Positions 1 through 64,000 of a stretch of DNA of 64,000 nucleotides are shown here, in pieces. The stretch comes from Promethearchaeota archaeon (GTDB lineage Archaea; Asgardarchaeota; Lokiarchaeia; Sigyniarchaeales; SOKP01), in the NCBI GenBank assembly GCA_048941285.1, contig JBHLNS010000012.1, forward strand, positions 1 through 64,000, in the 5' to 3' direction. The notes under the pieces were generated by a model that saw only the letters and a list, made by a program, of their open reading frames with translations, did no database searches and was not told the origin of the DNA. Each line of letters opens with the position of its first letter. Positions within the stretch are counted from its first letter, which is position 1. A program made the position numbers and the translations under genes.

Positions 1-1
1 T

Positions 2-1708
2 GGATTATATTTTATTATTACTGGATTAGCTATAGCTGGTAAATTTGAGGAGGCGCTCAACTTTTTTGAAAAAGCTGAGTTAGTATTAAAATCTATTTCA
101 AATGTTTCTAAAGAAATTATAACTCAAAGAAAAGCTCGTTTAAGTGTAACAAAAGCCTTTATTGGATTACATGGTGGTAAAGTTGATTTAATTGAGAAGT
201 CTTTAGTGTGGATCTTAGATTCACAAGAAAAATCCGATAAATCATTCGAAATCGTCTGGGCTAATCTTATAATGGCGAGTTATTTACTTCGAGTAAAAAG
301 TAAGTTTGATCTTTGTAGGGAGCACCTCAAAAAAGCATTATCTCTTGCAAAGGAAATTAAATTTAATCAAACCTGGATTGCTCTGTGTCACCTCTATTTT
401 GGAGGATATTATGTATCTATTGGCGAAATGGATAAGAGCTTGAAACATAACATAAAGGGTTTAGAATTATTTAAAAAGATAAAGAGTGGTTTTAATATTG
501 CAATTTTATTAAATAATATTGGGAATTTATATGGTGAAATGGGTGAATATGAACTTGCTGTGGAACATTTAGAGGAGAGTATAAATCTTTTAGAGCAGCT
601 TCCTCAAGGTTTTTTTTCTATTAAAGGCAGTGTAGAAAGTTTAATAACTTTAGCCGTTGAACATGGAGATAACGAGCGGGCTCAAAAATATTTTCGTCGT
701 TTTGAAGATATTTATAAACAGAAAAGAGGCGATGGAATTGATCTTGGTTACAAATTTGCTAAAGCCCTAATTTTAAAAACAAGCTCTCGAATCCGAGATA
801 AAGCAAAAGCTGAAGAATTATTCAAAGAACTTATAGAAACTGATACGATAGCTTTTGATGTTATTATAAAAGTTCATATACATCTTTGTGACTTACTTCT
901 CATGGAATACCGTATTGATAATGATAGTGAGATTCTTGATGAAATTAATCATTACATAGCCAAATTATTAACTATCGCGGAGAAACAAAAGTCATATTTA
1001 GTTTTCTGTGAAATCTTCATACTTAAAGCTAGATTAGCTTTATTAAATTTTGATATAAAATCGGCTCGAATGTTTTTGACTCAAGCACAGAAGATTGCAG
1101 AAACATATAGCATGAAACGCTTAGCAATGAAAATTTCCTTTGAACATGATGAATTGCTTAAAAGCTTAAATTTATGGGAGAAGTTAAAGGAATCAGAGGC
1201 ACCCTTATCTGAACGCTGGAAACTTGCCAAATTAGATGAGCAAATAAAAAATATGGTAAAAAAAAGAAAAATCGAGACTCCAGAACTTTCCGATGAAGAA
1301 CCTGTTTTTCTTTTAATTGTAACGGAAGGTGGTATCCCTTTTTTCTCTGAATCATTTATAGTGGATAGGGCTTTTGAAGATCACCTTTTTGGAGGTTTTT
1401 TTATGGCTATCAATTCTTTTATTAATGAGGTATTTTCTGAAGGGCTCGATCGTGCTTCTTTTGGTGAATACACGCTCCTCATGAATTCTATTCCACCTTT
1501 TTTAATGTGTTACGTGTATAGAGGTCAATCTTATTCTGCTCAGAACCGAATGAAGTCATTTATAAATGAAATCAAAAATAAAGAAGAACTCTGGGAAACC
1601 TTTAAGAAATTTTATCAAATGAATAGGAAGGTTGACATAAGAGACATTCCTTCATTAGGATCTCTCATACAAGAGATTTTTATCCAAAAAAATCTCCATA
1701 AACACTAG
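2..1708 (+). CDS. TPR-repeat protein with C-terminal longin-like domain (5'-truncated by the window edge)
   Basis: The frame is open from nt 2 (GLYFIITGLAIAGKFEEAL...) and aligns with the paralog at 1769, so the GTG at 206 is internal. TPR motifs are present (LLNNIGNLYGEMGEYELAVEHLEESI). The C-terminus has a longin-like pattern (LLIVTEGGIPFFS...LFGGFFMAINSF...FLMCYVY). Confidence 0.85.
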   Translation, partial: GLYFIITGLAIAGKFEEALNFFEKAELVLKSISNVSKEIITQRKARLSVTKAFIGLHGGKVDLIEKSLVWILDSQEKSDKSFEIVWANLIMASYLLRVKSKFDLCREHLKKALSLAKEIKFNQTWIALCHLYFGGYYVSIGEMDKSLKHNIKGLELFKKIKSGFNIAILLNNIGNLYGEMGEYELAVEHLEESINLLEQLPQGFFSIKGSVESLITLAVEHGDNERAQKYFRRFEDIYKQKRGDGIDLGYKFAKALILKTSSRIRDKAKAEELFKELIETDTIAFDVIIKVHIHLCDLLLMEYRIDNDSEILDEINHYIAKLLTIAEKQKSYLVFCEIFILKARLALLNFDIKSARMFLTQAQKIAETYSMKRLAMKISFEHDELLKSLNLWEKLKESEAPLSERWKLAKLDEQIKNMVKKRKIETPELSDEEPVFLLIVTEGGIPFFSESFIVDRAFEDHLFGGFFMAINSFINEVFSEGLDRASFGEYTLLMNSIPPFLMCYVYRGQSYSAQNRMKSFINEIKNKEELWETFKKFYQMNRKVDIRDIPSLGSLIQEIFIQKNLHKH

Positions 1709-1768
1709 ATTTAAAATGATAAGTAGCTTAATCTATTCATAAGGTTATAGTCCAAATTAATTAAATAG

Positions 1769-3718
1769 ATGTCAGATCCCTCGCTAAAGCAGTTACCAAG
1801 AGCAGAAGAACTTTTTAATGCTGGAAAGTTGGATGAAGCTCTTGAAATATTAAATGATTGGAGTCAATTTGAAGGACTTAATTCTCAACAAAAAGAATAT
1901 TTTCTGTCTCTTAAGGGCTTAATTCTAATATATCAGAATAAAGCTGAAGAACTAATTTCAATAGGAGAGTATATATTTAAAGAAGGGCAAAAACTTAATC
2001 GTAAACATCAATCATTTGATGGATTGTTTTTTATTATAATCGGATTATGTTTAGCTAATAAATATGATGAAACAGTCAAACTGATTGATGATGCTGAAGA
2101 TTTATTAAAGCAAATCTCCATTGAATTTGAAATAAATTTGACTCAAAAAATAATTCGATTAAAGCTGTTAAAAGCATTGAATAATTTCCTTTTAGGTAAT
2201 ATAAATTTAACAGAGAAATACTTAGAACAATCTTTACATTTACAAAATGAAGATGATAATTCATTCGAAATGGTTTGGGTTAATTTATTAATGGCACAAG
2301 TCATGTTTCAATCATACGCCAAATATGATCTTGCAATGAAATACACCAAGAAAGCAATAAAAATGGCTAAGAAAATAAGATTTAATCATTACTGGCTAGG
2401 TTTTTGTCATATCTCTCTAGGTGTGAATTATTTAAGCATATATGAAACTGAAATTGGGTTGAAACATCACATGAAGAGTTTAGCAATATTTCAAGAAATT
2501 AATAATAATTGGTACATAGCAGTTTTACTAAGTAATATAGGAATGGTATACTGTGATAAAGGAGAATACGACCTTGCATTGAAATATTTAGAAAAAAGTT
2601 TGATACTTTGGGAGCAATATCCTTTCCAGTTAGAGTCCTGTCTCTACAATTTGATATTCATAACTCTTGAGAAGGGAGATGATGAACTTACTCAAAAATA
2701 TTTTCATCGATTGGAAAATATATATAATCAGAAGAAAGGAGTTCACATTGAACTTTTTTATAAATATGTTAAAGCTTTAATGCTAAAAAGAAGCACTCGA
2801 ATCCGGGATAAAGCTAAAGCTGAAGAATTATTAAAACAAATCATTGAAACAGAAGCTATATATTTGGAGGTTACTAGAGATGCTTTGGTTTGTCTTTGTG
2901 ATTTACTTCTCTCAGAATTTCGTATAAGTATAAATAATGAAGTTCTCGAGGAAATCAATGTTTACATTGCTAAATTGGTAAATATCGCTGAAAAAACACA
3001 TTCTTTTCAAGTTTTTTGTGAAACTTTCATATTAAAAGCCAAATTATCTTTGTTAAATTTTAAAACGAAAGAAGCCCAACGCTTTTTGACTCAAGCTCAG
3101 AAGATAGCAGAGAAATATGGTATAAAACGCTTAGCAATGAAAATTTCATATATACATGATGAATTGATAAAACAGCTCAAGGTATGGGAAAAATTAAAGG
3201 AATCGGACGCTGATCTATCTGAACGCTGGAAACTTGCGGGATTAAATGAGCAAATGGAAACAATGGTAAAAAAATTAAAAACTGATGTTCCCGAGCATGA
3301 AGATGAGGAGCCTATTCTACTTCTAATTGTATCAGAAGGCGGTATACCATTTTTCTCTCAATCATTTATAGAGGATAAAAGTTTTGAAGATCATCTTTTT
3401 GGTGGTTTTTTTACAGCTATTAATTCCTTTGTTAATGAAATGTTTTCTGAAGGGCTTGATCGTGCTTCTTTCGGAAATTATACACTTCTTATGAATTCCA
3501 TTTCACCTTTTTTAATGTGTTACATATATAAAGGTCAATCATACTCAGCTCAGAACCGAATAACAACATTTATAAATGAAATCAAGAGTAAAAAAGGACT
3601 TTGGGATACGTTTGAAAAATTTTACCAATTAAACAGAAAAGTTCAAATAAAAGATATCCCTTCACTAGAACCTCTTATTAAAGATATTTTTATGAAGAAA
3701 CAATTCATTGATCACTAG
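1769..3718 (+). CDS. TPR-repeat protein with C-terminal longin-like domain (tandem paralog)
   Basis: 649-aa ORF with TPR helices. The C-terminal half is very similar to the upstream gene (RIRDKAKAEEL, EGGIPFFS, FEDHLFGGFF, GLDRASFG). Confidence 0.88.
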   Translation: MSDPSLKQLPRAEELFNAGKLDEALEILNDWSQFEGLNSQQKEYFLSLKGLILIYQNKAEELISIGEYIFKEGQKLNRKHQSFDGLFFIIIGLCLANKYDETVKLIDDAEDLLKQISIEFEINLTQKIIRLKLLKALNNFLLGNINLTEKYLEQSLHLQNEDDNSFEMVWVNLLMAQVMFQSYAKYDLAMKYTKKAIKMAKKIRFNHYWLGFCHISLGVNYLSIYETEIGLKHHMKSLAIFQEINNNWYIAVLLSNIGMVYCDKGEYDLALKYLEKSLILWEQYPFQLESCLYNLIFITLEKGDDELTQKYFHRLENIYNQKKGVHIELFYKYVKALMLKRSTRIRDKAKAEELLKQIIETEAIYLEVTRDALVCLCDLLLSEFRISINNEVLEEINVYIAKLVNIAEKTHSFQVFCETFILKAKLSLLNFKTKEAQRFLTQAQKIAEKYGIKRLAMKISYIHDELIKQLKVWEKLKESDADLSERWKLAGLNEQMETMVKKLKTDVPEHEDEEPILLLIVSEGGIPFFSQSFIEDKSFEDHLFGGFFTAINSFVNEMFSEGLDRASFGNYTLLMNSISPFLMCYIYKGQSYSAQNRITTFINEIKSKKGLWDTFEKFYQLNRKVQIKDIPSLEPLIKDIFMKKQFIDH

Positions 3719-3793
3719 ATTTAAACTTTTGAATAGTTTTATATGGTCTAAAGAAAAAAAAGAGTCTAAATTCTTTTAAAAATTTATTTTGCT

Positions 3794-3829
3794 AAAATTT
3801 TATATTACACAATGCCTACTTTTACATTA
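3794..3829 (+). promoter_or_regulatory. Putative BRE/TATA promoter of small GTPase gene 1
   Basis: AAAATTTTATATT at 3794-3806 and TTACATTA at 3822-3829. Both motifs recur at the same 28-nt spacing upstream of the paralog (11840, 11868). Confidence 0.6.
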
Positions 3830-3866
3830 TAGGTAAAATATAATTTGATAAACACTAACTAATCCG

Positions 3867-4421
3867 ATGACTAATTTTCATGAATTTGAATTTAAAATAT
3901 CCATAATAGGAGATGGAGGAGTCGGTAAAACATCACTAATAAAAAAATTTACCAAAGGAACTTTTGAAAAGGATTATATCAAGACTATAGGTGCCCAATT
4001 TTCCAGATATGACAAAGAGATTAATGGGGATTTAATAAATTTGATATTTTGGGATATAGCTGGTCAAGATGATTTTAATTTTCTTCATCCCCTATTTTAC
4101 AAAGAGAGTAGAGCTGGTCTTATTGTATATAGCCTCGAAGCAAATGATTTGGGAGAAGAAAGCTTTACACACGTAACGAATTGGTATCATGAATTAAAAA
4201 AGTATTGTGGTGATATTCCCGTTGTTTTATTTGCCAACAAAGTTGATTTGGTGGATGAGGATAACTTAAATGAAGCTAAAATTCAGAAATTAGTTAAGGA
4301 ATATAATTTTCTGGGATATTATATAACTTCCGCGAAGACTGGACAGGGAGTAATAGACGCATTTAACGCAATTATAGAAAAGCTGTATAATAATTATAAA
4401 AAATTATCTAAATCATTATAA
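3867..4421 (+). CDS. Rab/Ras-like small GTPase
   Basis: G1 GDGGVGKT, G2 YIKTIG, G3 WDIAGQ, G4 NKVD, G5 TSAK. No C-terminal Cys prenylation motif. Confidence 0.95.
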   Translation: MTNFHEFEFKISIIGDGGVGKTSLIKKFTKGTFEKDYIKTIGAQFSRYDKEINGDLINLIFWDIAGQDDFNFLHPLFYKESRAGLIVYSLEANDLGEESFTHVTNWYHELKKYCGDIPVVLFANKVDLVDEDNLNEAKIQKLVKEYNFLGYYITSAKTGQGVIDAFNAIIEKLYNNYKKLSKSL

Positions 4422-4428
4422 CCTGGTT

Positions 4429-6330
4429 TTATTCCTCTCTAATCTGCATAATCTCAGCAAGAAAGAGATCTGCTATTGTGAGCCATTTTTGTTTAGTTTC
4501 AGGGTCAGAAGTACTTTTTTTCGTTAAAATTTTACCTTTTTCGAGATTTTTTACAGCTAAGTCGAAATTGTCAAGTTCTTTATAACAAATTCCTAGTTTA
4601 ATATATGTTTGATTAATATACCACTCATCAGCAGCTACATTAATTGCTTTTTGGAATTTCTTAACTGCTTCCTCATAGTCTTCGTAATACATTAAAATTT
4701 CCCCATAGGTGTCGTGATAAGTTCCATTATCAGGTACTTTTTTAGTTATATCTTCCATAATTGCTATTGATTCATCTCTCTTATCTAAATAATGCAGCCA
4801 ATAAGCCTTATAGTTAAAAAGATCTGTATTTTTAGGATATTTCTTAATTAAATCATTAATAATATCTAAACCCGCATCAACTTTTCGCATTCTTCTAAGT
4901 ACTGAAGCCTGCTTCATTTTAATATCCATTTCATCATCAGGAAAAATTTCTAGCATTTCATCTAATAAATTCAAGACTTCATTGAGCTTTTCATAATAAA
5001 TCAAAATCCCTATCTTAGAATTATATAATGTAAGATTATTTGGATCTTTCTTAATATCTCTATCAATCTCTCTTATTTTTTCTTGAAATTGTTCTCCTGT
5101 AGGTTTAGTACCTTTCGATTGAAATATTTCCATCATATCCTGCCATATTATTCCCTCCAATTTATCATATGTTTCTTTTAATTCAACCTTTGCTTCAATC
5201 TTATAGGCTAGATAATTAATATAATCTGGCAAAAATTCTCTTAACGGTCCTTTTAGTTTTTTCTTAAATAATGTTTTGCAGATATCTTCTAAGACATTAT
5301 CTATAGTAGCACGTATATCTAAGGATCTTGAAAATAATTTGTTTAAATAAGTAAATTTAGTTATGTGATCCTCTGTAATTGTTCTTAGCATTATCTCTAA
5401 TCTCTCGTTTTCCTGGAAATAATAATACTTATCTGGGGGTACAATTAACTTGAAAAATTTAATCGGATATATTTGATTCTCAACAATTTCATCAATGTAA
5501 TACTCAAGTTTTGAATCCTTTATTCCATAGGCGCTTGAAAAATCTTCTTTCGAGATATAATCAGGATATTGATCTGGATGGTTAATTGAAAGAAAAAGGA
5601 GAATCTTATCAAATTCCTCCTCTTCTGTTAACATCGATTTAACTCTAGTATAATCTAATCTTAGAACATTATGAAGGAATCTAAATTGAATATCTTCATC
5701 ATTGATGTTGTAGTTGTCAAAAAAATTAATTGTTTTTTTAGTAATTTCTTCAATCCGTTTACTTTCTTCATCGAGAATTGATTGTCTGTCTAAGTCGTAG
5801 TTTTGGAGCATCCTTGAGTATTCTAATTTACCTGATTGTGTAATACTATACCTCTTGTTTTCTTTTGCTACAAATCCTTTATCTATTAATAAATTCATAT
5901 TTTTTGATAAAGATGATTGGTTAATTGAAAGAGGTTCTTCAAGAAAATTAGACCATTTTAAATAGCTATTATTATAAACCATCCATAATATCCAATGGTC
6001 ATAGTTTCTTCTCCTTTTAATAACATCTGGTGGATAATTCAATTTCCTTTTTTTCTTAAGTGCCCCAGAAATCTCATTAAATCTATTTTGACCCTCTGGA
6101 GTTATCTTATAATGGCCTCGGGAATAATTATCGACATAACCTCGCCCTTTTAACATAGAGAGATATTTTGATAGAGTAGATAAGCGAAGTTCAAGTGGTT
6201 TATCAGTGAAATCTGACCATTGGCATTCTTCATTATTATTTAGCATCCAAAGTATAATATGTTCAAAATTTTTTTTTCCAAACGTGGGAGTTTTATATAT
6301 CTCTTCGGGAGGATAATTAATTACACTCAT
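4429..6330 (-). CDS. Tandem winged-helix (MarR/ArsR-like) plus C-terminal TPR protein, putative transcription regulator
   Basis: Two repeats of NYPP...IILWM.NN...W..F...PL.I..S.LSK....L...G(Y/F)V.....Y.IT..G. C-terminal TPRs (YHDTYGEILMYYEDYEEAVKKFQKAI). Confidence 0.8.
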   Translation of the reverse strand: MSVINYPPEEIYKTPTFGKKNFEHIILWMLNNNEECQWSDFTDKPLELRLSTLSKYLSMLKGRGYVDNYSRGHYKITPEGQNRFNEISGALKKKRKLNYPPDVIKRRRNYDHWILWMVYNNSYLKWSNFLEEPLSINQSSLSKNMNLLIDKGFVAKENKRYSITQSGKLEYSRMLQNYDLDRQSILDEESKRIEEITKKTINFFDNYNINDEDIQFRFLHNVLRLDYTRVKSMLTEEEEFDKILLFLSINHPDQYPDYISKEDFSSAYGIKDSKLEYYIDEIVENQIYPIKFFKLIVPPDKYYYFQENERLEIMLRTITEDHITKFTYLNKLFSRSLDIRATIDNVLEDICKTLFKKKLKGPLREFLPDYINYLAYKIEAKVELKETYDKLEGIIWQDMMEIFQSKGTKPTGEQFQEKIREIDRDIKKDPNNLTLYNSKIGILIYYEKLNEVLNLLDEMLEIFPDDEMDIKMKQASVLRRMRKVDAGLDIINDLIKKYPKNTDLFNYKAYWLHYLDKRDESIAIMEDITKKVPDNGTYHDTYGEILMYYEDYEEAVKKFQKAINVAADEWYINQTYIKLGICYKELDNFDLAVKNLEKGKILTKKSTSDPETKQKWLTIADLFLAEIMQIREE

Positions 6331-6691
6331 AAATTAGGAATTCTCCGATTAAATTCTTTAATTATTGATAGATAGGTTATTTGATTATTTAAATGGTTTC
6401 CTATAGCTTCGAACTTCACAAAAAGTTTCATAATTAAAACTATATATCGAAGTTTATCTATATTAAAATTAAGAAAAAACCAAAAAAAGGTTGATAATAA
6501 TGAAAAGAAAAGAAAAATCACAATTAATAATAAGAAATATTGGATATCATTCCATCCAAGCAATTTGTAAATAATTTTTTTTAATTTTTTATTCTTTTTC
6601 TCGTAATTTTTAGAACTGAACTATTAAAAATTGGAGTCCACTTTCTTTTACTAGCATTAAATATCAATGTCCCTACTTTAAGGAGTAATTA

Positions 6692-6820
6692 GTGAATAAA
6701 ACTGATAAATTCTTTTTATGGTGTTACCTTGTCATCGCAATAAGTTTTGGAATCTTTCTTTTAGCTGGTGGCTGGAAGATAGCATTAATTTTACTAGTCT
6801 TGCTTAATGGAGGAATATAA
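6692..6820 (+). CDS. Small 42-aa predicted membrane protein (not in the ORF track)
   Basis: AAGGAG Shine-Dalgarno followed by GTG. Translation MNKTDKFFLWCYLVIAISFGIFLLAGGWKIALILLVLLNGGI has two hydrophobic segments around a GG turn. Confidence 0.5.
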   Translation: MNKTDKFFLWCYLVIAISFGIFLLAGGWKIALILLVLLNGGI

Positions 6821-6912
6821 AAGCTTTAATGTCAATTTTATTGATATCTTTTTCTTTTTATTTTCTAATACTATTTTCATTAATTATTTAGGCTTAATTT
6901 GAAATTAGATAA

Positions 6913-7395
6913 TTACCAACAACTGGGATCAAAGAATTTTTTATATTTTTTTAACCATGAACAAAATGAATACTTAGAATAATCTTCAGTAATTTCTTCT
7001 CCTTGTTGAATATCTTTTATAGTAACAGCACAAAATCCATTTTCATCTTCAGATGCACCAGAATTAGCATTAAAAGAATGATTTACATATCTAGAGTTAT
7101 CCAAACAATAAACTAAAGCATCCAGGTCTCTTTCATAATAAGAATAAGTAAGAAGATTTTCCATAAAATTATTCATTATAGCTGTTTTATAAGAGGAATC
7201 CAGAATTGTAAATTGTTTTTTTGTTATAACTAACACATCTTGTGGTCGTGCATGCCACCAAATTGTTCCTTTCGCTATAAATTTCTTTGCAAATAAACCT
7301 AAACCATGAATATCACTTGCTTTAACTTCAGTATGTTCAACAATAGGATTGATAGGTTTTTTATTATATGGTATATCTATACCTTTCATTTTCAT
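6913..7395 (-). CDS. SET-domain protein (putative protein-lysine methyltransferase)
   Basis: SET motifs: S.IHGLGLFA...I.KG, RYVNHS..AN, and IKDIQQGEEITEDY. Confidence 0.9.
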   Translation of the reverse strand: MKMKGIDIPYNKKPINPIVEHTEVKASDIHGLGLFAKKFIAKGTIWWHARPQDVLVITKKQFTILDSSYKTAIMNNFMENLLTYSYYERDLDALVYCLDNSRYVNHSFNANSGASEDENGFCAVTIKDIQQGEEITEDYSKYSFCSWLKKYKKFFDPSCW

Positions 7396-7496
7396 ATTAA
7401 TAGTAAAGAACTTATTTTTACATTTTGATAATTAAGGACATTTTTTAATAATTATTTCTGCAAATGTGAAAATCACTAGTAAAATTCAAATAATAT

Positions 7497-9305
7497 TTGT
7501 TTACTTTCTCTTTTATGACGCAACAAATCATCAAATGGGATTTAAGCGATTTTTATGTAAGTATAAACGATCCGCAAATTGAAAAGGATATTAAAGAATT
7601 AGAAAATTTAGCTGAAAATTTTTATCAAAAAGTCAAAGGAAGGTTAAAGGATCCCTCATTAACTTCAAAACTACTTCTAGAATTGTATAAAGAGTATGAA
7701 GCAATTTTAGAGAAATTATTTTACTTTGAAACTTATTCTACATTACTTTATAGAATTAATAGTCTAAATGATGATGTTAAATCTTTTTTCGCTAAAATAG
7801 ACGAATTTAAGGTTAAAATTCAACAAAAGCTTTTGTTTTTTGATTTAGAACTAAATGAAATTTCTGACACCAAATTTGAAGAATTCATTAATTCGCCAGA
7901 TTTGATAAATTATTCTCATGCTCTTAAATTCAATAGATTGAAAAAGCCACATCAACTCTCTGAAAAAGAAGAACAGATAATTTTAATGAAGGATATCACC
8001 GGAGTTAATGGATTCCAAAAGTTATATAGTGAATTAAAAAGTAGTTTCTTATTTGATTTTGAAATTGATGGAGAAGTAAAGCAGCTTACTGAAGCAGAAC
8101 TTTTTTCTTTTATGTATCAAGGAGACAAGGATCGTCGATATAAAGCCTTACAAACAATGATGAGTAAATACAAAGAACACGAAATGGTTTTTACACATAT
8201 TTATAATAATATCTTAAAAAACTGGGATTTAGAGTCCAAAAAGAAAAATTTTAAAAAGCCAATTTCCAGAAGAAACTTAGAAAACGAAGTTAGCGATGAA
8301 ATTGTTGAAATTCTTGGAGAGGTCACAACTGAAAGTTATCATATTGTTGAAAAATATTATAACATAAAAAGGAAACTCCTAAACCTTACTGAATTACATA
8401 TTTCTGATATATATTGTCCAGTTGGACAAGTTGTAAGGAGATACTCCTATCAAGAAGCTTTGGAATTGATAAAGGATTCAGTTACAAACTTTTATCCTGA
8501 ATTTAGAAATATTGTAGAAAAAATGGTCGAATTAAACCATATAGATGCTACACCAAGACAAGGAAAAAATAGAGGTGCTTTTTGTGCTCATGGAAAACAA
8601 AAACAATATGGATTTGTTTTTGTAAATTTTGAGAATACCGTGAGTTCAGTAAGTGCTTTAGCTCATGAACTTGGTCATGCTTTCCATGCTTACTATATAC
8701 AGCAAAATCAAAATTTTATGAATATAGATACTTCACTCGTCGTTGCAGAAATAGCTTCTGTATTTAATGAAATTTTAACTTTTGATTATTTAATGGAGAC
8801 AAATCTATCTAAAGAAGAAAAAATTTTGTTGCTTTGCACTTTTATTGAAAGAAATTTTAGCACTTCTCATAGACAAAATGCTTTCTATAGATTTGAAAAG
8901 GTTCTTCATGATTTATTAGAACAAAAGCTTCCTACCACTGAAGAATATCAAAACGCATTTGTGAAGGAAATTGAAATGATGTTTAGAAATTCTATAGTAA
9001 ATATTAAAGAAGAATATGCTACCTATTGTTTTGTTGTTTCACATTTTCTTCAAGTTCCTTTCTATGTCTATGCATATAATATGGCTAATCTTTTAGTAAT
9101 TTCAATTTATCAATTATATCTTGAGCAAAAGGAAGAATTTGTACCAAAATATCTAAAATTGCTGTGTATTGGGAGTTCACTTTCTCCAGAGGAAATGCTG
9201 TCTGAAATTGGCATAAATTTAAATGATCCATCATTTTGGGCAAAAGGAATTAAGTTTCTTTCGGATAAAATTGATGAGTTAGAATCTTTAGTTCAAAAAA
9301 ATTAA
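7497..9305 (+). CDS. pepF: Oligoendopeptidase F (M3B family)
   Basis: N-terminal WDLSDFY, PRQGKNRGAF, HELGH zinc motif, AEIAS..NE, and HF...FYVYAY. The true start may be the ATG of MTQQ. Confidence 0.9.
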   Translation: MFTFSFMTQQIIKWDLSDFYVSINDPQIEKDIKELENLAENFYQKVKGRLKDPSLTSKLLLELYKEYEAILEKLFYFETYSTLLYRINSLNDDVKSFFAKIDEFKVKIQQKLLFFDLELNEISDTKFEEFINSPDLINYSHALKFNRLKKPHQLSEKEEQIILMKDITGVNGFQKLYSELKSSFLFDFEIDGEVKQLTEAELFSFMYQGDKDRRYKALQTMMSKYKEHEMVFTHIYNNILKNWDLESKKKNFKKPISRRNLENEVSDEIVEILGEVTTESYHIVEKYYNIKRKLLNLTELHISDIYCPVGQVVRRYSYQEALELIKDSVTNFYPEFRNIVEKMVELNHIDATPRQGKNRGAFCAHGKQKQYGFVFVNFENTVSSVSALAHELGHAFHAYYIQQNQNFMNIDTSLVVAEIASVFNEILTFDYLMETNLSKEEKILLLCTFIERNFSTSHRQNAFYRFEKVLHDLLEQKLPTTEEYQNAFVKEIEMMFRNSIVNIKEEYATYCFVVSHFLQVPFYVYAYNMANLLVISIYQLYLEQKEEFVPKYLKLLCIGSSLSPEEMLSEIGINLNDPSFWAKGIKFLSDKIDELESLVQKN

Positions 9306-9319
9306 CTTTTTTCTTTTTT

Positions 9320-11263
9320 CTAAAAATTAGCCTCTAAATGTTCAATCTCAGCTAAAAATAAATCCGCAATTGTAACCCATTTTTTTTTTTCGTCAATATC
9401 ACTTAAAATATTTTCTGTAAGTTCTTTGCCTTTCTTAAGATACTCTACTGCTTTTTTATAATTTTCTAGTTCTTTATAACAAATCCCTATTTTTATGTTA
9501 GTTTGATAAACATACCAATCATTACTACCAATTTTTATTGCTTTTAAGAATTCTTCAATAGCATTCTTATATTCCTTGAAAAACATTAGAATTTCACCAT
9601 AACTGTCATGATATACTGCATTATTAGGAACTCGCCCTATAAGGTCTTGTATAATTTTTATGGATTCTTCTTTTTGGTTTAAATATTGCAACCAAAAGGC
9701 CTTATAATTGAGAAGATCGTTGTCTTCTGGCTGCTTTTCAAGTAGTTGATCGATAATTTCTAACCCAGATTTTACATTTTTCATTTCTTTAAGTACATAC
9801 GCTCTTTTGACCTGAATACTTTTCTCTTCACCTGGAAATTCTAAAAGCATTTTATCTAGAAATTCTAACAATTGCTTATATTCACCTTTATCACGTAAAA
9901 TTTTACTCTTAGAAAAATAAAGATCAATATTTTTGGGATTTGATTTTATAATTTCGTCAATATCTTTAATAGTATTACTAACTTCACTTTTTCTTCCGTT
10001 AAATGTAAATTCATAATCTTGGATTTCTTGCCAAATTAAACCTTCTAACTTATCATATGTATCGACTAGCATTTTTTCTTTTTCAATTTTATATGCTAGA
10101 TAATTAATATAACCTGGTAAAAATTTACGTAAAGAATTTTTTAACCCGTTATCGAAAAGATTGCCACAACTTTCCTCCAAGATAGCTGCAACTGTACTTT
10201 CCATAGTAAATGGAGATATTTCATTAGGTGTAGCTCCATATAAATTATTCAAATAAGAAAACCTAGTAATGTGATCCTCTACAATTGCATTTAGCATCCG
10301 TTCTAATTTCTCATTTGCTTGAAAGTAATATACTTCATTTTCGCTAAGTTCCAATTTAAAAAATTTGATTGGAAAAATATCTTCTTCAACTATTCTTAGT
10401 ATAATAAAATTGAGTTTAACATAATTCAAATTATATTTTTTAGAAAAATCCTCTGAAGAAATATAAAAAGGATATTGATCCGGATGATTTATTGCTAGAA
10501 ATAATAAAATTTTATGAAATTCTTCTTCTATTTCTAAAGAAGATTCTACTTTTTCATATGGTAATTTTAGTACATTATTTAGAAAACGAAATTTTATATT
10601 TTCATCTTTTATCTTATATTTCTTAAAGAAGTTAATTGTAGTTTTGGTTATTTCTTTAATGCGTTTACCTTCTTCCTCAAGGATCGATTGTCTGTCTAAA
10701 TCATATAATCTTAACATATTTGAGTATTCTAATTTCCCTAGTTGGGTAATCCTATATTTTTTATCTTCTTTTTGGACATAGTCTTGATTTATTAACAAAT
10801 TCATGTTTTTTGATAATGAAGATTGATTTATCTTCAGTGGGGTGTTAAGAAAATCCGCCCATTTACAAAAATTATTATTAAATAACATCCAGAGGATCCA
10901 ATGATTATAGTTTCGCTTTCTAAGAATCGCACCAGGAGGAAAACTTAACTGTCTTCTTTTACCTTTAGATTGAGTTAATTCATAAAATCGATTTCTGCCT
11001 TTAGATGTAATTTGATATTTATTATAAGCACTTTTATTGATATAATCATTTTCAATTAAGGTTTTTAAATAATTATATAGAGTGGATTTGGAGAATATTT
11101 GGTTAGATTCCAAATTTTTAATTTCTAAAAAGTTAGCGCTTGAGCAAGATTCATTATTATTTAACATCCAAAGTATAATAAGTTCAAATTTAGGCTTACT
11201 AATCCTGGAAGGGGGTTCTAAAATTTCTTTGGGAGGATAATTGATTATGTTTGCATTAATCAA
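9320..11263 (-). CDS. Tandem winged-helix plus TPR protein, paralog of 4429-6330
   Basis: Same architecture. Shared blocks include INQSSLSKNMNLLI, YDLDRQSIL, INHPDQYP, YINYLAYKIE and IADLFLAEI. Confidence 0.8.
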   Translation of the reverse strand: MINANIINYPPKEILEPPSRISKPKFELIILWMLNNNESCSSANFLEIKNLESNQIFSKSTLYNYLKTLIENDYINKSAYNKYQITSKGRNRFYELTQSKGKRRQLSFPPGAILRKRNYNHWILWMLFNNNFCKWADFLNTPLKINQSSLSKNMNLLINQDYVQKEDKKYRITQLGKLEYSNMLRLYDLDRQSILEEEGKRIKEITKTTINFFKKYKIKDENIKFRFLNNVLKLPYEKVESSLEIEEEFHKILLFLAINHPDQYPFYISSEDFSKKYNLNYVKLNFIILRIVEEDIFPIKFFKLELSENEVYYFQANEKLERMLNAIVEDHITRFSYLNNLYGATPNEISPFTMESTVAAILEESCGNLFDNGLKNSLRKFLPGYINYLAYKIEKEKMLVDTYDKLEGLIWQEIQDYEFTFNGRKSEVSNTIKDIDEIIKSNPKNIDLYFSKSKILRDKGEYKQLLEFLDKMLLEFPGEEKSIQVKRAYVLKEMKNVKSGLEIIDQLLEKQPEDNDLLNYKAFWLQYLNQKEESIKIIQDLIGRVPNNAVYHDSYGEILMFFKEYKNAIEEFLKAIKIGSNDWYVYQTNIKIGICYKELENYKKAVEYLKKGKELTENILSDIDEKKKWVTIADLFLAEIEHLEANF

Positions 11264-11326
11264 GGTGGTCCCTAAATAAATTTTTTTATTATAAGTTTAC
11301 GGAGGAGAAAATTCTATAAAAATGTA

Positions 11327-11356
11327 TGGATTCCAAAACATTTATAGGAGTCCATA
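11327..11356. promoter_or_regulatory. Tandem palindromic GGA-n-TCC sites (candidate operator)
   Basis: TGGATTCCA at 11327-11335 and GGAGTCCA at 11347-11354. A similar TGGAGTCCA lies at 6632-6640, upstream of the paralogous regulator. Confidence 0.35.
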
Positions 11357-11486
11357 TAGAATTCAATACAAAAAACCATAAAAAAAAATCTAATCTAATA
11401 ATAAATCATACAAGAAAAATTAAATCACTAAATTGATCTTTTTAAAATTCTTTGAAGTTTCCCTATGAGATGAGGTAAAAAAAATA

Positions 11487-11680
11487 TGGGAGAGATGGGC
11501 AGCTAATTGAGGGAGAGATGGGCAATAGGTTTAACAGAGAGCTCTGTTGTTTGGGAAACAAACAACATTTTGAGCTCTCTATTCCTTAAATAACCTAAAC
11601 GAGAATAATCTAATAGTTCTAAAGAACAGAATAGAAAATATTCTAACCTAATTGGGCGAATAACTGCCCACAATCCCACT
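11487..11680 (-). ncRNA. Candidate structured non-coding RNA or cis-element, family unknown
   Basis: The two ends are complementary (11487-91 with 11674-78; 11496-502 with 11664-70). There is an 18-bp hairpin at 11536-11580 with a 4-nt bulge and a second hairpin at 11602-11644. C.A mismatches become G-U pairs on the minus strand, and a T8 tract follows on that strand. Confidence 0.5.
11488..11524 (+). repeat. 14-bp exact direct repeat GGGAGAGATGGGCA, two copies
   Basis: Copies at 11488-11501 and 11511-11524. Confidence 0.9.
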
Positions 11681-11839
11681 GTTTATGAATTAAAATATTA
11701 AAATCATTATAGATCACATTTTCTATAAAAGATATATTCTTTAAAAAAATCCAAAGATATGGTTAATCATAACGAATTTTAATTTAAAATTTTGGAATTT
11801 TTAGATATTAATTCTAATGGATTATTAAACTAATAAAAG

Positions 11840-11875
11840 AAAATTTTATATTTTTATAAATCTAATCTTACATTA
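11840..11875 (+). promoter_or_regulatory. Putative BRE/TATA promoter of small GTPase gene 2
   Basis: Same motif pair and spacing as 3794-3829. Confidence 0.6.
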
Positions 11876-11913
11876 AATAATATTCTCAAGTACTATTTGT
11901 GTAAAGCATTCTT

Positions 11914-12474
11914 ATGAGTGGTTCAGGGGCAAAATTTAATTTTAAAATAACTGTAGTTGGAGATGGAAGAGTTGGAAAAACATCTCTTATTAAGAAATTT
12001 ACACAAGGTGGATTTCAAGAGGATTATATCAAGACAATAGGGGCTCAGTTTTCTGTATTCCTAAAAGAAATCAATGATGACGATATTAAATTATTATTTT
12101 GGGATATTGCAGGTCAAGATGATTTCAATTTTTTGCGTCCATCTTTTTTTAAAAATAGTAGAGCTGCGATAATAGTATATAGTCTTGAGGAAAATGATCT
12201 TGGTGAAGAAAGTTTCAACCATATCTCAAATTGGTATAATGACATCATTCAATTTTGTGGTAAAATTCCTGTAGTTTTATTTGCTAATAAAGTCGATTTA
12301 ATTGATGAAAATAGTTTAGATACATCAATTATTCAAAAAATAGTAAATAAACATAAATTTTTAGACTATTATATAACCTCAGCAAAAACAGGAAAAGGTG
12401 TCGTTGATGCATTTAATGCAATTATTAATGTATTATATGAGAAATATAAAGCTTTATCATCTGATATGGAATGA
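11914..12474 (+). CDS. Rab/Ras-like small GTPase, paralog of 3867-4421
   Basis: GDGRVGKT, YIKTIG, WDIAGQ, NKVD and TSAK motifs. Shares the E.NDLGEESF insert with the paralog. Confidence 0.95.
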   Translation: MSGSGAKFNFKITVVGDGRVGKTSLIKKFTQGGFQEDYIKTIGAQFSVFLKEINDDDIKLLFWDIAGQDDFNFLRPSFFKNSRAAIIVYSLEENDLGEESFNHISNWYNDIIQFCGKIPVVLFANKVDLIDENSLDTSIIQKIVNKHKFLDYYITSAKTGKGVVDAFNAIINVLYEKYKALSSDME

Positions 12475-12721
12475 TCTAATTCATCAGGGGAAAAATTCTG
12501 TATGAAATCACTTTTTTTATAAATTGGATATAAAATTTCCCTGATTTTCTAACACCGCCAAGTACATTTTTAATTAAATAACTAAAATCCTTTTAACATT
12601 TGTCCAATATAAGTCTGAGATTCCAATTAAAGTTCAGTACAGTAAACTAAAAATACAATCTTGATCTAATTATATTTATAGTCCAACATAAGAAAAATTG
12701 TTGTTAAGGAGGTGTTGAAAT

Positions 12722-12988
12722 CTGACTGAGAGTAAGCAAAATATAGTTTCCAATTTTAAGGAATTCTTCTATATATTTTACAAAGAAGAAGCCAAAGAAG
12801 AATTGAAGGATGTAAAAGAAAATACTCAATTTAAGGAATTTAAGACTTTAAATAAAAAAAGTGCTTCTACTAATAATGAAGTAGACCTTATAGAGAAGAA
12901 GAGGGCATTAAAAAGATGGAAACAATCTTTTAGTTATTATTGTTTGCATCCTGATAAATTCAGGTTTGGAATAAAAGATTTAAAATAA
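12722..12988 (+). CDS. Small hypothetical protein (about 88 aa if it starts at CTG 12722)
   Basis: AGGAGGTG Shine-Dalgarno 7 nt before an in-frame CTG, with an in-frame TGA just upstream. The ORF track starts it at TTG 12803. Confidence 0.55.
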   Translation: MTESKQNIVSNFKEFFYIFYKEEAKEELKDVKENTQFKEFKTLNKKSASTNNEVDLIEKKRALKRWKQSFSYYCLHPDKFRFGIKDLK

Positions 12989-13010
12989 CAAAATGGGGGG
13001 TGTATGAAAA

Positions 13011-13265
13011 ATGGTCCAAGTTTTAGATAAAAATAAAGAACTTAAGCATAGTCTAGTTTTGGAAGAAATTATAATTTTAGAAGAACTCCCTATAGAAGGG
13101 GAGTATGTCGAGGAATCTAAAGTTATCGAACATAAGAAACCACCAAAAAGAGTTTTATCAAAATTATTAAAAAAAGCAAAATTAAACGCTAATTATCTTA
13201 AAGAAATAGAAAGAATTGAAGATGTAAAAAACAAATTGAATTATAGAAATCGAGCAATTTTCTAG
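13011..13265 (+). CDS. Small hypothetical protein (84 aa)
   Basis: GGGGGTG Shine-Dalgarno-like sequence, ATG start, and co-directional with the previous ORF. Confidence 0.6.
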   Translation: MVQVLDKNKELKHSLVLEEIIILEELPIEGEYVEESKVIEHKKPPKRVLSKLLKKAKLNANYLKEIERIEDVKNKLNYRNRAIF

Positions 13266-13446
13266 AATTTTAATCTTAAGCCTTTTATTTTAAAAAAATA
13301 TAAATAAAAAAATGTAGAAAATCTATCAGTAATATTTTTTCTTTAATCTTTTTCTGAGAAGAATTAGGAAGTTTTTAAATATGACCTAACCATTTATTAA
13401 TATAGCAATTTTAAAGCGAAATCTAAAATTAATAGAGGTTATAAAA

Positions 13447-13674
13447 ATGAGTAAAAATTTAGAAGAAATAATTAATCAAAAATTTGGAGAAACTTACGGT
13501 CCAAAAATTAAGAAAGCATTGAAAGATGGATTAGAAGCTAATGATACTGAAGAACAATTGAAAAAGCGCTTATTGGGGGCTATTATTGACCCAACCCAAG
13601 TTAATCAAGAGCAAGCTAACGCAGTTTTCGATCTTGTTATTGTAGCTGAATGGATCACTTTTCGATCTCTATAG
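13447..13674 (+). CDS. 75-aa peptide, candidate RiPP precursor
   Basis: AGAGGT Shine-Dalgarno. Charged, helical-looking N-terminal region and a hydrophobic tail AVFDLVIVAEWITFRSL. Lies directly upstream of the radical SAM gene. Confidence 0.6.
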   Translation: MSKNLEEIINQKFGETYGPKIKKALKDGLEANDTEEQLKKRLLGAIIDPTQVNQEQANAVFDLVIVAEWITFRSL

Positions 13675-13746
13675 AAATAACTCCCATTTTTCTTTTTATA
13701 ATTTTTTCTTTTTGGATTAAGAAATTTCTAAAATTAGATTTTACAT

Positions 13747-16014
13747 GTGTATTTGAAATGTAATATTATAAGTGAATTTCTATTGAATGAGAATTATCTG
13801 GATATACTGATGGTTTTTCCTTCTGGTGGAGATTTTTATGTTCCTAATTTTACCTACAATTTAGGTGCAGCATATATAATAGCATATTTAAGGAAAAATG
13901 GATATGCTGCTGAACAGTTCATTGCAAATCAATCTTACAATGTAGAAGAATGCGTTAAATTATTATTAAAGTATAATCCAAAAATTATTGGTTTTACTGT
14001 TTATGATAGTAATTATATGCAATGTGCTTTGATAAGTAATGGATTGAAAGCCGTTAATTCTGAAGTTCTTATCATTTTTGGAGGACCTACTCCTAGTGTG
14101 CAATCTAGACAAATTTTAGAAAGAGTGAAAAGCGTTGATATCTGTGTTAAATGGGAAGGGGAGGAAACACTTCTTTCATTATTAAACCAATTATCACAAA
14201 ATGAATTCAAATTAAAAAATGTCGCTCTATTAAATATTAAAGGTATCTCATTTAGGATTGAAGGTAAAATTGTTATAAATCCTGATTCTCATGTGTTATT
14301 GCAAAATAGGTCCATCGATAATTATTTAGACAATTATCCATCTCCTTATCTTACAAAAATAATTCCAACTTCAGAAGCAGCCCGCACGGGGATGATCACT
14401 GCAAGAGGTTGTAATCAAAATTGTATTTATTGCAATAGTGCGGTTATCAGCAATAGAAACATCTTCTTTCATTCAATAGATAGAGTTATTGAAGAGTTGG
14501 AACTTCTCAATAAAAATTCAGATTTTATCGGGCCTGTTCCAATTATGGATGATGCTTTTACAATAATCCCAGATAGAGCAAGAAAGATATGTGAAAAAAT
14601 AATTGAAAATAAGATTAATATTCCATTAAGCTTCATAACTCGATGTGACAAGATTACTGAAGATTTACTAGACCTTATGAAGCAAGCGGGCTTTATGTCT
14701 GTTGGATTCTCTCTAGAAAGTGCTGTTCCGAGGGTCTTAAGAACGCTAGGCAAGGTAAATCCTCCAGATAGCAAAACAGATTTTAACAAGGAGAAGGAAT
14801 TCATTGAAAGATTGAAAAGAATGACTAGTTATGCGAAAAAGATAGGGTTTAGCCCCGTATTTGTCAGTATAATGGTAGGTTTACCTGGTGAATCACTTAA
14901 AGATGCAAAAAAAACAATGAAGCTAGTAAGTCAATTAAACATGGATTTCTATGCCCATAATTATCTACATATTTTTCAGGGGACTCCTCTCTATCAAAAT
15001 CATTTAAAATATGGATACGAAATAACTCCATGGGGGAAAAATAATAACGTCATAACACATAATAACTTCCCATTTGATATCAACAAGATAAAATTAGCAC
15101 CAAAATCTGAAATGGAGAGTAATCGTAAGGTTATTGATTATAAAAATCAAAAAATAATGTCATTAAAACCCAAACGAGTGGATTTGAAACCTTATTTTGA
15201 TAATGTAATTATTAACTCAGATATTATAAAGGATAATTTAGTCAAATGGATACAAGATAACCTTAAAATAAATGGAACAATCATTCATCTTTATTCAAAT
15301 AGAAAGAATTTCGACAAAAATAATATAAAAAATAATCAGGTCCTATATAACGATTTATCACCAACTATGTTTTATGAATGCTACTTCAGGGAATATTCAA
15401 GGAAAAAGTCTATTTTCAAATCAAAGATAATATCTTCATTAGGTGATCAAATTGGTTTATCTATTGTATTAAAAAACACTAATGTAGCTTTAGAAGAATA
15501 CAAAATAGGTAAAACTAATATGGAAAACACAATTTGTATAGATCGCGATGTTATTGACAGCCAATCACTTTACAATTATTTAATTAGGGTATTCAATAGT
15601 AAGGATCGTCTTAATTATTTACTAAAAAGCGCTCCATTGCCTCACTTTCAAAGTTTATGCAGATGGACCAGTGCCTACGCAAATTGTAAAAAATTAGAAA
15701 CAGTAATTATAGATCATGAAGACAATGTTAGATTTTGCTGGCAAATGGACCCAATCGGAAAAGTGGGAGATAATTTTAATAAAATCATAGAAAAATTACT
15801 CCAAATACATGAGGAACAAGTAAAAATAAGAGAATGTATTAGTTGTATTAGATATGAGACTTGTATAAAATGTCCATTTACTAACCCTTTATCAATTGAG
15901 GAATATTGCGAATTGAAACGTAAAAATAATACAATCAAATCCACTAAAATAATTAATTCTGTTGATATATTAAAAGATTTAATGTATAAGCAGATTAATC
16001 GATTTGATTTCTAA
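13747..16014 (+). CDS. B12-binding radical SAM protein with C-terminal SPASM-like Cys-rich domain
   Basis: Cobalamin-binding N-domain (NLGAAYIIAYLR, IIGFTVYD, IIFGGPTP, GEET). Radical SAM motif ARGCNQNCIYC and IMVGLPGE. C-terminal CRW..C..IID..NVRFC..PIGKV..CISC..TCIKC..YC. Confidence 0.88.
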   Translation: MYLKCNIISEFLLNENYLDILMVFPSGGDFYVPNFTYNLGAAYIIAYLRKNGYAAEQFIANQSYNVEECVKLLLKYNPKIIGFTVYDSNYMQCALISNGLKAVNSEVLIIFGGPTPSVQSRQILERVKSVDICVKWEGEETLLSLLNQLSQNEFKLKNVALLNIKGISFRIEGKIVINPDSHVLLQNRSIDNYLDNYPSPYLTKIIPTSEAARTGMITARGCNQNCIYCNSAVISNRNIFFHSIDRVIEELELLNKNSDFIGPVPIMDDAFTIIPDRARKICEKIIENKINIPLSFITRCDKITEDLLDLMKQAGFMSVGFSLESAVPRVLRTLGKVNPPDSKTDFNKEKEFIERLKRMTSYAKKIGFSPVFVSIMVGLPGESLKDAKKTMKLVSQLNMDFYAHNYLHIFQGTPLYQNHLKYGYEITPWGKNNNVITHNNFPFDINKIKLAPKSEMESNRKVIDYKNQKIMSLKPKRVDLKPYFDNVIINSDIIKDNLVKWIQDNLKINGTIIHLYSNRKNFDKNNIKNNQVLYNDLSPTMFYECYFREYSRKKSIFKSKIISSLGDQIGLSIVLKNTNVALEEYKIGKTNMENTICIDRDVIDSQSLYNYLIRVFNSKDRLNYLLKSAPLPHFQSLCRWTSAYANCKKLETVIIDHEDNVRFCWQMDPIGKVGDNFNKIIEKLLQIHEEQVKIRECISCIRYETCIKCPFTNPLSIEEYCELKRKNNTIKSTKIINSVDILKDLMYKQINRFDF

Positions 16015-16190
16015 TTAATTTATAAAATAAATATTTATATTTGAAAGAGAGATGAAGAAAAATGATTACTACAAAGTCTTTTAAACCAATTTTTCTTCTT
16101 TTTTCAAAAGAGTTCGAAAAATTTTTGTATTTAAAATTTCGAGATATCCATTAATTCAAATACTTGTGAGAAAAAAGGGAGATAATAAAA

Positions 16191-18266
16191 TTGCTTGATT
16201 CGAGTCTCAATGAATTAACCTCTATAGAACAATTAATATATAAATGCAAATTTAAACAGGCGCTTGAAAGAGTTGCACACTTCGAGAAGAAAAAAGAGAT
16301 TTCTTTAAAAGAAAAACTCTCAGCACTTATTTTAAAAGGGAAGATATATTATTTTAATGAACAGTATAAAAATGCTGTAGAAGTTGGTGAACTTGCTTAC
16401 AATTTGAGTCAAAAGTTAGGTATTGTTACTGAAACTATTAATGCTCTCTTAATTAAAGCACAAATTGTATTCACCGGAAAATTGGGAGAAGCACATAACT
16501 ATATTGAAGAAGCTGAAAATCTAATTAATCCCCTTATAAATAATTCCTCCTTTGATATTATTGAACAACAAGCAGATTTAATATTAATAAAATCTATAAT
16601 TTATCGCATTAGTAATGATCTTAACAAAGCATTAGAGCTAGCTTTAAAATGGCTTGAACTGAAGGAGAAAACAAGTAAAAAGCTCGAAACTTCACGCATT
16701 TATTGGCAACTGGGAGAAATCTTCCTTTATAAATCTGAACCTAATAGGGCTTTAGATTATGCTAAAAAAAGTTTAACAATTCAAAAGGAATTAAATAATC
16801 CTGTTGGTATTGCTACAAGTTTAAATCTAGTTGGTCTTACCTATTATAGTAAAGGTAACTTTAATCAGGCGTTAAAGTTTTGTAAGCAGAGTCTTACAAT
16901 TAAAGAAATAAGTGTTCGGACTAAAATTGATGCTTTACATAATTTAGGTGCTATCTACAAAGAAATGGGTGAGATAAATAGAACTCTACGGTATTATAAT
17001 AGAGCAATTGCACTTGCAGAAAAAGAAGATTATACTGAAAATTATATCATCAATGTTTTAGGAATTGGGACGATCTATAGAATGAAAGGAGAATATGTTA
17101 GAGCAATAGAATATTTTAAACATAGTTTAAAACTTTCTAAAAAAATCAAATCTCTATATGGAATGAGCGCTACCCTTTTTTATTTGGTATTAATTAGTAT
17201 TGATTTAAATAAACATCAGGAAGCACAGATATATGTATCTCAATTAGATGAACTCGCGACTCAAACAGGCAGTAATATATTTAAACAAGCCAATATTATT
17301 GCGAAGGCGTTAATCTTAAAGAAAAGTGGTCGCATAAGGAACCATACTGAAGCTGAAATGTTACTAAAAAAAATAACTGAAAAAGAAATAGCTACTCCTC
17401 AGTTGTATCTATTAGCATTTGTTAATTTATGTGAGTTATTCTTAAATGAGATGTCTATTACTAATAGTATGGATGCTTTGGATGAATTGAATCCATTACT
17501 TACACGTATATCTAAAATAGCAGAAAAACAAAATGCCTATTTATGGTTGGCAGAAATAAAACTCTTGCAAGCAAAACTTGCCTTAATTCAGATGAAAATC
17601 AAGGATGCTAAACAATTATTAACTTATTCTCAACAGATCGCGGAGATCCATGGTCTTAACTTGCTAGCGGTAAAAATCTCAAGCGAACATGATAATCTAT
17701 TAGATCAATTAAACGTATGGGACAATCTTGAGAAACAAAACGCTCCGTTAGCAGATAGAATAAAACTAGCATCTTTTGAAAGTGTTATTAATCGGATGCA
17801 GGGAAAAAGTGTTGTAGATCCTCCAAAATTAATTCATGAAATACCAGTCTTACTATTAATTATTGGGGAAGGAGGATTTCCTTTATTTTCTAATTCTTTT
17901 ACGAAAGAAATAGATTTTGAAGGTGATCTTATAAGTGGATTTTTAAGCGCATTCGATTCATTCAGTGGAGAACTTTTTGCGAAAAGGCTTGACCGAGCTA
18001 AATTTGGTGATTACATAATACTTATGCAAGCAGCTAATCCTTTTTCATTCTGCTATTTATTCAAAGGACAGACATATTTAGCTAGACAAAAATTAAAAAA
18101 ATTTGTTGATTCAATACAAAACTCGCAGAAAATTTGGGAGACAATAAATAATTATTATACTACTAATCGGGTCGTCGAACTAAAAGATCATCCTTCTATT
18201 GAGTTATTAATAAATGAGATTTTTATTAGAAAAATTCCTAAATTGATTGGAGATCAATCCTATTAA
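16191..18266 (+). CDS. TPR-repeat protein with C-terminal longin-like domain (third, more diverged paralog)
   Basis: Several TPRs. C-terminal PVLLLIIGEGGFPLFS...LISGFLSAFDSF...LDRAKFG...FCYLFKGQTY. Confidence 0.87.
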   Translation: MLDSSLNELTSIEQLIYKCKFKQALERVAHFEKKKEISLKEKLSALILKGKIYYFNEQYKNAVEVGELAYNLSQKLGIVTETINALLIKAQIVFTGKLGEAHNYIEEAENLINPLINNSSFDIIEQQADLILIKSIIYRISNDLNKALELALKWLELKEKTSKKLETSRIYWQLGEIFLYKSEPNRALDYAKKSLTIQKELNNPVGIATSLNLVGLTYYSKGNFNQALKFCKQSLTIKEISVRTKIDALHNLGAIYKEMGEINRTLRYYNRAIALAEKEDYTENYIINVLGIGTIYRMKGEYVRAIEYFKHSLKLSKKIKSLYGMSATLFYLVLISIDLNKHQEAQIYVSQLDELATQTGSNIFKQANIIAKALILKKSGRIRNHTEAEMLLKKITEKEIATPQLYLLAFVNLCELFLNEMSITNSMDALDELNPLLTRISKIAEKQNAYLWLAEIKLLQAKLALIQMKIKDAKQLLTYSQQIAEIHGLNLLAVKISSEHDNLLDQLNVWDNLEKQNAPLADRIKLASFESVINRMQGKSVVDPPKLIHEIPVLLLIIGEGGFPLFSNSFTKEIDFEGDLISGFLSAFDSFSGELFAKRLDRAKFGDYIILMQAANPFSFCYLFKGQTYLARQKLKKFVDSIQNSQKIWETINNYYTTNRVVELKDHPSIELLINEIFIRKIPKLIGDQSY

Positions 18267-18370
18267 AAAGGAAGATCTTGACTTTTTTATCTTAAACATT
18301 GAATTTATAATTCAATATCTATTTACTAGTATGTGTTAATTATAACTTAATTAAATAATATACAAAGTGA

Positions 18371-19906
18371 ATAAAGATTCGCACGTTCGAACAATATGTT
18401 GAAGATTTAAAAAAAATGAAGCCGAATGTTTATATCGGTGAAGAAAAGGTAGGTAGGGATGACCCTCGTATCCAAGGAGGAATGAACATTATTAAAGAAA
18501 CTTTTGATCGTGCTCATGATCCAGAATATGAAGATTTATGCACAGCAACCTCACACTTAACTGGTAAAACTATAAATCGTTTTTGTCACATACACCAGAG
18601 TGAAGAAGATCTGCTAAAAAAGCAGAAAATGACTCGACTTTTATGTCATCGGGTTGGTGGGTGTATTCAGCGATGTATGGGAATTGATGCTATGAATGCG
18701 CTCTCAATTATTACTTATGAGATGGATCAAGCGCTCGGAACCGATCATTATAAGAGATTTTTGAAGTATTTAGAATATTTTCAAGATAGGGATATAGTGG
18801 CAAGTTGTGCGCAAACAGATGCTAAAGGAGATCGCTTAAAAAGACCCCATCAACAAGAAGACCCAGATCAATATTTAAGAGTTGTTGAAACTAGAAAAGA
18901 TGGCATTATTGTAAGAGGTTGTAAAATTAATATTACTAATACTCCCTATGCTGATGAGTTTATTGTTGTTCCATGTAGGTATATGGGTCCTGAAGATAAG
19001 GATTATGCTGTAGCATTTGCCTTACCTGGTGATTGGGAAGGAGTTAAATTACTAACTAGGCCAGCATATTATAGAAAAAGTGAGTTTATGAATGCTCCAG
19101 GATTAAAAATGGGAGATGCCGAAACATTCATCATCTTTGATGATGTTTTTGTTCCTAATGAACGAGTTTTTCTAAATGGCAATGCTGATCCGCGACAAAC
19201 TCCTTATGCTGGATTTTTAGCCCTAACTTTTGCTCATTATCATCGTCACACTTATACTGGCTGTAAACCAGCGATGTCGGAAGTTTTAGCCTCTGCTGCT
19301 GCTTTAGTTGCAGAATATAATGGTATTGAAAAAGCTTCTCATGTCCAAGATAAACTATCTCATATTATTGGGATTGCTGAACTAGTTTTTGCAGCTGGTG
19401 AATCAAGCGCTAAACATTCAGAAAAGTCTCCCTCTGGTACCCAAATTCCAGATGAAATACTTACAAATGCAGGTAGACGTTTAGCGGGAGAAAATATATA
19501 TGAAGAATACAGAATATTGGCAGATTTATCTGGAGGTTTGATTGCTACTTTACCTTATGAAGGATCGTTCTTCTCGGAAGAAGTAGGGGATCTTGCGATG
19601 AAATATCTAAAAAGAAACCCACGAGTTAAACCAGAATATATCTATCGTTGTTTTCGGGGCATTGAAGGAATGGTAGTATCCGATTTAGGGGGTTTAATGC
19701 AAGTTGCAGGAGTTCATGGTGGTGGATCTCCCCAAATGGAAACAATAACTATGATGATGCGTTATGATACTGAAAGACTTAAAGATATTTCAAAATATCT
19801 TTTTGGTATTAAATCTAAATTAAAAAAATACGAAAGGCCTACCGTCACTCCTCGGAAAATGTTGGAAAAATTTGGAAAAACGATGCAACGGAAGGATAAA
19901 AAATAA
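18371..19906 (+). CDS. abfD: 4-hydroxybutyryl-CoA dehydratase / 4-hydroxyphenylacetate 3-hydroxylase family protein
   Basis: GGCIQRCMGID, AQTDAKGDR, HRHTYTGCK and HGGGSPQ motifs. The family-type N-terminus (IRTFEQYVEDLKKM) lies upstream of ATG 18416, reaching back to ATA 18371. Confidence 0.85.
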   Translation: MKIRTFEQYVEDLKKMKPNVYIGEEKVGRDDPRIQGGMNIIKETFDRAHDPEYEDLCTATSHLTGKTINRFCHIHQSEEDLLKKQKMTRLLCHRVGGCIQRCMGIDAMNALSIITYEMDQALGTDHYKRFLKYLEYFQDRDIVASCAQTDAKGDRLKRPHQQEDPDQYLRVVETRKDGIIVRGCKINITNTPYADEFIVVPCRYMGPEDKDYAVAFALPGDWEGVKLLTRPAYYRKSEFMNAPGLKMGDAETFIIFDDVFVPNERVFLNGNADPRQTPYAGFLALTFAHYHRHTYTGCKPAMSEVLASAAALVAEYNGIEKASHVQDKLSHIIGIAELVFAAGESSAKHSEKSPSGTQIPDEILTNAGRRLAGENIYEEYRILADLSGGLIATLPYEGSFFSEEVGDLAMKYLKRNPRVKPEYIYRCFRGIEGMVVSDLGGLMQVAGVHGGGSPQMETITMMMRYDTERLKDISKYLFGIKSKLKKYERPTVTPRKMLEKFGKTMQRKDKK

Positions 19907-19937
19907 ATATAATTTTCAATTTTTTATTTTTCGAGAA

Positions 19938-20900
19938 TTACATAATACATAAAACAAATTGTTGAGTATCTGAAAGAGAGTCTAATTTAATATCATTTTT
20001 ATCAATTAAGAATTGCTCAATTGGTACTCCATTTTTAAATATTTTATTAAATTTTTCGGCGAAGATTTGATAAATACTTTTATTTCTTGAGATATATACT
20101 CCAATAAGCTCAAATGCTGGGTCAAAACTAGGTTGAATTAACTCATTATCGGTTAAACTAAAGTTACTAAAATTTTCATCTGTTACTCGGATTAGGATGT
20201 CTTTAAACTCTAAATTGAACTGCTCCACATGTTGTGTGAGAAGGGTAAATTCTTGACAGGAAATAAGGTCTTTAACAACGTCAGTATGAAAAATTACTCT
20301 AACATTAATGTTTTTCAGATTTTCTTTAATTCTATTCATTCCTAATCTCATAGATTCGCTAATTTCATCTGGAACCTTGTCAAGACTATATCTCTTTATC
20401 AAATCAATTAATGGATTATCATATCTGATACCAATAGCTATTTTGCATTCATTTTGAGCCAAGAAGGAATGATATGATTCATCAAAGTTTCGAATATTAT
20501 AATTAATGAATTCAACAGGTTCTTGGGTTATTTCTTGCTCCATGTTATAATTTTTGATGAAACTATCAAGAGCAGTTTCGCATTTCTCACTTTTTTCTTG
20601 GAATTCATTTTTAAGATCTTCAATACGTTTATTTATAATATTTTGCCATAAGGTCATTATTGGATTTGCGATATGGATTTTCATTGGTCTATCATAAATC
20701 TGGACAAGACCCAGATCACTTAATACTGAACAGATTTTATAACCTCTTTTTAATGAGAGATTAAATTGATTGCAGACTTCTTTTAAATTATCTATTCTTT
20801 TGTTCAATAGGAGATAATGATAAATTCTTTCAATTCCTTTTTCTATTATGCCTATTGAATCGAATAAATGGCTAAGAGGCAAAAATTCTGTTTCTTCCAT
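19938..20900 (-). CDS. TrmB-like wHTH transcription regulator
   Basis: N-terminal ERIYHYLL...EVCNQFNLSLKRGYKICSVLSDLGLV...RP, then a coiled segment and an effector-like C-domain. Confidence 0.7.
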   Translation of the reverse strand: MEETEFLPLSHLFDSIGIIEKGIERIYHYLLLNKRIDNLKEVCNQFNLSLKRGYKICSVLSDLGLVQIYDRPMKIHIANPIMTLWQNIINKRIEDLKNEFQEKSEKCETALDSFIKNYNMEQEITQEPVEFINYNIRNFDESYHSFLAQNECKIAIGIRYDNPLIDLIKRYSLDKVPDEISESMRLGMNRIKENLKNINVRVIFHTDVVKDLISCQEFTLLTQHVEQFNLEFKDILIRVTDENFSNFSLTDNELIQPSFDPAFELIGVYISRNKSIYQIFAEKFNKIFKNGVPIEQFLIDKNDIKLDSLSDTQQFVLCIM

Positions 20901-20904
20901 TAAA

Positions 20905-21441
20905 TCACCTATTACCAGTTTTTTCTAATGTTATCTCAGTAAGAACTTTAAAAGCATCATCTACATTGATATTCTCTTTAGCCGAAATTTCAACAAAACT
21001 TGCCATATCATTTTTTTCAGCAATTTGGATTCCATATTCTCTTTGGACTTCTCGTTGAGATTTTTCAAGGTCTAATTTTGAGCCAACTAGCATAATAGGT
21101 ATTTGCCCTCCTTTTTGTCTTACAATTGTGATCCATTCTGAAATATTATCTAAAGTAGAGGGTCTGGTGATATCGTATAGTAAAAAGGCAGCATTCGCCC
21201 CTAAACAATATGTTGGTAAGAGAAATCTAAATCTCTCTTCACCTCCAACATCCCATAATTGTAATTTTATTCTTTTATAATTTAACTCGATTGTCTTGAC
21301 GTGAAAATCTACACCAATCGTCAATCTTTCGCTCGGGTTGAAAATGTTATAACAATAGCGTTTTGTGAAAGATGTTTTGCCTACTGAAGCATCACCAAGT
21401 AATAAAATTTTATATGTATAATCATAATTCGCCATTTTCAT
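20905..21441 (-). CDS. Rab-like small GTPase
   Basis: GDASVGKT, TIGVDF, KLQLWDVGGEERF, LLYDIT, SKLD and EISAK motifs. Confidence 0.95.
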   Translation of the reverse strand: MKMANYDYTYKILLLGDASVGKTSFTKRYCYNIFNPSERLTIGVDFHVKTIELNYKRIKLQLWDVGGEERFRFLLPTYCLGANAAFLLYDITRPSTLDNISEWITIVRQKGGQIPIMLVGSKLDLEKSQREVQREYGIQIAEKNDMASFVEISAKENINVDDAFKVLTEITLEKTGNR

Positions 21442-21898
21442 TAAACCTTGATGTTATTAGATAAATAAATCAATTTTAGTATTTATATTATAATTCCTCT
21501 TATGTTATTACTTTAATGAAATACTACCCTTTTAAATATAATTTGAAATTTAATTATTTTCGTTTTAAGCACATACATTTATTGGAGCACTAAACCTCAA
21601 AAATTCTTTCAGTTTTTAATAAATTAAAAACTAGAATTTTCTATGCTGATAAGGATCACTTAGTATTTGATAACATTAGATATTCTGTAAAGTACAGTGA
21701 ATTGAAAATTAGCAATATAAAGATGTTATAGTATAAATTTTTTGGTCCTCTTCTTTTAAGGGTAGGGAAAGGTTTTGGTTATAATTGAAAAATTGAATTT
21801 ATTGAGACTTCCATCTCATTAAAAGACTCTAATCTCGATAATCTAGATATTCTTCAATTATTTTTTAAGTGAACCTCCAGATATTTATATTCAGAAAT

Positions 21899-22471
21899 TC
21901 ATATTTTTTTAAATAATTCCCTCATTTTTTCTTTTATTACAGGATTTAATTCTTTTTCAGCATGATTCTTTAATTCTTTATATACTAAAGGATTTTTAAT
22001 GAGATGTATGTGAGTATTTAAAAATCGTATAACTGCCCACCGAACAGAATCATCAGGATCCTTTAAAAGGGGTAATATAAAGTTTAGGTAACTCATATCA
22101 CCGGCTAATTCAATTTTTAATATTGTTCTAGCTCTTGTTACAAAATCAGGATGATATAAATGGGGAACTAAGACATGCTTGAGACTGTTATTCTTTACAA
22201 AATCTAGAATAAAATTAAAAATGTCCACTTTAAAATTGTGAATTTCAGTTGTCTTATGAATATAAGAATCGAGAACTGGTTCTATCTTTTTACCAAGTTT
22301 CAATAGGCTTTCAAAAGATATAAAAAAGTTCTGTGATAAATCAGATTTATGTAATTTTAGATTTTTAATTAATTTTTTAATAATTTTGTCGTCAACTTTC
22401 GAAATTTTTACAATATCCCAATTTATATTGTCTTCTTCCTCCCAGATTTTATTATCCCTTAAATAGCTCAC
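21899..22471 (-). CDS. HEAT-repeat protein
   Basis: LYHPDFVTRARTILKI and LLKDPDDSVRWAVIRFL are HEAT/PBS-like repeats. Confidence 0.7.
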   Translation of the reverse strand: MSYLRDNKIWEEEDNINWDIVKISKVDDKIIKKLIKNLKLHKSDLSQNFFISFESLLKLGKKIEPVLDSYIHKTTEIHNFKVDIFNFILDFVKNNSLKHVLVPHLYHPDFVTRARTILKIELAGDMSYLNFILPLLKDPDDSVRWAVIRFLNTHIHLIKNPLVYKELKNHAEKELNPVIKEKMRELFKKI

Positions 22472-22747
22472 TTAATACACTTTATAGTTTTATCTTTTAT
22501 CATTGAAAAAAGATAGGATTTGTCTTTTAATTGATTTATTATTAAATTGAAAATAAAAAAGGAAAATTAATCAAATTATCTCAGAATTTAATAATAAGTA
22601 AATAACAAATTATCACCTTAATAAATTCTATATATTCAAAAATGATGAACTTACACGTAATTTCAAAATGTAGGAATTTTTTAAGAAATTCAAAATTCCT
22701 AGAAAATTAAATCTTATTATCAAATAAATGTTTTTTCAGTAATCAGT

Positions 22748-23608
22748 TTACAATTTTAGTAAATTTAATACATTATTATAAAAAATGTCTTGTTTTTCCT
22801 CATTTGAGATTCTTGGAAGTGACAATATTTTTTCAATCTCAATTGGCAAAGTTGATGTTGTTGGAGAATCAGAACCAAAAATTACTCTCTTATGACCTAA
22901 CGTTTTAACAAGATTATATATACCAAGAGAAACAGAACAACTTGTCTCGAAGTAGATATTATTATATTTTTTTAATAAAATTGCAACTGAATAAGCATAT
23001 TCCATACAAAATGCTGCATGACCCACAATGATCTTTAAATCTGGAAATCTATTTGCCAATTTTGCGATTTCTTGTGGTTCAGAACCATTATGGAATTTAC
23101 TTTTTGGGTGAGAATGAATAAATAGAATGATTCTTTTATCATAATCCTGCATAAAAGATACTAACTTTAAAATTTCCTTAGGAAATTTAAAAAAGTTAAA
23201 ACTACCATGGATTTTAACACCGATAAAGTTTCGCTTAAAATGATCCTCTAGCAATTTATAATTTTCCTCTTCCTCTTCAGAATTTAATTTTGGGTTAAAC
23301 CAGAAAAATTTATAAAATCTTTCTGGTGCCTTTTTAGCTATATCAATTACATCATTATGATTTAGTTGTCCTTTTGGAATTATCTCCTTAAAATTATCTA
23401 TGTACTTAGTGAGATTATCTCTATCATCAACAATGGAAACAACTTCTCTTTGTTTTTGGTGAATTTTAGCCCTGTTAATTGTGGTTATGAATGCTTTTTC
23501 TACATTGTAGTGATCCATATAACTCACCACATCTGCATGTGGTGCTAGGAAAATTCCATAAGTATGAAGATGTGCATCAAAAATCTTAAAATCATTCTTA
23601 GGGATCAT
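22748..23608 (-). CDS. Amidohydrolase (TIM-barrel, Amidohydro_2-like)
   Basis: DAHLH, GVKIH, FIHS, IVGH and IFGSDSP motifs. Confidence 0.88.
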   Translation of the reverse strand: MIPKNDFKIFDAHLHTYGIFLAPHADVVSYMDHYNVEKAFITTINRAKIHQKQREVVSIVDDRDNLTKYIDNFKEIIPKGQLNHNDVIDIAKKAPERFYKFFWFNPKLNSEEEEENYKLLEDHFKRNFIGVKIHGSFNFFKFPKEILKLVSFMQDYDKRIILFIHSHPKSKFHNGSEPQEIAKLANRFPDLKIIVGHAAFCMEYAYSVAILLKKYNNIYFETSCSVSLGIYNLVKTLGHKRVIFGSDSPTTSTLPIEIEKILSLPRISNEEKQDIFYNNVLNLLKL

Positions 23609-23689
23609 TTTAAATCCTTTTAAATTAATGAAATTTGGAATTAATAATTAAAATAATAGACAAATTCTCTTAGAAAAAGGATAAAAAAC

Positions 23690-23959
23690 TTATAAATTTT
23701 TAATTTTTTCAATAATATTTTCTCGATTTTTTTCCCAATATTTGTCAACTGCTTTCTTTACCGCTTTTTTGGCTACTTTTTTTACAACAGTTCTTTTTAT
23801 CATGACTCCAAGAACATTCATCACTTTTTCAACCATAAGACTTTTAATGATCCCTTCCATAGATTCTCCTTTAGAAGCCTTATTAAGCCATTTATCAAAT
23901 ACTTTATCTACATTCTTATGAATTTTTTCTCTTAATTCTGAAGATACTTCTTCTTCCAT
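23690..23959 (-). CDS. Small hypothetical helical protein
   Basis: 89-aa Lys/Glu-rich ORF, co-directional with its neighbours. Confidence 0.65.
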   Translation of the reverse strand: MEEEVSSELREKIHKNVDKVFDKWLNKASKGESMEGIIKSLMVEKVMNVLGVMIKRTVVKKVAKKAVKKAVDKYWEKNRENIIEKIKNL

Positions 23960-24058
23960 AAATATTTCACAAAATTAATTTTAACTTCTTGATAATAATC
24001 AAATCTTATAAAATTATACAAATAAGAAAATCTTTAAAAAAAATTCACATCTTAATTC

Positions 24059-24940
24059 TTATTTATGTTTAATGAATGTACCATTTTGATATTCATTAAA
24101 AGCTATTCTTAATTCTTCATCTGTATTCATAACAATTGGACCACGCCAAGCTACTGGTTCTTTTAAAGGTTTCCCAGAGACTAATAAGAATCGAACTCCT
24201 TGTTCTTCTGTGCTTACTTTTATAAGATCTCCCTCTCGGAAAATTACTAAGGTTTCTTTTCCTACTAATTCTTCCCTATTATCATCAAAATATCCAGCAC
24301 CATGAATGGTATAAGCCAAAACGTTATATTCTTCTCTAATTTGATGAGTGAATTCTGAATTTGGATTAATTGTTATATCTAAATATTCAGGGTCAGTAAT
24401 AATATCCTGAACTGGGCCCTTAACACCATTTATCTCCCCAGAAATTATTTTAATTTTTATATTGTCATTATTAAAACATACTTCTGGAATTTGAATATTT
24501 TTGATGTCTCGATATCTAGGTTCCATCATTTTATGTGAAGCTGGGAGATTTGCCCAAAGTTGAAATCCCCAAAGTAATGAATCATGTTTATCTCTTTTAG
24601 GCATTTCTTGATGAATAATGCCTGATCCTGCTGTCATCCACTGAACATCACCAGCTTCGATAACTCCTTCATTCCCCAAACTATCTCCATGTTCAACTCT
24701 ACCATGTAACATATATGTAATTGTTTCTATACCACGATGAGGATGCCAGGGGAATCCTGCCATATAATCTTTGGGATCATCTGAATGAAAGTCATCGAGG
24801 AGTAAAAACGGGTCTAGCGATGAATCTGAATAACCAAAGGCTCTTTTTAATCTAACGCCAGCACCCTCAAAAGTTGGCCTGCTTTTCAATGTTACTTTAA
24901 TTTTTCTAATTTTGTCCATAATATTTAACTCTGAAATCAT
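24059..24940 (-). CDS. Pirin family protein
   Basis: DPFLLLD, GFPWHPHRGIETITY, WMTAGSGIIHQE and GPIVMNT motifs. Confidence 0.95.
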   Translation of the reverse strand: MISELNIMDKIRKIKVTLKSRPTFEGAGVRLKRAFGYSDSSLDPFLLLDDFHSDDPKDYMAGFPWHPHRGIETITYMLHGRVEHGDSLGNEGVIEAGDVQWMTAGSGIIHQEMPKRDKHDSLLWGFQLWANLPASHKMMEPRYRDIKNIQIPEVCFNNDNIKIKIISGEINGVKGPVQDIITDPEYLDITINPNSEFTHQIREEYNVLAYTIHGAGYFDDNREELVGKETLVIFREGDLIKVSTEEQGVRFLLVSGKPLKEPVAWRGPIVMNTDEELRIAFNEYQNGTFIKHK

Positions 24941-25030
24941 AAAGTTATTTCTTTGCTTTATAAAAACTAGACTATTTTAACAATATGTAAATAAAAAATA
25001 AATCATAACCACTTAATAACATCATTTAAT

Positions 25031-26242
25031 TTGAGAAATAAATTAGTCATTCCTATGTTAAACCATCGATTAATATTAGATTCAGTAAAGCCAAAACAGT
25101 TTGTTAAGGCAGCCATTCAATTCTTACAAAAACATGCTAAGGATAAAAAAGTGTTTTGTGCTTTATCGGGAGGGATTGATAGTGCAACCACGTATCTTTT
25201 GTTAAAAAAAGCAAAAATCAATACTATACCCGTTTTTATCGATCACGGGCTTATGAGAATCATTAAAGGAATAGAAGAGCGTGAATATATAAAAAAGCTT
25301 TTTCCAGATGTAAGAATTATTGACATTAGAAAGCATTTTCTACCAAAAATATATGGTGAAGGAGATGCAGAAAAAAAAAGGAAACTTTTCAAATCTGCTT
25401 ATTCAGAAATTATTAGTAAAATAATTCAGGAAGAAAAGTGTGATTTTCTTGCAGACGGTACTATTCTTCCAGATATAGAGGAGAGTTTTGGTGTTAAAGT
25501 TACCGATCTAAAGGAAACAATGAATCTTAACGAAGAAAAAGAACTATTAGAGAAACATCGTGAAGGTTTTGTAAAAAGTCAGCATAATGTTGAAATCGAA
25601 TATAATGTTAAGGCAACTATTCAGCCAGTTGCTAGTCTTACAAAACATGAAATTCGAAAAATCCTTGAATACTTTAAAATGCCACTGGAACTTATTTATA
25701 GGAAAGCTTTTCCAGGACCAGCACTCTCGGCCAGAATTATTGGACCTGTCTCTGAAGAAAACTTATCTTTTGAGAAGAAAGTCCACGATTTAGTTGAATC
25801 TTCAGTAGAAAAATATTATGAAGAGAAATATGGAAAAACTATGATTATTAATACGGAGGGAGAACAAGAGCCATTTCAAGTGTTTGCAGCAATAAGTGAA
25901 GATATTCTTAATAAAAAAGTGACGGGATTAGCTCAGGGTAAAAGGGTTTATGATTATCCTTTATCAGAAAAAGATGAGTGGGATTATAATACCCTAATCG
26001 AAAAAGCTTCTAAAATAAAAACACATGCCAGATTGTTTTATGAATTGGGCGATAATCAGCAAGGTAAATATGATATCGTAATTAGATCTATTAATAGTAG
26101 AGATGCAAGAACAGCCACAGTTACAAATTTACCATTTGAATTACTGAATAAGTTAAAAGAAAGACTCCTTAATGTATCACAATCTAAAACTGTATATTTT
26201 GATGTCACTCCAAAACCCCCGGCAACTATAGAATATGTATGA
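25031..26242 (+). CDS. guaAB: GMP synthase ATP-pyrophosphatase subunit (archaeal subunit B)
   Basis: ALSGGIDS, FIDHGLMR, GTILPDIEES, KSQHNV, FPGPALSARI and DVTPKPPATIE motifs. No glutaminase domain. Confidence 0.85.
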   Translation: MRNKLVIPMLNHRLILDSVKPKQFVKAAIQFLQKHAKDKKVFCALSGGIDSATTYLLLKKAKINTIPVFIDHGLMRIIKGIEEREYIKKLFPDVRIIDIRKHFLPKIYGEGDAEKKRKLFKSAYSEIISKIIQEEKCDFLADGTILPDIEESFGVKVTDLKETMNLNEEKELLEKHREGFVKSQHNVEIEYNVKATIQPVASLTKHEIRKILEYFKMPLELIYRKAFPGPALSARIIGPVSEENLSFEKKVHDLVESSVEKYYEEKYGKTMIINTEGEQEPFQVFAAISEDILNKKVTGLAQGKRVYDYPLSEKDEWDYNTLIEKASKIKTHARLFYELGDNQQGKYDIVIRSINSRDARTATVTNLPFELLNKLKERLLNVSQSKTVYFDVTPKPPATIEYV

Positions 26243-26261
26243 AAATTTGGATACTTCCTCT

Positions 26262-27893
26262 CTATATTCCTCCTTTTTCTTCAGTTAATAAAGTAAACCA
26301 TTTAAATAGTCTTTTGAAAAAACTTCCTTTAACTTCATGCAATTTAGCATAATTTATTCCGATATATTCTAATCTTTTAATGAGTTCAAATAACCTTTCA
26401 TAAAAGTGCGAATAATTTTTCTTTTTTTTAAGAGTCCATCCAATTTCTGCAAAAGCCATGAGACGTGGAAAGGTTTGCCATTCTATACGGTTATTATTAG
26501 GGGTATATTCTCCCCACATAAGTGCTTCTAACCCCAATATATTTTTATGATACTTCTTATCAAGTTTTTTTGGTATTGGCTCAAATTTATATGCCCGTTT
26601 TAATGGGGTAAAAGAATAAGAATGATCCAAATAGGTATATTTAAAATCAGAAATAATGGCTTCTCCTCCTTTAGTAATATGATTAAAGACTTTTTTCTTA
26701 CTACGAAACCAATACTGGCAAATAATTTTTTCTTTTAAATTTTTATCCAAAACATCATTCCAACATATTACTTCTTGGCCTTTAGAATTCAAATACCTAG
26801 ATACCCTATTTATAAAATAGGATTGTAAATCTTTTTCATCTTTTAACCCTTCTGATTTTAGTCTATTTTGGCAAACAGGGCATACTTTCCATCTATCCTT
26901 AAGTACTTCATCTCCTCCTATATGCACTATATTTGAAGGAAAAATGGCCATTATTTCTTGTAAAACTCTATTTACAAATTCAAAAACCTCATCTTTACCT
27001 ACACAAATTATGTCTTTATGAAAACCCCAATGTGTGGAAACTTTAAACGGATATTCTTTACAGCTTAAATTTGGATAAGATGCTAGAACGGCTCTGGAGT
27101 GCCCTGGTAAATCTATTTCTGGTATAATATCGACAAATCTATTTTTTGCATACTTTATAATCTCTTGAATATCTTCTTGTGAATAATGTCCTTTATGGGG
27201 GATTCCGTCTCGTCGTTTACTAAGACGTCCCCCTGATTGGGTTTCCTCTCTCTTTGAGCCAATTTCAGTAAGTTTAGGATACTTTTTGATTTCAATCCTC
27301 CATCCTTGATCATCAGTTAAGTGCCAATGGAAACGGTTCATCTTAAAAAGAGATATGAGGTCAAGCAATTTTTTGACAACTTCTTTTCCTTGAAAATGTC
27401 TTGCCTCATCTAACATATAGCCACGCCAAGGGAATCTTGGATAATCTTGTATTTTTAGGCATGGAATCTTCCAATAAACCTCTTTAACTATTTTTTTACT
27501 CTCGATTTCAATAGGTAGGAGTTGTCTCAATGTTTGGATACCATAAAAAATTCCCGCAGTATTATTAGCTGAAATCTCAATTTTTGAAGGATTTATTTCA
27601 AGATTATAGCCTTCGTTTCCTAACTTATTTACCTCATTTAGCTGTATCAGCTTAATAGAATTTTCATTTAATGGAATATTATTATTATTTTGTATAGATA
27701 ATTTGAATCCTGTTGAAATATATAGAAATTTCTTTAAATATTCACTTAAATCAATAAACTTTTGATCTGAACAGATCAGGCTACTTTCTGTTAGATTAAA
27801 ATTTCCTGAGGAAATTTTTAGCGATACAGGTTCTGGAATAATAGCTATATTTGTAATTAAAGTCACACTCTTGCTTCTTGTTAAATCATTCAA
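26262..27893 (-). CDS. Beta-N-acetylhexosaminidase (GH20)
   Basis: DYPRFPWRGYMLDEARHF, HWHLTDDQGWR, PEIDLPGH, HIGGDE and WGEY motifs. Confidence 0.95.
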   Translation of the reverse strand: MNDLTRSKSVTLITNIAIIPEPVSLKISSGNFNLTESSLICSDQKFIDLSEYLKKFLYISTGFKLSIQNNNNIPLNENSIKLIQLNEVNKLGNEGYNLEINPSKIEISANNTAGIFYGIQTLRQLLPIEIESKKIVKEVYWKIPCLKIQDYPRFPWRGYMLDEARHFQGKEVVKKLLDLISLFKMNRFHWHLTDDQGWRIEIKKYPKLTEIGSKREETQSGGRLSKRRDGIPHKGHYSQEDIQEIIKYAKNRFVDIIPEIDLPGHSRAVLASYPNLSCKEYPFKVSTHWGFHKDIICVGKDEVFEFVNRVLQEIMAIFPSNIVHIGGDEVLKDRWKVCPVCQNRLKSEGLKDEKDLQSYFINRVSRYLNSKGQEVICWNDVLDKNLKEKIICQYWFRSKKKVFNHITKGGEAIISDFKYTYLDHSYSFTPLKRAYKFEPIPKKLDKKYHKNILGLEALMWGEYTPNNNRIEWQTFPRLMAFAEIGWTLKKKKNYSHFYERLFELIKRLEYIGINYAKLHEVKGSFFKRLFKWFTLLTEEKGGI

Positions 27894-27967
27894 AAATTAA
27901 AAATTAAAATAATTATTAAAATTAATTACGAATTGAAGATTATTACTAAAATTTTTTTTTTAAAATC

Positions 27968-29890
27968 ATGAGATTACAAATTAAAAATGAATGGTTCATT
28001 GATGAGGCTGGACGTAGAGTTTTACTTAGAGGAGTAAATCTAGGAGGGAGCAGTAAGGTTCCCTATACTCCTAATGGTGCAACTCACATTAAAACTGATT
28101 TCAGTGATCATAGAGATGTATCATTTGTTGGACGTCCATTTCCTATAAGAGAAGCGGATGATAATTTTACTCGGTTAAAACATTGGGGTTTTAATTGCCT
28201 TAGATTTTTAGTAACATGGGAAGCAATTGAACATAAAGGACCTGGGCAATATGATAAGGAATATTTAGATTATCTCGAGGAGATATTAAAAATAGCTGAA
28301 AATTACAAATTTTATACGTTTATAGATCCTCATCAAGATGTTTGGAGTAGAATGACTGGAGGAGATGGTGCCCCTGGATGGACTTTTGAAAAGGTTGGTT
28401 TAGATTTTAAGAAATTTGACGCTGCTGATGCTGCTCTAGTTATGCAATATAGATATAACCCTAATAACCCAAATGCATATCCTGAAATGCATTGGACTAG
28501 CAATGCTGTTAAATTTCCTAATGGAACAATGTGGACATTATTTTTTGGTGGTAAAGATTTCGCACAATCTTGTAATATTAATGGGTTAAATGTTCAAGAT
28601 TACTTACAGCAACATTTTTTTGAAGCAATCAAACAAGTAGCACTTAGAGTTAGGGATAACCCTTACATTATTGGATTTGAAGTCTTAAATGAACCTGAAC
28701 AGGGTTGGATAGAAAAACGAGTTGATGGAATTGGGGCAGAAAAATTTTCTGAAGATTTTGGTCATAAATTTACCCCTTTTGATGCTATGTTAGTTGGTTC
28801 AGGATTTACAAGATCAGTAGGATATAACGAACTTAAAAGATTTGGTATAAAAGAGACAAGAAAAGATGAATTAAATAAAGAAAGGATCTCTTGTTGGTTA
28901 GAAGGAGTTGAAGATATATGGAAGAAAGAAGGTGTATGGGGATTAGATGAAAAAGGGATTCCAGTAATTCTAAAAAATGATTATTTTACTAAAAAGCAAG
29001 AACATTCAATAAATTTTTTTGAAGACTACCTTTCCCCATTCATATTTAGTTATACAAAAAATATTCGAGATGTTTTTTCTAAAGCAATTATCTTTTTCGG
29101 AAGTCATCCTATTAGAATTTTAAGAGGCGAAAAGCTTTATCTAAGAGTTCCTAATAATATTGTTAATGCAACTCATTGGTACGACCCTAGTTTGGGGACC
29201 AAAAGACCTATGATTAAAGCAAGTTATGATATGGCTGCAGATAAGATAATAATGGGGAAAAAAAATGTGCAGGATATGTTTATACGACAATTAAATCATA
29301 TTAAAAACATTTCAAAATCAATACATGGTGGAGTTCCTACTTTAATAGGAGAATTTGGAATTCCTTATGATATGAATAAAAAAGAAGCCTATAAAATGCT
29401 TAAGACAGAGCCAAAATTAGCTTGGCAAAATCATATAAAACTTCAAAATATGATATATAATGCTTTGGATGTAAATTTATTGCATTCGACTCAATGGAAT
29501 TACACATCGGATAATGATAATAAATGGGGTGATCAATGGAACCTTGAAGATCTTTCCATTTTTAGCAGAGATCAACATTTAGATCCTAATGACATCAATA
29601 GCGGTGGAAGAGCAATTAAAGGATTTTGCCGTCCCCGCTTTATTCATTGCTCAGGAATACCACTAAAAATGAATTTTAATTACAAGGAAAAGATTTTCAA
29701 TTTTGAATTTAATGCGGATTCTTCAATAGAAGCCCCTACAATCATTTATATACCCAATATTCAATATCCAAATGGATATGAAATCGACCTTAATGACGGA
29801 GAAATTGACCAAAAGGATAGCGAACAATTAATTTTCGTAAAAACTAAAAAAGATGGTGTTCACACCATTAATATTACTGCCATCACTTAA
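27968..29890 (+). CDS. GH5 endoglycoceramidase-related glycosidase
   Basis: LRGVNLGGSSK, WEAIEH.GPG.YD, DPHQDVWSR..GGDGAP, acid/base motif LNEP, nucleophile motif IGEFG, and WNLEDLS. Confidence 0.88.
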   Translation: MRLQIKNEWFIDEAGRRVLLRGVNLGGSSKVPYTPNGATHIKTDFSDHRDVSFVGRPFPIREADDNFTRLKHWGFNCLRFLVTWEAIEHKGPGQYDKEYLDYLEEILKIAENYKFYTFIDPHQDVWSRMTGGDGAPGWTFEKVGLDFKKFDAADAALVMQYRYNPNNPNAYPEMHWTSNAVKFPNGTMWTLFFGGKDFAQSCNINGLNVQDYLQQHFFEAIKQVALRVRDNPYIIGFEVLNEPEQGWIEKRVDGIGAEKFSEDFGHKFTPFDAMLVGSGFTRSVGYNELKRFGIKETRKDELNKERISCWLEGVEDIWKKEGVWGLDEKGIPVILKNDYFTKKQEHSINFFEDYLSPFIFSYTKNIRDVFSKAIIFFGSHPIRILRGEKLYLRVPNNIVNATHWYDPSLGTKRPMIKASYDMAADKIIMGKKNVQDMFIRQLNHIKNISKSIHGGVPTLIGEFGIPYDMNKKEAYKMLKTEPKLAWQNHIKLQNMIYNALDVNLLHSTQWNYTSDNDNKWGDQWNLEDLSIFSRDQHLDPNDINSGGRAIKGFCRPRFIHCSGIPLKMNFNYKEKIFNFEFNADSSIEAPTIIYIPNIQYPNGYEIDLNDGEIDQKDSEQLIFVKTKKDGVHTINITAIT

Positions 29891-30010
29891 AGTGCTTCTT
29901 TTAATCCACATTGTATATAAATTTAAATAATAAGCATAAATAATTCAAGATATTATTAAACTATAAAAAAACCCATTAATTTTGGTATAAAACCTTAAAA
30001 AAGGAGATTA

Positions 30011-31048
30011 ATGATTGAAAAAGTTGTTACTTTTGGAGAAATTATGTTAAGGCTTTCTCCCCCTAATTTTATGCGATTTATTCAGACTCACTCTTTTGAC
30101 GTAATTTTTGGAGGTGGAGAAGCTAATGTTGCTGTATCTTTAGCTAATTATGGAATACCTGTTGATTATATAACAAAGGTACCAAATAATGAAATTGGTG
30201 ATGCTTGTATTCAATTCCTCCGAAAATACAATGTGAATACAAATATGATTGTGAGGGGTGGAGATAGAATAGGAATATATTATCTTGAAATGGGATCTTC
30301 CATTCGACCGAGCAAAATTATTTATGATCGAGCTAATTCAGCAATTTCTGAAGCTAATTCTAAAGATTTTAATTGGCATCGAATTTTCGATGGGGCTTCT
30401 TGGTTTCATTTTACTGGTATTACTCCAGCAATTTCACAAAATTTAGCTAGTATCTGTCTTGAAGCTTTAAAAGTGGCAAAAGAGAAAAAAATTACTATTT
30501 CTTGTGATCTAAATTATCGTAGTAAACTATGGAAATATGGAAAAGAAAGTAGCGAAGTAATGCCTGAATTAATTAAATATTGCGATATTATTATTGGTAA
30601 TGAAGAAGATGCCGACAAAATCTTGAACATTAAAGCTCCTAATACCGATGTAACATCTGGTAAACTTGAATCTGAGAACTATAAATATGTAGTTGAAGAA
30701 ATAGTGAAAAAATTTCCAAATCTGAAAAAAATAGCAATAACTTTAAGAGGATCAATTTCTGCTAGCCATAATTTGTGGTCAGCCATTTTATATGATGGTA
30801 AAAAGTTGTTTACAGGTCCTCAATATGAGATTAAACCCATTGTGGATAGAGTAGGTGGAGGTGATTCCTTTATGGGAGGATTAATATATGGATTATTAAC
30901 ATACAAGAATGATCTTCAATCTGCTCTTGATTTCGCGATAGCTGCTTCTTGTCTAAAACATACTATATTTGGTGATTTTAATTTAGTCTCGGTGGATGAT
31001 GTTCTTAAATTAATGGGGGGAGACACTTCTGGACGTGTTTCAAGATAA
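30011..31048 (+). CDS. kdgK: PfkB sugar kinase, 2-keto-3-deoxygluconate kinase-like
   Basis: FGEIMLRL, GGGEANVA, DLNYRSKLW, NEED and DRVGGGDSF motifs. Confidence 0.85.
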   Translation: MIEKVVTFGEIMLRLSPPNFMRFIQTHSFDVIFGGGEANVAVSLANYGIPVDYITKVPNNEIGDACIQFLRKYNVNTNMIVRGGDRIGIYYLEMGSSIRPSKIIYDRANSAISEANSKDFNWHRIFDGASWFHFTGITPAISQNLASICLEALKVAKEKKITISCDLNYRSKLWKYGKESSEVMPELIKYCDIIIGNEEDADKILNIKAPNTDVTSGKLESENYKYVVEEIVKKFPNLKKIAITLRGSISASHNLWSAILYDGKKLFTGPQYEIKPIVDRVGGGDSFMGGLIYGLLTYKNDLQSALDFAIAASCLKHTIFGDFNLVSVDDVLKLMGGDTSGRVSR

Positions 31049-31072
31049 TAACTAAGGGGGTTAAGAAAAATC

Positions 31073-31879
31073 ATGAATGAAAATGAAAGTGTAATTATTA
31101 CTGCTACTACGGCAAATTCTTGGATATATCCTGTTGTTAAAAATTGGGCTCAAACAATTGAAGCTTTAATTGAGGATGTAGTACAATGTTATGAAGCTGG
31201 TGCTGCAATTGCACATATTCATCTCCCTCGTGGAGAAGAGATCGAAATAGTTAAACAAATAAGAGAAAGGTGTGATGTAATCATACAAGCTGGTATGTCA
31301 AGTGAATCCATCCCTAAAAGAAAAGGTGATTTTGATGCTAAACCAGATATGATGTCAGTTATACTAAATCATCATTCAGAACATTTTTCTGAAGTCACAG
31401 TTGATGTACTACATCCACTTACAGAACTTGAAGAATATTGTATAAAATGTAAAGACGCGAACATAAAGCCAGAATGGGAAGTTTGGCAACATGGGTCATA
31501 TTGGAACTTAAATTATTTAATAGAAAAAGGATTATTAAAATGGGTTAAACCACATATTCTAACATTATTTTTCAATTGGCCGGGTGGAACGTGGAGTCCT
31601 GCAAATTTCGAAGAATATATGCACAGGAAGAGATATTTGCCGGCTAATAGTGTTCATACTGTAAGTGTAATGGGTGAAGATCAGATGAGATTGTTAGTAT
31701 TTGTTCTAACACATGGAGGTAACATCCGAGTGGGTACTGAAGATTATCCATTTATTAAAAAAGGGATTGTAGCAAAAAATAATGCTGAAATAGTTAAAAA
31801 TTATGTGAGCATTATTAAACACGTAGGTAAAGAAGTAGTTGATCCGTCTGAGGCACGTAAGATTTTAGGTCTACATTAA
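31073..31879 (+). CDS. Beta-keto acid cleavage enzyme (BKACE/Kce, DUF849)
   Basis: IITAT, AGAAIAHIH, IKPEWEV and GGNIRVGTED motifs. Confidence 0.85.
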   Translation: MNENESVIITATTANSWIYPVVKNWAQTIEALIEDVVQCYEAGAAIAHIHLPRGEEIEIVKQIRERCDVIIQAGMSSESIPKRKGDFDAKPDMMSVILNHHSEHFSEVTVDVLHPLTELEEYCIKCKDANIKPEWEVWQHGSYWNLNYLIEKGLLKWVKPHILTLFFNWPGGTWSPANFEEYMHRKRYLPANSVHTVSVMGEDQMRLLVFVLTHGGNIRVGTEDYPFIKKGIVAKNNAEIVKNYVSIIKHVGKEVVDPSEARKILGLH

Positions 31880-31925
31880 TTTTAATTTATATTAATTATT
31901 AGAATAAATTCAAAAATATTATGTT

Positions 31926-32675
31926 ATGAAGTTAAAAGATAAAGTAGCTATAATAACGGGGGCAGGAGCAGGAATTGGAGAAGCTACAGCTCTCCTTTTT
32001 GCTAACCATGGTGCGAAAGTTTGTTGTAACTCTTTAACTAAATCTGCTGAAGAAGTAGTAAATAGAATTAAAACTAACGGTGGAGATGCCATATTTGTTC
32101 AAGCTGATGTTGCTATAGAAGACCAAGCAAAAATAATTATTGAAAAAACCATTCAGATTTATGGGAAAATTGATATACTCTTTAATAACGCTGGAATCGT
32201 ACTTGGAGGGGCAATAGACACAATATCATCTAGTGATTGGGATAGGACTATGGCTGTAAATGTGAAAGGTATTTACTTGGTTTCGAAATATGCAATTCCT
32301 TATCTTAAGAAAACTCAAGGGGTGATTATAAATAATGCCTCATCAGTAGCTTTTAAAGGGGTAAAGGATAGAGCTGCATACACTGCCTCTAAAGGTGCTG
32401 TACTTTCAATGACAAGAGCAATGGCAATGGATTATCTAGAAGATAAAATTAGAGTAAATGCTATTTGTCCCGGAACAACAGACACACCATCATTGGCCGA
32501 AAGAATAAGAAAAAGAGGGGGAAATTATGAAGAAGTCAGAAAACAGTACATTTCGCGACAGAGGATAGGAAGGTTAGGCACTACTGAGGAAATAGCTGAG
32601 GGGGTGCTATTTCTAGTGTTAAATGGATTCTGTACAGGAATAAGCCTTTTAATTGATGGTGGAATGACCATGTAA
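31926..32675 (+). CDS. SDR oxidoreductase
   Basis: TGAGAGIG, NNAG, YTASK and NAICPGTTDTP motifs. Resembles 2-keto-3-deoxy-sugar acid dehydrogenases. Confidence 0.92.
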   Translation: MKLKDKVAIITGAGAGIGEATALLFANHGAKVCCNSLTKSAEEVVNRIKTNGGDAIFVQADVAIEDQAKIIIEKTIQIYGKIDILFNNAGIVLGGAIDTISSSDWDRTMAVNVKGIYLVSKYAIPYLKKTQGVIINNASSVAFKGVKDRAAYTASKGAVLSMTRAMAMDYLEDKIRVNAICPGTTDTPSLAERIRKRGGNYEEVRKQYISRQRIGRLGTTEEIAEGVLFLVLNGFCTGISLLIDGGMTM

Positions 32676-32708
32676 CAAAAATTCAACAAAATATTATAAG
32701 GATTAAAA

Positions 32709-33851
32709 ATGGGAATAGTTAAATTTGGAATTTTAGGATGTGGAAATGCAAGTAATTTTCATACTCTAGGAGTTAAAAGAGATCCAAAACCAAATATTAA
32801 ATTTATATCTGCTTATGATATTAATGAAAAAAATCTAAATCGAGTTGCCAAACGTAATAAACTTAAAACTTACACAGATCTAGATAGTTTCCTTAAAAGT
32901 GATATCGATGCTGTTTTATTATTAGTTCCCCATTATCTACATGCAGATCTAACTGAAAAAATTGCAAAGGCTGGTAAGCATGTGCTCTGTGAAAAACCCA
33001 TGGCATGTACACTTGAAGAATGTGACAGGATGATTGAAGCTACTAAAAAATCTGGAGTTAAATTTATGATAGCAGAGAATCATAGATTTTTACCTGTTCA
33101 TAAATACATTAAAATTCTACTAGAGAAAGATTTTATTGGAGATGTTTTCTTAGCTCGAACATATGAAGGTGCTTATTGTGATAAGCAAGAATTTTTAGAT
33201 CCTAATATGTGGAATTTTACCTTCGATAAAGGTGGAGGTGGAGTTGTTATGGACCAAGGCGTCCATAAATTTGCCATGTTAAATTGGTTTCTGGGTGAAG
33301 TTGATTCAGCTCAATGTTGGTGTTCAAAAACATTAAATAGTCCCCCCAATAAAGGCGAAGATACCGCGATAATTTTGTTACGGTATAAATCTGGAGCAAT
33401 AGTAAGTGTTAGCTTATCTTCTACAACCGTACATCCTTTAAACAATAGTACTGAATTACAAGGCACGAAAGGGACTATTTATGAAGATCATTCTTGGGAG
33501 AATCCTCTTAAAATTTTCTCATCTCATCCTGATGCAGAAAAAAAAGGCGAGTTTTATAGTCCATGTGAATCTATTGAACACGGTAGTTATCCACAATATT
33601 ATACAATCTCAGCTCGAAACGAAGATCACTATTTTGCAGATTGTATCTTAATGGATAGAGAGCCAGAGTTTACTCCTGAGCAAGCAAAAGGAGCTGTCGC
33701 GGTGGTACTTCTTTCATATCTCTCAGCTAAGAAAAGAACGGTAACTACTATGGATGAATTGAAAAAATTGACAAAAGAAAAAGGAACAAAGTCTATTTTA
33801 GAAGGATTTTTATCTGTTATTCAAAAGAATTATGATCATTTAAATTGGTAA
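32709..33851 (+). CDS. Gfo/Idh/MocA oxidoreductase
   Basis: GILGCG, GKHVLCEKPMA and GGGVVMDQGVH motifs. Confidence 0.92.
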   Translation: MGIVKFGILGCGNASNFHTLGVKRDPKPNIKFISAYDINEKNLNRVAKRNKLKTYTDLDSFLKSDIDAVLLLVPHYLHADLTEKIAKAGKHVLCEKPMACTLEECDRMIEATKKSGVKFMIAENHRFLPVHKYIKILLEKDFIGDVFLARTYEGAYCDKQEFLDPNMWNFTFDKGGGGVVMDQGVHKFAMLNWFLGEVDSAQCWCSKTLNSPPNKGEDTAIILLRYKSGAIVSVSLSSTTVHPLNNSTELQGTKGTIYEDHSWENPLKIFSSHPDAEKKGEFYSPCESIEHGSYPQYYTISARNEDHYFADCILMDREPEFTPEQAKGAVAVVLLSYLSAKKRTVTTMDELKKLTKEKGTKSILEGFLSVIQKNYDHLNW

Positions 33852-33875
33852 AAATTCAATAATTAAATAAAAAAG

Positions 33876-34574
33876 GTGTTTGATTTGGTAAAACATATTG
33901 GAATTATTGCTTGTAGTGCAGAGGGGGCTGCTCTATGTTATAAAACTATCTGCATTGAAGCTCAAGAGAAGTTGTTTAGATATAGACACCCTGAAATAAC
34001 AATGCACACTCCTCCTCTAGCAGACTACATGCAACACATATGGAATGGAAATTGGGAGGGTGTTGCAGATCTAATGCTTAAATCAGTTGAGATCGTAGCA
34101 AAATCTGGAGCTGATTTTGCTATTTGCCCGGATAACACTATTCATCAAGCTTATGATTTAATGATTTCTAAATCACCTATTCCATGGCTTCATATTGCGC
34201 GAGTTGTTGGAGAAGAAGCTAAGCAAAAAAAGTATAAACATTTAGGAATTCTTGGTACAAAATATCTGATGAATTCTTCAGTTTATCCTGATGCTCTTAA
34301 GAAATATAATATTACTACTGAGATTCCAGAGGTTCCTAATCAAGATAAAATCGACAGAATTATTTTTGAAGAGCTAGTAAATGGTATTTTTTCAGAAGCA
34401 TCTAGAAAAGAGTTCAATAAAATTATTCAGAAACTAGCAATAAGTGGGTGTGATGCTGTTGTTCTTGGATGTACAGAGATACCTCTACTTATTAACCCTG
34501 ATGATTGCCCCTTACCATGTTTAGATTCTGCTAGATTACTTGCAAGGGCTGCAATTGAAAAGGCTTTAGAATAA
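33876..34574 (+). CDS. Aspartate/glutamate racemase family protein
   Basis: GADFAICPDNTIH, LGILGTK and VLGCTEIPLL motifs. Confidence 0.88.
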   Translation: MFDLVKHIGIIACSAEGAALCYKTICIEAQEKLFRYRHPEITMHTPPLADYMQHIWNGNWEGVADLMLKSVEIVAKSGADFAICPDNTIHQAYDLMISKSPIPWLHIARVVGEEAKQKKYKHLGILGTKYLMNSSVYPDALKKYNITTEIPEVPNQDKIDRIIFEELVNGIFSEASRKEFNKIIQKLAISGCDAVVLGCTEIPLLINPDDCPLPCLDSARLLARAAIEKALE

Positions 34575-34607
34575 AAAAATAATATAAGAAAAAGAAGTAT
34601 TTTAATG

Positions 34608-35390
34608 TTATCTAGTTGTCCATCCACCATCAATTCTAAGATCTGCTCCAGTTATATAAGAGGATTCTTCAGTTGCTAAAAATAGAATCCCCATTGCAAT
34701 TTCATCCGGAGAAGCCCAACGCCCCAATACACCTTCTTCTTCAAATTCTTTTTTAACTTCTTGATAATCCAATCCTCTATCTTTTGCTTGTTTTGCTACA
34801 TCACTTTGTAACATTGGGGTATCTGTTGCCCCTGGACTTACACTATTTACGCGTACATTAAATGCTGCTAAATCTAAAGCTAAAGCTCTTGTGTAACCTA
34901 ATACGGCTGCTTTAGTTGAACAATAATTTGCGTGAGCTGTTTGACCTATATGAGCAGCAACGGATGCTAGGGTTATTATTGATCCAAATTTCTGTTTTTT
35001 AAAATAGGGTACGGCATATTTACATGTATAATGTGTACCTTTAATATTCACATCAATAAGTAAATCATAATCATTGTCAGGAAATGTTTCTACTTCCCCC
35101 ACTCTAACAACTCCAGCATTAACGACTAATACATCGATTCTTCCATGTTTTTCGATTGCAAAATCAATCATTTTTTTCACTTCTTCTGGATTACGCACGT
35201 CAACTTTCATGATAGTTGCTTTTGTTTTTAATTCCCCTAGGAATTCATAAGTTTCTTTTAATCCATCTTCATTAATATCAGAAAGAACTTGAATGGCTCC
35301 TTCTTTAGCAAATAGAATCGCTGTGGATCTTCCAATTCCAGATGCCGCTCCAGTTAACACGGTAATTTTATCTTTTAAGCGCACATTCAT
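34608..35390 (-). CDS. SDR oxidoreductase
   Basis: TGAASGIG, NAG, YCSTK and NSVSPGATDTP motifs. Confidence 0.92.
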   Translation of the reverse strand: MNVRLKDKITVLTGAASGIGRSTAILFAKEGAIQVLSDINEDGLKETYEFLGELKTKATIMKVDVRNPEEVKKMIDFAIEKHGRIDVLVVNAGVVRVGEVETFPDNDYDLLIDVNIKGTHYTCKYAVPYFKKQKFGSIITLASVAAHIGQTAHANYCSTKAAVLGYTRALALDLAAFNVRVNSVSPGATDTPMLQSDVAKQAKDRGLDYQEVKKEFEEEGVLGRWASPDEIAMGILFLATEESSYITGADLRIDGGWTTR

Positions 35391-35518
35391 TCACTTTTTT
35401 TTTAATTTACTGAAATTATTCTCATAATTTAATTTTTCTAGAAAATATTATCAAGATTAACTAATCATTTGTAGAGATCTATAGAAGCTTATAAATTTTA
35501 TATAAATATTTCTTATTT

Positions 35519-36658
35519 ATGGATTCTGTAAAATATGGATTAGTCGGGATAGGAAATACTTTTAATTCCGCTTGGCCTTATCATTATGTTGGCTGCAAAA
35601 ATAACCCAAAAATAGAATTTGTTTCAGTTTATGATATTAATCGAAAGAAAGCGACTAAATTAGCTAAGATCTTCAAACTAAAAACTTTTTCTTCTTATGA
35701 AGAACTTCTAGATAGTGATATTGATGCTGTTCTTGTTTTAGTTCCTCATCATGCACATGAAGAGGTGGTGATAAAAGCAGCAAAAGCAGGAAAGCATGTT
35801 CTATGTGAAAAACCAATGGCAACGACTCTTGAGGGCTGTGATCAAATGATTAATGCTACTAAAAAAGCAAGAGTTAAGTTTATGATTGCTGAAAACCATC
35901 GTTTTTTACCTGCTCATCAAAGTATCCATAATTTTATTAATGAAGGAACAATTGGGAAAATTTTTATGGTACGCTCCTATGAAGGAGTTCCAGAGGTTCA
36001 TAATGTTAACAATCCAGAGTCTTGGAAGGCACATCCTTTAAAAGCAGGAGGAGGTGCTTTAATGGATATGGGTGTTCATAAATTTGCTACTTTTAATTGG
36101 ATTTTAAATGATAAAGTTAATTCTGCTTATTGTTGGCTTGCTAAGCAACTAACGACTCTACCAGAAAAAGCAGAAGATAACGCTTTCATTTTTTTAAAAT
36201 ATCAGTCTGGTGTTATAGCAGAGTGTGTTTTAAGTTTTACTGTTAATGCTCCCTCGTCAAACCAATTAGAGGTTTATGGTACAGAGGGAACATTGATAGA
36301 AAATCACGATTGGATAAAGCCGATCAAAATTTATACCTCACACAAGTTAAATGCCGAGAAATTAAATGGATGGTATTTCCCGAAAATTAACCATGGTCCT
36401 TTTCCAAAATATTATCATATTTCAATGGGTATAGAAGATTCATATTTTACAGAATGTATATTAAATGATAAAGAACCTGATTTTACACCCCAACAAGCGA
36501 AAGAAGCAGTAGCTACTGTTCTTTTGGCCTATTTAGCAGCAATCAATGGTAGAACTACATCAATGGATGAATTAATGAAATTGTATAAAACAAGAGGAAC
36601 TAAGACTATTTCAAAAGAATTAGGAAAATCAATCCAAGAAAATTATCTTTTAGGATAA
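35519..36658 (+). CDS. Gfo/Idh/MocA oxidoreductase, paralog of 32709-33851
   Basis: Shared blocks SDIDAVL.LVPH, GKHVLCEKPMA, KFMIAENHRFLP and FTP.QAK.AVA. Confidence 0.92.
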   Translation: MDSVKYGLVGIGNTFNSAWPYHYVGCKNNPKIEFVSVYDINRKKATKLAKIFKLKTFSSYEELLDSDIDAVLVLVPHHAHEEVVIKAAKAGKHVLCEKPMATTLEGCDQMINATKKARVKFMIAENHRFLPAHQSIHNFINEGTIGKIFMVRSYEGVPEVHNVNNPESWKAHPLKAGGGALMDMGVHKFATFNWILNDKVNSAYCWLAKQLTTLPEKAEDNAFIFLKYQSGVIAECVLSFTVNAPSSNQLEVYGTEGTLIENHDWIKPIKIYTSHKLNAEKLNGWYFPKINHGPFPKYYHISMGIEDSYFTECILNDKEPDFTPQQAKEAVATVLLAYLAAINGRTTSMDELMKLYKTRGTKTISKELGKSIQENYLLG

Positions 36659-36689
36659 TTAAAAATGAATAAAAGAAATAATTAATTTG

Positions 36690-37814
36690 CTACTTATAAA
36701 AAATTTCTTTATCTAAGCTTGTGAGCCTTTCACATCCACTACTAGTTATTCTATAGCAATCCTCGATGCCAACTAATCCTTGACCCCTAACAATCTGCCA
36801 TGCTTCCACATCTAAAACCATATTTTTTTTAATAAGGCCATCAAATATATGTCCAGGGCCAAAAATATGTGTTTCTTCAGTTTCCAATCCGATACTATGA
36901 CCAATTATTGTACAACGCCCTTTTCCTATTTGTTTGAAATACTTAAATGCACTTTCATATAACTCATTTGGTTCTGTTCCTGGTTTGAGATTATCTAGAC
37001 AAAATTCTTGAACTTTGATCATATTCTCCATGGCCTTTACACCTTTCTCAGGAGCTTGCCCCACAACTGCATCTCGACTAACATCTGAAACATATCCCTT
37101 CCAAACAGCACCATAATCAAATCTAACTAAATCACCTGGCTTAACAACAATTCCAACACCAGGAGCCTCTGGGTCTGAATCACCTATATTCATAGTTAAA
37201 TGATCCCAACCTTCTGCTCCTTCATTCACTATGGATCTTCTGGCTATTTTAAGTAATTCAATATCTGTAATTCCTTCTTTTAAAGATTCAATACAATTGA
37301 GAATAGCTTTTTCAGCTATTTGGGTCGACTTTTTAATTCTATTTATCTCTTCTTCGGATTTGATCAAACGCATTTCTAAAAATATATTATCTCCATCAAC
37401 AAAAGCAGCATTTGGAAATTCTCTTCGTAGAAATTCTGATTGATATCTTGGCATAAGAGTTTCAATGCCGATCTTTCCATTTTTTAAACCAAAACTTTCT
37501 AATTTTTCTTCTAATAACTTTAAACCTGCTTTAGGAGATCCAACACGCTCATAATCTTTGACCCAAGAAAACTTTTCAATGCTATCATATAAAACCCATA
37601 TTAATAAACATACTTCTCCATCGTTGGTTATTATTGAAAAGCTTGGATATTGATTATACAGTACAAATAATATTGGATTAGGCGCAACATGTAATGTAGG
37701 AATCCCGGTGGTATAAAAAACGTTTACAGGGGTTGTAGCAATTAAAGCGTCAACTCCATATTTTTTAAGAATTTCATTCGCTCTTTTTTTATTATAACCT
37801 ATTGGCTCAGCCAT
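36690..37814 (-). CDS. M24 family Xaa-Pro peptidase-like protein
   Basis: MRLIKSEEEI, FDYG..WKGYVSDVSR, GHSIGLE and VGIED motifs. Confidence 0.85.
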   Translation of the reverse strand: MAEPIGYNKKRANEILKKYGVDALIATTPVNVFYTTGIPTLHVAPNPILFVLYNQYPSFSIITNDGEVCLLIWVLYDSIEKFSWVKDYERVGSPKAGLKLLEEKLESFGLKNGKIGIETLMPRYQSEFLRREFPNAAFVDGDNIFLEMRLIKSEEEINRIKKSTQIAEKAILNCIESLKEGITDIELLKIARRSIVNEGAEGWDHLTMNIGDSDPEAPGVGIVVKPGDLVRFDYGAVWKGYVSDVSRDAVVGQAPEKGVKAMENMIKVQEFCLDNLKPGTEPNELYESAFKYFKQIGKGRCTIIGHSIGLETEETHIFGPGHIFDGLIKKNMVLDVEAWQIVRGQGLVGIEDCYRITSSGCERLTSLDKEIFYK

Positions 37815-37831
37815 ATAAATTTCTCACCTTT

Positions 37832-38176
37832 TTAATCAAAATCATCCATAAAGATTTCCAACCTTTCCAAATCAGACATTGTTCCTTTTGGTTTAAGGGT
37901 ACCATCCATAAAAGCTTCCATTGGATCGATTTCTCCTGTTGAGATACCAAGAAAAAGATCAGATTCAACCTCTAAACTCATTTCGGCATTCTCATTATAA
38001 CCTTCTTCTACTCTTGCCTTTTTCTTATCAAAAATCAATTGGACCTTATAATTGATATCCGGAAATATAAATTGCATAGTTTTATTAAAATCTTCAAATT
38101 CTTCAGCAATATCTGGATCATCAAGTTTTTTAGCCCAGCTTTCTAAAGCTAGTTTTAATTCTTCAGCTGTTGCCAT
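37832..38176 (-). CDS. SCP2 sterol/lipid-binding domain protein
   Basis: FLGISTGEIDPMEAFMDGTLKPKG matches the SCP2 C-terminal signature. Confidence 0.85.
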   Translation of the reverse strand: MATAEELKLALESWAKKLDDPDIAEEFEDFNKTMQFIFPDINYKVQLIFDKKKARVEEGYNENAEMSLEVESDLFLGISTGEIDPMEAFMDGTLKPKGTMSDLERLEIFMDDFD

Positions 38177-38217
38177 TTTTTTTCACGTTTAGAAATTTTA
38201 ATTTTCTTTTGTATTTT

Positions 38218-39012
38218 TCATTTGTTATTTTTCTTAAGTTTTATTAATATTTCTTTAGGATATTTTGCTTTAGTCCATGGGATGTTTGCAAAAAAATGTG
38301 TAAATATCCTTACAATTAAAGGTTGCTTATTTTTAAAACGATTCTTTTTTTTAAAATATACGCGTCGGTAAGGCTCAGCATATTTCCAGCCAAAAAGCTT
38401 CCTTCCAGCGAATCTGCTAAATGGACGATAAGGAATCATTGTATATCTTAAAAGCCAATGTTGGGTTTTATGACAAGCAATTAATTTCTGTGTTAAGCTC
38501 TCAAAATCTTCTCTTTTAAATCCAAAAAAGAAATTCGGATGCAATGAAGTATAGAAATAAAGTATTGGTTTGAAATCGATTAAACTATTAAAAATTATAT
38601 AAAAAATTGCTTTACCAGTATTAATATGATCCATATGATAATACCATGAGTAAATTGCCTCTGGAGCAATTATTATATCTGGCTTTTCTTTAGCTAAATA
38701 TTGAGTAATCTTATTAATAAATTCTTTATTAAACGGGACCAATCCATCAACATATCCAAAAAAATCAATATTTTCGGGAGACAGTCCATGAATTCTTTCT
38801 GCTTCAATAAGTTCTTTGGTTCTAACTCTTGCTAATAATTCACCTTTGAACCGATCATATTTTGATCCAGGAAGTCCAAACTCGCCTTTAGTTATAGAAG
38901 CAATTCTTATGTCATATATTTTTTTACTTTTATTTGCAAGATAATGTATTAAATGGCCACATTTGTGTTCTAAATCATCAGGGTGAGCTTGAAAAAATAT
39001 AATCTTTGCCAT
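38218..39012 (-). CDS. PIG-L/LmbE family N-acetylhexosamine deacetylase
   Basis: AHPDD, TKGE.G, VRTKE, DG and HMDH motifs. Confidence 0.88.
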   Translation of the reverse strand: MAKIIFFQAHPDDLEHKCGHLIHYLANKSKKIYDIRIASITKGEFGLPGSKYDRFKGELLARVRTKELIEAERIHGLSPENIDFFGYVDGLVPFNKEFINKITQYLAKEKPDIIIAPEAIYSWYYHMDHINTGKAIFYIIFNSLIDFKPILYFYTSLHPNFFFGFKREDFESLTQKLIACHKTQHWLLRYTMIPYRPFSRFAGRKLFGWKYAEPYRRVYFKKKNRFKNKQPLIVRIFTHFFANIPWTKAKYPKEILIKLKKNNK

Positions 39013-39034
39013 ATTATCTCAGAATCATAAATCG

Positions 39035-39925
39035 CTATTTTATTTCTTCCATTTTTATTGATCTTTTCCCTAATAAAAAAAAACTTACTATAATTAGTGA
39101 TACTCCGGATACTAAAAAGAATATAGAAAGGATAAATGGGGGGCTCATAAGAAATACAATGAAATATATAAAAATTGGAGATATTAAGACAGGCATATTT
39201 TGGATAGGGATCAAATTACTTGCTTGACCCACTCTATAAGCATACTGTATTGTTGTCAAACCATAAATATTGCATAAAATCAATATAATTATTGCTGTTA
39301 TACATAATATAAGTTGAGGTATATTAAAACTCCCACTAAATACATCTGTTATTGTTCCAATAAATTGACTTACCCATAAATTACCTAGTGCAAACATTAA
39401 ACCTGATAAGATCGCTAAAAGTATCCCTTTAAATCTCTCACTGTTTTTCTGAAAAATATAACATAATAGAGATAAAATGACAAGAATTATTGTATAAAGA
39501 ATTAATCTTATTAGAAACCAGAATTCTAACAGATCAGCTTCAATAATTTCAATTGATAATTGACTTAAACTTAATAATAGCGTTCCTGCTATCATTAACA
39601 AAATTCCCATATATTCCTCTAATTTTAACCTTTCTCCTATAAGTTTTATAGATCCAATAACCAACACTATTAATCCTAAGGACATAAGTCCTGGTATAAG
39701 TGCTGGGCCAATAAAACCCTGGGCAGTTAAAAAAAAAATTGAACTAATTCCAAAACTTAAAAATACACCCAATATCCAAGTTGGATTTCTAACTAGACTT
39801 TTCATAAATTTAGATTCGGAGGATATTTTGTTTACCGCTTTCTTTTGAAAAACCGAGCCTAATTGTGTTATAATACCTGCTAATACTGCCAAGAGAACCC
39901 CTATCCAATATAAAGATGATGCCAT
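39035..39925 (-). CDS. DMT-superfamily (NIPA/EamA-like) membrane protein
   Basis: About 9 hydrophobic segments, with G.VFQKKA and LIGERL motifs. Confidence 0.75.
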   Translation of the reverse strand: MASSLYWIGVLLAVLAGIITQLGSVFQKKAVNKISSESKFMKSLVRNPTWILGVFLSFGISSIFFLTAQGFIGPALIPGLMSLGLIVLVIGSIKLIGERLKLEEYMGILLMIAGTLLLSLSQLSIEIIEADLLEFWFLIRLILYTIILVILSLLCYIFQKNSERFKGILLAILSGLMFALGNLWVSQFIGTITDVFSGSFNIPQLILCITAIIILILCNIYGLTTIQYAYRVGQASNLIPIQNMPVLISPIFIYFIVFLMSPPFILSIFFLVSGVSLIIVSFFLLGKRSIKMEEIK

Positions 39926-40090
39926 TCTTCATCAAAATATATTTGAATATTAATTTATGATGCTTCTAATTATTCATTATTTAACTTTTATAAATTTAAA
40001 GCTTTCACTAATTTATAACATAATTTATAGTAAAAAAGCAGAAAAAAAAAGGGAAAATATTAATCAAAAGTATTAATTGTCTAAACTATT

Positions 40091-40912
40091 ATGGAGTGTA
40101 ACCTTAAAAATTTAACCGTATATTATGAGGAATTCGGCACAGGTCAACCCATTTTAATGATTCATGGATTTACACCTGATCATCGATTAATGAAAGGATG
40201 TTTGGAGCCAATTTTTAAAAACAGGAAAAATTATAGACGCATCTATTTTGATTTACCAGGAATGGGTAAGACAATCGGACCAAAATGGTTAAAAAATTCA
40301 GACCAAATGTTAGATATTCTGATAGATTTTATTGATGAAATTCTGCCAAATGAAAGGTTTATAATTGCAAGTGAATCTTATGGATGTTATTTAGCAAGAG
40401 GAATCATTCATAGGCGATCCGAATTTCTAAATGGCGTTCTATTTATTTGCCCTCTTATAATTCCTCAACCAGATAAACGAGATTTACCCAAGAATTTCAT
40501 TGTTCTAAAAAGAGATGTCAATTTAATCTCACGTTTAAATCCTTCTGACGCTGAAGAAGTAGAAAATTCTTTAGTTATTCAAAGCCAAAAAATATGGAAT
40601 AGATACAAAAATGAGGTCCAATCTGGTTTAAAAATTGCAGATGAGGAATTTTTAGGCGAATTATTTCAAAATGGTTATCCTTTCACTTTAAATGTAGATC
40701 AATTAATAAAAAAATTTGATAAACCTACATTATTTTTACTTGGGAGGCAAGATGTTTCGGTTGGTTATCGTGATTCATGGAAAATTATAGAAAGTTATCC
40801 AAGAGCAACATTTGCTATATTAGATCAAGCGGGACATAATCTACAAATTGAGCAAGAAGAATTATTTAATTCTTTAGTTAATGAATGGTTAGATCGGATT
40901 GAAAATTATTAA
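40091..40912 (+). CDS. Alpha/beta hydrolase
   Basis: MIHGF, DLPGMG, nucleophile elbow SESYG, GRQD and AGHNL motifs. Confidence 0.9.
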   Translation: MECNLKNLTVYYEEFGTGQPILMIHGFTPDHRLMKGCLEPIFKNRKNYRRIYFDLPGMGKTIGPKWLKNSDQMLDILIDFIDEILPNERFIIASESYGCYLARGIIHRRSEFLNGVLFICPLIIPQPDKRDLPKNFIVLKRDVNLISRLNPSDAEEVENSLVIQSQKIWNRYKNEVQSGLKIADEEFLGELFQNGYPFTLNVDQLIKKFDKPTLFLLGRQDVSVGYRDSWKIIESYPRATFAILDQAGHNLQIEQEELFNSLVNEWLDRIENY

Positions 40913-41080
40913 TCAATACAAGACTGTATTTAATAGAATGCCTAACTATTTCAAATTAACTTCTATTTTTGGATAAAATTGAGTTGAGTGAAATTTCTAA
41001 TCACTAGAATTATATAAGTATGAGCTCCTCTCTCTATATTGTTTGAATATTATTTTATAAAATAGAATATAAAAAAAATT

Positions 41081-41497
41081 CTATTCTCCTTGAATTTGGA
41101 CATAAACTCTTCTATTTCGTGGCCCATCATACTCTGCAAACATTATTCCTTGCCATGTCCCTAGCATTAATCTACTATTATTGATTAATATTTCAACGGA
41201 GTGACCTGTTAACGAACATTTAATATGCGCATCAGAATTTCCTTCACCATGTTTATAGGAATACCCTAATCCACCACTCTTAGGAATGAGTTTACTTAAA
41301 TAATTACTAATATCTTTAATAACAGAAGGATCTGCATTTTCATTGATAGTTACCGCTGCAGTAGTATGCGGAACAAATACTCGACATACTCCTTGTTCTA
41401 CACCATATTTTCTAATAATATCATTAACTTGATTAGTAACATCTATTAATACTTCTCGTTCTGGAGTTTTAACTCTAAACTCATCAAATTTAATCAT
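41081..41497 (-). CDS. yjbQ: YjbQ/UPF0047 family protein
   Basis: PHTTAAVTINEN.DP, H.EGNSDAHIK and LGTWQGI.FAEYDGPR motifs. Confidence 0.93.
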   Translation of the reverse strand: MIKFDEFRVKTPEREVLIDVTNQVNDIIRKYGVEQGVCRVFVPHTTAAVTINENADPSVIKDISNYLSKLIPKSGGLGYSYKHGEGNSDAHIKCSLTGHSVEILINNSRLMLGTWQGIMFAEYDGPRNRRVYVQIQGE

Positions 41498-41541
41498 AAA
41501 GTCACCAGAATAAATAATTTTGAAAACCTTAAAATAATTTC

Positions 41542-42309
41542 TTAATCATTAAAAGATCCATGCTTCCCTTTTCCCTTTGAAAATTCCGCGCTACCCTCTA
41601 AGAATTCCCCACTTTCTAAAGTTCTCAAACCATATTCAAATTCTTTTGCCATAGCATCTTTCACATTTAAGCCAAATTGATTATAAACAGATAATCGATC
41701 ATTCCTCATGCAAATTTTTGGAAATTTAGCTAGTTCTCTTGCCAAATTTTCTGCTTGTTGTTTTGATTGACCATCTTCAACAATTCGATTAGCGAGACCC
41801 CAAGAATATGCTTCATCAGTAGCTACAGGGCGTCCTGTTAGGATCATGTCTAATGCTCTACTTAAACCGATAAGTCGGGGTAAGCGAACTGTTCCACCAT
41901 CAATTAAAGGTACGCCAAACCTACGGCAGAACACTCCAAATATAGCACTTCTCTCTACCACTCGTAAATCACACCATAATGCTAATTCGAGACCTCCTGC
42001 AACAGCATATCCCGCAACTGCTGCAATTACTGGTTTTGTTAATCTCATCCTTGTAGGGCCCATAGGCCCATCGCCTTTTTTCTCTATTCGATTTCCAATA
42101 CCCTCTGTTATGGCTTCTAAATTAGCGCCAGAACAAAAAGTACCATTAGCACCCCATAAAACAGCAACTTCTGCTTTATCATCATTTTCAAATTTGCGAA
42201 AAGCATCAGCAAGTTCTTTAGCAGTAGGGCCATCTACAGCATTTTTAACCTTTGGATTATCTAAAATAATCGTATAAATTGGATAGTTTATTTCTATAAA
42301 AACTGCCAT
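41542..42309 (-). CDS. Enoyl-CoA hydratase/isomerase (crotonase) family protein
   Basis: FCSGANL, KPVIAAVAGYAVAGGLELALWCD and GVPLIDGG motifs. The start is probably ATG 42309 (MAVF) rather than 42411. Confidence 0.92.
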   Translation of the reverse strand: MAVFIEINYPIYTIILDNPKVKNAVDGPTAKELADAFRKFENDDKAEVAVLWGANGTFCSGANLEAITEGIGNRIEKKGDGPMGPTRMRLTKPVIAAVAGYAVAGGLELALWCDLRVVERSAIFGVFCRRFGVPLIDGGTVRLPRLIGLSRALDMILTGRPVATDEAYSWGLANRIVEDGQSKQQAENLARELAKFPKICMRNDRLSVYNQFGLNVKDAMAKEFEYGLRTLESGEFLEGSAEFSKGKGKHGSFND

Positions 42310-42668
42310 GGAAAAACATAAATTTTTAGAAATAAAAAATTTAATGAATTTAAAATTGAAATTTGATATATTAATTTGGTTTACTTTTTTAACTAAAACG
42401 GAATCTATCAAATATTATTCCTATTTTAATATTGAATGAAGATTCATTCAAAAATCAACTTTATTTAAAAAATTTCTTTAATCCTTGAAGATTCCTTATG
42501 AAACTCAAATTAAGTATACGTTTTATGATAATGTTGGCGATTTGGTTAAACTTATATATGATGCAAATTATTCAACTAGATATCTATTAAGTCAAACGGA
42601 TATTACACTGAATAGATGTTCATTTAATAAAATTTAAAGAAAAATTTAATAAAAAAAGGTCGAAAAAA

Positions 42669-43694
42669 ATGGTTATAAAAACACAAATAACTGAAATGTT
42701 AGGGATTAAGCATCCAATAGTTGCTGCACCAATGGGACCCTTTTATACAACAAATCTAACAATCGCGGTCTCAGAAGCAGGAGGCTTAGGCGTTTTAAGC
42801 CATGTAACATTAAGTGAAGGCATCACCGTTAATCAAATTAAAGAAAGTATGAAGAAGGTAGTTGAACATACTGATAAACCTTTTGGATTAAATATTAGAA
42901 CCGCAGCATTACAACCTGATGCCATAAAACTATGTAGACAAATTCCAAAGTTTATAATGGATAATCCAAAAATCAAAGAACAATGTACTTATCTAATTAC
43001 AAGTGCAGGGTCTCCAAAGATACTTTACAACAAATATTATAAGGAACTAAAGAAATCATCAAATATCAAAAATTTTCACGTAGTACCTTCTTTAGAGTTA
43101 GCTAAAAAAGTGATAAAAGATGGTGTAGATGGGATAGTCGCAACCGGACACGAAGGTGGAGGGCATCAAGCTTATGAAAGTGCAAGTACTTTAGTACTTT
43201 TACAGCAAATTAGACAAGAAATTCCAGAAATTCCTATTATCGCTTGTGGAGGCTATGGAACTGGAGAAGGATTAGCATCAGCTTTGGCTATGGGAGCTGG
43301 GGCAATTGCAATGGGAACAAGACTTATTGCATCAAAGGAATGTGAATTTCATGAAAATTATAAGAATGAAGTTAAAAATTCTACTATATCCGATACTAAA
43401 ATGGTTACTGGAGTTTTTGGACCAGCAAGAGTTTTAAAGAATAACTATGCAAAAACTGCCACTGTTGTATTAAATAAAGCAGAAAAAAGAGCTGAAGAAA
43501 CTTCTATTGAAGTAATTAGAGAGGGGGTATTAAAATTAGAGAAAGCATATAAAGGAGACGTTGATAATGGTATTATACTCTTAGGACAAAGTTGTGGGCT
43601 GGTAGACGAAATAGAGAGTGTCTCAGACATAATTAATTCAATTGTAGATAGTGCTGAGAAATGCCTTAAGAGTGCATATTACATGGTAAACTAA
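42669..43694 (+). CDS. Nitronate monooxygenase / FabK-like FMN oxidoreductase
   Basis: LGIKHPIV.APM, AVSEAGGLG, GHEGGGH, PIIACGG and MGTR motifs. Confidence 0.9.
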   Translation: MVIKTQITEMLGIKHPIVAAPMGPFYTTNLTIAVSEAGGLGVLSHVTLSEGITVNQIKESMKKVVEHTDKPFGLNIRTAALQPDAIKLCRQIPKFIMDNPKIKEQCTYLITSAGSPKILYNKYYKELKKSSNIKNFHVVPSLELAKKVIKDGVDGIVATGHEGGGHQAYESASTLVLLQQIRQEIPEIPIIACGGYGTGEGLASALAMGAGAIAMGTRLIASKECEFHENYKNEVKNSTISDTKMVTGVFGPARVLKNNYAKTATVVLNKAEKRAEETSIEVIREGVLKLEKAYKGDVDNGIILLGQSCGLVDEIESVSDIINSIVDSAEKCLKSAYYMVN

Positions 43695-43709
43695 ACAAAT
43701 ATGTAAAAT

Positions 43710-43955
43710 ATGGAGATTAACCTTATGATCGATTCTACAATTCTTTCTATTTTTCAAATAAGTGATATCGCAGAAATAAACAGTATAAAGTTATTTGAAT
43801 ATGAAGATTCACTTATGGAATATTTTAATAATAATTCTAATTCAAAAGCTTGTCAACGATACTTTAAATGGTTTAGCAATTCTAAATTTAAAAAGGCTAA
43901 TAATTCATACTTAAAAGATTTTAGAAAATGGTTTTCTGAATATTTTCTAATTTAA
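43710..43955 (+). CDS. Small hypothetical protein
   Basis: 81-aa ORF filling the gap, with no recognisable motif. Confidence 0.45.
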   Translation: MEINLMIDSTILSIFQISDIAEINSIKLFEYEDSLMEYFNNNSNSKACQRYFKWFSNSKFKKANNSYLKDFRKWFSEYFLI

Positions 43956-43978
43956 AAAAAAGTAATAATAAATAAAAT

Positions 43979-45067
43979 TTATTTTTGATTTTTCAAATAT
44001 TCATTCATTTCAACAAAACTGCTAGTTCTAATTAGTGCTGCTTTGAGAAATTGGAACCCTATATCATATGTAGAACCATCTCCTCCGATATGGATAATCC
44101 AGGGTATCTCTTGGTTATAAAGATTTTTTGCTTTCATGATCTTTTTTGCGGTTGAGATTGCTTCAGCAACTGTAGCACCAGATTCAAATAAATGGTGAAC
44201 CCAAGGAACATTCCAAGAAGTTACGTTATCTTTTGAAGTTGAAACTTCTGAACAACTCGTATTATTAACATAAATTATATTCTTATCTGCAACAGCGGTT
44301 GCAGCAGTTGCCATTTGATTTAAAACCATCCCCGCACCACAACCAGGACACAATCCATGACCTGGTTGTAAATGGGTTTGAGGTTGCAGTTTCTTTCGGT
44401 TTACTCTATAAACATCCATAGATTTTTCAGCACCAAATTTATCGATTAATGCTTTTATTTTATTATTGCGTTGCTCTGTTAAGTAAATGATCTCATCAAT
44501 TTCTTTTTCCATGAACTTGGGTTTAAATAGATGCCTAAATTTTCCCATTGATTTAAGATAATCAACAAATTTATCCCTATCAATATCTAATCCGCGATAA
44601 TAAGTAAAAGTGGGGATACCATCGTTAACCCTTACCGTGTAAAGAGGCCAATATCCACAATCAGTTGCTAGTTTTGAGATGTTGAGAGCGTCAGAAGCAT
44701 CATGCCTCCATCCTCTCATACAATCAGAATAAGCTTGAATAAACGCAGAACCATTTGATTTAAGTGCATCAGCTACTTTTCCCATAAAATCATTTGGATA
44801 TGCTGGATTTACTGTAGCTAAGAAAAGTTTTTTAGTTCCATAGAAAGCAAATGGAGTTACTAAATCCTGCTTTATACCTATTTTACCTGGAATTTTATCT
44901 CCTGCTGGACCTGTTGTTGTAGAGGCATAAGGAGGTGTTCCTCCGCTTTCTTGGATCCCTGTATTCATAAACGCTTCATTATCATAATTGAAAAATAATA
45001 CATTACATTTTTCATTTCGGGCTAAGATATCATCAAAATTAATAATATTTCTCTCGGATTTTCCCAT
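43979..45067 (-). CDS. porB: 2-oxoacid:ferredoxin oxidoreductase beta subunit, circularly permuted
   Basis: YDNEAFMNTGIQES near the N-terminus. GHGLCPGCG, NNTSC and GGDGSTYDIGFQ lie in the C-terminal third. Confidence 0.88.
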   Translation of the reverse strand: MGKSERNIINFDDILARNEKCNVLFFNYDNEAFMNTGIQESGGTPPYASTTTGPAGDKIPGKIGIKQDLVTPFAFYGTKKLFLATVNPAYPNDFMGKVADALKSNGSAFIQAYSDCMRGWRHDASDALNISKLATDCGYWPLYTVRVNDGIPTFTYYRGLDIDRDKFVDYLKSMGKFRHLFKPKFMEKEIDEIIYLTEQRNNKIKALIDKFGAEKSMDVYRVNRKKLQPQTHLQPGHGLCPGCGAGMVLNQMATAATAVADKNIIYVNNTSCSEVSTSKDNVTSWNVPWVHHLFESGATVAEAISTAKKIMKAKNLYNQEIPWIIHIGGDGSTYDIGFQFLKAALIRTSSFVEMNEYLKNQK

Positions 45068-46297
45068 TTATTGATTCACCCCTGAAATTCTTTGTTTTGA
45101 TTCTCGAACCCCTAAATATTGATATAACTCTCCTTTCATATCTGATACAGACTCCATTTTCTTTTTTGCTATGTCAAATTCATCTCGAGTAACATCTCTT
45201 CCACCTAAACCAACAATAAAGCTCCTAAAAAGTGTTCCCAAAGGATATAACGCAGAAGCAACTGACATTGAAAACGGCGGTAACAATCCATTTAGAGAAT
45301 CGCTTTTTTCTAGAAGAATTAATTTTTCTAAACCAAATTCTTCTACAATATTCCGTAATTCTTCATGTGGAAAAGGTCGGTATGCTCTGATTTTAATTAA
45401 ACCTATATCCTTGTTTTTTGTCATCCAACTAATAATATTACCACTTACACTACCCATAGTACAAAAAGCAGTTTTAGATGAATTATCTAAATTATAAGTT
45501 TCAATTAGGTTATATTCTCTTCCTGTCTCTGTTTTGAATTTATTAAATACATCCTCCATTTGGCCTAAAACAGGTTTTTTGGCATCTTCTAATCTTGCTC
45601 GTCCTTCCATAAAGTAGGATGGGGTGACAATACCTCCCCATGTTCCTGGCTTTGATGGGTCAATAGTGTGCCTTGACTTCTTGGGAGTCATTCTTTTAAC
45701 AGTTTCATCCGGTATTAATGTTAATTTCTGAACGGAATGAGAAATTATAAATCCATCATGCACAAATATAGTTGGAAATAAAGATTCCTCTGAAATCATG
45801 ACTGAAAGTATTGCTGCATCATAAGTCTCTTGCACATTTTCAGAAACAATTATATTCCACCCAAGCTCAGAATTAACTTGCGTAAATTCCCAAGAATTCC
45901 AAATAGATAAGTTTGGGGAATTGAAAGCTCTAGCAGAAATCATCATTGTTAAAGGCAATCTCCATCCTACTGCCATGGGAAGTGCTTCGGTCATTAATAA
46001 ATAACCTTGACTTGCGGTAGCAGTAAAAGATCTTGCACCCGCTGCACATGCAGCTGTTGAAAAACTTATAGCAGCTAATTCTGATTCGACATTCACAAAT
46101 GCAGCTTTTAATCTTCCATGATGAACCACATCAGATAAACCTTCAACAGACTGAGTTTGTGGGGTAATAGGAAAAGCGCAAATAACATCAGGGTCTGTCT
46201 GAGTCACACCACCAGCAACAGCATAATTTCCTATCATTGTTGTTTCTATTGGTTCCTTAATTTCTTTAAAAAATATTCTCATTGGCTCTATACTCAT
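45068..46297 (-). CDS. porA: 2-oxoacid:ferredoxin oxidoreductase alpha subunit
   Basis: GNYAVA, FPITPQT, VESE, TATASQG, DGFIISH and GLGGRD motifs. An AAGGAGG Shine-Dalgarno supports a start at ATG 46297. Confidence 0.92.
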   Translation of the reverse strand: MSIEPMRIFFKEIKEPIETTMIGNYAVAGGVTQTDPDVICAFPITPQTQSVEGLSDVVHHGRLKAAFVNVESELAAISFSTAACAAGARSFTATASQGYLLMTEALPMAVGWRLPLTMMISARAFNSPNLSIWNSWEFTQVNSELGWNIIVSENVQETYDAAILSVMISEESLFPTIFVHDGFIISHSVQKLTLIPDETVKRMTPKKSRHTIDPSKPGTWGGIVTPSYFMEGRARLEDAKKPVLGQMEDVFNKFKTETGREYNLIETYNLDNSSKTAFCTMGSVSGNIISWMTKNKDIGLIKIRAYRPFPHEELRNIVEEFGLEKLILLEKSDSLNGLLPPFSMSVASALYPLGTLFRSFIVGLGGRDVTRDEFDIAKKKMESVSDMKGELYQYLGVRESKQRISGVNQ

Positions 46298-46311
46298 AAT
46301 ATATTCCTCCT

Positions 46312-47301
46312 TTATTCGGGTACGGCGCATGAGGCCGGACCTTGTTTTAATTCTTTAGTTATTGCTTGAACAGGACAAATTTCTAGGCAATTTTGACAAG
46401 ATTTGCAGTGAGATTGATCAATACCTTTCATATGCCATAGACCATCCTCTCCTCTTTCTCTTATAATTGTAAAATCAGGACAAATGTACCAGCACTGCGC
46501 ACAGTCAGTACATTTTTCCTCATCCCAAATCATATTCCACTCACCCCAAGAACCAGTATTTACTTGCTTACTCCCCATCTCTATAACATCTTCATCACAA
46601 TACCACACACCCGCATCATCTATTTCTTTATATCCTGGTAATCCAGGATAAACCTGTTGCCAAGGAACTTTTGTATCAATGCTAAAATCAATATCAGGAG
46701 CTTCTGATGTTTCATAAATACAAGTCTCTTCATAAGCTTGTTTTATAGCAGCAACATTTTTCCCAGCAATTTCACCTTTGAATCGACGCATTATTGCATC
46801 TGCTAACGCATCAATAGAAAATATAGGCACCACCCTTAATAAAGCTCCTAAAATGATTGTATTTGTAATGTTTCTGCCTAGAATCTCCATTGCAATATTT
46901 AATGCATCGATTGTTGCGATATTTACATCTTTTCGACCAATAATTTGTTGAATTGATACTTGATCCATTGTAGTATTAACAATAAGCCACCCTCCAGGAG
47001 CTAGTCCTGCTATAACATCAACTTCTCCTAAAAGTGAGGGATCTAATACAGAAACTGCATGTGGTGCATAAACTTGTTCATTTGTTCTTACCAAGTCTTC
47101 ATTTGCACTTAACCTAACATAACTTTCTGTTGGAGATCCCATACGTTCTGCACCAAATAAAGGTTGGCAGACTCCATACCCATAAAATGCTTCAACACAT
47201 AAATTAGAAGCAGTAACTCCACCTTGACCACCACGAGCATGAAATCTAAGATTCACTACATTCTCTTTTAAAATTTCTTTCATTTTTTCTGGAGTTAGCA
47301 T
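46312..47301 (-). CDS. 2-oxoacid:ferredoxin oxidoreductase gamma-delta fusion
   Basis: Gamma part: RFHARGGQGGVTA, FGAERMGSP, NTIILGA. Delta part: two ferredoxin motifs, CTDCAQCWYICP and CKSCQNCLEICP. Confidence 0.92.
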   Translation of the reverse strand: MLTPEKMKEILKENVVNLRFHARGGQGGVTASNLCVEAFYGYGVCQPLFGAERMGSPTESYVRLSANEDLVRTNEQVYAPHAVSVLDPSLLGEVDVIAGLAPGGWLIVNTTMDQVSIQQIIGRKDVNIATIDALNIAMEILGRNITNTIILGALLRVVPIFSIDALADAIMRRFKGEIAGKNVAAIKQAYEETCIYETSEAPDIDFSIDTKVPWQQVYPGLPGYKEIDDAGVWYCDEDVIEMGSKQVNTGSWGEWNMIWDEEKCTDCAQCWYICPDFTIIRERGEDGLWHMKGIDQSHCKSCQNCLEICPVQAITKELKQGPASCAVPE

Positions 47302-47444
47302 TTTAAAATAACTCTTAAATTTTTTAAATTAATCAATTTCTATTAAATAAATATTTGGGTAAAAATTAAGTTATGCTTAATCTTTCTTAAAACTTTCTTA
47401 CCGTTCTATTATCAAAAATAAGAGATGTAAATTAAACAATTGAA

Positions 47445-48695
47445 TTAACCATTTAATTCATCGTTTAGTTCCTTTACAACGTCTATACTTAAAAGAAGGA
47501 TTTTTTTTATTCCTTCTTTCGAGACAAGATTCATATTATCTTTTTTCGTATGTACATATTTTAATCCAGGTTGAGAGCCAAGCCAGCAAGCGTCATAACC
47601 TTGTTTTACAATCGGCATAAAATCAGACCACATACCTGTAGGTAAATAAACATCTTTTACCTTAATTTTCAATTTTTTTGCTCTATTTAGAAATAAATTA
47701 TTTAATTTCTCAGAAGATTTCCTTCGTGGAATTCCATAAGACGTAATTAACCTTATTAATTCATTTCCACCAATAGGATCTAGATTAATGAAATAGGTGG
47801 ATTTTTTATCAAATTCCTCATTGTGTTTTTGAATAAAGTCTTTTGCACCCCCTAGATTTAATTCTTCAGAACTAGGGCATAAAAAAATTAAATCGATGTT
47901 ATTTAAAGGATTATTTTTATAATATTTAGAAAGTTCAATAATTGCTCCTACAGCTGCTGCATTGTCATATGCTCCAGGAGATTTATTTTCAGTTTTATTA
48001 AAAAAATTAAAATTACTGATTATACTAATTACAACACATAAGTATAACATTACTATATTGAGAATCACATTGTTAAAAGAAAATATTATTTGAATGATAG
48101 AAAAAACTAGATATAATAGAATAATTACTATAAAACTAAAAAGAGCAACCATAAATAAAATAACTCTTAAACTTGTAGGGAAAGTTTGTGATTTTGAATC
48201 CCAGTGTCCCATAAAAATAACTTTTGCTTTTGAATTCTTACTTTTCAAAGCAGTATAGATATTTTGAGTTGTGTAATTCTTTTCCTCGTTTCTAAATAAT
48301 TTAGTCTGACTTGAAGTAGCTAAACCAAGAATTTTTGCACAAATATACACATTTAATATGATTAATCCCAAACTAAGCCATGGGTTAATGAAATATGACA
48401 ACGCTAGAAGGATTAGACAAAAACTCGAAAGAATAAAGGCATACCTTAAAATATTCCAAACATAAAAGGAAGTTTTAAAACTTTCTTTATATATTTGATT
48501 ATATCCTGCTTTTTTGAACTCATCTGTTACAATTTTTACAGCTTTTCTTTCTCCTTCTGAACCAACTAATCGAGGAAAAGCGAGTCTTTCAGTTATTTTA
48601 TAAGCATTATCAGCATCAAGTTTGTTATCAGTAAATCTTTTTTCCTTTACTTTTTCATTTAATTCTTTAGGATTCATTTTTGATTTTAAAATCAT
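47445..48695 (-). CDS. Membrane-embedded M28 family peptidase
   Basis: PRLVGSEGE, GHWDS, GAYDNAA, SEE.NL.G, SDF and HT..D motifs, with inserted transmembrane hairpins. Confidence 0.85.
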   Translation of the reverse strand: MILKSKMNPKELNEKVKEKRFTDNKLDADNAYKITERLAFPRLVGSEGERKAVKIVTDEFKKAGYNQIYKESFKTSFYVWNILRYAFILSSFCLILLALSYFINPWLSLGLIILNVYICAKILGLATSSQTKLFRNEEKNYTTQNIYTALKSKNSKAKVIFMGHWDSKSQTFPTSLRVILFMVALFSFIVIILLYLVFSIIQIIFSFNNVILNIVMLYLCVVISIISNFNFFNKTENKSPGAYDNAAAVGAIIELSKYYKNNPLNNIDLIFLCPSSEELNLGGAKDFIQKHNEEFDKKSTYFINLDPIGGNELIRLITSYGIPRRKSSEKLNNLFLNRAKKLKIKVKDVYLPTGMWSDFMPIVKQGYDACWLGSQPGLKYVHTKKDNMNLVSKEGIKKILLLSIDVVKELNDELNG

Positions 48696-49633
48696 ACCTT
48701 TTTGTTATGTATAAAATATTTAAACCAATCGATTGGTAAATCTTTTTGTACTCTTTTCAGAAAATCTTTGACACTTAATATTCCTAAATTAGTAATAATC
48801 CCGGAGATATATTTAGAGGGTGTAATATCGAAATAATAATTATGAACTTCTAAAAAACCGTTTAACAATGCTTCATTATAAATCTCATCCGAAGGTTTCT
48901 CTTCGATTAGGATGGGTTCTCCAAAATGGCTTCTTAAGTTATACTTAAAAGAATCACATATAGCATATACCTTTTTTTTGTAAATTTTTGCTAACAATGC
49001 TAAGGGATGACTCCCAATTTTATTAATAATCGATCCGTCTTTTAGTATACTATCAACTCCAATTAGCACTAAATCAAGTTGATCAATAAATTTTCCAATT
49101 GCAGCGTCAATTATAAGATGAGTCTTATAGTATTTTGATAATATTTCAGCAGTTTTTCGTCCTTCAAATAAAGGTCTCGATTCGAGAACGTATAATTCAA
49201 GATTAAATTTATTAAATTTCTTCAATAGATTAATAATTGTAGAACTATATGATATAAGCATTAATCTACAATGAGATTTTGCATTCAAATTCAAGAATTC
49301 GTGAAAGTTTTCTTCAAGAGCCTTATTCCTAGAAATTCTATCTGTTTCGAATTGACTCAAACTCTCCATTATTGCATTCTTATTGAGAGGTATTGAATTT
49401 TGAATAATGTATCCAATAGTGTTAATTAGAGGCGCCATAGTGGGACGTGAGTCAATTATTTTTTTAGCTAAATCAATTATTAAATCCTTGATATTTCCAT
49501 TTGGATCTTCAACTAATTCTAACTGAGATCTCACAATTTCTAAAGCTTTAAAAACTAATTCACTTGCTCCTGATGAATTATCTGTTCTTAATTCAGAGAG
49601 TTTTCTTTGAATATCAGACTCTTGATTATCCAA
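48692..49633 (-). CDS. eIF-2B alpha/beta/delta-like protein (IF-2B family)
   Basis: SRPTMA, LESRP..EG, IGVDSI..DG.IINKIG and FDITP..ISGIIT motifs. Confidence 0.87.
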   Translation of the reverse strand: MDNQESDIQRKLSELRTDNSSGASELVFKALEIVRSQLELVEDPNGNIKDLIIDLAKKIIDSRPTMAPLINTIGYIIQNSIPLNKNAIMESLSQFETDRISRNKALEENFHEFLNLNAKSHCRLMLISYSSTIINLLKKFNKFNLELYVLESRPLFEGRKTAEILSKYYKTHLIIDAAIGKFIDQLDLVLIGVDSILKDGSIINKIGSHPLALLAKIYKKKVYAICDSFKYNLRSHFGEPILIEEKPSDEIYNEALLNGFLEVHNYYFDITPSKYISGIITNLGILSVKDFLKRVQKDLPIDWFKYFIHNKKV

Positions 49634-49795
49634 ACTGATTTGCCCGAGGATATTTTTAGTTAATTTCTGCCGATTTAAATGAAATTAATTTTCCATTCTT
49701 TAAAAATTCAAGTCTAAAAGTGCCAATTTCGAAATGTAGTTTTAGAGAAATAAAAAAAAAAATTATTTTATATAAATAAATTGTTTTATACAATC

Positions 49796-52024
49796 CTAAT
49801 GGTGACCACGACAATGCCAATTCCATTTGTCAGCAGTAAATGCATAGGTTGTCCCAAAAGTGTGTTCGTAACCTGGTTGGTTAGCAACCACCATTACAGC
49901 AACAGTTTGGATTCGTTTATGGTTAATCATTACTAAAAGTTCTCTACCTGTTTCATCATCATCATCAAGGCACATTCTATCTATATGATGCCATGTTTTA
50001 AAGGGAGTACCGTCTTTCTTGGATAATGTTGTTGATTTAATGAAGTTTACTTCAAAATTATTGTAAACTATCTCATCATTCAAATACCATCCATAGTTAA
50101 CCGCCCAATCACCTTCAGTTTCACAATCATCATAGAAATCAATTTCAGGGATTTCGATATCATCAAGATACCATCCTGAAGCAAGTGTATATCCATCAGT
50201 CCAATAGGTGAAGGAAAGTTCTATTGTGTGTCCTGCAAAAGGTGTAAGATCCATTTCTTCAGTATATATTACTCCACTGTCTCCTGTAAAAGCGTTCCAA
50301 TTCTCAGTTTCGTTATAATTATATGGTTCTCTTTCATGAGGAGTGTAGTCATTGTCTTGCCAATGTGCATAATAATCTGTAGTTAGGATACCAGGAAGTG
50401 TAGTCCACAATCCAGTGTCATAATCATAAACTTCTACATAGCCATAATCCCAATCTGCTTCAATTGAGAAGTAGTTTGAGAAATAGAGCATTGCTCCTGT
50501 AGCTGGTATATCGAATGTTTGACTAAGTGTAAACCAAGACCATGCTTCGCCATCTGAATACCAATTATGGGCACCACTGGTTGGTACAGCACCACAATAA
50601 TCATCACCGTCAAACTCTACTTCAAACAAAAGTGGAGCATCATAGAACACAACATAATTTGTTGTATAAGGCAAATTGCGTGAGTAATAGTATGGATAAT
50701 TTACACCCTCATGCGGATATTCAGAAACAAACCATGGGAATAACGATGGAATACCATAACCCCAATATTCCATGGAACCAGGTATACTCCATCCGTTGGA
50801 GTCATCAGAAGGCAAATCTAAATTATAGTAACCATATATCCCATGAGCAAATGAGGTGTCATCAAGATAATTTGCGATAGCCCAATCTTCAAAGATTTGG
50901 TCAAATGTTTTCTTAATACCGCGTGCAGCTAGAACATTATTCCAGCCCTCTATTCCATTAGCTTGTTCATGACAGAAGTCCCAGATTAATGATTCTCCAC
51001 CGTAGTGTTCGTACATATAGTATGTCCATAGAAAAGATACTCCATAATCAGCTAAATATCCTTCCCATATTGTTAATGGTGTATCCCAGAACCATTGTAA
51101 ATATTGGGCAATATGTCCTGGTGAAAAGCCATATCCACAAAGATATTCAGCTAGAACTGAACTTCCTTCATCAACCCACGAGAATTCATCAGGATCTACA
51201 TCATTATTTACAAGATGTTGAAATTCATGGGCAAAGGTTCCTTCATATTGATTTTCTAAAACACTAAGATATGTAAAATCAAAATCAGTTAAAGGATCTA
51301 TCATTGGAGGTACATCCCCTTGTCTTCTCCACCACTGATATGTATCCATGTGGAATGCATTAACACCCCAAGCAGCAATTGAACTCCAGAAATACCCTGC
51401 AGTATAACCTGCAGCAGTAAGAGGAGAATAGAAAAATTCATCACGAAGGTTGAATATCATAATTTGAGTTTTATAATCACCAAAAGGACCTGCTCGATCA
51501 GCATATTCACCAAAGTGCTCCACTACAGTGTCATGAATGTTGTTGTCAAATTCTTCTAACACTTCTATTAAGTCTTGTCCAGTTATAGTGTCTCTATACC
51601 CAGGAGGTAAATAATAACCATCTGGATAATTTGAATCTGGGTAACCAGTAGGAGTCCAAGGATACCCAAACACCCAAATATCATCAGGACTAAACCCTGC
51701 AGGGCCATTATCAATGTACTCATCATATGTTGGATCTAAACTGATCCAGATATTTCCATGAGTACCATTTAAGATGCTTTTAAATGGCCGCCAAACAAGT
51801 GTGCCTAAATAATCATCAAGTGTAGGATAAATCCATGGGCTATGAGGATAAGTAAATTCGACCCCTTCAAGTGTCATTTGATCAGCTAATTTCATATCAT
51901 AGAGAGGTTCTACATCAAAAGTTGGCTCACTTTTAACCTCGCCTGCTGAATAAAATATGATTGAAAATGTGCTAATACTTAAAAAGGTGAAGACTATTAG
52001 TAATGTAATTAATTTCTTTCTCAT
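49796..52024 (-). CDS. Secreted or membrane-anchored zinc metallopeptidase (M30/M6-like, with immune-inhibitor-A-type C-domain)
   Basis: N-terminal signal/transmembrane segment. HEFQH...WVDEG motif. IEADWDYGYVEV and DLTPFAG..IEL.F.Y.TD...GWY.DD in the C-domain. Confidence 0.85.
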   Translation of the reverse strand: MRKKLITLLIVFTFLSISTFSIIFYSAGEVKSEPTFDVEPLYDMKLADQMTLEGVEFTYPHSPWIYPTLDDYLGTLVWRPFKSILNGTHGNIWISLDPTYDEYIDNGPAGFSPDDIWVFGYPWTPTGYPDSNYPDGYYLPPGYRDTITGQDLIEVLEEFDNNIHDTVVEHFGEYADRAGPFGDYKTQIMIFNLRDEFFYSPLTAAGYTAGYFWSSIAAWGVNAFHMDTYQWWRRQGDVPPMIDPLTDFDFTYLSVLENQYEGTFAHEFQHLVNNDVDPDEFSWVDEGSSVLAEYLCGYGFSPGHIAQYLQWFWDTPLTIWEGYLADYGVSFLWTYYMYEHYGGESLIWDFCHEQANGIEGWNNVLAARGIKKTFDQIFEDWAIANYLDDTSFAHGIYGYYNLDLPSDDSNGWSIPGSMEYWGYGIPSLFPWFVSEYPHEGVNYPYYYSRNLPYTTNYVVFYDAPLLFEVEFDGDDYCGAVPTSGAHNWYSDGEAWSWFTLSQTFDIPATGAMLYFSNYFSIEADWDYGYVEVYDYDTGLWTTLPGILTTDYYAHWQDNDYTPHEREPYNYNETENWNAFTGDSGVIYTEEMDLTPFAGHTIELSFTYWTDGYTLASGWYLDDIEIPEIDFYDDCETEGDWAVNYGWYLNDEIVYNNFEVNFIKSTTLSKKDGTPFKTWHHIDRMCLDDDDETGRELLVMINHKRIQTVAVMVVANQPGYEHTFGTTYAFTADKWNWHCRGHH

Positions 52025-52031
52025 TAATTTT

Positions 52032-52213
52032 TCATCTCATTTTTTTTTTAGATATTATGTATCTAGGTTTGGTGTTCAAATATTCCAAATTTTCTAGTTT
52101 TTGAAATATTACGATCATCCCCAAAAAGTCATCAAATTTCTGCAAGTGATTACCACCCTTCGAAATTCTAGACATTTTCAGTGATTTTTTATTATGCCGT
52201 TTAATATATAAAT
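52032..52213 (-). promoter_or_regulatory. Conserved leader copy 1: TATA box, 47-codon uORF (52175-52032) and hairpin
   Basis: TTTATATA at 52212-52205. uORF MSRISKGGNHLQKFDDFLG... Near-identical to 55474-55567. Confidence 0.65.
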
Positions 52214-52562
52214 CTTATTTTTTCATTTTACAATTATGAAAATTATATATGAGATTTTCTATGATAGTGTTTTTTACTTAAATGTAAGAGTAAGAATTAT
52301 TTAATTGACAAACCTGTCACATATATTGGAAGATTTGGCATTTAAGTATTAAAAATTCTCTAACTAAATTTTGACAAAAATGAAAACATGAAAAAAGGTT
52401 ATACATCCATATCATTGGATAAAATTTTAAATAAATTTTTTAAAAATCCAAAACAATTATTTTTATCTTTAAATTCTAATAATTTTATATCTAATAATCA
52501 CTGAATTAATATAGAAAATCTAAATAAAAAAAAATGTTGGGTTAATTTTCATCAACCTTTAA

Positions 52563-52915
52563 TTACACTTTAACAATATCTCCTACATACCAATAATCCC
52601 AATAATCAGTTAAAGAATGTAACCAAAGAATCGCTAATCCTTTCTTGCGATTAGGTAGTTTTACTAACGTTAAACGTGAATCAAGAGCAAAGACTTTTGA
52701 ATGCCAATTTCCCATTGTATTAGGGAAGTATATGATTTCAAATGAATAATACTCCGAGTTGCCGAAATAAACTTGATATCTATCTATGATGATTAAGTAT
52801 TCCCCTGGTTCAGTCAATTGAATAAATTCAGGAAAGGCACTTTAGCTCCATCTAGATTTACTTAATAATAGCCATCAGGAAATAGTTGATACACAAGTAA
52901 ATCAAGATCGATTTG
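52563..52915 (-). pseudogene. Degraded 3' remnant of a secreted protein gene (PPC-like domain)
   Basis: Reads IDLDLLVYQLFPDGYY, then a stop, then after a frameshift SAFPEFIQLTEPGEYLIIIDRY... Confidence 0.45.
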
Positions 52916-53024
52916 AATTTTTATAGATTCAATACTCTAAAAGGATGTACTGAAAACCTATTCTATTAAATAATTTTATATTATTTAGCAAAAAAGAAAA
53001 AAAAATAGGAATTTTAAACTTATT

Positions 53025-53194
53025 TTATGCAAATTTAGCAGAAGATTTCAAGCAGCATCTGCTTGAAGAAACCCCGAACTGTAATCAGTTCCATACCATT
53101 TGAAATAATCAGGGCCATACCATAAGAAATAAGCCCAATCGCCACCACAAAGAAGAGGTATTTTATTTGCTGCATTCTTTAATATTTTTTCCAT
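53025..53194 (-). pseudogene. Remnant of a subtilase (S8) catalytic-domain C-terminus
   Basis: MEKILKNAANKIP...WYGTDYSSGFLQADAA* resembles the S8 end (IL..TA...YG.G.L.A..A). Restoring one base continues the frame as LKSSAKFA*. Confidence 0.5.
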
Positions 53195-53290
53195 TTTTCC
53201 CTAATTTATCTTATTCTCTGAAATTGATTAAATTAAATTGTTAACAATGAGGAACAAAGTAATAAAAAAAAAAAAATTAGTTATTTAGAT

Positions 53291-55378
53291 TTATTGCATA
53301 GCAGTAAATTTATAATCAGCTATTCCATATTCCATAACAGTACTTATAATCAAGATGATATCTTCATCATTACCAATATCATCAAAGTACATTCCAGTTT
53401 CATCCATATCTGAAAGTGTTAATTCGTGTATTTCATAGTTTTCACCATCAGTTTTTATTATCGTAACTATGAAATCTGCTTCTTTTGGAACATTTTCTAA
53501 ATCAAGATCAGCACCACTTACACTCGCCTCATAAATATACCATCCCTTTTCAAATGTACCCCAATCGGTCATATAACGGAATCCTATAAGAACATCCTGC
53601 CCAGCATAGGCAGTAAGATCAAATTCCATTTCAATTCGACCACCAGAATAACCTGTTAATCCTGGAAGATTATCAACTATTTTATGCAAAGCATGATAGT
53701 CATACCAAGGCACTGTATAGTCATTCGCAAGCGTTGTCCAAGTTTCACCACCATCATTAGATACTTGAACGAATCCAAAATCCCAATATGGTTCAATCTC
53801 CCATTTTGTATTAATGGATAATGTTGGATCTAGTGGATCGACATATGCTTCACCTGCAAGAAGAATATTCATTAAATCTCCTTTCTTAGTATGCCATGCA
53901 CCTTTTTCAATACCCCACTCAAATGGATATTGAGCGAAATCATTTCCATCAAATAGGATATAATTTTCACCTTCAATTCCTGTTAATGCTACATAATCTG
54001 TACCAAATGGGGCTAATTCGATTACGTGTGTGTCATAACCATTTGGTGCATATTCAGTTCCAGTTGTATATGTCTTTCCAAACTTCTCACTTGATGTCCA
54101 TGGGATCTTCTTCTTACCGAGTTCATAAACTCTTATTTCTTCATCCAATTCACTTAAATCAATAGAATCATATCCATATAGCCCATCTCCATTAAGAAGA
54201 TTTGCTATTGTCCAATCTTGAAATACATCGTAATAGTCTACACCATATGGGGCCAGCAAAGCATTAATGCCATCCATTCCAGGATTCATGTTCTTGACAT
54301 AATCTCCCATAAAAGTACTTCCGTAGTGATCAGTTAAATAAAGTGCCCATAAGAAAGCAGCTCCATAATCAGCCAAAATGTTTATATTACCTTGATCACT
54401 CCATTCAGTTAAGGAATTGTCAGGTGTAGCTAAAAACCATTCTATTTGACCAGCATCTAGTTCATATCCACATAGAGGTTCAGCATATAAAGAGCATGCT
54501 TCGTTCATGTAAGTATCATCACCAGGCAATCTGTCAGCATGAATATTATGTTGAAATTCATGAGCAAGTACAGATTCATATAAGTTAGGTCGTGTAACGA
54601 CCATCTCAGGATGTTCTGGTATCCAAGAAGTCCCTTCAGGACCTAATCTTTGCCACCATGCCCAACAATCAAGATGAACCATGTTTCTATTGTAGTAATC
54701 CCAGGTATATGTAGAACTATAGAAACCAGCTACGTATGATGGATAGGTAGGATCATAATAGTTATCATCCCGATAATTTATGATTTTTAAAATAACTCTT
54801 TGAGGGTTATCAGGATCGGTTGTTTCAATCCAATCCCATGTATAGGAAGGCCAGCCTATCGCTTCAAAAATAGTACCAGTTCCATCTCTATCAAATGGTG
54901 TACCAAAATAGCCCGTATCTATTGCATAGATTGTATCATCAAATTCATCTACTAAATAATCAACCATATCATCAGTGATCTGCCATCTCCAAGGTTCATC
55001 ATTTCTAGGATCACCAGCTGGAAATGAAAGGTCGTTTTGTACCCAAAGTTCAACAAAATCACCAATGCCTCTAAGTGTCATCCAAGGACTACCACTTATT
55101 GCACCTACATACCAATCATAAACTACAGTGCCAACTGGAGGTGTTGCCATACCCAAGCTTGATTCAGCAGAATAATATGCAGGTACTACATCTGGATCAA
55201 ACCTAGGTAACTGTACATTACCAGCAAGTCCACTTTTCCAATCTATAGGTTCATAATCTGGAAGTACAATTGGATTTTCTGTAAACACATTACCAAAAAA
55301 TCCTAAAGTTAATGCGCCTAGGATTATAAATAATGCTACTAGAATTGAAATTCTTATTTTTTTCATTTCATATATCAA
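53291..55378 (-). CDS. Secreted or membrane-anchored zinc metallopeptidase (M30/M6-like), paralog of 49796-52024
   Basis: N-terminal hydrophobic segment. HEFQH...MNEA motif, LADYGAAFLW, IEPYWDFGFVQVS and DLTAYAG...FRYMTD. Confidence 0.85.
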   Translation of the reverse strand: MIYEMKKIRISILVALFIILGALTLGFFGNVFTENPIVLPDYEPIDWKSGLAGNVQLPRFDPDVVPAYYSAESSLGMATPPVGTVVYDWYVGAISGSPWMTLRGIGDFVELWVQNDLSFPAGDPRNDEPWRWQITDDMVDYLVDEFDDTIYAIDTGYFGTPFDRDGTGTIFEAIGWPSYTWDWIETTDPDNPQRVILKIINYRDDNYYDPTYPSYVAGFYSSTYTWDYYNRNMVHLDCWAWWQRLGPEGTSWIPEHPEMVVTRPNLYESVLAHEFQHNIHADRLPGDDTYMNEACSLYAEPLCGYELDAGQIEWFLATPDNSLTEWSDQGNINILADYGAAFLWALYLTDHYGSTFMGDYVKNMNPGMDGINALLAPYGVDYYDVFQDWTIANLLNGDGLYGYDSIDLSELDEEIRVYELGKKKIPWTSSEKFGKTYTTGTEYAPNGYDTHVIELAPFGTDYVALTGIEGENYILFDGNDFAQYPFEWGIEKGAWHTKKGDLMNILLAGEAYVDPLDPTLSINTKWEIEPYWDFGFVQVSNDGGETWTTLANDYTVPWYDYHALHKIVDNLPGLTGYSGGRIEMEFDLTAYAGQDVLIGFRYMTDWGTFEKGWYIYEASVSGADLDLENVPKEADFIVTIIKTDGENYEIHELTLSDMDETGMYFDDIGNDEDIILIISTVMEYGIADYKFTAMQ

Positions 55379-55423
55379 CTCTATTTTCTATGTAAAGTTT
55401 TTTTCTTTTCCATTTTCATATTT

Positions 55424-55567
55424 TTATTCAAATATCCTAAACCCGATACGGTTCGGGGATATCACGAACAATGCCAAAAAGTCATAAAACTTCTTTAATT
55501 GATTTTCACCCTTCGAAATTTTAGACATTTTTAGTGATTTTTATATTATGCCGTTTAATATATAAAT
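55424..55567 (-). promoter_or_regulatory. Conserved leader copy 2: TATA box, 34-codon uORF (55528-55424) and hairpin
   Basis: TTTATATA at 55566-55559. uORF MSKISKGENQLKKFYDFLA... Hairpin ATATCC-CCGA...TCGG-GGATAT. Confidence 0.65.
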
Positions 55568-55904
55568 TTTTTTTTTTTCCATTGTTCAAATTTGAAAATA
55601 AAAAGGATATTCACTTTATGAATTTATCTCTAATCAGAATAACTCAATTATTATTGTTAATAAAGGATTAATTCTCTAACAAAAAATATGCTGAGTAAAT
55701 TTTAAAGTTAAAATATCATAACATAAGGAAATATTTTTAATCATTTCATGATAAATTGGGAAGAGAATGAAGAATTAATTGATATTAGGATAAATTCGTT
55801 TCCCCTCGATGTTGCATAGATAGAAAAAAGATTTATATGTTTGAATATAAAAATCGCAAAATTGAATCTTAAAAGATTTATTATTTCTTTATTTTACTTA
55901 ATTA

Positions 55905-57335
55905 ATGTCGCTTGGATCAAGAGAATTAAAAGTTAAGGATATTTCTTTTATTAATAACATTAAATCAATTGCCGTTGTTGGGCCTTCTAAAAGACGAGAT
56001 TACTTTTTTCTAAAAAACCACGCTCAATATTTTAAAGGTCCTGTTTATGCTGTACACCCTAAAATTGATGAGATACCTAATTTTAATAAAAACTACATTT
56101 TTCAATTATTAGAAGACATACCTGGAGAAGTAGATTTTGCCTTTATTGCAGTTCCACCATCTCAAGTTCTAAAAACAATAGATTCTTGCGTAAGGAAAAA
56201 AGTAAAATTAGTTACTGTTTTTACATCTGAGTTCTCTGATTCCGGAACAGAAGAAGGAATTGCATTAGAGAGGGAATTGTTGGAACGAGCACAAAATAAA
56301 GTAAGGATTTTAGGCCCTAATGGAATGGGAATCTTTTATCCAAAATTGGGAATAGCATGGCGTTCAGGGTTTCCAAAAATAGCAGGAAATATAGGTTTTA
56401 TTGCCCAATCAGGTGGGATATGTAATATTGCCATATATGGAGCAGAAGCACTAGGCATTAAATTTTCAAAAGTATTTTCTTTTGGAAATGGAGCTGATTT
56501 AGATGTTGTTGATCTGCTTTATTTTCTAAGTCATGATTCAGAAACAAATATCATTTTATGTTATCTAGAAGGCATTAAAGAAGGAAGAATTGAAGACTTG
56601 AAAATGGTTCTTAATCAAAATAAAAAACCTATTATAGTTTTAAAAGGAGGGCAATCTGAAACTGGATCTATTGCAGCTAAAACTCACACTGCATCAATCT
56701 CAGGAAATAAGCGATTTTGGAACGCCTTTCTTAAACAACATAATGTTATTCAAGTTAATACTTTAGAGCAATTATTACATACTGCTCGTTTAATTGACTG
56801 TTATGGTATTTTCAAACTAAATAATATGGCTGTTTTCAGTATTAGTGGAGGGTATGGTGTTGTTTTAGTTGATCTTTTAGAAAAACAAGGAATGAAAGTC
56901 CCTCCTTTCTCTCCTAGCATTCAAGAAAAATTAAACTTAAAATTTTTATTACCAGGAACAAGTGCAAAAAATCCTTTGGATTTAGCTGCTCAGTTTTTCT
57001 TAGAAAATGCTGTATATGAAACAATTGATCTTGCTTTATCAGATGAAAAGATGGATGGGTTAATATTAGACTTACCTAGTTTTTATCTAACTCCCATCTT
57101 TAAATCAAGTAATAATCAATCTTTTGAATCTAATATTTTAGAAAGTTTATATTTAGGTCATAAACATAATAAGCCATTAATTCCTATAATACAACGTTTG
57201 AATCAGCCTGAAGAAAGAGAAAGAATTTCAAAAAGATTAATTGAAAGAAACATTCCGGTTTTCGGAGATCCTCTTGAAATTATTCCATTATTATCAAAGA
57301 TTTCATATTATAAAGAAAGAATGGAGCATTCTTGA
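55905..57335 (+). CDS. Acyl-CoA synthetase (NDP-forming) alpha-type subunit
   Basis: SIAVVGPS, RILGPNGMG, AQSGG, phospho-His motif KTHTAS, and NPLDL. Confidence 0.9.
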   Translation: MSLGSRELKVKDISFINNIKSIAVVGPSKRRDYFFLKNHAQYFKGPVYAVHPKIDEIPNFNKNYIFQLLEDIPGEVDFAFIAVPPSQVLKTIDSCVRKKVKLVTVFTSEFSDSGTEEGIALERELLERAQNKVRILGPNGMGIFYPKLGIAWRSGFPKIAGNIGFIAQSGGICNIAIYGAEALGIKFSKVFSFGNGADLDVVDLLYFLSHDSETNIILCYLEGIKEGRIEDLKMVLNQNKKPIIVLKGGQSETGSIAAKTHTASISGNKRFWNAFLKQHNVIQVNTLEQLLHTARLIDCYGIFKLNNMAVFSISGGYGVVLVDLLEKQGMKVPPFSPSIQEKLNLKFLLPGTSAKNPLDLAAQFFLENAVYETIDLALSDEKMDGLILDLPSFYLTPIFKSSNNQSFESNILESLYLGHKHNKPLIPIIQRLNQPEERERISKRLIERNIPVFGDPLEIIPLLSKISYYKERMEHS

Positions 57336-57343
57336 TTAAAATT

Positions 57344-59020
57344 TTAAAAAATTTGTAGACTTTCATATTCCCCAAAAACTTCTCTTAACACGTCACATAT
57401 TTCTTGAATTGTTGCGTATGATTTTACTGTTTTTACCATAATCGGCATTATATTTTCTGAAGATTGAGCAACTTCCCTCAATTTATTTAAATTTTCTTTT
57501 ACTGAATCCTCATTCCGTATTGCTCTTAATTCGCTTAAAGAATTTATAATTGCCATTTCAGCATTATGGTCATATTTAAATGTATCTATCTTGGTTTTTT
57601 CATCGGTACAAAATACATTAACACCAATAACTTTATTTTCTCCTTTTTCAATTTTTAGCTGTTCTCTATAAGCATTATTTTGAATCTCTTGCTGAATAAA
57701 TCCCCTTTCAATAGCTTCTGTTATACCTCCCATCTTATCTATTTTTTTAATATATTCTAATGCTTTTTCTTCTAATTTATTTGTTAAATATTCGATATAA
57801 TATGAACCGCCTAAAGGATCTACAACGTCAGTAACCCCTGTCTCATAAGCAAGAATTTGTTGGGTTCTTAATGATAACTTAACTGATTCTTCAGTAGGAA
57901 TGGCTAATGCTTCATCAAATCCACATGTATGTAATGATTGTGTACCACCTAGAACAGCTGCTAGTGCTTGATAGGCAACTCGAATCAAGTTTGTAAATGG
58001 CTGTTGAGCAGTTAGAGTTACTCCTGCGGTTTGTGTATGAAATCTTAATCTCAATGATTCTGGATCTTTTGCGTTAAATCTCTCTTTCATAATTTTAGCC
58101 CATAATCTTCTGACAGCTCTCAATTTAGCAATCTCTTCAAAAAAGTAATTATGTGTAGTAAAAAAAAATGATAATCTTGAGGCAAAATCATCAATAGATA
58201 TTCCTCTCTCAAGAACTTTCTCGACATAAGCAATTCCGTCTGCTAATGTGAAAGCGATTTCTTGAATAGCGTTACATCCTGCTTCACGCATATGATATCC
58301 ACTAATGCTTATAGTGTTAAATCTAGGCAAATATTTTGAACAATATTCAATTACATCAGCTGTAAGTCTTAAGGACGGCTTAGGAGGATAAATATATGTA
58401 CCTCTAGCTACATATTCTTTTAATATATCATTTTGAACGGTTCCTGTTAATTGATCCGTCTTTATACCTTGCTTTTCTCCAATTGCTATATACATTGCTA
58501 AAAGAATTACAGTGGGTGCATTGATAGTCATACTAGTTGAAACTGTCTCTAAAGAGATGTCTTCAAATACTTTTTCAAAATCTTTTAATGAATTAATTGT
58601 CACTCCAATACGACCCACCTCGCCGATACAAATCTGGTTATCAGAATTATAACCCATTTGAGTAGGAAGATCAAAAGCAATTGAAAGTCCTTTCTGCCCT
58701 TGAGAAATTAAATATTTAAATCTCGCGTTGGTTTTAGCAGCATCAGCAAACCCGCTATATTGTCTCATCGTCCAAATTCTACCACGATACATATTTGGAT
58801 AAACTCCTCTAGTATATGGAGGATTGCCTGGAAAACTAAGATCCTCTAAATAATTAAAATCTGGAAGATCATCGGGGCCATAAACGTGTTTCAGTGAAAC
58901 CTCTGAAGGTGTTTCAAATTTCTTTTTAGTTTCACCATCTTTAATAAACTTCTTTAAGATCTCTTCTTCCCATTCTTTATGTTTATTTTTGATATTATTT
59001 AGTTCCTTTGAATTGAACAT
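57344..59020 (-). CDS. mcmA: Methylmalonyl-CoA mutase large (substrate-binding) subunit
   Basis: PYTRGVY..MY, TMRQYSGF (Tyr typical of MCM), QNDILKEY, ISGYH, HTQT and DPLGGSY motifs. No B12-binding domain. Confidence 0.93.
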   Translation of the reverse strand: MFNSKELNNIKNKHKEWEEEILKKFIKDGETKKKFETPSEVSLKHVYGPDDLPDFNYLEDLSFPGNPPYTRGVYPNMYRGRIWTMRQYSGFADAAKTNARFKYLISQGQKGLSIAFDLPTQMGYNSDNQICIGEVGRIGVTINSLKDFEKVFEDISLETVSTSMTINAPTVILLAMYIAIGEKQGIKTDQLTGTVQNDILKEYVARGTYIYPPKPSLRLTADVIEYCSKYLPRFNTISISGYHMREAGCNAIQEIAFTLADGIAYVEKVLERGISIDDFASRLSFFFTTHNYFFEEIAKLRAVRRLWAKIMKERFNAKDPESLRLRFHTQTAGVTLTAQQPFTNLIRVAYQALAAVLGGTQSLHTCGFDEALAIPTEESVKLSLRTQQILAYETGVTDVVDPLGGSYYIEYLTNKLEEKALEYIKKIDKMGGITEAIERGFIQQEIQNNAYREQLKIEKGENKVIGVNVFCTDEKTKIDTFKYDHNAEMAIINSLSELRAIRNEDSVKENLNKLREVAQSSENIMPIMVKTVKSYATIQEICDVLREVFGEYESLQIF

Positions 59021-59047
59021 TATAAATTTTTCCTCTAAAATTTTATG

Positions 59048-59416
59048 CTAAATTGGTTCAAAAATATATGTATATACCTCTTTACCATCTAAATTTTCAC
59101 AAATCTTTCTATAAACAGGTTTTAACTCTATTCCTGTCTGTAAATTTTCACTAGAAGCAAGCTGTCCTAGAGCTTTAATTCGATTTTCAAATTCTACAAC
59201 TCCAAGAGCATATGAACCTTGATTTCGAAATTCAGCAGGTGGTTCGTTTAAAATGGTATAAGTTAATAGTTTACAATTTCCAGTGGCTTGAATGATAGAG
59301 AATTCTTTGTTTTTACAGTGTAGACATCTTACATGAGATTTATTCTGCAAAAAGCCACAATTTTTACATTTTTTCCACTCAATTTTCTCATCATCATTCA
59401 TTAATATCCTATCCAT
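59048..59416 (-). CDS. DUF35-like Zn-ribbon/OB-fold protein
   Basis: CKNCG...CLHC followed by TYT...PP..F...YALGVVE. Confidence 0.87.
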   Translation of the reverse strand: MDRILMNDDEKIEWKKCKNCGFLQNKSHVRCLHCKNKEFSIIQATGNCKLLTYTILNEPPAEFRNQGSYALGVVEFENRIKALGQLASSENLQTGIELKPVYRKICENLDGKEVYTYIFEPI

Positions 59417-59787
59417 TAAAAATATTAAGATATGTAGAATCGAGACTTTATATGAATAATATTAAAGATAAGCATATAAAATTTAATAAGGATTTCTAAT
59501 GTCTAAATTGGAAGACAAAAGTCCCTGTAATACTACTATTATTTACTTACATTTATAATTGAAATTTATATATATCAAATGTACTGAATAAAATTAAATT
59601 TTTAATCTGTTGGCAAAAATGATAGAAAAAGAAAATGGGGTATTCCCACTGATCTCATCTTTTCAGAGATAGAACAGCTTAATGTATAATTTAAATTTAA
59701 CCATTTTTATTGGAAGAGGTAAAATATCAATCTTAATAAGAATTGAGATATATTTTGTTTTAAGAAATATTAATCTTGAATTGATAA

Positions 59788-60762
59788 ATGAAAGAATTAA
59801 TAACTCCAGAAAAAATTCAAAAGAGAATATCCACTGGAGATTTAACTAGAGAAAATGCAACAGAACATTTAATTTCATTAATTGAGGGTAGTGATGATAC
59901 AAGAATTCGTATCATGAGTATTAAAATTTTAGAAAAATTAAATTTTCAAAATGAAAATTTATTTAAAATCATGGAGAATTGTCTGGTATCAGATGAAAGC
60001 GCTATAATCAGAGCTGTAGTAGCAAAATATATAATTCAAAATTATCTAGAAGAGGGAATATCGGCTTTAATATGGGCTCTTCAACATGAAACGTCTCCAT
60101 TAGTATTAATACTTTTTTTTGAGTTCATAGAGAAATTTGGATCTCCTCAATTTGAGTCAATAAGAAAGGAATTACTTATCTGGAATAAAGATTTCTCTAA
60201 AAAAATCGGAGTAGTTCCACAAGAGTCAAGATTTTTTTTAGATTTAGAATTATTATTTGCGAAAAGTAAAGAAAATTATATAATTAATCCAAACAGCTAT
60301 AAATATTTCAAGATTATAAAAAATATTAATGAAAGAGATCCTTGGTTAATTATTAAAGATCAACATATCCAATCTTTAACTTTTAATTACTTTAATTGGA
60401 AATATATTAAATATAACTCAGATATTCTTAAATCTCTTTTCAAATTACAAAACATTGAAGTATACTTAGATTCGATAAGGAAATATAGCCAGAATGATGT
60501 TTTACTACCATCAATTCCAGAATCAATAGGATCTCTTACCCATTTAAAAAAGTTAAATCTCCGAAAAAATGGATTAGAAACATTACCTTATTCTTTTAAA
60601 AATCTTACTCTGCTTAAAGAGTTAGACTTAAGCTACAATAATCTAAAAGAGATTCCAGAATATATTTACTCATTCAATAACTTGGAAAGACTTAACATAA
60701 AGCATAATAATATCCAAAACATCCCAAAATCCTTATCAAATAAAATTATACTAATTAGATAA
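59788..60762 (+). CDS. HEAT plus leucine-rich repeat protein
   Basis: N-terminal HEAT-like helices. LRRs IPESIGSLTHLKKLNLRKNGL and LKELDLSYNNL. Confidence 0.88.
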   Translation: MKELITPEKIQKRISTGDLTRENATEHLISLIEGSDDTRIRIMSIKILEKLNFQNENLFKIMENCLVSDESAIIRAVVAKYIIQNYLEEGISALIWALQHETSPLVLILFFEFIEKFGSPQFESIRKELLIWNKDFSKKIGVVPQESRFFLDLELLFAKSKENYIINPNSYKYFKIIKNINERDPWLIIKDQHIQSLTFNYFNWKYIKYNSDILKSLFKLQNIEVYLDSIRKYSQNDVLLPSIPESIGSLTHLKKLNLRKNGLETLPYSFKNLTLLKELDLSYNNLKEIPEYIYSFNNLERLNIKHNNIQNIPKSLSNKIILIR

Positions 60763-60811
60763 TTATTTAAACAAGAAAATATAAAGTTAAAATCAAACTT
60801 TATGAGAATTA

Positions 60812-62542
60812 TTGAATAAAGTGAATATTATGGCTGAAGAAAAGAAAATGATAAATGGTGGCGATGTTTTAATTAAATGCCTTCTAAAAGAGAATGTCAA
60901 ATATTTATTTGGCATTCCTGGTGGACAATTTTTAAACATGTATGATGCAGTTTATAAGTGGGGAAGAGAACAAGGGATAAATACAGTTTTATTCAGACAT
61001 GAGGCATCAGCAGGCCATGCGGCTGATGCGTGGGCGAGATTGACAAATACACCTGGTATATGTTTTGGAACCGCTGGACCTGGAGCAACAAACCTAATCT
61101 CAGGAGTTGGGGCGGCTTGGGCAGATAATATTCCTGTAATTGCGATTGTGCCTCAAGTAAATTCTGAGTTTCAGGATTCTTTTACTTTGCAGGGTAGTCT
61201 TGATCAAATCGGAATGTATAAACCAATTACAAAATATCAGAAAAGTGTTCGCAAACTAAAAGAAATCCCAGATGCAGTTCATAAAGCTTTTAGAGAAGTT
61301 TTAAGTGGTCGACCTCAGCCTGCTTTATTAGAAATATTTGAAGATGCTTTTCTTGAAGAGATTGAGGAAGATCAATTAGAAATCCTAAATAAAGAGAAAT
61401 ATCGAGCTTTTGAAAAACCAGCTATTAAGGATGAATTAATTGAAGAGGCTTTAAACCTATTAAAAAATGCCAAAAAACCATTGATTATATCGGGTGGAGG
61501 TATTTCGCGAGCAGAGGCCTGGAGTGAACTAGAAGAATTTGTTGACTATTTAAAGTTGCCTGTAATTACAACGAGTACTGGAATCGGGACAATACCAAAT
61601 AAAACTCAATATTTATTTGGAGCTGGTGTTGCTGGTATGGGATTAAAGATAATACCGGAAGCAGATGTTATCATTGCTCTAGGATGTAAATTTTCTTGGA
61701 CAATGGCACATGGTGAAGAACCTTTTTGGAAAGATTCTCAGACTTTAATTCAAGTAGATATAGATCCCGCTATAATTGGCCGTGCGAAACCAATAACATT
61801 AGGTATTCATGGAGATTGTAAACATTTCTTGACCCAAATACTTGAAAAGGCAAAAAAATCAGATAGAGTAGAAAGTAGGGAATGGTTGGATGATCTTATC
61901 CATACGCGAGAGAATAATATTGAAAAATTGAATAAGAAATTATCTAAGGATAAAGTACCAATAGTACCAAAGAGACTTATTAAAGATGTTTTAGAAACTA
62001 TAGAAGAAGAAGCGATTTTAATTCTTGATGGTGGAGATATATCTGTTTCAGCAGCAGAGCAAATTTTTGATTATAATGTACGAAAACCACTCTCAACATT
62101 AGCAGCTACGGGTATGGGTCAATTAGGTACTGCTGTACCATATGGAATTGGAGCAAAGTTGGCAAAGCCAGATAAGCAAGTCGTTGCTATAGCGGGGGAT
62201 GGGAGTTTTATGATTAATATCCAAGATTTAGAAACTGCGGTGAGATTAAATTTAAAGAATCTAGTATATGTGATTGCTAATAATAGTGCATGGGGAATGA
62301 TTAAATCTGGACAGAAATTGTTTAAAGGAAAAAGATACATTGATGTAGACTTTCCAGAATTTGATTATGCAAAATGTGCTGAAGGTTTTGGTTGCTATGG
62401 GGAAGTCGTAACTGATCCTAATGAAATTAAACCAGCTCTTAAAAGAGCAATAAACTCAGGAAAACCTGCCGTTTTAGATGTAAAGATAGGGTTTGAAACC
62501 CCTGATACAACTAAACTTATGGGAAGTATGGGGATCCTCTAA
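60812..62542 (+). CDS. TPP-binding protein, acetolactate synthase large-subunit-like
   Basis: FGIPGG, RHE, GPGATN, QVDID and GDGSF...NNSAWG motifs. The start is probably the ATG of MAEE. Confidence 0.92.
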   Translation: MNKVNIMAEEKKMINGGDVLIKCLLKENVKYLFGIPGGQFLNMYDAVYKWGREQGINTVLFRHEASAGHAADAWARLTNTPGICFGTAGPGATNLISGVGAAWADNIPVIAIVPQVNSEFQDSFTLQGSLDQIGMYKPITKYQKSVRKLKEIPDAVHKAFREVLSGRPQPALLEIFEDAFLEEIEEDQLEILNKEKYRAFEKPAIKDELIEEALNLLKNAKKPLIISGGGISRAEAWSELEEFVDYLKLPVITTSTGIGTIPNKTQYLFGAGVAGMGLKIIPEADVIIALGCKFSWTMAHGEEPFWKDSQTLIQVDIDPAIIGRAKPITLGIHGDCKHFLTQILEKAKKSDRVESREWLDDLIHTRENNIEKLNKKLSKDKVPIVPKRLIKDVLETIEEEAILILDGGDISVSAAEQIFDYNVRKPLSTLAATGMGQLGTAVPYGIGAKLAKPDKQVVAIAGDGSFMINIQDLETAVRLNLKNLVYVIANNSAWGMIKSGQKLFKGKRYIDVDFPEFDYAKCAEGFGCYGEVVTDPNEIKPALKRAINSGKPAVLDVKIGFETPDTTKLMGSMGIL

Positions 62543-62580
62543 TATCATCCAAAAAATAATGGAAATGCACGGTAAAAACT

Positions 62581-63600
62581 ATGAAAGGCGTATTTTATGA
62601 AGGTGTTGGAAAAATTGTTGTAAAAGACGATTTACCAAAACCTAGTATTAAATCTGATGAAGTCTTAATTGAGGTCAAATATTGTGGTATTTGTGGTTCG
62701 GATGTAGAATCTTTTAAAAAATCAGGGATGTATGGCTCAGGAATAATAATAGGACACGAAATTTCTGGGATAATTAATGAAGTAGGTGAAGGTGTAAAGA
62801 GATTAAAAGTCGGGGATAAAGTAACAATAAATCCAAATCTCCCTTGTTATGATTGTTTTTGGTGTAATCGGAACCAAGAGAACAAATGTAAATTCGCTCC
62901 TAGAGCTATAGGAACCCTAACTCATGGCGCTATGGTGGAATTTTTTAATGTGAATCACGAGCGAATTCATATTCTACCTGATTTAATATCATTAGAGGAG
63001 GGTGCTCTTATCGAGCCATTAGCAGTAGGCATATATTCAGTTCAAGAATCTGGGATTAGATTAGGAGAAAGTGCTGCAGTTTTTGGTGCTGGAACTATAG
63101 GTTTAATGACGATTATAGCATTAAAAACAGCTGGAGTTAGTAACATTTTTGTTTTAGATCCTGTAGAATCTAAGCAAAAAATCGCGTTAGAATTTGGAGC
63201 TACTAAAGCATTTAATCCACAAAATTGGAAAAAGATACAGAGGTTTACTGAGAAAATTGGGCCCCCTCATGTTTTTGATTGCGTAGGAATAAAGGATACT
63301 GTTAGTACTTCGATAGAATTAGCACGAAGAGGTGGGCATATCACATTGGTTGGAATGGATCCTGATATCGGCGTTTTGAAAAATTTCTATGGTATTGCTG
63401 TTAAAAATATCACATTAAGAGGCATTTTTGGTTATAATCAAGATACTTTTAAGACTGCAATAGAACTACTAGAACAGAAAAAAGTGGATATTAAACCATT
63501 AATTACTAAAATCATAGATATAGATGAAGTCCCTCATGCTTTTGAGGGTTTAGCTGACCAAATGCATAAAGATATTAAAATTTTAGTTAGAATCTGTTAA
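62581..63600 (+). CDS. Zn-dependent medium-chain dehydrogenase
   Basis: CGICGSD, GHE, CYDCFWC...C, EPL and GAGTIG motifs. Confidence 0.93.
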   Translation: MKGVFYEGVGKIVVKDDLPKPSIKSDEVLIEVKYCGICGSDVESFKKSGMYGSGIIIGHEISGIINEVGEGVKRLKVGDKVTINPNLPCYDCFWCNRNQENKCKFAPRAIGTLTHGAMVEFFNVNHERIHILPDLISLEEGALIEPLAVGIYSVQESGIRLGESAAVFGAGTIGLMTIIALKTAGVSNIFVLDPVESKQKIALEFGATKAFNPQNWKKIQRFTEKIGPPHVFDCVGIKDTVSTSIELARRGGHITLVGMDPDIGVLKNFYGIAVKNITLRGIFGYNQDTFKTAIELLEQKKVDIKPLITKIIDIDEVPHAFEGLADQMHKDIKILVRIC

Positions 63601-63893
63601 TTTTAATTTAACTTTTTATTTTTCTTTATTTTAAATGATATTTTTTTAGGATTTTCTTATTAATTTCTATACTTACAAATATAATTAAAATTCTCTTATC
63701 TTTAAGTAACAAATAAAAAATCATTAATACCATGAATTAATTAAATCAAATGATTAAATACAAAAGGAGATCATATTTTAATAGTAGAACACTAGAAATA
63801 GAAATGGGAACTAGAAATTCTTTTAATAGTTGGTTTATTTTTATAATTTTATTTTAAAAAGTTAACATAAATACTGGTATAAAAGTCGATAAT

Positions 63894-64000
63894 ATGAATT
63901 CTAACAGTAAATTTGTATTCGTGACAGGAGGAGTAATGTCAGGAATAGGCAAGGGAGTTGCTACAGCTAGTATTGGCAAAGTACTCCAGTTTCGTGGCTT
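63894..64000 (+). CDS. pyrG: CTP synthase, 5' fragment (runs off the window)
   Basis: [35 protein letters not shown] matches the CTP synthase N-terminus. Confidence 0.93.

What the first reader, a model, noticed from the sequence alone, without database searches (positions are those of the whole stretch)
13447..16014. Candidate Asgard RiPP system: 75-aa precursor plus a B12-radical SAM-SPASM maturase
Seen: a short gene with its own Shine-Dalgarno encodes a charged, helical-looking region and a Val/Ile/aromatic tail (AVFDLVIVAEWITFRSL). Next to it is a 755-aa protein combining a cobalamin-binding domain, a CxxxCxxC core, ~150 unexplained residues and a SPASM-like Cys cluster. Known: class B radical SAM enzymes (e.g. 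PoyB/PoyC) C-methylate Val/Ile in peptide cores, and SPASM domains mark peptide maturases. Having both in one chain is uncommon. Inference: a two-gene peptide-modification system in an Asgard archaeon, with the middle region possibly binding the leader. No dedicated exporter or leader protease is adjacent.
Basis: partly seen in the sequence, partly recalled or inferred. Interest (0 to 1): 0.85.

Follow-up and report, generated by a model that had tools for sequence, protein, structure and literature searches.

The report
Peptide, radical SAM enzyme, TPR partner
A small gene and the large iron-sulfur enzyme gene beside it always travel together, in Asgard archaea and in several bacterial phyla, and look like a previously undescribed peptide-modification system that also keeps a sensor-like repeat protein next to it.

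Summary
The 75-aa ORF (13447-13674) and the B12-binding radical SAM gene (13747-16014) are real and linked. A 62-100 aa same-strand ORF lies just upstream of the enzyme in 21 of 21 Asgard loci with enough flank, and beside it in bacterial homolog loci. In Acidobacteriota it lies downstream. A peptide profile hits exactly the 16 of 61 related genomes that hold the enzyme, and 0 of the other 45. The peptides share a conserved helical N-terminal part and a variable hydrophobic tail; 44 of 141 end in Gly. Three Asgard genomes and one Aminicenantes locus carry tandem copies. A complex prediction supports binding through the leader part (0.65, best control 0.00).

The enzyme's last 326 residues carry seven near-invariant Cys with SPASM-like spacing. 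Their nearest structural matches are SPASM/twitch radical SAM enzymes (Z 5.2-6.7), but no SPASM HMM matches.

A third partner is conserved: a TPR protein in Asgard loci, and in 11 of 17 bacterial loci a membrane TPR protein with a kinase or TIR-like head.

No Pfam or NCBIfam family and no paper I found covers the system. The chemistry is untested; C-methylation or a crosslink in the tail is my inference. I rate it a new variant of a known kind.

The parts
13434..13439 (+). Shine-Dalgarno-like AGAGGT, 7 nt before the ATG of the small gene
   Evidence: Read directly. Weak on its own in DNA of 26% G+C.
13447..13674 (+). Small gene, 75 aa: candidate precursor peptide, member of an uncurated family of 60-110 aa proteins
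   Evidence: ORF. Top hit in its own genome for an Asgard-only profile that excludes it (E 2.1e-8). The family has 146 representatives at E<=1e-3. Three strain variants inside the ORF all fall on third codon positions.
13447..13617 (+). Leader-like part, residues 1-57: conserved, charged and helical, with a near-invariant Gly (G14)
   Evidence: Column entropy is low in the N-terminal part of 141 family members. G14 is nearly invariant. All confident contacts in the complex model lie in residues 1-61.
13618..13671 (+). Core-like tail, residues 58-75: variable and hydrophobic, containing the W-I-T motif
   Evidence: In the family the last 16 residues have entropy 3.5-4.0 bits. They are enriched in W (5.6x), P (4x), V (2.3x) and H (2.2x), and depleted in K and E (0.3x). 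The boundary with the leader is my estimate.
13675..13746 (+). Spacer with oligo-T runs directly after the small gene's stop: possible archaeal terminator or attenuator
   Evidence: A T5+ run lies within 50 nt of the stop in 19 of 21 Asgard loci, against 202 of 1050 random 50-nt windows from the same loci. The control covers whole loci, not intergenic DNA only.
13747..16014 (+). B12-binding radical SAM enzyme with a C-terminal SPASM-like module. Longest ORF 755 aa; the likely start is TTG 13783 or ATG 13810.
   Evidence: It is a full-length family of about 735-745 aa across Asgard archaea and bacteria.
13843..14181 (+). Cobalamin (B12)-binding domain
   Evidence: Pfam PF02310, 53 bits against cutoff 32.1, residues 33-145.
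14392..14928 (+). Radical SAM core; CxxxCxxC at 14410-14433
   Evidence: Pfam PF04055, 70 bits against cutoff 29.5. The three Cys are invariant in 35 sequences. The PDB profile search hits AprD4, CysS, OxsB and TokK.
15034..16011 (+). C-terminal module of 326 aa: an alpha/beta part plus a Cys-rich part, resembling a radical SAM barrel with SPASM but without its own CxxxCxxC
   Evidence: AlphaFold2 model, pLDDT 86.5. The top 11 of 48,161 chains by VIA-align are all SPASM/twitch-type radical SAM enzymes, Z 5.2-6.7; the next row has Z 4.1. Foldseek finds nothing.
15658..15909 (+). Eight-Cys cluster with SPASM-like spacing; seven are near-invariant
   Evidence: Alignment of 33 sequences. No SPASM HMM hit.
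15949..16011 (+). C-terminal helices that contact the leader in the complex model
   Evidence: Interface residues 714-734 in 734-aa numbering, with expected error under 2 A for the best pairs.
16191..18266 (+). TPR protein of 691 aa with an unassigned C-terminal domain of about 170 aa: probable third component
   Evidence: TPR families. A homolog is adjacent in 21 of 22 Asgard loci. Copies of at least 50% identity occur only in genomes that hold the enzyme.

Best explanation
The 75-aa gene encodes the substrate of the enzyme next door. The substrate is a precursor peptide with a folded, helical N-terminal leader of about 55 residues and a short, variable, hydrophobic C-terminal core.

The enzyme is a hybrid. 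Its front part is a cobalamin-binding class B radical SAM core. Its rear part is a second barrel-like module without its own radical SAM cluster, ending in a SPASM-like pair of auxiliary iron-sulfur sites.

The rear module and the C-terminal helices hold the leader, and the tail is fed to the radical SAM/B12 site. There one or more unactivated carbons of the tail are altered. The tail motif is aromatic-x-Thr/Val/Ile-aliphatic-Gly in many Asgard members, and W-I-T in this window.

My best guess for the chemistry is B12-dependent C-methylation. The second guess is a carbon-carbon crosslink between the aromatic residue and the residue two places on.

The product probably acts through the TPR protein that is kept beside the pair, as its ligand.

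Shown here: the gene pair is conserved and co-distributed, the peptide has a leader/core pattern, and the enzyme has the domains and Cys pattern described. Supported by a model only: binding through the leader. Inferred: that the tail is modified, what the modification is, and the role of the TPR protein.
For: 1. Position. In all 14 related genomes fetched, plus the window, a 72-98 aa ORF lies directly upstream on the same strand. In the public loci this holds for 21 of 21 Asgard loci with at least 410 nt of upstream sequence.

2. Co-distribution. The enzyme is in 16 of 61 related genomes. The peptide profile hits those same 16 and 0 of the other 45.

3. Homology across domains.
- An Asgard-only profile run against 1084 ORFs of 17 bacterial loci hits 10 loci. 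Each hit is next to the enzyme and none lies elsewhere.
- A bacteria-only profile run against 741 ORFs of 22 Asgard loci hits 7 loci, all directly upstream.

4. Changed gene order. In the enzyme clade at about 30% identity the small ORF lies downstream. L069 is significant (E 0.0025, 4e-4). L066, L068, L070 and L073 are similar by eye only.

5. Leader/core pattern. In 141 family members the N-terminal columns are conserved and the tail is variable and hydrophobic. 44 of 141 end in Gly.

6. Tandem copies. These occur in G016, G028 and G025 and in L058.

7. Complex prediction. Median ipSAE is 0.65 (runs 0.59, 0.65, 0.72) and the best of 3 controls is 0.00. In the tool's calibration the mark was reached by 58 of 80 solved complexes and 2 of 110 mismatched pairs. 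The runs agree in at least 40% of contacts and the partner's pLDDT is at least 62. All confident contacts use peptide residues 1-61. My own alignments were used, so the calibration counts hold only roughly.

8. Enzyme. B12-binding and Radical_SAM domains score above their cutoffs. Seven Cys are near-invariant in SPASM-like spacing. The nearest structures to the C-terminal module are anSMEcpe, SuiB, ChlB, BtrN, CteB, PqqE and TigE; several of these entries' titles name peptide (RiPP) maturation.

9. Purifying selection. Three strain variants fall inside the ORF, all on third codon positions: two synonymous and one Glu to Asp. The 72-nt spacer after the ORF carries five variants.

10. A relative in a recognisable peptide setting. 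L061 has two more B12 radical SAM genes and a 73-aa ORF with a weak NHLP-related match (E 0.038, below cutoff).
Against: - No modification has been observed, and no RNA run holds the locus, so expression is unknown.
- No leader peptidase, exporter or RRE (PqqD-like) domain lies in or beside the pair.
- The SPASM assignment fails by HMM: 0 of 33 in Pfam at E<=1, and nothing in NCBIfam.
- Foldseek finds nothing (best E 0.059). The VIA Z scores of 5.2-6.7 lie below the value of about 8 that the tool itself calls safe.
- The peptides are very divergent. The window's own sequence finds a relative in only 2 of 61 genomes. The cross-domain profiles miss 15 of 22 Asgard loci and 7 of 17 bacterial loci.
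- The profile used was built partly from loci of the same genomes. Its 16 hits are therefore partly by construction; only the 0 of 45 is independent.
- 14 of the 15 related genomes with the pair are of one genus, so their synteny is not independent evidence.
- A leader-like helical unit also occurs as repeats in unrelated larger proteins (P0121, P0145, P0237). Some of the 146 family hits may therefore be chance likeness.
- The complex score is the model's own confidence, not a measurement.
Confidence: 0.62

Rival explanations
1. The small protein is not a substrate. It is an accessory subunit or adaptor of the enzyme, for instance one that recruits another substrate such as the TPR protein, or that regulates the enzyme.
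For: Binding is supported only for the N-terminal 61 residues, and the tail is not placed with confidence. No protease or exporter is present. The leader-like unit occurs as a repeat in other proteins, as a small folded domain would. A TPR protein is always nearby.
Against: An accessory subunit would not be expected to have a hypervariable C-terminal tail with a conserved N-terminus. It would also not be expected in tandem divergent copies. The enzyme's closest structural relatives act on peptides.
Confidence: 0.17
2. The peptide is modified, but by chemistry other than methylation. The enzyme would make a carbon-carbon or carbon-heteroatom crosslink, or epimerise residues. In that case B12 serves radical chemistry and the auxiliary clusters serve as in SPASM crosslinking enzymes.
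For: A B12 radical SAM enzyme crosslinks ortho-Tyr side chains in biphenomycin-like peptides (abstract of PMC12257519). The B12 radical SAM enzyme QCMT also epimerises residues (passage of PMC13469106). Many Asgard tails have an aromatic residue two places before a Thr/Val/Ile. That spacing recalls three-residue cyclophane motifs; this comparison is recalled, not tested. The nearest folds of the C-terminal module are crosslinking SPASM enzymes.
Against: Many of the named B12-binding radical SAM families that match weakly are methyltransferases by their NCBIfam names. Bacterial tails often lack the aromatic-x-Thr pattern. No data discriminate between the two chemistries.
Confidence: 0.3
3. The enzyme acts on a non-peptide substrate such as a lipid, cofactor or sugar. 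The small gene and the TPR gene are only syntenic neighbours.
For: The best NCBIfam rows include lipid, hopanoid, bacteriochlorophyll and phosphonate enzymes, all far below cutoff. Most Asgard loci come from one genus.
Against: The pairing survives across two domains, several phyla and a change of gene order. It shows 0 of 45 in genomes without the enzyme. The complex prediction passes its controls.
Confidence: 0.05
4. The 75-aa ORF is a chance open frame in AT-rich DNA.
For: Short ORFs are common, and there is no RNA evidence.
Against: See: a family of 146 representatives, profile hits only beside the enzyme, and strain variants on third codon positions.
Confidence: 0.01

Closest known systems
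Proteusin-type systems: long NHLP/Nif11 leaders with B12 radical SAM C-methyltransferases (PoyA with PoyB/PoyC; NCBIfam TIGR03975 'RiPP maturation radical SAM C-methyltransferase'). The Poy names are recalled.
   Same: A long, folded-looking leader of about 55 residues. A core rich in Val, Ile, Thr, Ala and Gly. A class B radical SAM enzyme. One relative (L061) sits with a weakly NHLP-like precursor and extra B12 radical SAM genes.
   Different: The leaders match no NHLP/Nif11 model: at most 1 of 29 peptides matched any NCBIfam or Pfam family, and none of those families is NHLP or Nif11. The enzyme scores 61 bits against TIGR03975's cutoff of 282. It carries an extra 326-aa barrel-plus-SPASM-like module. 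No epimerase, protease or transporter accompanies it.
Radical SAM-SPASM peptide maturases and relatives (anSMEcpe 4k36, SuiB 5v1q, ChlB 9gm3, CteB 5wgg, PqqE 6c8v, TigE 8vpo)
   Same: The C-terminal 326 residues align to nearly whole chains of these enzymes: Z 5.7-6.7, 214-238 residues, rmsd 4.8-5.7. Seven conserved Cys have similar spacing.
   Different: That module has no CxxxCxxC of its own. The active radical SAM core is a separate class B domain in front of it. No SPASM HMM matches. No N-terminal RRE is present. RadicalSAM.org lists 'B12-binding' and 'SPASM/twitch' as separate subgroups (passages of PMC9477430).
B12 radical SAM enzymes with solved structures (AprD4 6fd2, CysS 9n1b, OxsB 5ul2, TokK 7kdx)
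   Same: The profile of the family matches them over the B12 and radical SAM parts, E 1e-19 to 1e-13.
   Different: None matches the C-terminal module: no PDB sequence hit better than E 0.1. As I recall, their substrates are not ribosomal peptides.
ApyD (NCBIfam NF050148, 'RiPP biosynthesis radical SAM protein ApyD') and PbsB of the biphenomycin pathway
   Same: ApyD is the best or second-best NCBIfam row for family members (95-111 bits). PbsB is a B12 radical SAM enzyme acting on a ribosomal peptide, in a cluster that also holds a TPR protein (PMC12257519: abstract, passages).
   Different: The scores are far below ApyD's cutoff of 750, and the match covers only the N-terminal half. The precursor family and cluster content are different (no MNIO). 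The TPR protein there is described as an arginase.
Peptide-pheromone systems with TPR receptors (RRNPP family; streptococcal radical SAM peptide operons under Rgg control). Recalled, not tested here.
   Same: A small peptide gene, a radical SAM enzyme and a TPR protein lie side by side. In the Asgard loci a winged-helix plus TPR protein (9320-11263) is also conserved nearby.
   Different: The TPR partners here have other outputs: a Ser/Thr kinase, a TIR-like head or an unassigned C-terminal domain. The bacterial ones are single-pass membrane proteins. No export or import genes are present. The receptor role is entirely inferred.

Membership tests
Class B (cobalamin-binding) radical SAM enzymes | N-terminal B12-binding domain (Pfam PF02310) above the curated cutoff | tested here: met
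   53 bits against cutoff 32.1, residues 33-145
Class B (cobalamin-binding) radical SAM enzymes | Radical SAM core with a CxxxCxxC motif | tested here: met
   PF04055 scores 70 bits against cutoff 29.5. The three Cys are invariant in 35 sequences.
Class B (cobalamin-binding) radical SAM enzymes | Binds cobalamin and uses it in catalysis | not testable with these tools
   Needs purified protein
SPASM domain (Pfam PF13186 / TIGR04085; accessions recalled) | Match to the SPASM profile | tested here: not met
   0 of 33 C-terminal modules match in Pfam at E<=1. No such row appears in NCBIfam at E<=0.1.
SPASM domain (Pfam PF13186 / TIGR04085; accessions recalled) | Seven-Cys motif C-x9-15-G-x4-C ... 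C-x2-C-x5-C-x3-C ... C (motif recalled) | tested here: inconclusive
   The observed near-invariant pattern is C-x16-C ... C-x2-C-x5-C-x2-C ... x11-C, plus an eighth Cys. The number and order are the same. Two spacings differ, and the Gly is replaced.
SPASM domain (Pfam PF13186 / TIGR04085; accessions recalled) | Fold like solved SPASM/twitch enzymes | tested here: inconclusive
   The top 11 of 48,161 chains are all of this kind, but Z is only 5.2-6.7. Foldseek finds nothing.
RiPP precursor and maturase pair | Small gene next to the modifying enzyme, conserved across relatives | tested here: met
   21 of 21 Asgard loci with flank. 10 of 17 bacterial loci by an independent profile. Present in 16 of 16 genomes with the enzyme and 0 of 45 without it.
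RiPP precursor and maturase pair | Conserved leader and variable core | tested here: met
   Entropy profile of 141 members
RiPP precursor and maturase pair | The enzyme binds the leader | tested here: inconclusive
   Prediction only: 0.65 against a best control of 0.00, with contacts in peptide residues 1-61
RiPP precursor and maturase pair | Core residues are chemically modified | not testable with these tools
   Needs co-expression and mass spectrometry
RiPP precursor and maturase pair | Leader peptidase and/or exporter in the cluster | tested here: not met
   None lies between 9320 and 20900. An M3 peptidase lies 4 kb upstream. An M4 peptidase lies downstream in L058 only.
RiPP recognition element (PqqD-like RRE) | Winged-helix RRE domain in the enzyme or a partner | tested here: inconclusive
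   No PqqD-type Pfam row at E<=0.1 or E<=1 for the C-terminal module. No RRE-specific tool was on hand.
Proteusins (NHLP/Nif11 leader) | The leader matches NHLP or Nif11 models | tested here: not met
   None of 29 peptides matches such a model. Only the odd L061 ORF gives a sub-threshold NHLP-related hit.
PoyB/PoyC-like RiPP C-methyltransferases (TIGR03975) | Score above the model's cutoff | tested here: not met
   61 bits against cutoff 281.85; 54-76 bits for three bacterial members

The most novel reading that the evidence does not exclude
The three genes form a peptide-signal module shared by Asgard archaea and bacteria. A radical-SAM-modified peptide would be the ligand of a TPR sensor whose output part is swapped between lineages. 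The output is a Ser/Thr kinase in Acidobacteriota, a TIR-like head in Bacteroidales, and a soluble TPR protein with a Roadblock-like tail in Asgard archaea. In most Asgard loci that TPR protein sits among Ras-like GTPase and winged-helix-TPR genes. In Asgard archaea this would give the expanded, eukaryote-like GTPase/TPR signalling repertoire its first candidate small-molecule input.
Probability: 0.25. Interest if true: 0.9.

Novelty: new variant of a known kind. Interest (0 to 1): 0.72.

Why it matters
If the peptide is modified, three things follow.

First, this is a new RiPP-like family with its own leader type. Its maturase joins two radical SAM lineages that are normally classed apart: the B12-binding group and the SPASM group. 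That makes it a fresh case for radical SAM enzymology. One question is what auxiliary clusters do beside cobalamin. Another is what a barrel without its own cluster is for.

Second, it would be a rare case of a peptide-modification system that is widespread in Asgard archaea yet shared with several bacterial phyla. It could therefore be studied in tractable bacteria.

Third, the constant company of TPR proteins with signalling heads points to a signalling or conflict role rather than a plain antibiotic. In Asgard archaea that would make the function of part of their very large TPR/GTPase gene families testable.

Tried and rejected
- Single-sequence search with the 75-aa protein: only 2 of 61 genomes. 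This looked like a refutation until upstream ORFs were read directly and a profile was used.
- Foldseek of the C-terminal model against the PDB: no match (best E 0.059).
- PDB sequence searches with the C-terminal module, the TPR C-terminal domain and the peptide profile: nothing meaningful.
- Rfam on 12400-16300: no RNA family.
- PADLOC: only generic domain hits (kinase, TPR and a B12 radical SAM candidate family at 70 bits), so this gives no basis for calling it a defence system.
- BLASTP between the Asgard TPR protein and a Bacteroidales partner: no match. Profile comparison: 95.6% probability, but over the TPR repeats only. Common descent of the partners beyond being TPR proteins is therefore not shown.
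- ESM Atlas on the TPR protein's C-terminal 171 residues: leads only, all below 0.9. A 'Roadblock/LAMTOR2' cluster scored 0.79. The Roadblock-like label is therefore unconfirmed.
- TIR in the Bacteroidales partners: only sub-threshold (17.6 bits against cutoff 28).
- The 84-aa neighbour (13011-13265) as part of the system: rejected. It occurs in 22 of 61 genomes, including 11 without the enzyme.
- Expression: no RNA holder was listed. Laying DNA contigs says nothing about expression.
- Careful tree: not finished in 291 s, so only the quick tree was used.
  - The Asgard sequences lie on one side of a branch (SH-aLRT 89, not starred).
  - That branch lies inside a starred set that also holds Bacteroidales and a Desulfobacteraceae sequence.
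  - The root is midpoint only, so no direction of transfer is claimed.
  - L073 was left out as truncated.
- Rows dropped: 8 of the 47 loci (L072, L074-L080) were not analysed for peptides. Their matches cover only the N-terminal B12/radical SAM part (at most 514 of 734 residues), so they are other class B enzymes or cut contigs.
- Literature: five searches found no paper on this enzyme-peptide family.
  - I read passages of PMC13635244, bioRxiv 10.64898/2026.07.27.741052, PMC10352776, PMC13469106, PMC9477430 and PMC12257519, plus the abstract of the last.
  - Subscription papers were not searchable. An example is the 2022 JACS atlas of radical SAM RiPPs, seen only as a reference.
  - Supplements were closed and not asked for; they may hold this family.

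Full report
WHAT IS THERE. The window is contig C92 of an Asgard genome of 3.55 Mb and about 30% G+C. Homologs of the large protein carry names such as Hodarchaeota, Promethearchaeota, Thorarchaeota and Lokiarchaeota.

The 75-aa ORF (13447-13674, +) and the large ORF (13747-16014, +) are as described. AGAGGT lies 7 nt before the small gene's ATG.

The large ORF is 755 aa from GTG 13747. The public call is 734 aa from ATG 13810. Homologs start 9-10 residues before the shared MVFPSGG motif, which would fit TTG 13783.

Pfam finds a B12-binding domain and a radical SAM core above their cutoffs, and nothing in the last 326 residues. NCBIfam gives only far sub-threshold rows. The best are PhpK (109 bits, cutoff 600) and ApyD (95 bits, cutoff 750). 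The small protein matches nothing in either library.

IS THE SMALL GENE REAL, AND IS IT TIED TO THE ENZYME? A search with the 75-aa sequence alone found it in only 2 of 61 related genomes, whereas the enzyme is in 16 of 61. That looked bad for the finding.

Reading the DNA upstream of the enzyme in the 14 other genomes changed the picture. Every one has a 72-98 aa ORF directly upstream on the same strand. These ORFs share an N-terminal pattern and have a hydrophobic C-terminal end. Three genomes have two tandem copies.

A scan of one genome per species found 47 loci. I analysed 39 of them and dropped 8 whose match covers only the N-terminal part of the enzyme.
- Of 22 Asgard loci, 21 have at least 410 nt of upstream sequence, and all 21 carry such an ORF. 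The 22nd (L051) has only 270 nt upstream.
- The Bacteroidales and Aminicenantes loci, whose enzymes are 37-43% identical to the window's, have one as well. L058 has two.

Independent profiles confirm homology.
- A profile built from 23 Asgard peptides, without the window's, ranks the window's ORF first among 11,961 ORFs of its own genome plus the bacterial loci (E 2.1e-8). The next six hits are the bacterial upstream ORFs. There is no second copy in the genome.
- In the stricter cross test the Asgard profile hits 10 of 17 bacterial loci, and a bacterial profile hits 7 of 22 Asgard loci. Every hit lies beside the enzyme on its strand, with none elsewhere. The misses show how far the peptides have diverged.
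- In the enzyme clade at about 30% identity (Acidobacteriota and a deltaproteobacterium) the small ORF lies directly downstream instead. This is significant for L069 and by eye only for L066, L068, L070 and L073.
- A profile search of the 61 relatives hits exactly the 16 genomes that have the enzyme and none of the other 45. The 16 are partly by construction, since the profile contains sequences from such loci. The 0 of 45 is not by construction.

Against 1.84 billion representative proteins the profile finds 146 at E<=1e-3, and 142 of these are no longer than 120 aa. No Pfam or NCBIfam family covers them: at most 1 of 29 matches any family.

One population contig differs from the window at three places inside the ORF, all on third codon positions. 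Two changes are synonymous and one is Glu to Asp. The 72-nt spacer behind the ORF carries five differences. The sample is small but fits purifying selection.

ANATOMY OF THE PEPTIDE FAMILY. In 141 members the first 45-50 aligned columns hold the conserved positions, including a near-invariant Gly. The last 16 residues are variable, with 3.5-4.0 bits of entropy per position. They are enriched in Trp, Pro, Val, His, Phe and Ile and depleted in Lys and Glu. 44 of 141 members end in Gly, and 25 of those end in Val-Gly.

Many Asgard members end with aromatic-x-Thr/Val/Ile-aliphatic-Gly. The window's tail has W-I-T followed by four more residues, like two other members.

A conserved leader, a variable core and tandem copies are the usual marks of a precursor peptide. 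This is established knowledge of RiPP systems.

An oligo-T run follows the small gene's stop in 19 of 21 Asgard loci. The figure is 19% (202 of 1050) for random 50-nt windows of the same loci. Archaeal transcription is known to stop at such tracts, so the small gene may be transcribed in excess of the enzyme. The control is crude, because it uses whole loci rather than spacers.

A caution: leader-like units also occur as repeats in three unrelated larger proteins.

THE ENZYME. The family is full-length (about 735-745 aa) across Asgard lineages and bacteria. The CxxxCxxC motif is invariant. The N-terminal two thirds match solved class B enzymes: AprD4, CysS, OxsB and TokK.

The last 326 residues carry seven near-invariant Cys in the order and roughly the spacing of a SPASM domain, plus an eighth Cys that Acidobacteriota lack.

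Folded alone with 33 sequences, this part gives a confident model (pLDDT 86.5). Foldseek finds nothing for it. The aligner that does not lean on Foldseek ranks 11 radical SAM enzymes of the SPASM/twitch kind on top of 48,161 chains. These include anSMEcpe, SuiB, ChlB, BtrN, CteB, PqqE and TigE, at Z 5.2-6.7. The next, unrelated row has Z 4.1.

The alignments span nearly the whole target chains, barrel included. The 'unexplained' residues plus the Cys cluster therefore look like a second radical SAM-type barrel with SPASM that has lost its own cluster motif. The Z values are below what the tool calls safe, and no SPASM HMM matches. I call the module SPASM-like, not SPASM.

In the classification used by RadicalSAM.org, B12-binding and SPASM/twitch enzymes are separate subgroups.

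DO THEY BIND? The one complex job went to the enzyme (35-row alignment) plus the peptide (29 rows). The median score was 0.65 (runs 0.59, 0.65, 0.72), and the best of three controls was 0.00. In the tool's calibration the mark was reached by 58 of 80 solved complexes and 2 of 110 mismatched pairs. The runs agree in at least 40% of contacts, and the partner's pLDDT is at least 62.

All confident contacts use peptide residues 1-61. On the enzyme (734-aa numbering) they lie in:
- the last 21 residues;
- residues 567-571 and 601-609, at the end of the barrel-like part;
- a few residues of the true radical SAM barrel (237-242, 272, 296-297, 346-349).

This is a model's confidence obtained with my own alignments. 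It supports binding through the leader and does not show it. It says nothing certain about the tail.

A THIRD PARTNER. A homolog of the 691-aa TPR protein downstream (16191-18266) is adjacent in 21 of 22 Asgard loci. The exception, L063, has no downstream sequence. In the distant Lokiarchaeum ossiferum locus it lies upstream, at 31% identity.

The protein belongs to a very large paralog family, with 8 matches in the window's genome and matches in 42 of 61 genomes. Copies of at least 50% identity, however, occur in all 14 same-genus genomes that have the enzyme. They occur in none of the 22 that lack it; the closest case is G018 at 49%, a genome only 79% complete.

In bacteria, 11 of 17 loci have a homologous large partner.
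- It has a variable N-terminal head. This is a Ser/Thr kinase in the Acidobacteriota and deltaproteobacterial loci. In Bacteroidales it is TIR-like, below threshold only.
- It has one strong hydrophobic segment, in 9 of 9 aligned members.
- It has a TolB_N-like stretch and then TPR repeats.

The Asgard protein has no such segment, and its C-terminal 170 residues are unassigned. The Asgard and bacterial partners resemble each other only in their TPR parts.

Other Asgard neighbours are conserved in most close loci but absent from the Lokiarchaeum locus. These are a Ras-like GTPase, a winged-helix-TPR protein and two small ORFs. The 84-aa ORF among them also occurs in 11 genomes without the enzyme. 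I do not count these neighbours as parts of the system.

HOW IT MOST LIKELY WORKS. The leader docks on the C-terminal module, and the tail enters the B12/radical SAM site. A carbon of the tail is then methylated, or less likely crosslinked or epimerised. B12 radical SAM enzymes do all three on peptides or proteins: see the abstract of PMC12257519 and a passage of PMC13469106.

The auxiliary clusters may pass electrons or shape the peptide site. The product probably meets the TPR protein. Whether it does so as a signal, and on which side of the membrane, is open. The bacterial partners' layout (head, one membrane segment, then TPR) suggests an outward-facing sensor, which would need export of the peptide. 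No exporter is seen.

WHAT IT IS NOT, AND WHAT SPEAKS AGAINST IT. It is not a member of any curated family I could test: not TIGR03975, not ApyD, not NHLP/Nif11 and not SPASM by HMM. No protease, exporter or RRE is present. There is no expression evidence. The fold match is middling. Most Asgard loci come from one genus, so their synteny is not independent evidence.

The cross-domain conservation, the changed gene order and the strict co-distribution carry the argument.

NOVELTY. Five literature searches found nothing on this family. Subscription papers and supplements could not be seen. I rate it a new variant of a known kind: a radical SAM peptide-modification system with a new leader family, a hybrid B12/SPASM-like maturase and a conserved TPR signalling-type partner, shared between Asgard archaea and bacteria.

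On a quick tree the Asgard enzymes fall on one side of a branch, inside a set that also holds bacterial sequences. The root is midpoint only, so one transfer between the domains is likely but its direction is open.

Noticed in passing
window 12803-12988 and 13011-13265: Two small ORFs (61 and 84 aa) between the Ras-like GTPase and the peptide gene are conserved at 45-74% identity in most Asgard loci and have no Pfam match. The 84-aa ORF is in 22 of 61 related genomes, 11 of them without the enzyme, so it is an independent conserved small gene of unknown function.
   Followed up: partly
window 293-1690, 2219-3700, 16191-18266; genome-wide: The TPR protein belongs to a very large paralog family: 8 matches in this genome and 19 listed in some relatives. 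The paralog at 2219-3700 gives a sub-threshold hit to the ComR peptide-receptor TPR model (22.6 bits, cutoff 26.5).
   Followed up: partly
window 18416-19906: The HpaB-family gene downstream is 91-96% identical in protein across 7 loci (71% in an eighth), while its neighbours there are only about 51-74% identical. It is far more conserved than anything around it.
   Followed up: no
window 7497-9305; L046, L063: An M3 oligopeptidase F gene lies 4 kb upstream here, and it lies directly upstream of the small-ORF block in L046 and L063. It is a possible, untested candidate for a leader peptidase.
   Followed up: no
L061:14-5414 and L071:617-4620: In a Desulfobacteraceae locus and an Aminicenantes locus the enzyme sits beside one or two further B12 radical SAM genes. 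In L061 a 73-aa ORF overlaps the enzyme's stop; it has a Gly-Ala-Gly motif, a Val/Thr/Ile/Ser-rich end and a weak NHLP-related match.
   Followed up: partly
L058:1192-1716 and 4538-6082: The Aminicenantes locus has two nearly identical tandem peptide genes and a secreted-type M4 (thermolysin-like) peptidase gene downstream of the enzyme.
   Followed up: no
proteins P0145, P0237, P0121: Larger proteins carry three to seven repeats that match the leader profile. The leader may derive from, or resemble, a more general small helical unit.
   Followed up: no
window 13650-13763: A 37-aa ORF in another frame overlaps the end of the peptide gene and the spacer. It lies in AT-rich DNA and I did not check it for conservation; it is probably chance.
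   Followed up: no
window 11914-12474 and 20905-21441: Two Ras-family small GTPase genes flank the region. The first is conserved upstream of the cluster in most close Asgard loci but not in Lokiarchaeum ossiferum.
   Followed up: partly

Follow-up and report, generated by a model that had tools for sequence, protein, structure and literature searches.

The window analyzed here, the whole 64,000-nucleotide stretch from a Promethearchaeota archaeon, carries on its reverse strand three consecutive genes of a 2-oxoacid:ferredoxin oxidoreductase (OFOR) operon, namely porGD, porA, and porB'. The first of these (46312..47301, 329 aa) encodes a fusion of the CoA-binding gamma subunit with the delta subunit, a two-[4Fe-4S] ferredoxin, which was recognized by the Pfam models POR and Fer4, scored 149 bits with PorC_KorC and 58.8 bits with PorD_KorD, and retains both the GGQG motif of the CoA domain and two CxxCxxCxxxCP ferredoxin motifs. 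It is followed by porA (45068..46330), encoding the alpha subunit with its PYR domain, which was detected with Pfam POR_N and PFOR_II and reached 293 bits with NCBIfam PorA_Arch (cutoff 550). The true start of porA is probably M12 at 46297, as suggested by stop codons upstream of the equivalent position in six relatives and by a 409-aa ORF beginning with MSIEPM in the class member G270. The TAA of porA directly precedes the ATG of porB' (43979..45067, 362 aa plus stop), in agreement with the abutment described in the initial annotation of this region. Farther downstream on the same strand lie a crotonase/enoyl-CoA hydratase family gene (41542..42411; NF006108, 400.6 bits against a cutoff of 273) and a YjbQ family gene (41081..41497; TIGR00149, 159 bits), the latter named "secondary thiamine-phosphate synthase" by NCBI; as same-strand genes downstream of porB', they recurred in 40 and 41 of 70 loci, respectively. 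These neighbors hint at an acyl-CoA context and perhaps at thiamine supply; they do not fix the substrate.

Circular permutation of the PorB' chain

The chain of a canonical PorB runs from a CxGC motif through N.T.C and GDG...(about 25 aa)...DN to a final Cys. When porB' was compared with PDB chains using phmmer, its residues 23–193 (44489..45001) aligned with positions 119–282 of the Methanosarcina acetivorans PorB (9bt4_C, E 5e-26) and its residues 226–347 (44027..44392) with positions 3–115 of the same chain (E 1.3e-17), domain E-values that exclude a chance match of either half. The former C-terminal half is hence now first and the former N-terminal half last, with a linker of 32 residues (194–225; 44393..44488) between the PDB-aligned pieces connecting the original C-terminus with the original N-terminus. 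The same swap was obtained relative to the beta subunit of oxalate oxidoreductase (5c4i_C), and the NCBIfam PorB model NF008819 likewise matched porB' in two stretches of exchanged order. The arrangement proposed in the initial annotation, a second PorB half followed by a linker and then by the canonical N-terminus, is thereby borne out. Family models register this chain poorly: NF008819 totaled 205.2 bits and NF008818 165.5 bits (cutoff 405 in both cases), the sole Pfam match was a partial TPP_enzyme_C of 24.9 bits, and every curated family model applied to porB' and PorA scored under its cutoff.

Profile alignments placed the breakpoint in the loop that reads ER|GHD in canonical subunits and is flanked by the post-GDG helix and the strand ending in DN. 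The former C-terminal half opens with the strand bearing the DN of the ThDP/Mg motif, and the former N-terminal half closes with the GDG strand and its following helix. D29-N30 (44978..44983) consequently stands near the N-terminal end, within YDNEAFMNTG at residues 28–37 (NTG at 35–37), and G329-D330-G331 (44075..44083) lies 32 residues from the C-terminus, within GGDGSTYDIGFQ at residues 328–339, so that the canonical GDG-X25-DN signature is split between the two chain ends, as had been claimed. The ORF does not stop right past GFQ, as was first thought; 23 further residues follow.

Both new ends carry family-specific extensions. The head (residues 1–22; 45002..45067) is conserved among the family members with the pattern NIIxxEDLLxR, and was predicted by AF2 to form a strand (6–10) and a helix (11–15), with a pLDDT of about 95 at residues 11–20. 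The tail (residues 348–362, 15 aa; 43982..44026) was modeled with low pLDDT. For the linker region, a helix (186–211) and a strand (212–221) were predicted with pLDDT 81–92. Neither head nor tail exhibited significant likeness to the canonical PorB mid-region or to each other in hhalign comparisons (E 0.12–0.54). By eye, FVEMNEYL in the tail resembles FFNYDNEAFM and DDILAR in the head resembles KAALIR, and such pairs were considered as vestiges of duplication followed by truncation; given the profile E-values of 0.12–0.54, we make no claim from them, and no vestige of a duplication as the evolutionary route was detectable in the head, the tail, or the ends by profile–profile comparison. The earlier statement that no segment is duplicated accordingly holds within the limits of detection, with the qualification that both ends share 3 to 6 profile positions in 91 of 106 members (range −1 to 9).

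The candidate cofactor ligands have been retained throughout. In the alignment with 9bt4_C, C240 and C243 of GHGLCPGCG (C-x2-C; 44339..44350), C272 of NNTSC (44252..44254), and C116 of SDCMRGW, which corresponds to the canonical APCPTGW (44720..44722), coincide with the Cys residues of that chain and are the four candidate ligands of the proximal [4Fe-4S] cluster that the initial annotation had singled out. These four residues, together with D29, N30, N35, T36, G37, G329, D330, and G331, were invariant across 26 aligned family sequences sharing 54–88% identity. The M. acetivorans PorB, which belongs to a four-subunit archaeal pyruvate:ferredoxin oxidoreductase, has its fold units and motifs (CxxC, NxTxC, GDG...DN, NTG, and the final Cys) in common with porB', at about 30–40% identity per half, and has PorA and gamma and delta domains as partners; what sets porB' apart is the swapped order at ER|GHD, the 32-residue linker, the 22-residue head, and the 15-residue tail.

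Distribution, assembly support, and selection

A word-indexed search over NCBI, JGI, ENA, and Logan assemblies recovered 191 relatives of porB'; among the 120 listed, 106 were colinear with it over at least 93% of the query at 54–88% identity. When the query and the 105 other full-length members of the family were scanned with a profile built from 49 stand-alone canonical beta subunits, all 106 displayed the swapped order; the canonical order that the initial annotation had allowed for in close relatives was absent from them. Public species-representative genomes encode porB' at 136 loci, 80 of which were fetched, and nearly all of these loci carry Asgard lineage labels. A single locus bears the label Nanopelagicaceae, apparently through a binning error. 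A phylum census sampling 400 genomes required the best match to be full or long and colinear with E ≤1e-100. Of the 160 genomes in the window's class, 128 had such a match to porB', the lowest identity being 51%, versus 1 of 239 elsewhere in the phylum. That single exception is a fragment of 87% identity located on a small contig and is probably contamination; the remaining out-of-class matches span only query residues ~22–200, as canonical PorB does. Among 1.84 billion cluster representatives, 1293 matches were obtained, the best 150 of which comprised 2 permuted sequences, 5 family fragments, and 124 canonical subunits, the rest matching one half.

The operon is conserved along with the permutation. 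Of the 68 loci with enough upstream DNA, 66 have porA directly upstream of porB', and in 59 of 62 porGD adjoins porA; among ten more distant class members, eight retain the porGD-porA-porB' order. All three genes are also present in two distant genomes of other arrangement, one a single-contig genome in which porB' lies ~540 kb from porGD-porA and the other with porGD on a separate contig. Since 32 of the 160 class genomes, some of them 99–100% complete, have no strong porB' match, the gene is not universal and is dispensable. The matching porA is also missing in three of five near-complete class genomes without porB'; as for the other two, porA of G207 sits at a contig edge, and the contig of G270 runs 430 bases past porA without porB' and then ends.

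The source genome is a draft of 101 contigs and the porB' genes of five class members contain in-frame stops, which would fit an unusual order that is an assembly artefact or a gene that is a decaying pseudogene. We regard such an explanation as extremely improbable, as the same order recurs in 136 loci of many assemblies and in 128 of 160 class genomes, and Logan contigs from two DNA studies bridge the linker (44298–44522 with 0 differences, and 44352–44557) and both gene ends, although the Logan run with the best porB' match may be the source sample itself. The misassembly that the initial annotation had named among its hazards is therefore contradicted by these bridging contigs and by the breadth of the family. 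In addition, stretches of porB', porA, and porGD are matched at 95–99% by RNA-library contigs from one study, one of which crosses the porA/porB' junction (44993–45231); this is not proof of transcription.

Selection on the gene also speaks against decay. The median pairwise dN/dS (Nei–Gojobori, 88 intact coding sequences) was 0.061 for the whole gene, calculated from the 1929 of 3828 pairs that were usable, the remainder being saturated. By region, it was 0.050 in the former C-terminal half, 0.067 in the former N-terminal half, 0.135 in the linker, 0.19 in the head, and 0.20 in the tail; porB' is thus under purifying selection, and even the linker, head, and tail are constrained. Wide conservation, a dN/dS of 0.06, and invariant catalytic residues together support, as far as sequence can tell, the proposal that this is a natural and functional permutation.

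The same data bear on whether the ORF might give rise to two separate polypeptides, through an internal start or through processing in the linker, which would yield a split beta subunit with swapped gene order. The halves are separable units of homology and the linker contains a Met (M218), which would fit such a scheme. Nevertheless, we consider it very unlikely: no frame break occurs in any of the 88 full-length coding sequences, the linker is constrained (dN/dS 0.135) and is confidently predicted to form a helix and a strand, and stand-alone half genes were not found. Five "C-half only" representatives starting near the breakpoint were examined as possible split intermediates and rejected as contig-edge fragments; a full-length canonical member of 301–321 aa is present in four of their five clusters, and the fifth cluster is a singleton.

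Predicted fold and the alpha/beta' complex

An AF2 model of porB' computed from the family alignment consists of one compact domain (pTM 0.84, mean pLDDT 75.3), with low confidence only in the loops 31–64, 237–244, and 271–282, those that need cofactors or partners. Modeled together with PorA, porB' gave an ipSAE of 0.84, the best of three controls reaching 0.00; 58 of 80 solved complexes attain the mark for this score, as do 2 of 110 mismatched pairs, counts that are only rough here given our self-made alignments. At least 95% of the contacts agreed between runs and the partner pLDDT was at least 84, and the score may reflect memory of, or likeness to, the similar complexes already solved (9bt4 and 5c4i). 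The confident predicted contacts join porB' residues 262–347, including the post-GDG helix (339–347), to residues 64–90 of the alpha subunit, which harbor the invariant E71-S72-E73. The structure prediction recommended in the initial annotation thus returned a single compact domain, predicted to be seated on PorA with the post-GDG helix against this ESE segment.

Foldseek comparisons of the porB' model with OFOR chains (TMq 0.31–0.38) and VIA-align comparisons (Z 9.5–11.3 over 161–177 residues; Z 9.6 over 168 residues for 9bt4_C) each covered one half, as is unavoidable when a sequential aligner meets a permutant; closure of the active site is neither probed nor contradicted by these comparisons. 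The alpha/beta sandwich has the cofactor at one end and the loop that was cut at the other. Judging from general PP-domain topology, the cut would leave the Mg-ThDP site intact. ThDP sites tolerate varied connectivity, the orders and chains of PYR and PP domains differing among transketolase, pyruvate decarboxylase, and OFORs; that variation concerns whole domains, whereas the cut in porB' falls inside the PP domain and within the ThDP/Mg signature itself.

In PorA, the Thr of ITP and the Arg of ARA have identical counterparts in the aligned chains 9bt4_B and 1b0p_A, both being residues that we take, following the PFOR literature, to bind the 2-oxoacid carboxylate. An invariant SWEF occupies the position at which 9bt4_B and 1b0p_A have the near-universal alpha motif DHQD. 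The oxalate oxidoreductase of Moorella thermoacetica (5c4i, 5exd, 5exe) is encoded by three genes with gamma and delta in one chain, as here, and its own beta subunit is canonical in order, unlike porB'. Its alpha subunit (5c4i_A) has IRP where PorA has ITP, the Arg presumably binding the second carboxylate. An identity with this enzyme was rejected, as the scores with NF045790–NF045792 were 177.7 bits against 590 for beta, 139.5 against 500 for alpha, and 80.5 against 230 for delta (the latter from NF045790 on the gamma-delta fusion), and the motif is ITP rather than IRP.

Proposed origin and function of the permuted enzyme

A maximum-likelihood tree of 89 rows was built from 34 of the 105 permuted sequences (sub-sampled, with their pieces set in profile order), 46 canonical beta subunits, the two canonical paralogs of the source genome, and 7 beta subunits from other Asgard classes; it is a quick search with midpoint rooting and without bootstrap. 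The permuted rows all fall into a single clade (SH-aLRT 100), whose stem measures 1.45 changes per site and which is nested in a group with 99% SH-aLRT that holds six of the seven canonical beta subunits from other Asgard classes, and both paralogs of the source genome fall elsewhere in the tree, outside that group. We propose that the permutation arose once, at the base of this genome's class of Loki-type Asgard archaea, and that the permuted beta subunit derives from a PorB lineage that was kept canonical, in gamma, delta, alpha, beta operons, in other Asgard classes. The nearest canonical relatives in the tree are the porC-porD-porA-porB operons of those classes (L086–L090), with beta halves 39–45% identical and alpha subunits 31–36% identical to those of the porB' operon; a canonical ortholog of close identity was not found, these halves being the nearest. 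As judged from HSP coordinates, gamma and delta occupy separate frames in all five operons, and beta is canonical. Given separate gamma and delta genes and a colinear beta in these operons, the class-specific enzyme differs from them by two rearrangements.

With a probability of roughly 0.85, we consider porB' the working, circularly permuted beta subunit of a 2-oxoacid:ferredoxin oxidoreductase of the Por/Vor type. Closure of its fold, cofactor binding, catalysis, and substrate we infer as follows. The canonical chain would have been opened in the loop between the post-GDG helix and the strand ending in DN, and the old C- and N-termini joined through the 32-residue helix–strand linker. The C-terminal GDG strand and helix would then lie beside the N-terminal DN strand in one sheet, forming the Mg-ThDP site from both chain ends, and C240, C243, C272, and C116 would hold the proximal [4Fe-4S] cluster. 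PorA, with its PYR domain, the Glu of ESE, the Thr of ITP, and the Arg of ARA, and the gamma-delta fusion, with its CoA domain and two [4Fe-4S] clusters, would complete the enzyme, which may oxidize a pyruvate-like 2-oxoacid to acyl-CoA and CO2 with transfer of electrons to ferredoxin.

The source genome also contains two canonical Por/Vor-type alpha-beta pairs, scoring 360–409 bits (beta 360–388, cutoffs 405), so the porB' operon is a third, divergent OFOR, and the long stem (1.45) together with SWEF in place of DHQD implies that its substrate or even its chemistry may have shifted. Taken further, the permuted subunit might fold and assemble yet have been neofunctionalized, serving another substrate class or reaction, or acting mainly as a structural or regulatory beta subunit. 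The same stem and motif replacement, the scores of all curated models under cutoff, the two canonical paralogs already in the genome, and the crotonase and YjbQ genes as conserved neighbors would agree with such a change. We nonetheless think it unlikely, because the alignable ThDP/Mg, Fe-S, and 2-oxoacid carboxylate residues are all invariant and the gamma-delta fusion retains GGQG and both ferredoxin motifs.

Starting from the working permuted subunit, a broader and decidedly tentative proposal is that permutation and gamma-delta fusion together remade an ancestral Asgard PorCDAB into a class-specific enzyme, in which the new chain ends, with the conserved head and tail next to the ThDP site and to the interface with alpha, might alter cofactor loading, partner docking, or substrate range, and that this enzyme, not the two canonical paralogs, could be a key 2-oxoacid/ferredoxin node in the metabolism of Loki-type Asgard archaea.

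The porB' proteins have so far been named "hypothetical protein" in NCBI records, and JGI names some of them "pyruvate/2-oxoacid:ferredoxin oxidoreductase beta subunit" with the order unmentioned. Our full-text literature search found no permuted OFOR or ThDP enzyme, while supplementary gene tables of Asgard genome papers might list the gene. In PorB' we see a new, functional-looking topological form of a known enzyme family. Because the permutation defeats profile-based annotation, metabolic reconstructions of Loki-type Asgard archaea, a group at the heart of models for eukaryote origins and for ferredoxin- and hydrogen-based syntrophy, can score the oxidoreductase as having no beta subunit. 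The permuted porB' also provides a clean shared derived character of the class (128 of 160 genomes versus 1 of 239). Natural, ancient, and class-wide, and passing through the ThDP/Mg signature of a central anaerobic enzyme, this permutation is of interest to ThDP and OFOR enzymology as well as to Asgard genome annotation, and lends itself directly to testing how far a ThDP/Fe-S active site depends on chain connectivity.

Gene order around porB' and its exceptions

On the same strand as porB', the gene for the circularly permuted beta subunit of a 2-oxoacid:ferredoxin oxidoreductase (OFOR; 43979-45067, minus strand), a crotonase-family gene lies downstream in 40 of 70 loci of relatives and a gene for the YjbQ "secondary thiamine-phosphate synthase" in 41 of the 70 (loci L005-L084). 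Both are present in the window at 41081-42411 on the minus strand, the crotonase matching NF006108 with 400 bits, and are separated from porB' by a FabK/NMO-like gene in the opposite orientation (42669-43694).

The porGD-porA-porB' operon, in which porGD encodes a gamma-delta fusion (46312-47301, minus strand) and porA the alpha subunit (45068-46330, minus strand), was broken up in a few relatives. A 518-aa ORF is present in locus L060 (1388-3787), with porGD on one side and porA on the other, and a gap of similar size occurs at the same junction in L072. In L083 (3580-4997), porA and porB' are separated by a cold-shock-like gene of 81 aa that runs in the other direction. The single-contig class member G279 (C1, locus L096) carries porB' at 1.503 Mb, approximately 540 kb away from porGD-porA (2.046-2.048 Mb), and in the genome G129 porGD is not on the same contig as the rest; all three genes are retained in both genomes.

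Probably misplaced copies and in-frame stops

A contig with porGD-porA-porB' at 82% identity was deposited as "Candidatus Nanopelagicaceae bacterium" (L043, DATKTW010000155.1), and an 87%-identical fragment was found in a genome from another Asgard class (G075, contig C23). Both copies look like binning contamination. The porB' matches of five class members (G163, G274, G159, G273 and G123) each contain one in-frame stop (TGA, TAA or TAG), which could reflect sequencing error, a pseudogene or recoding.

Relatives with the canonical beta subunit

Locus L088 (5248-8486), from another Asgard class, harbors a second OFOR cluster in which an uninterrupted gamma-delta-like match, 29% identical across 319 residues, is followed by an alpha gene, with a canonical beta gene located upstream and divergent. 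The permuted system is therefore not alone in having a gamma-delta fusion. The representative-protein search with the porB' product also returned P0213, a canonical PorB relative of 413 aa with about 215 residues of unrelated sequence immediately preceding "DIGLQALSG..."; by eye, this stretch looks like a homing-endonuclease or intein remnant that may have inserted at the GDG motif.

The start and a family-specific motif of PorA

When the porA ORF is taken from the listed start at 46330, it overlaps porGD by 19 nt (region 46282-46330). Stop codons within its first 4-11 aligned codons in six relatives, together with the 409-aa porA ORF of genome G270, whose N-terminus reads MSIEPM, indicate that the true start is probably M12 (46297), or possibly M17. 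At residues ~133-137 (numbering of the 409-aa form), the porB'-linked PorA family exhibits an invariant N-S-W-E-F, whereas the PDB chains 9bt4_B and 1b0p_A have (N/G)DHQD at this site; this replacement may be a sign of an altered active-site environment in PorA.
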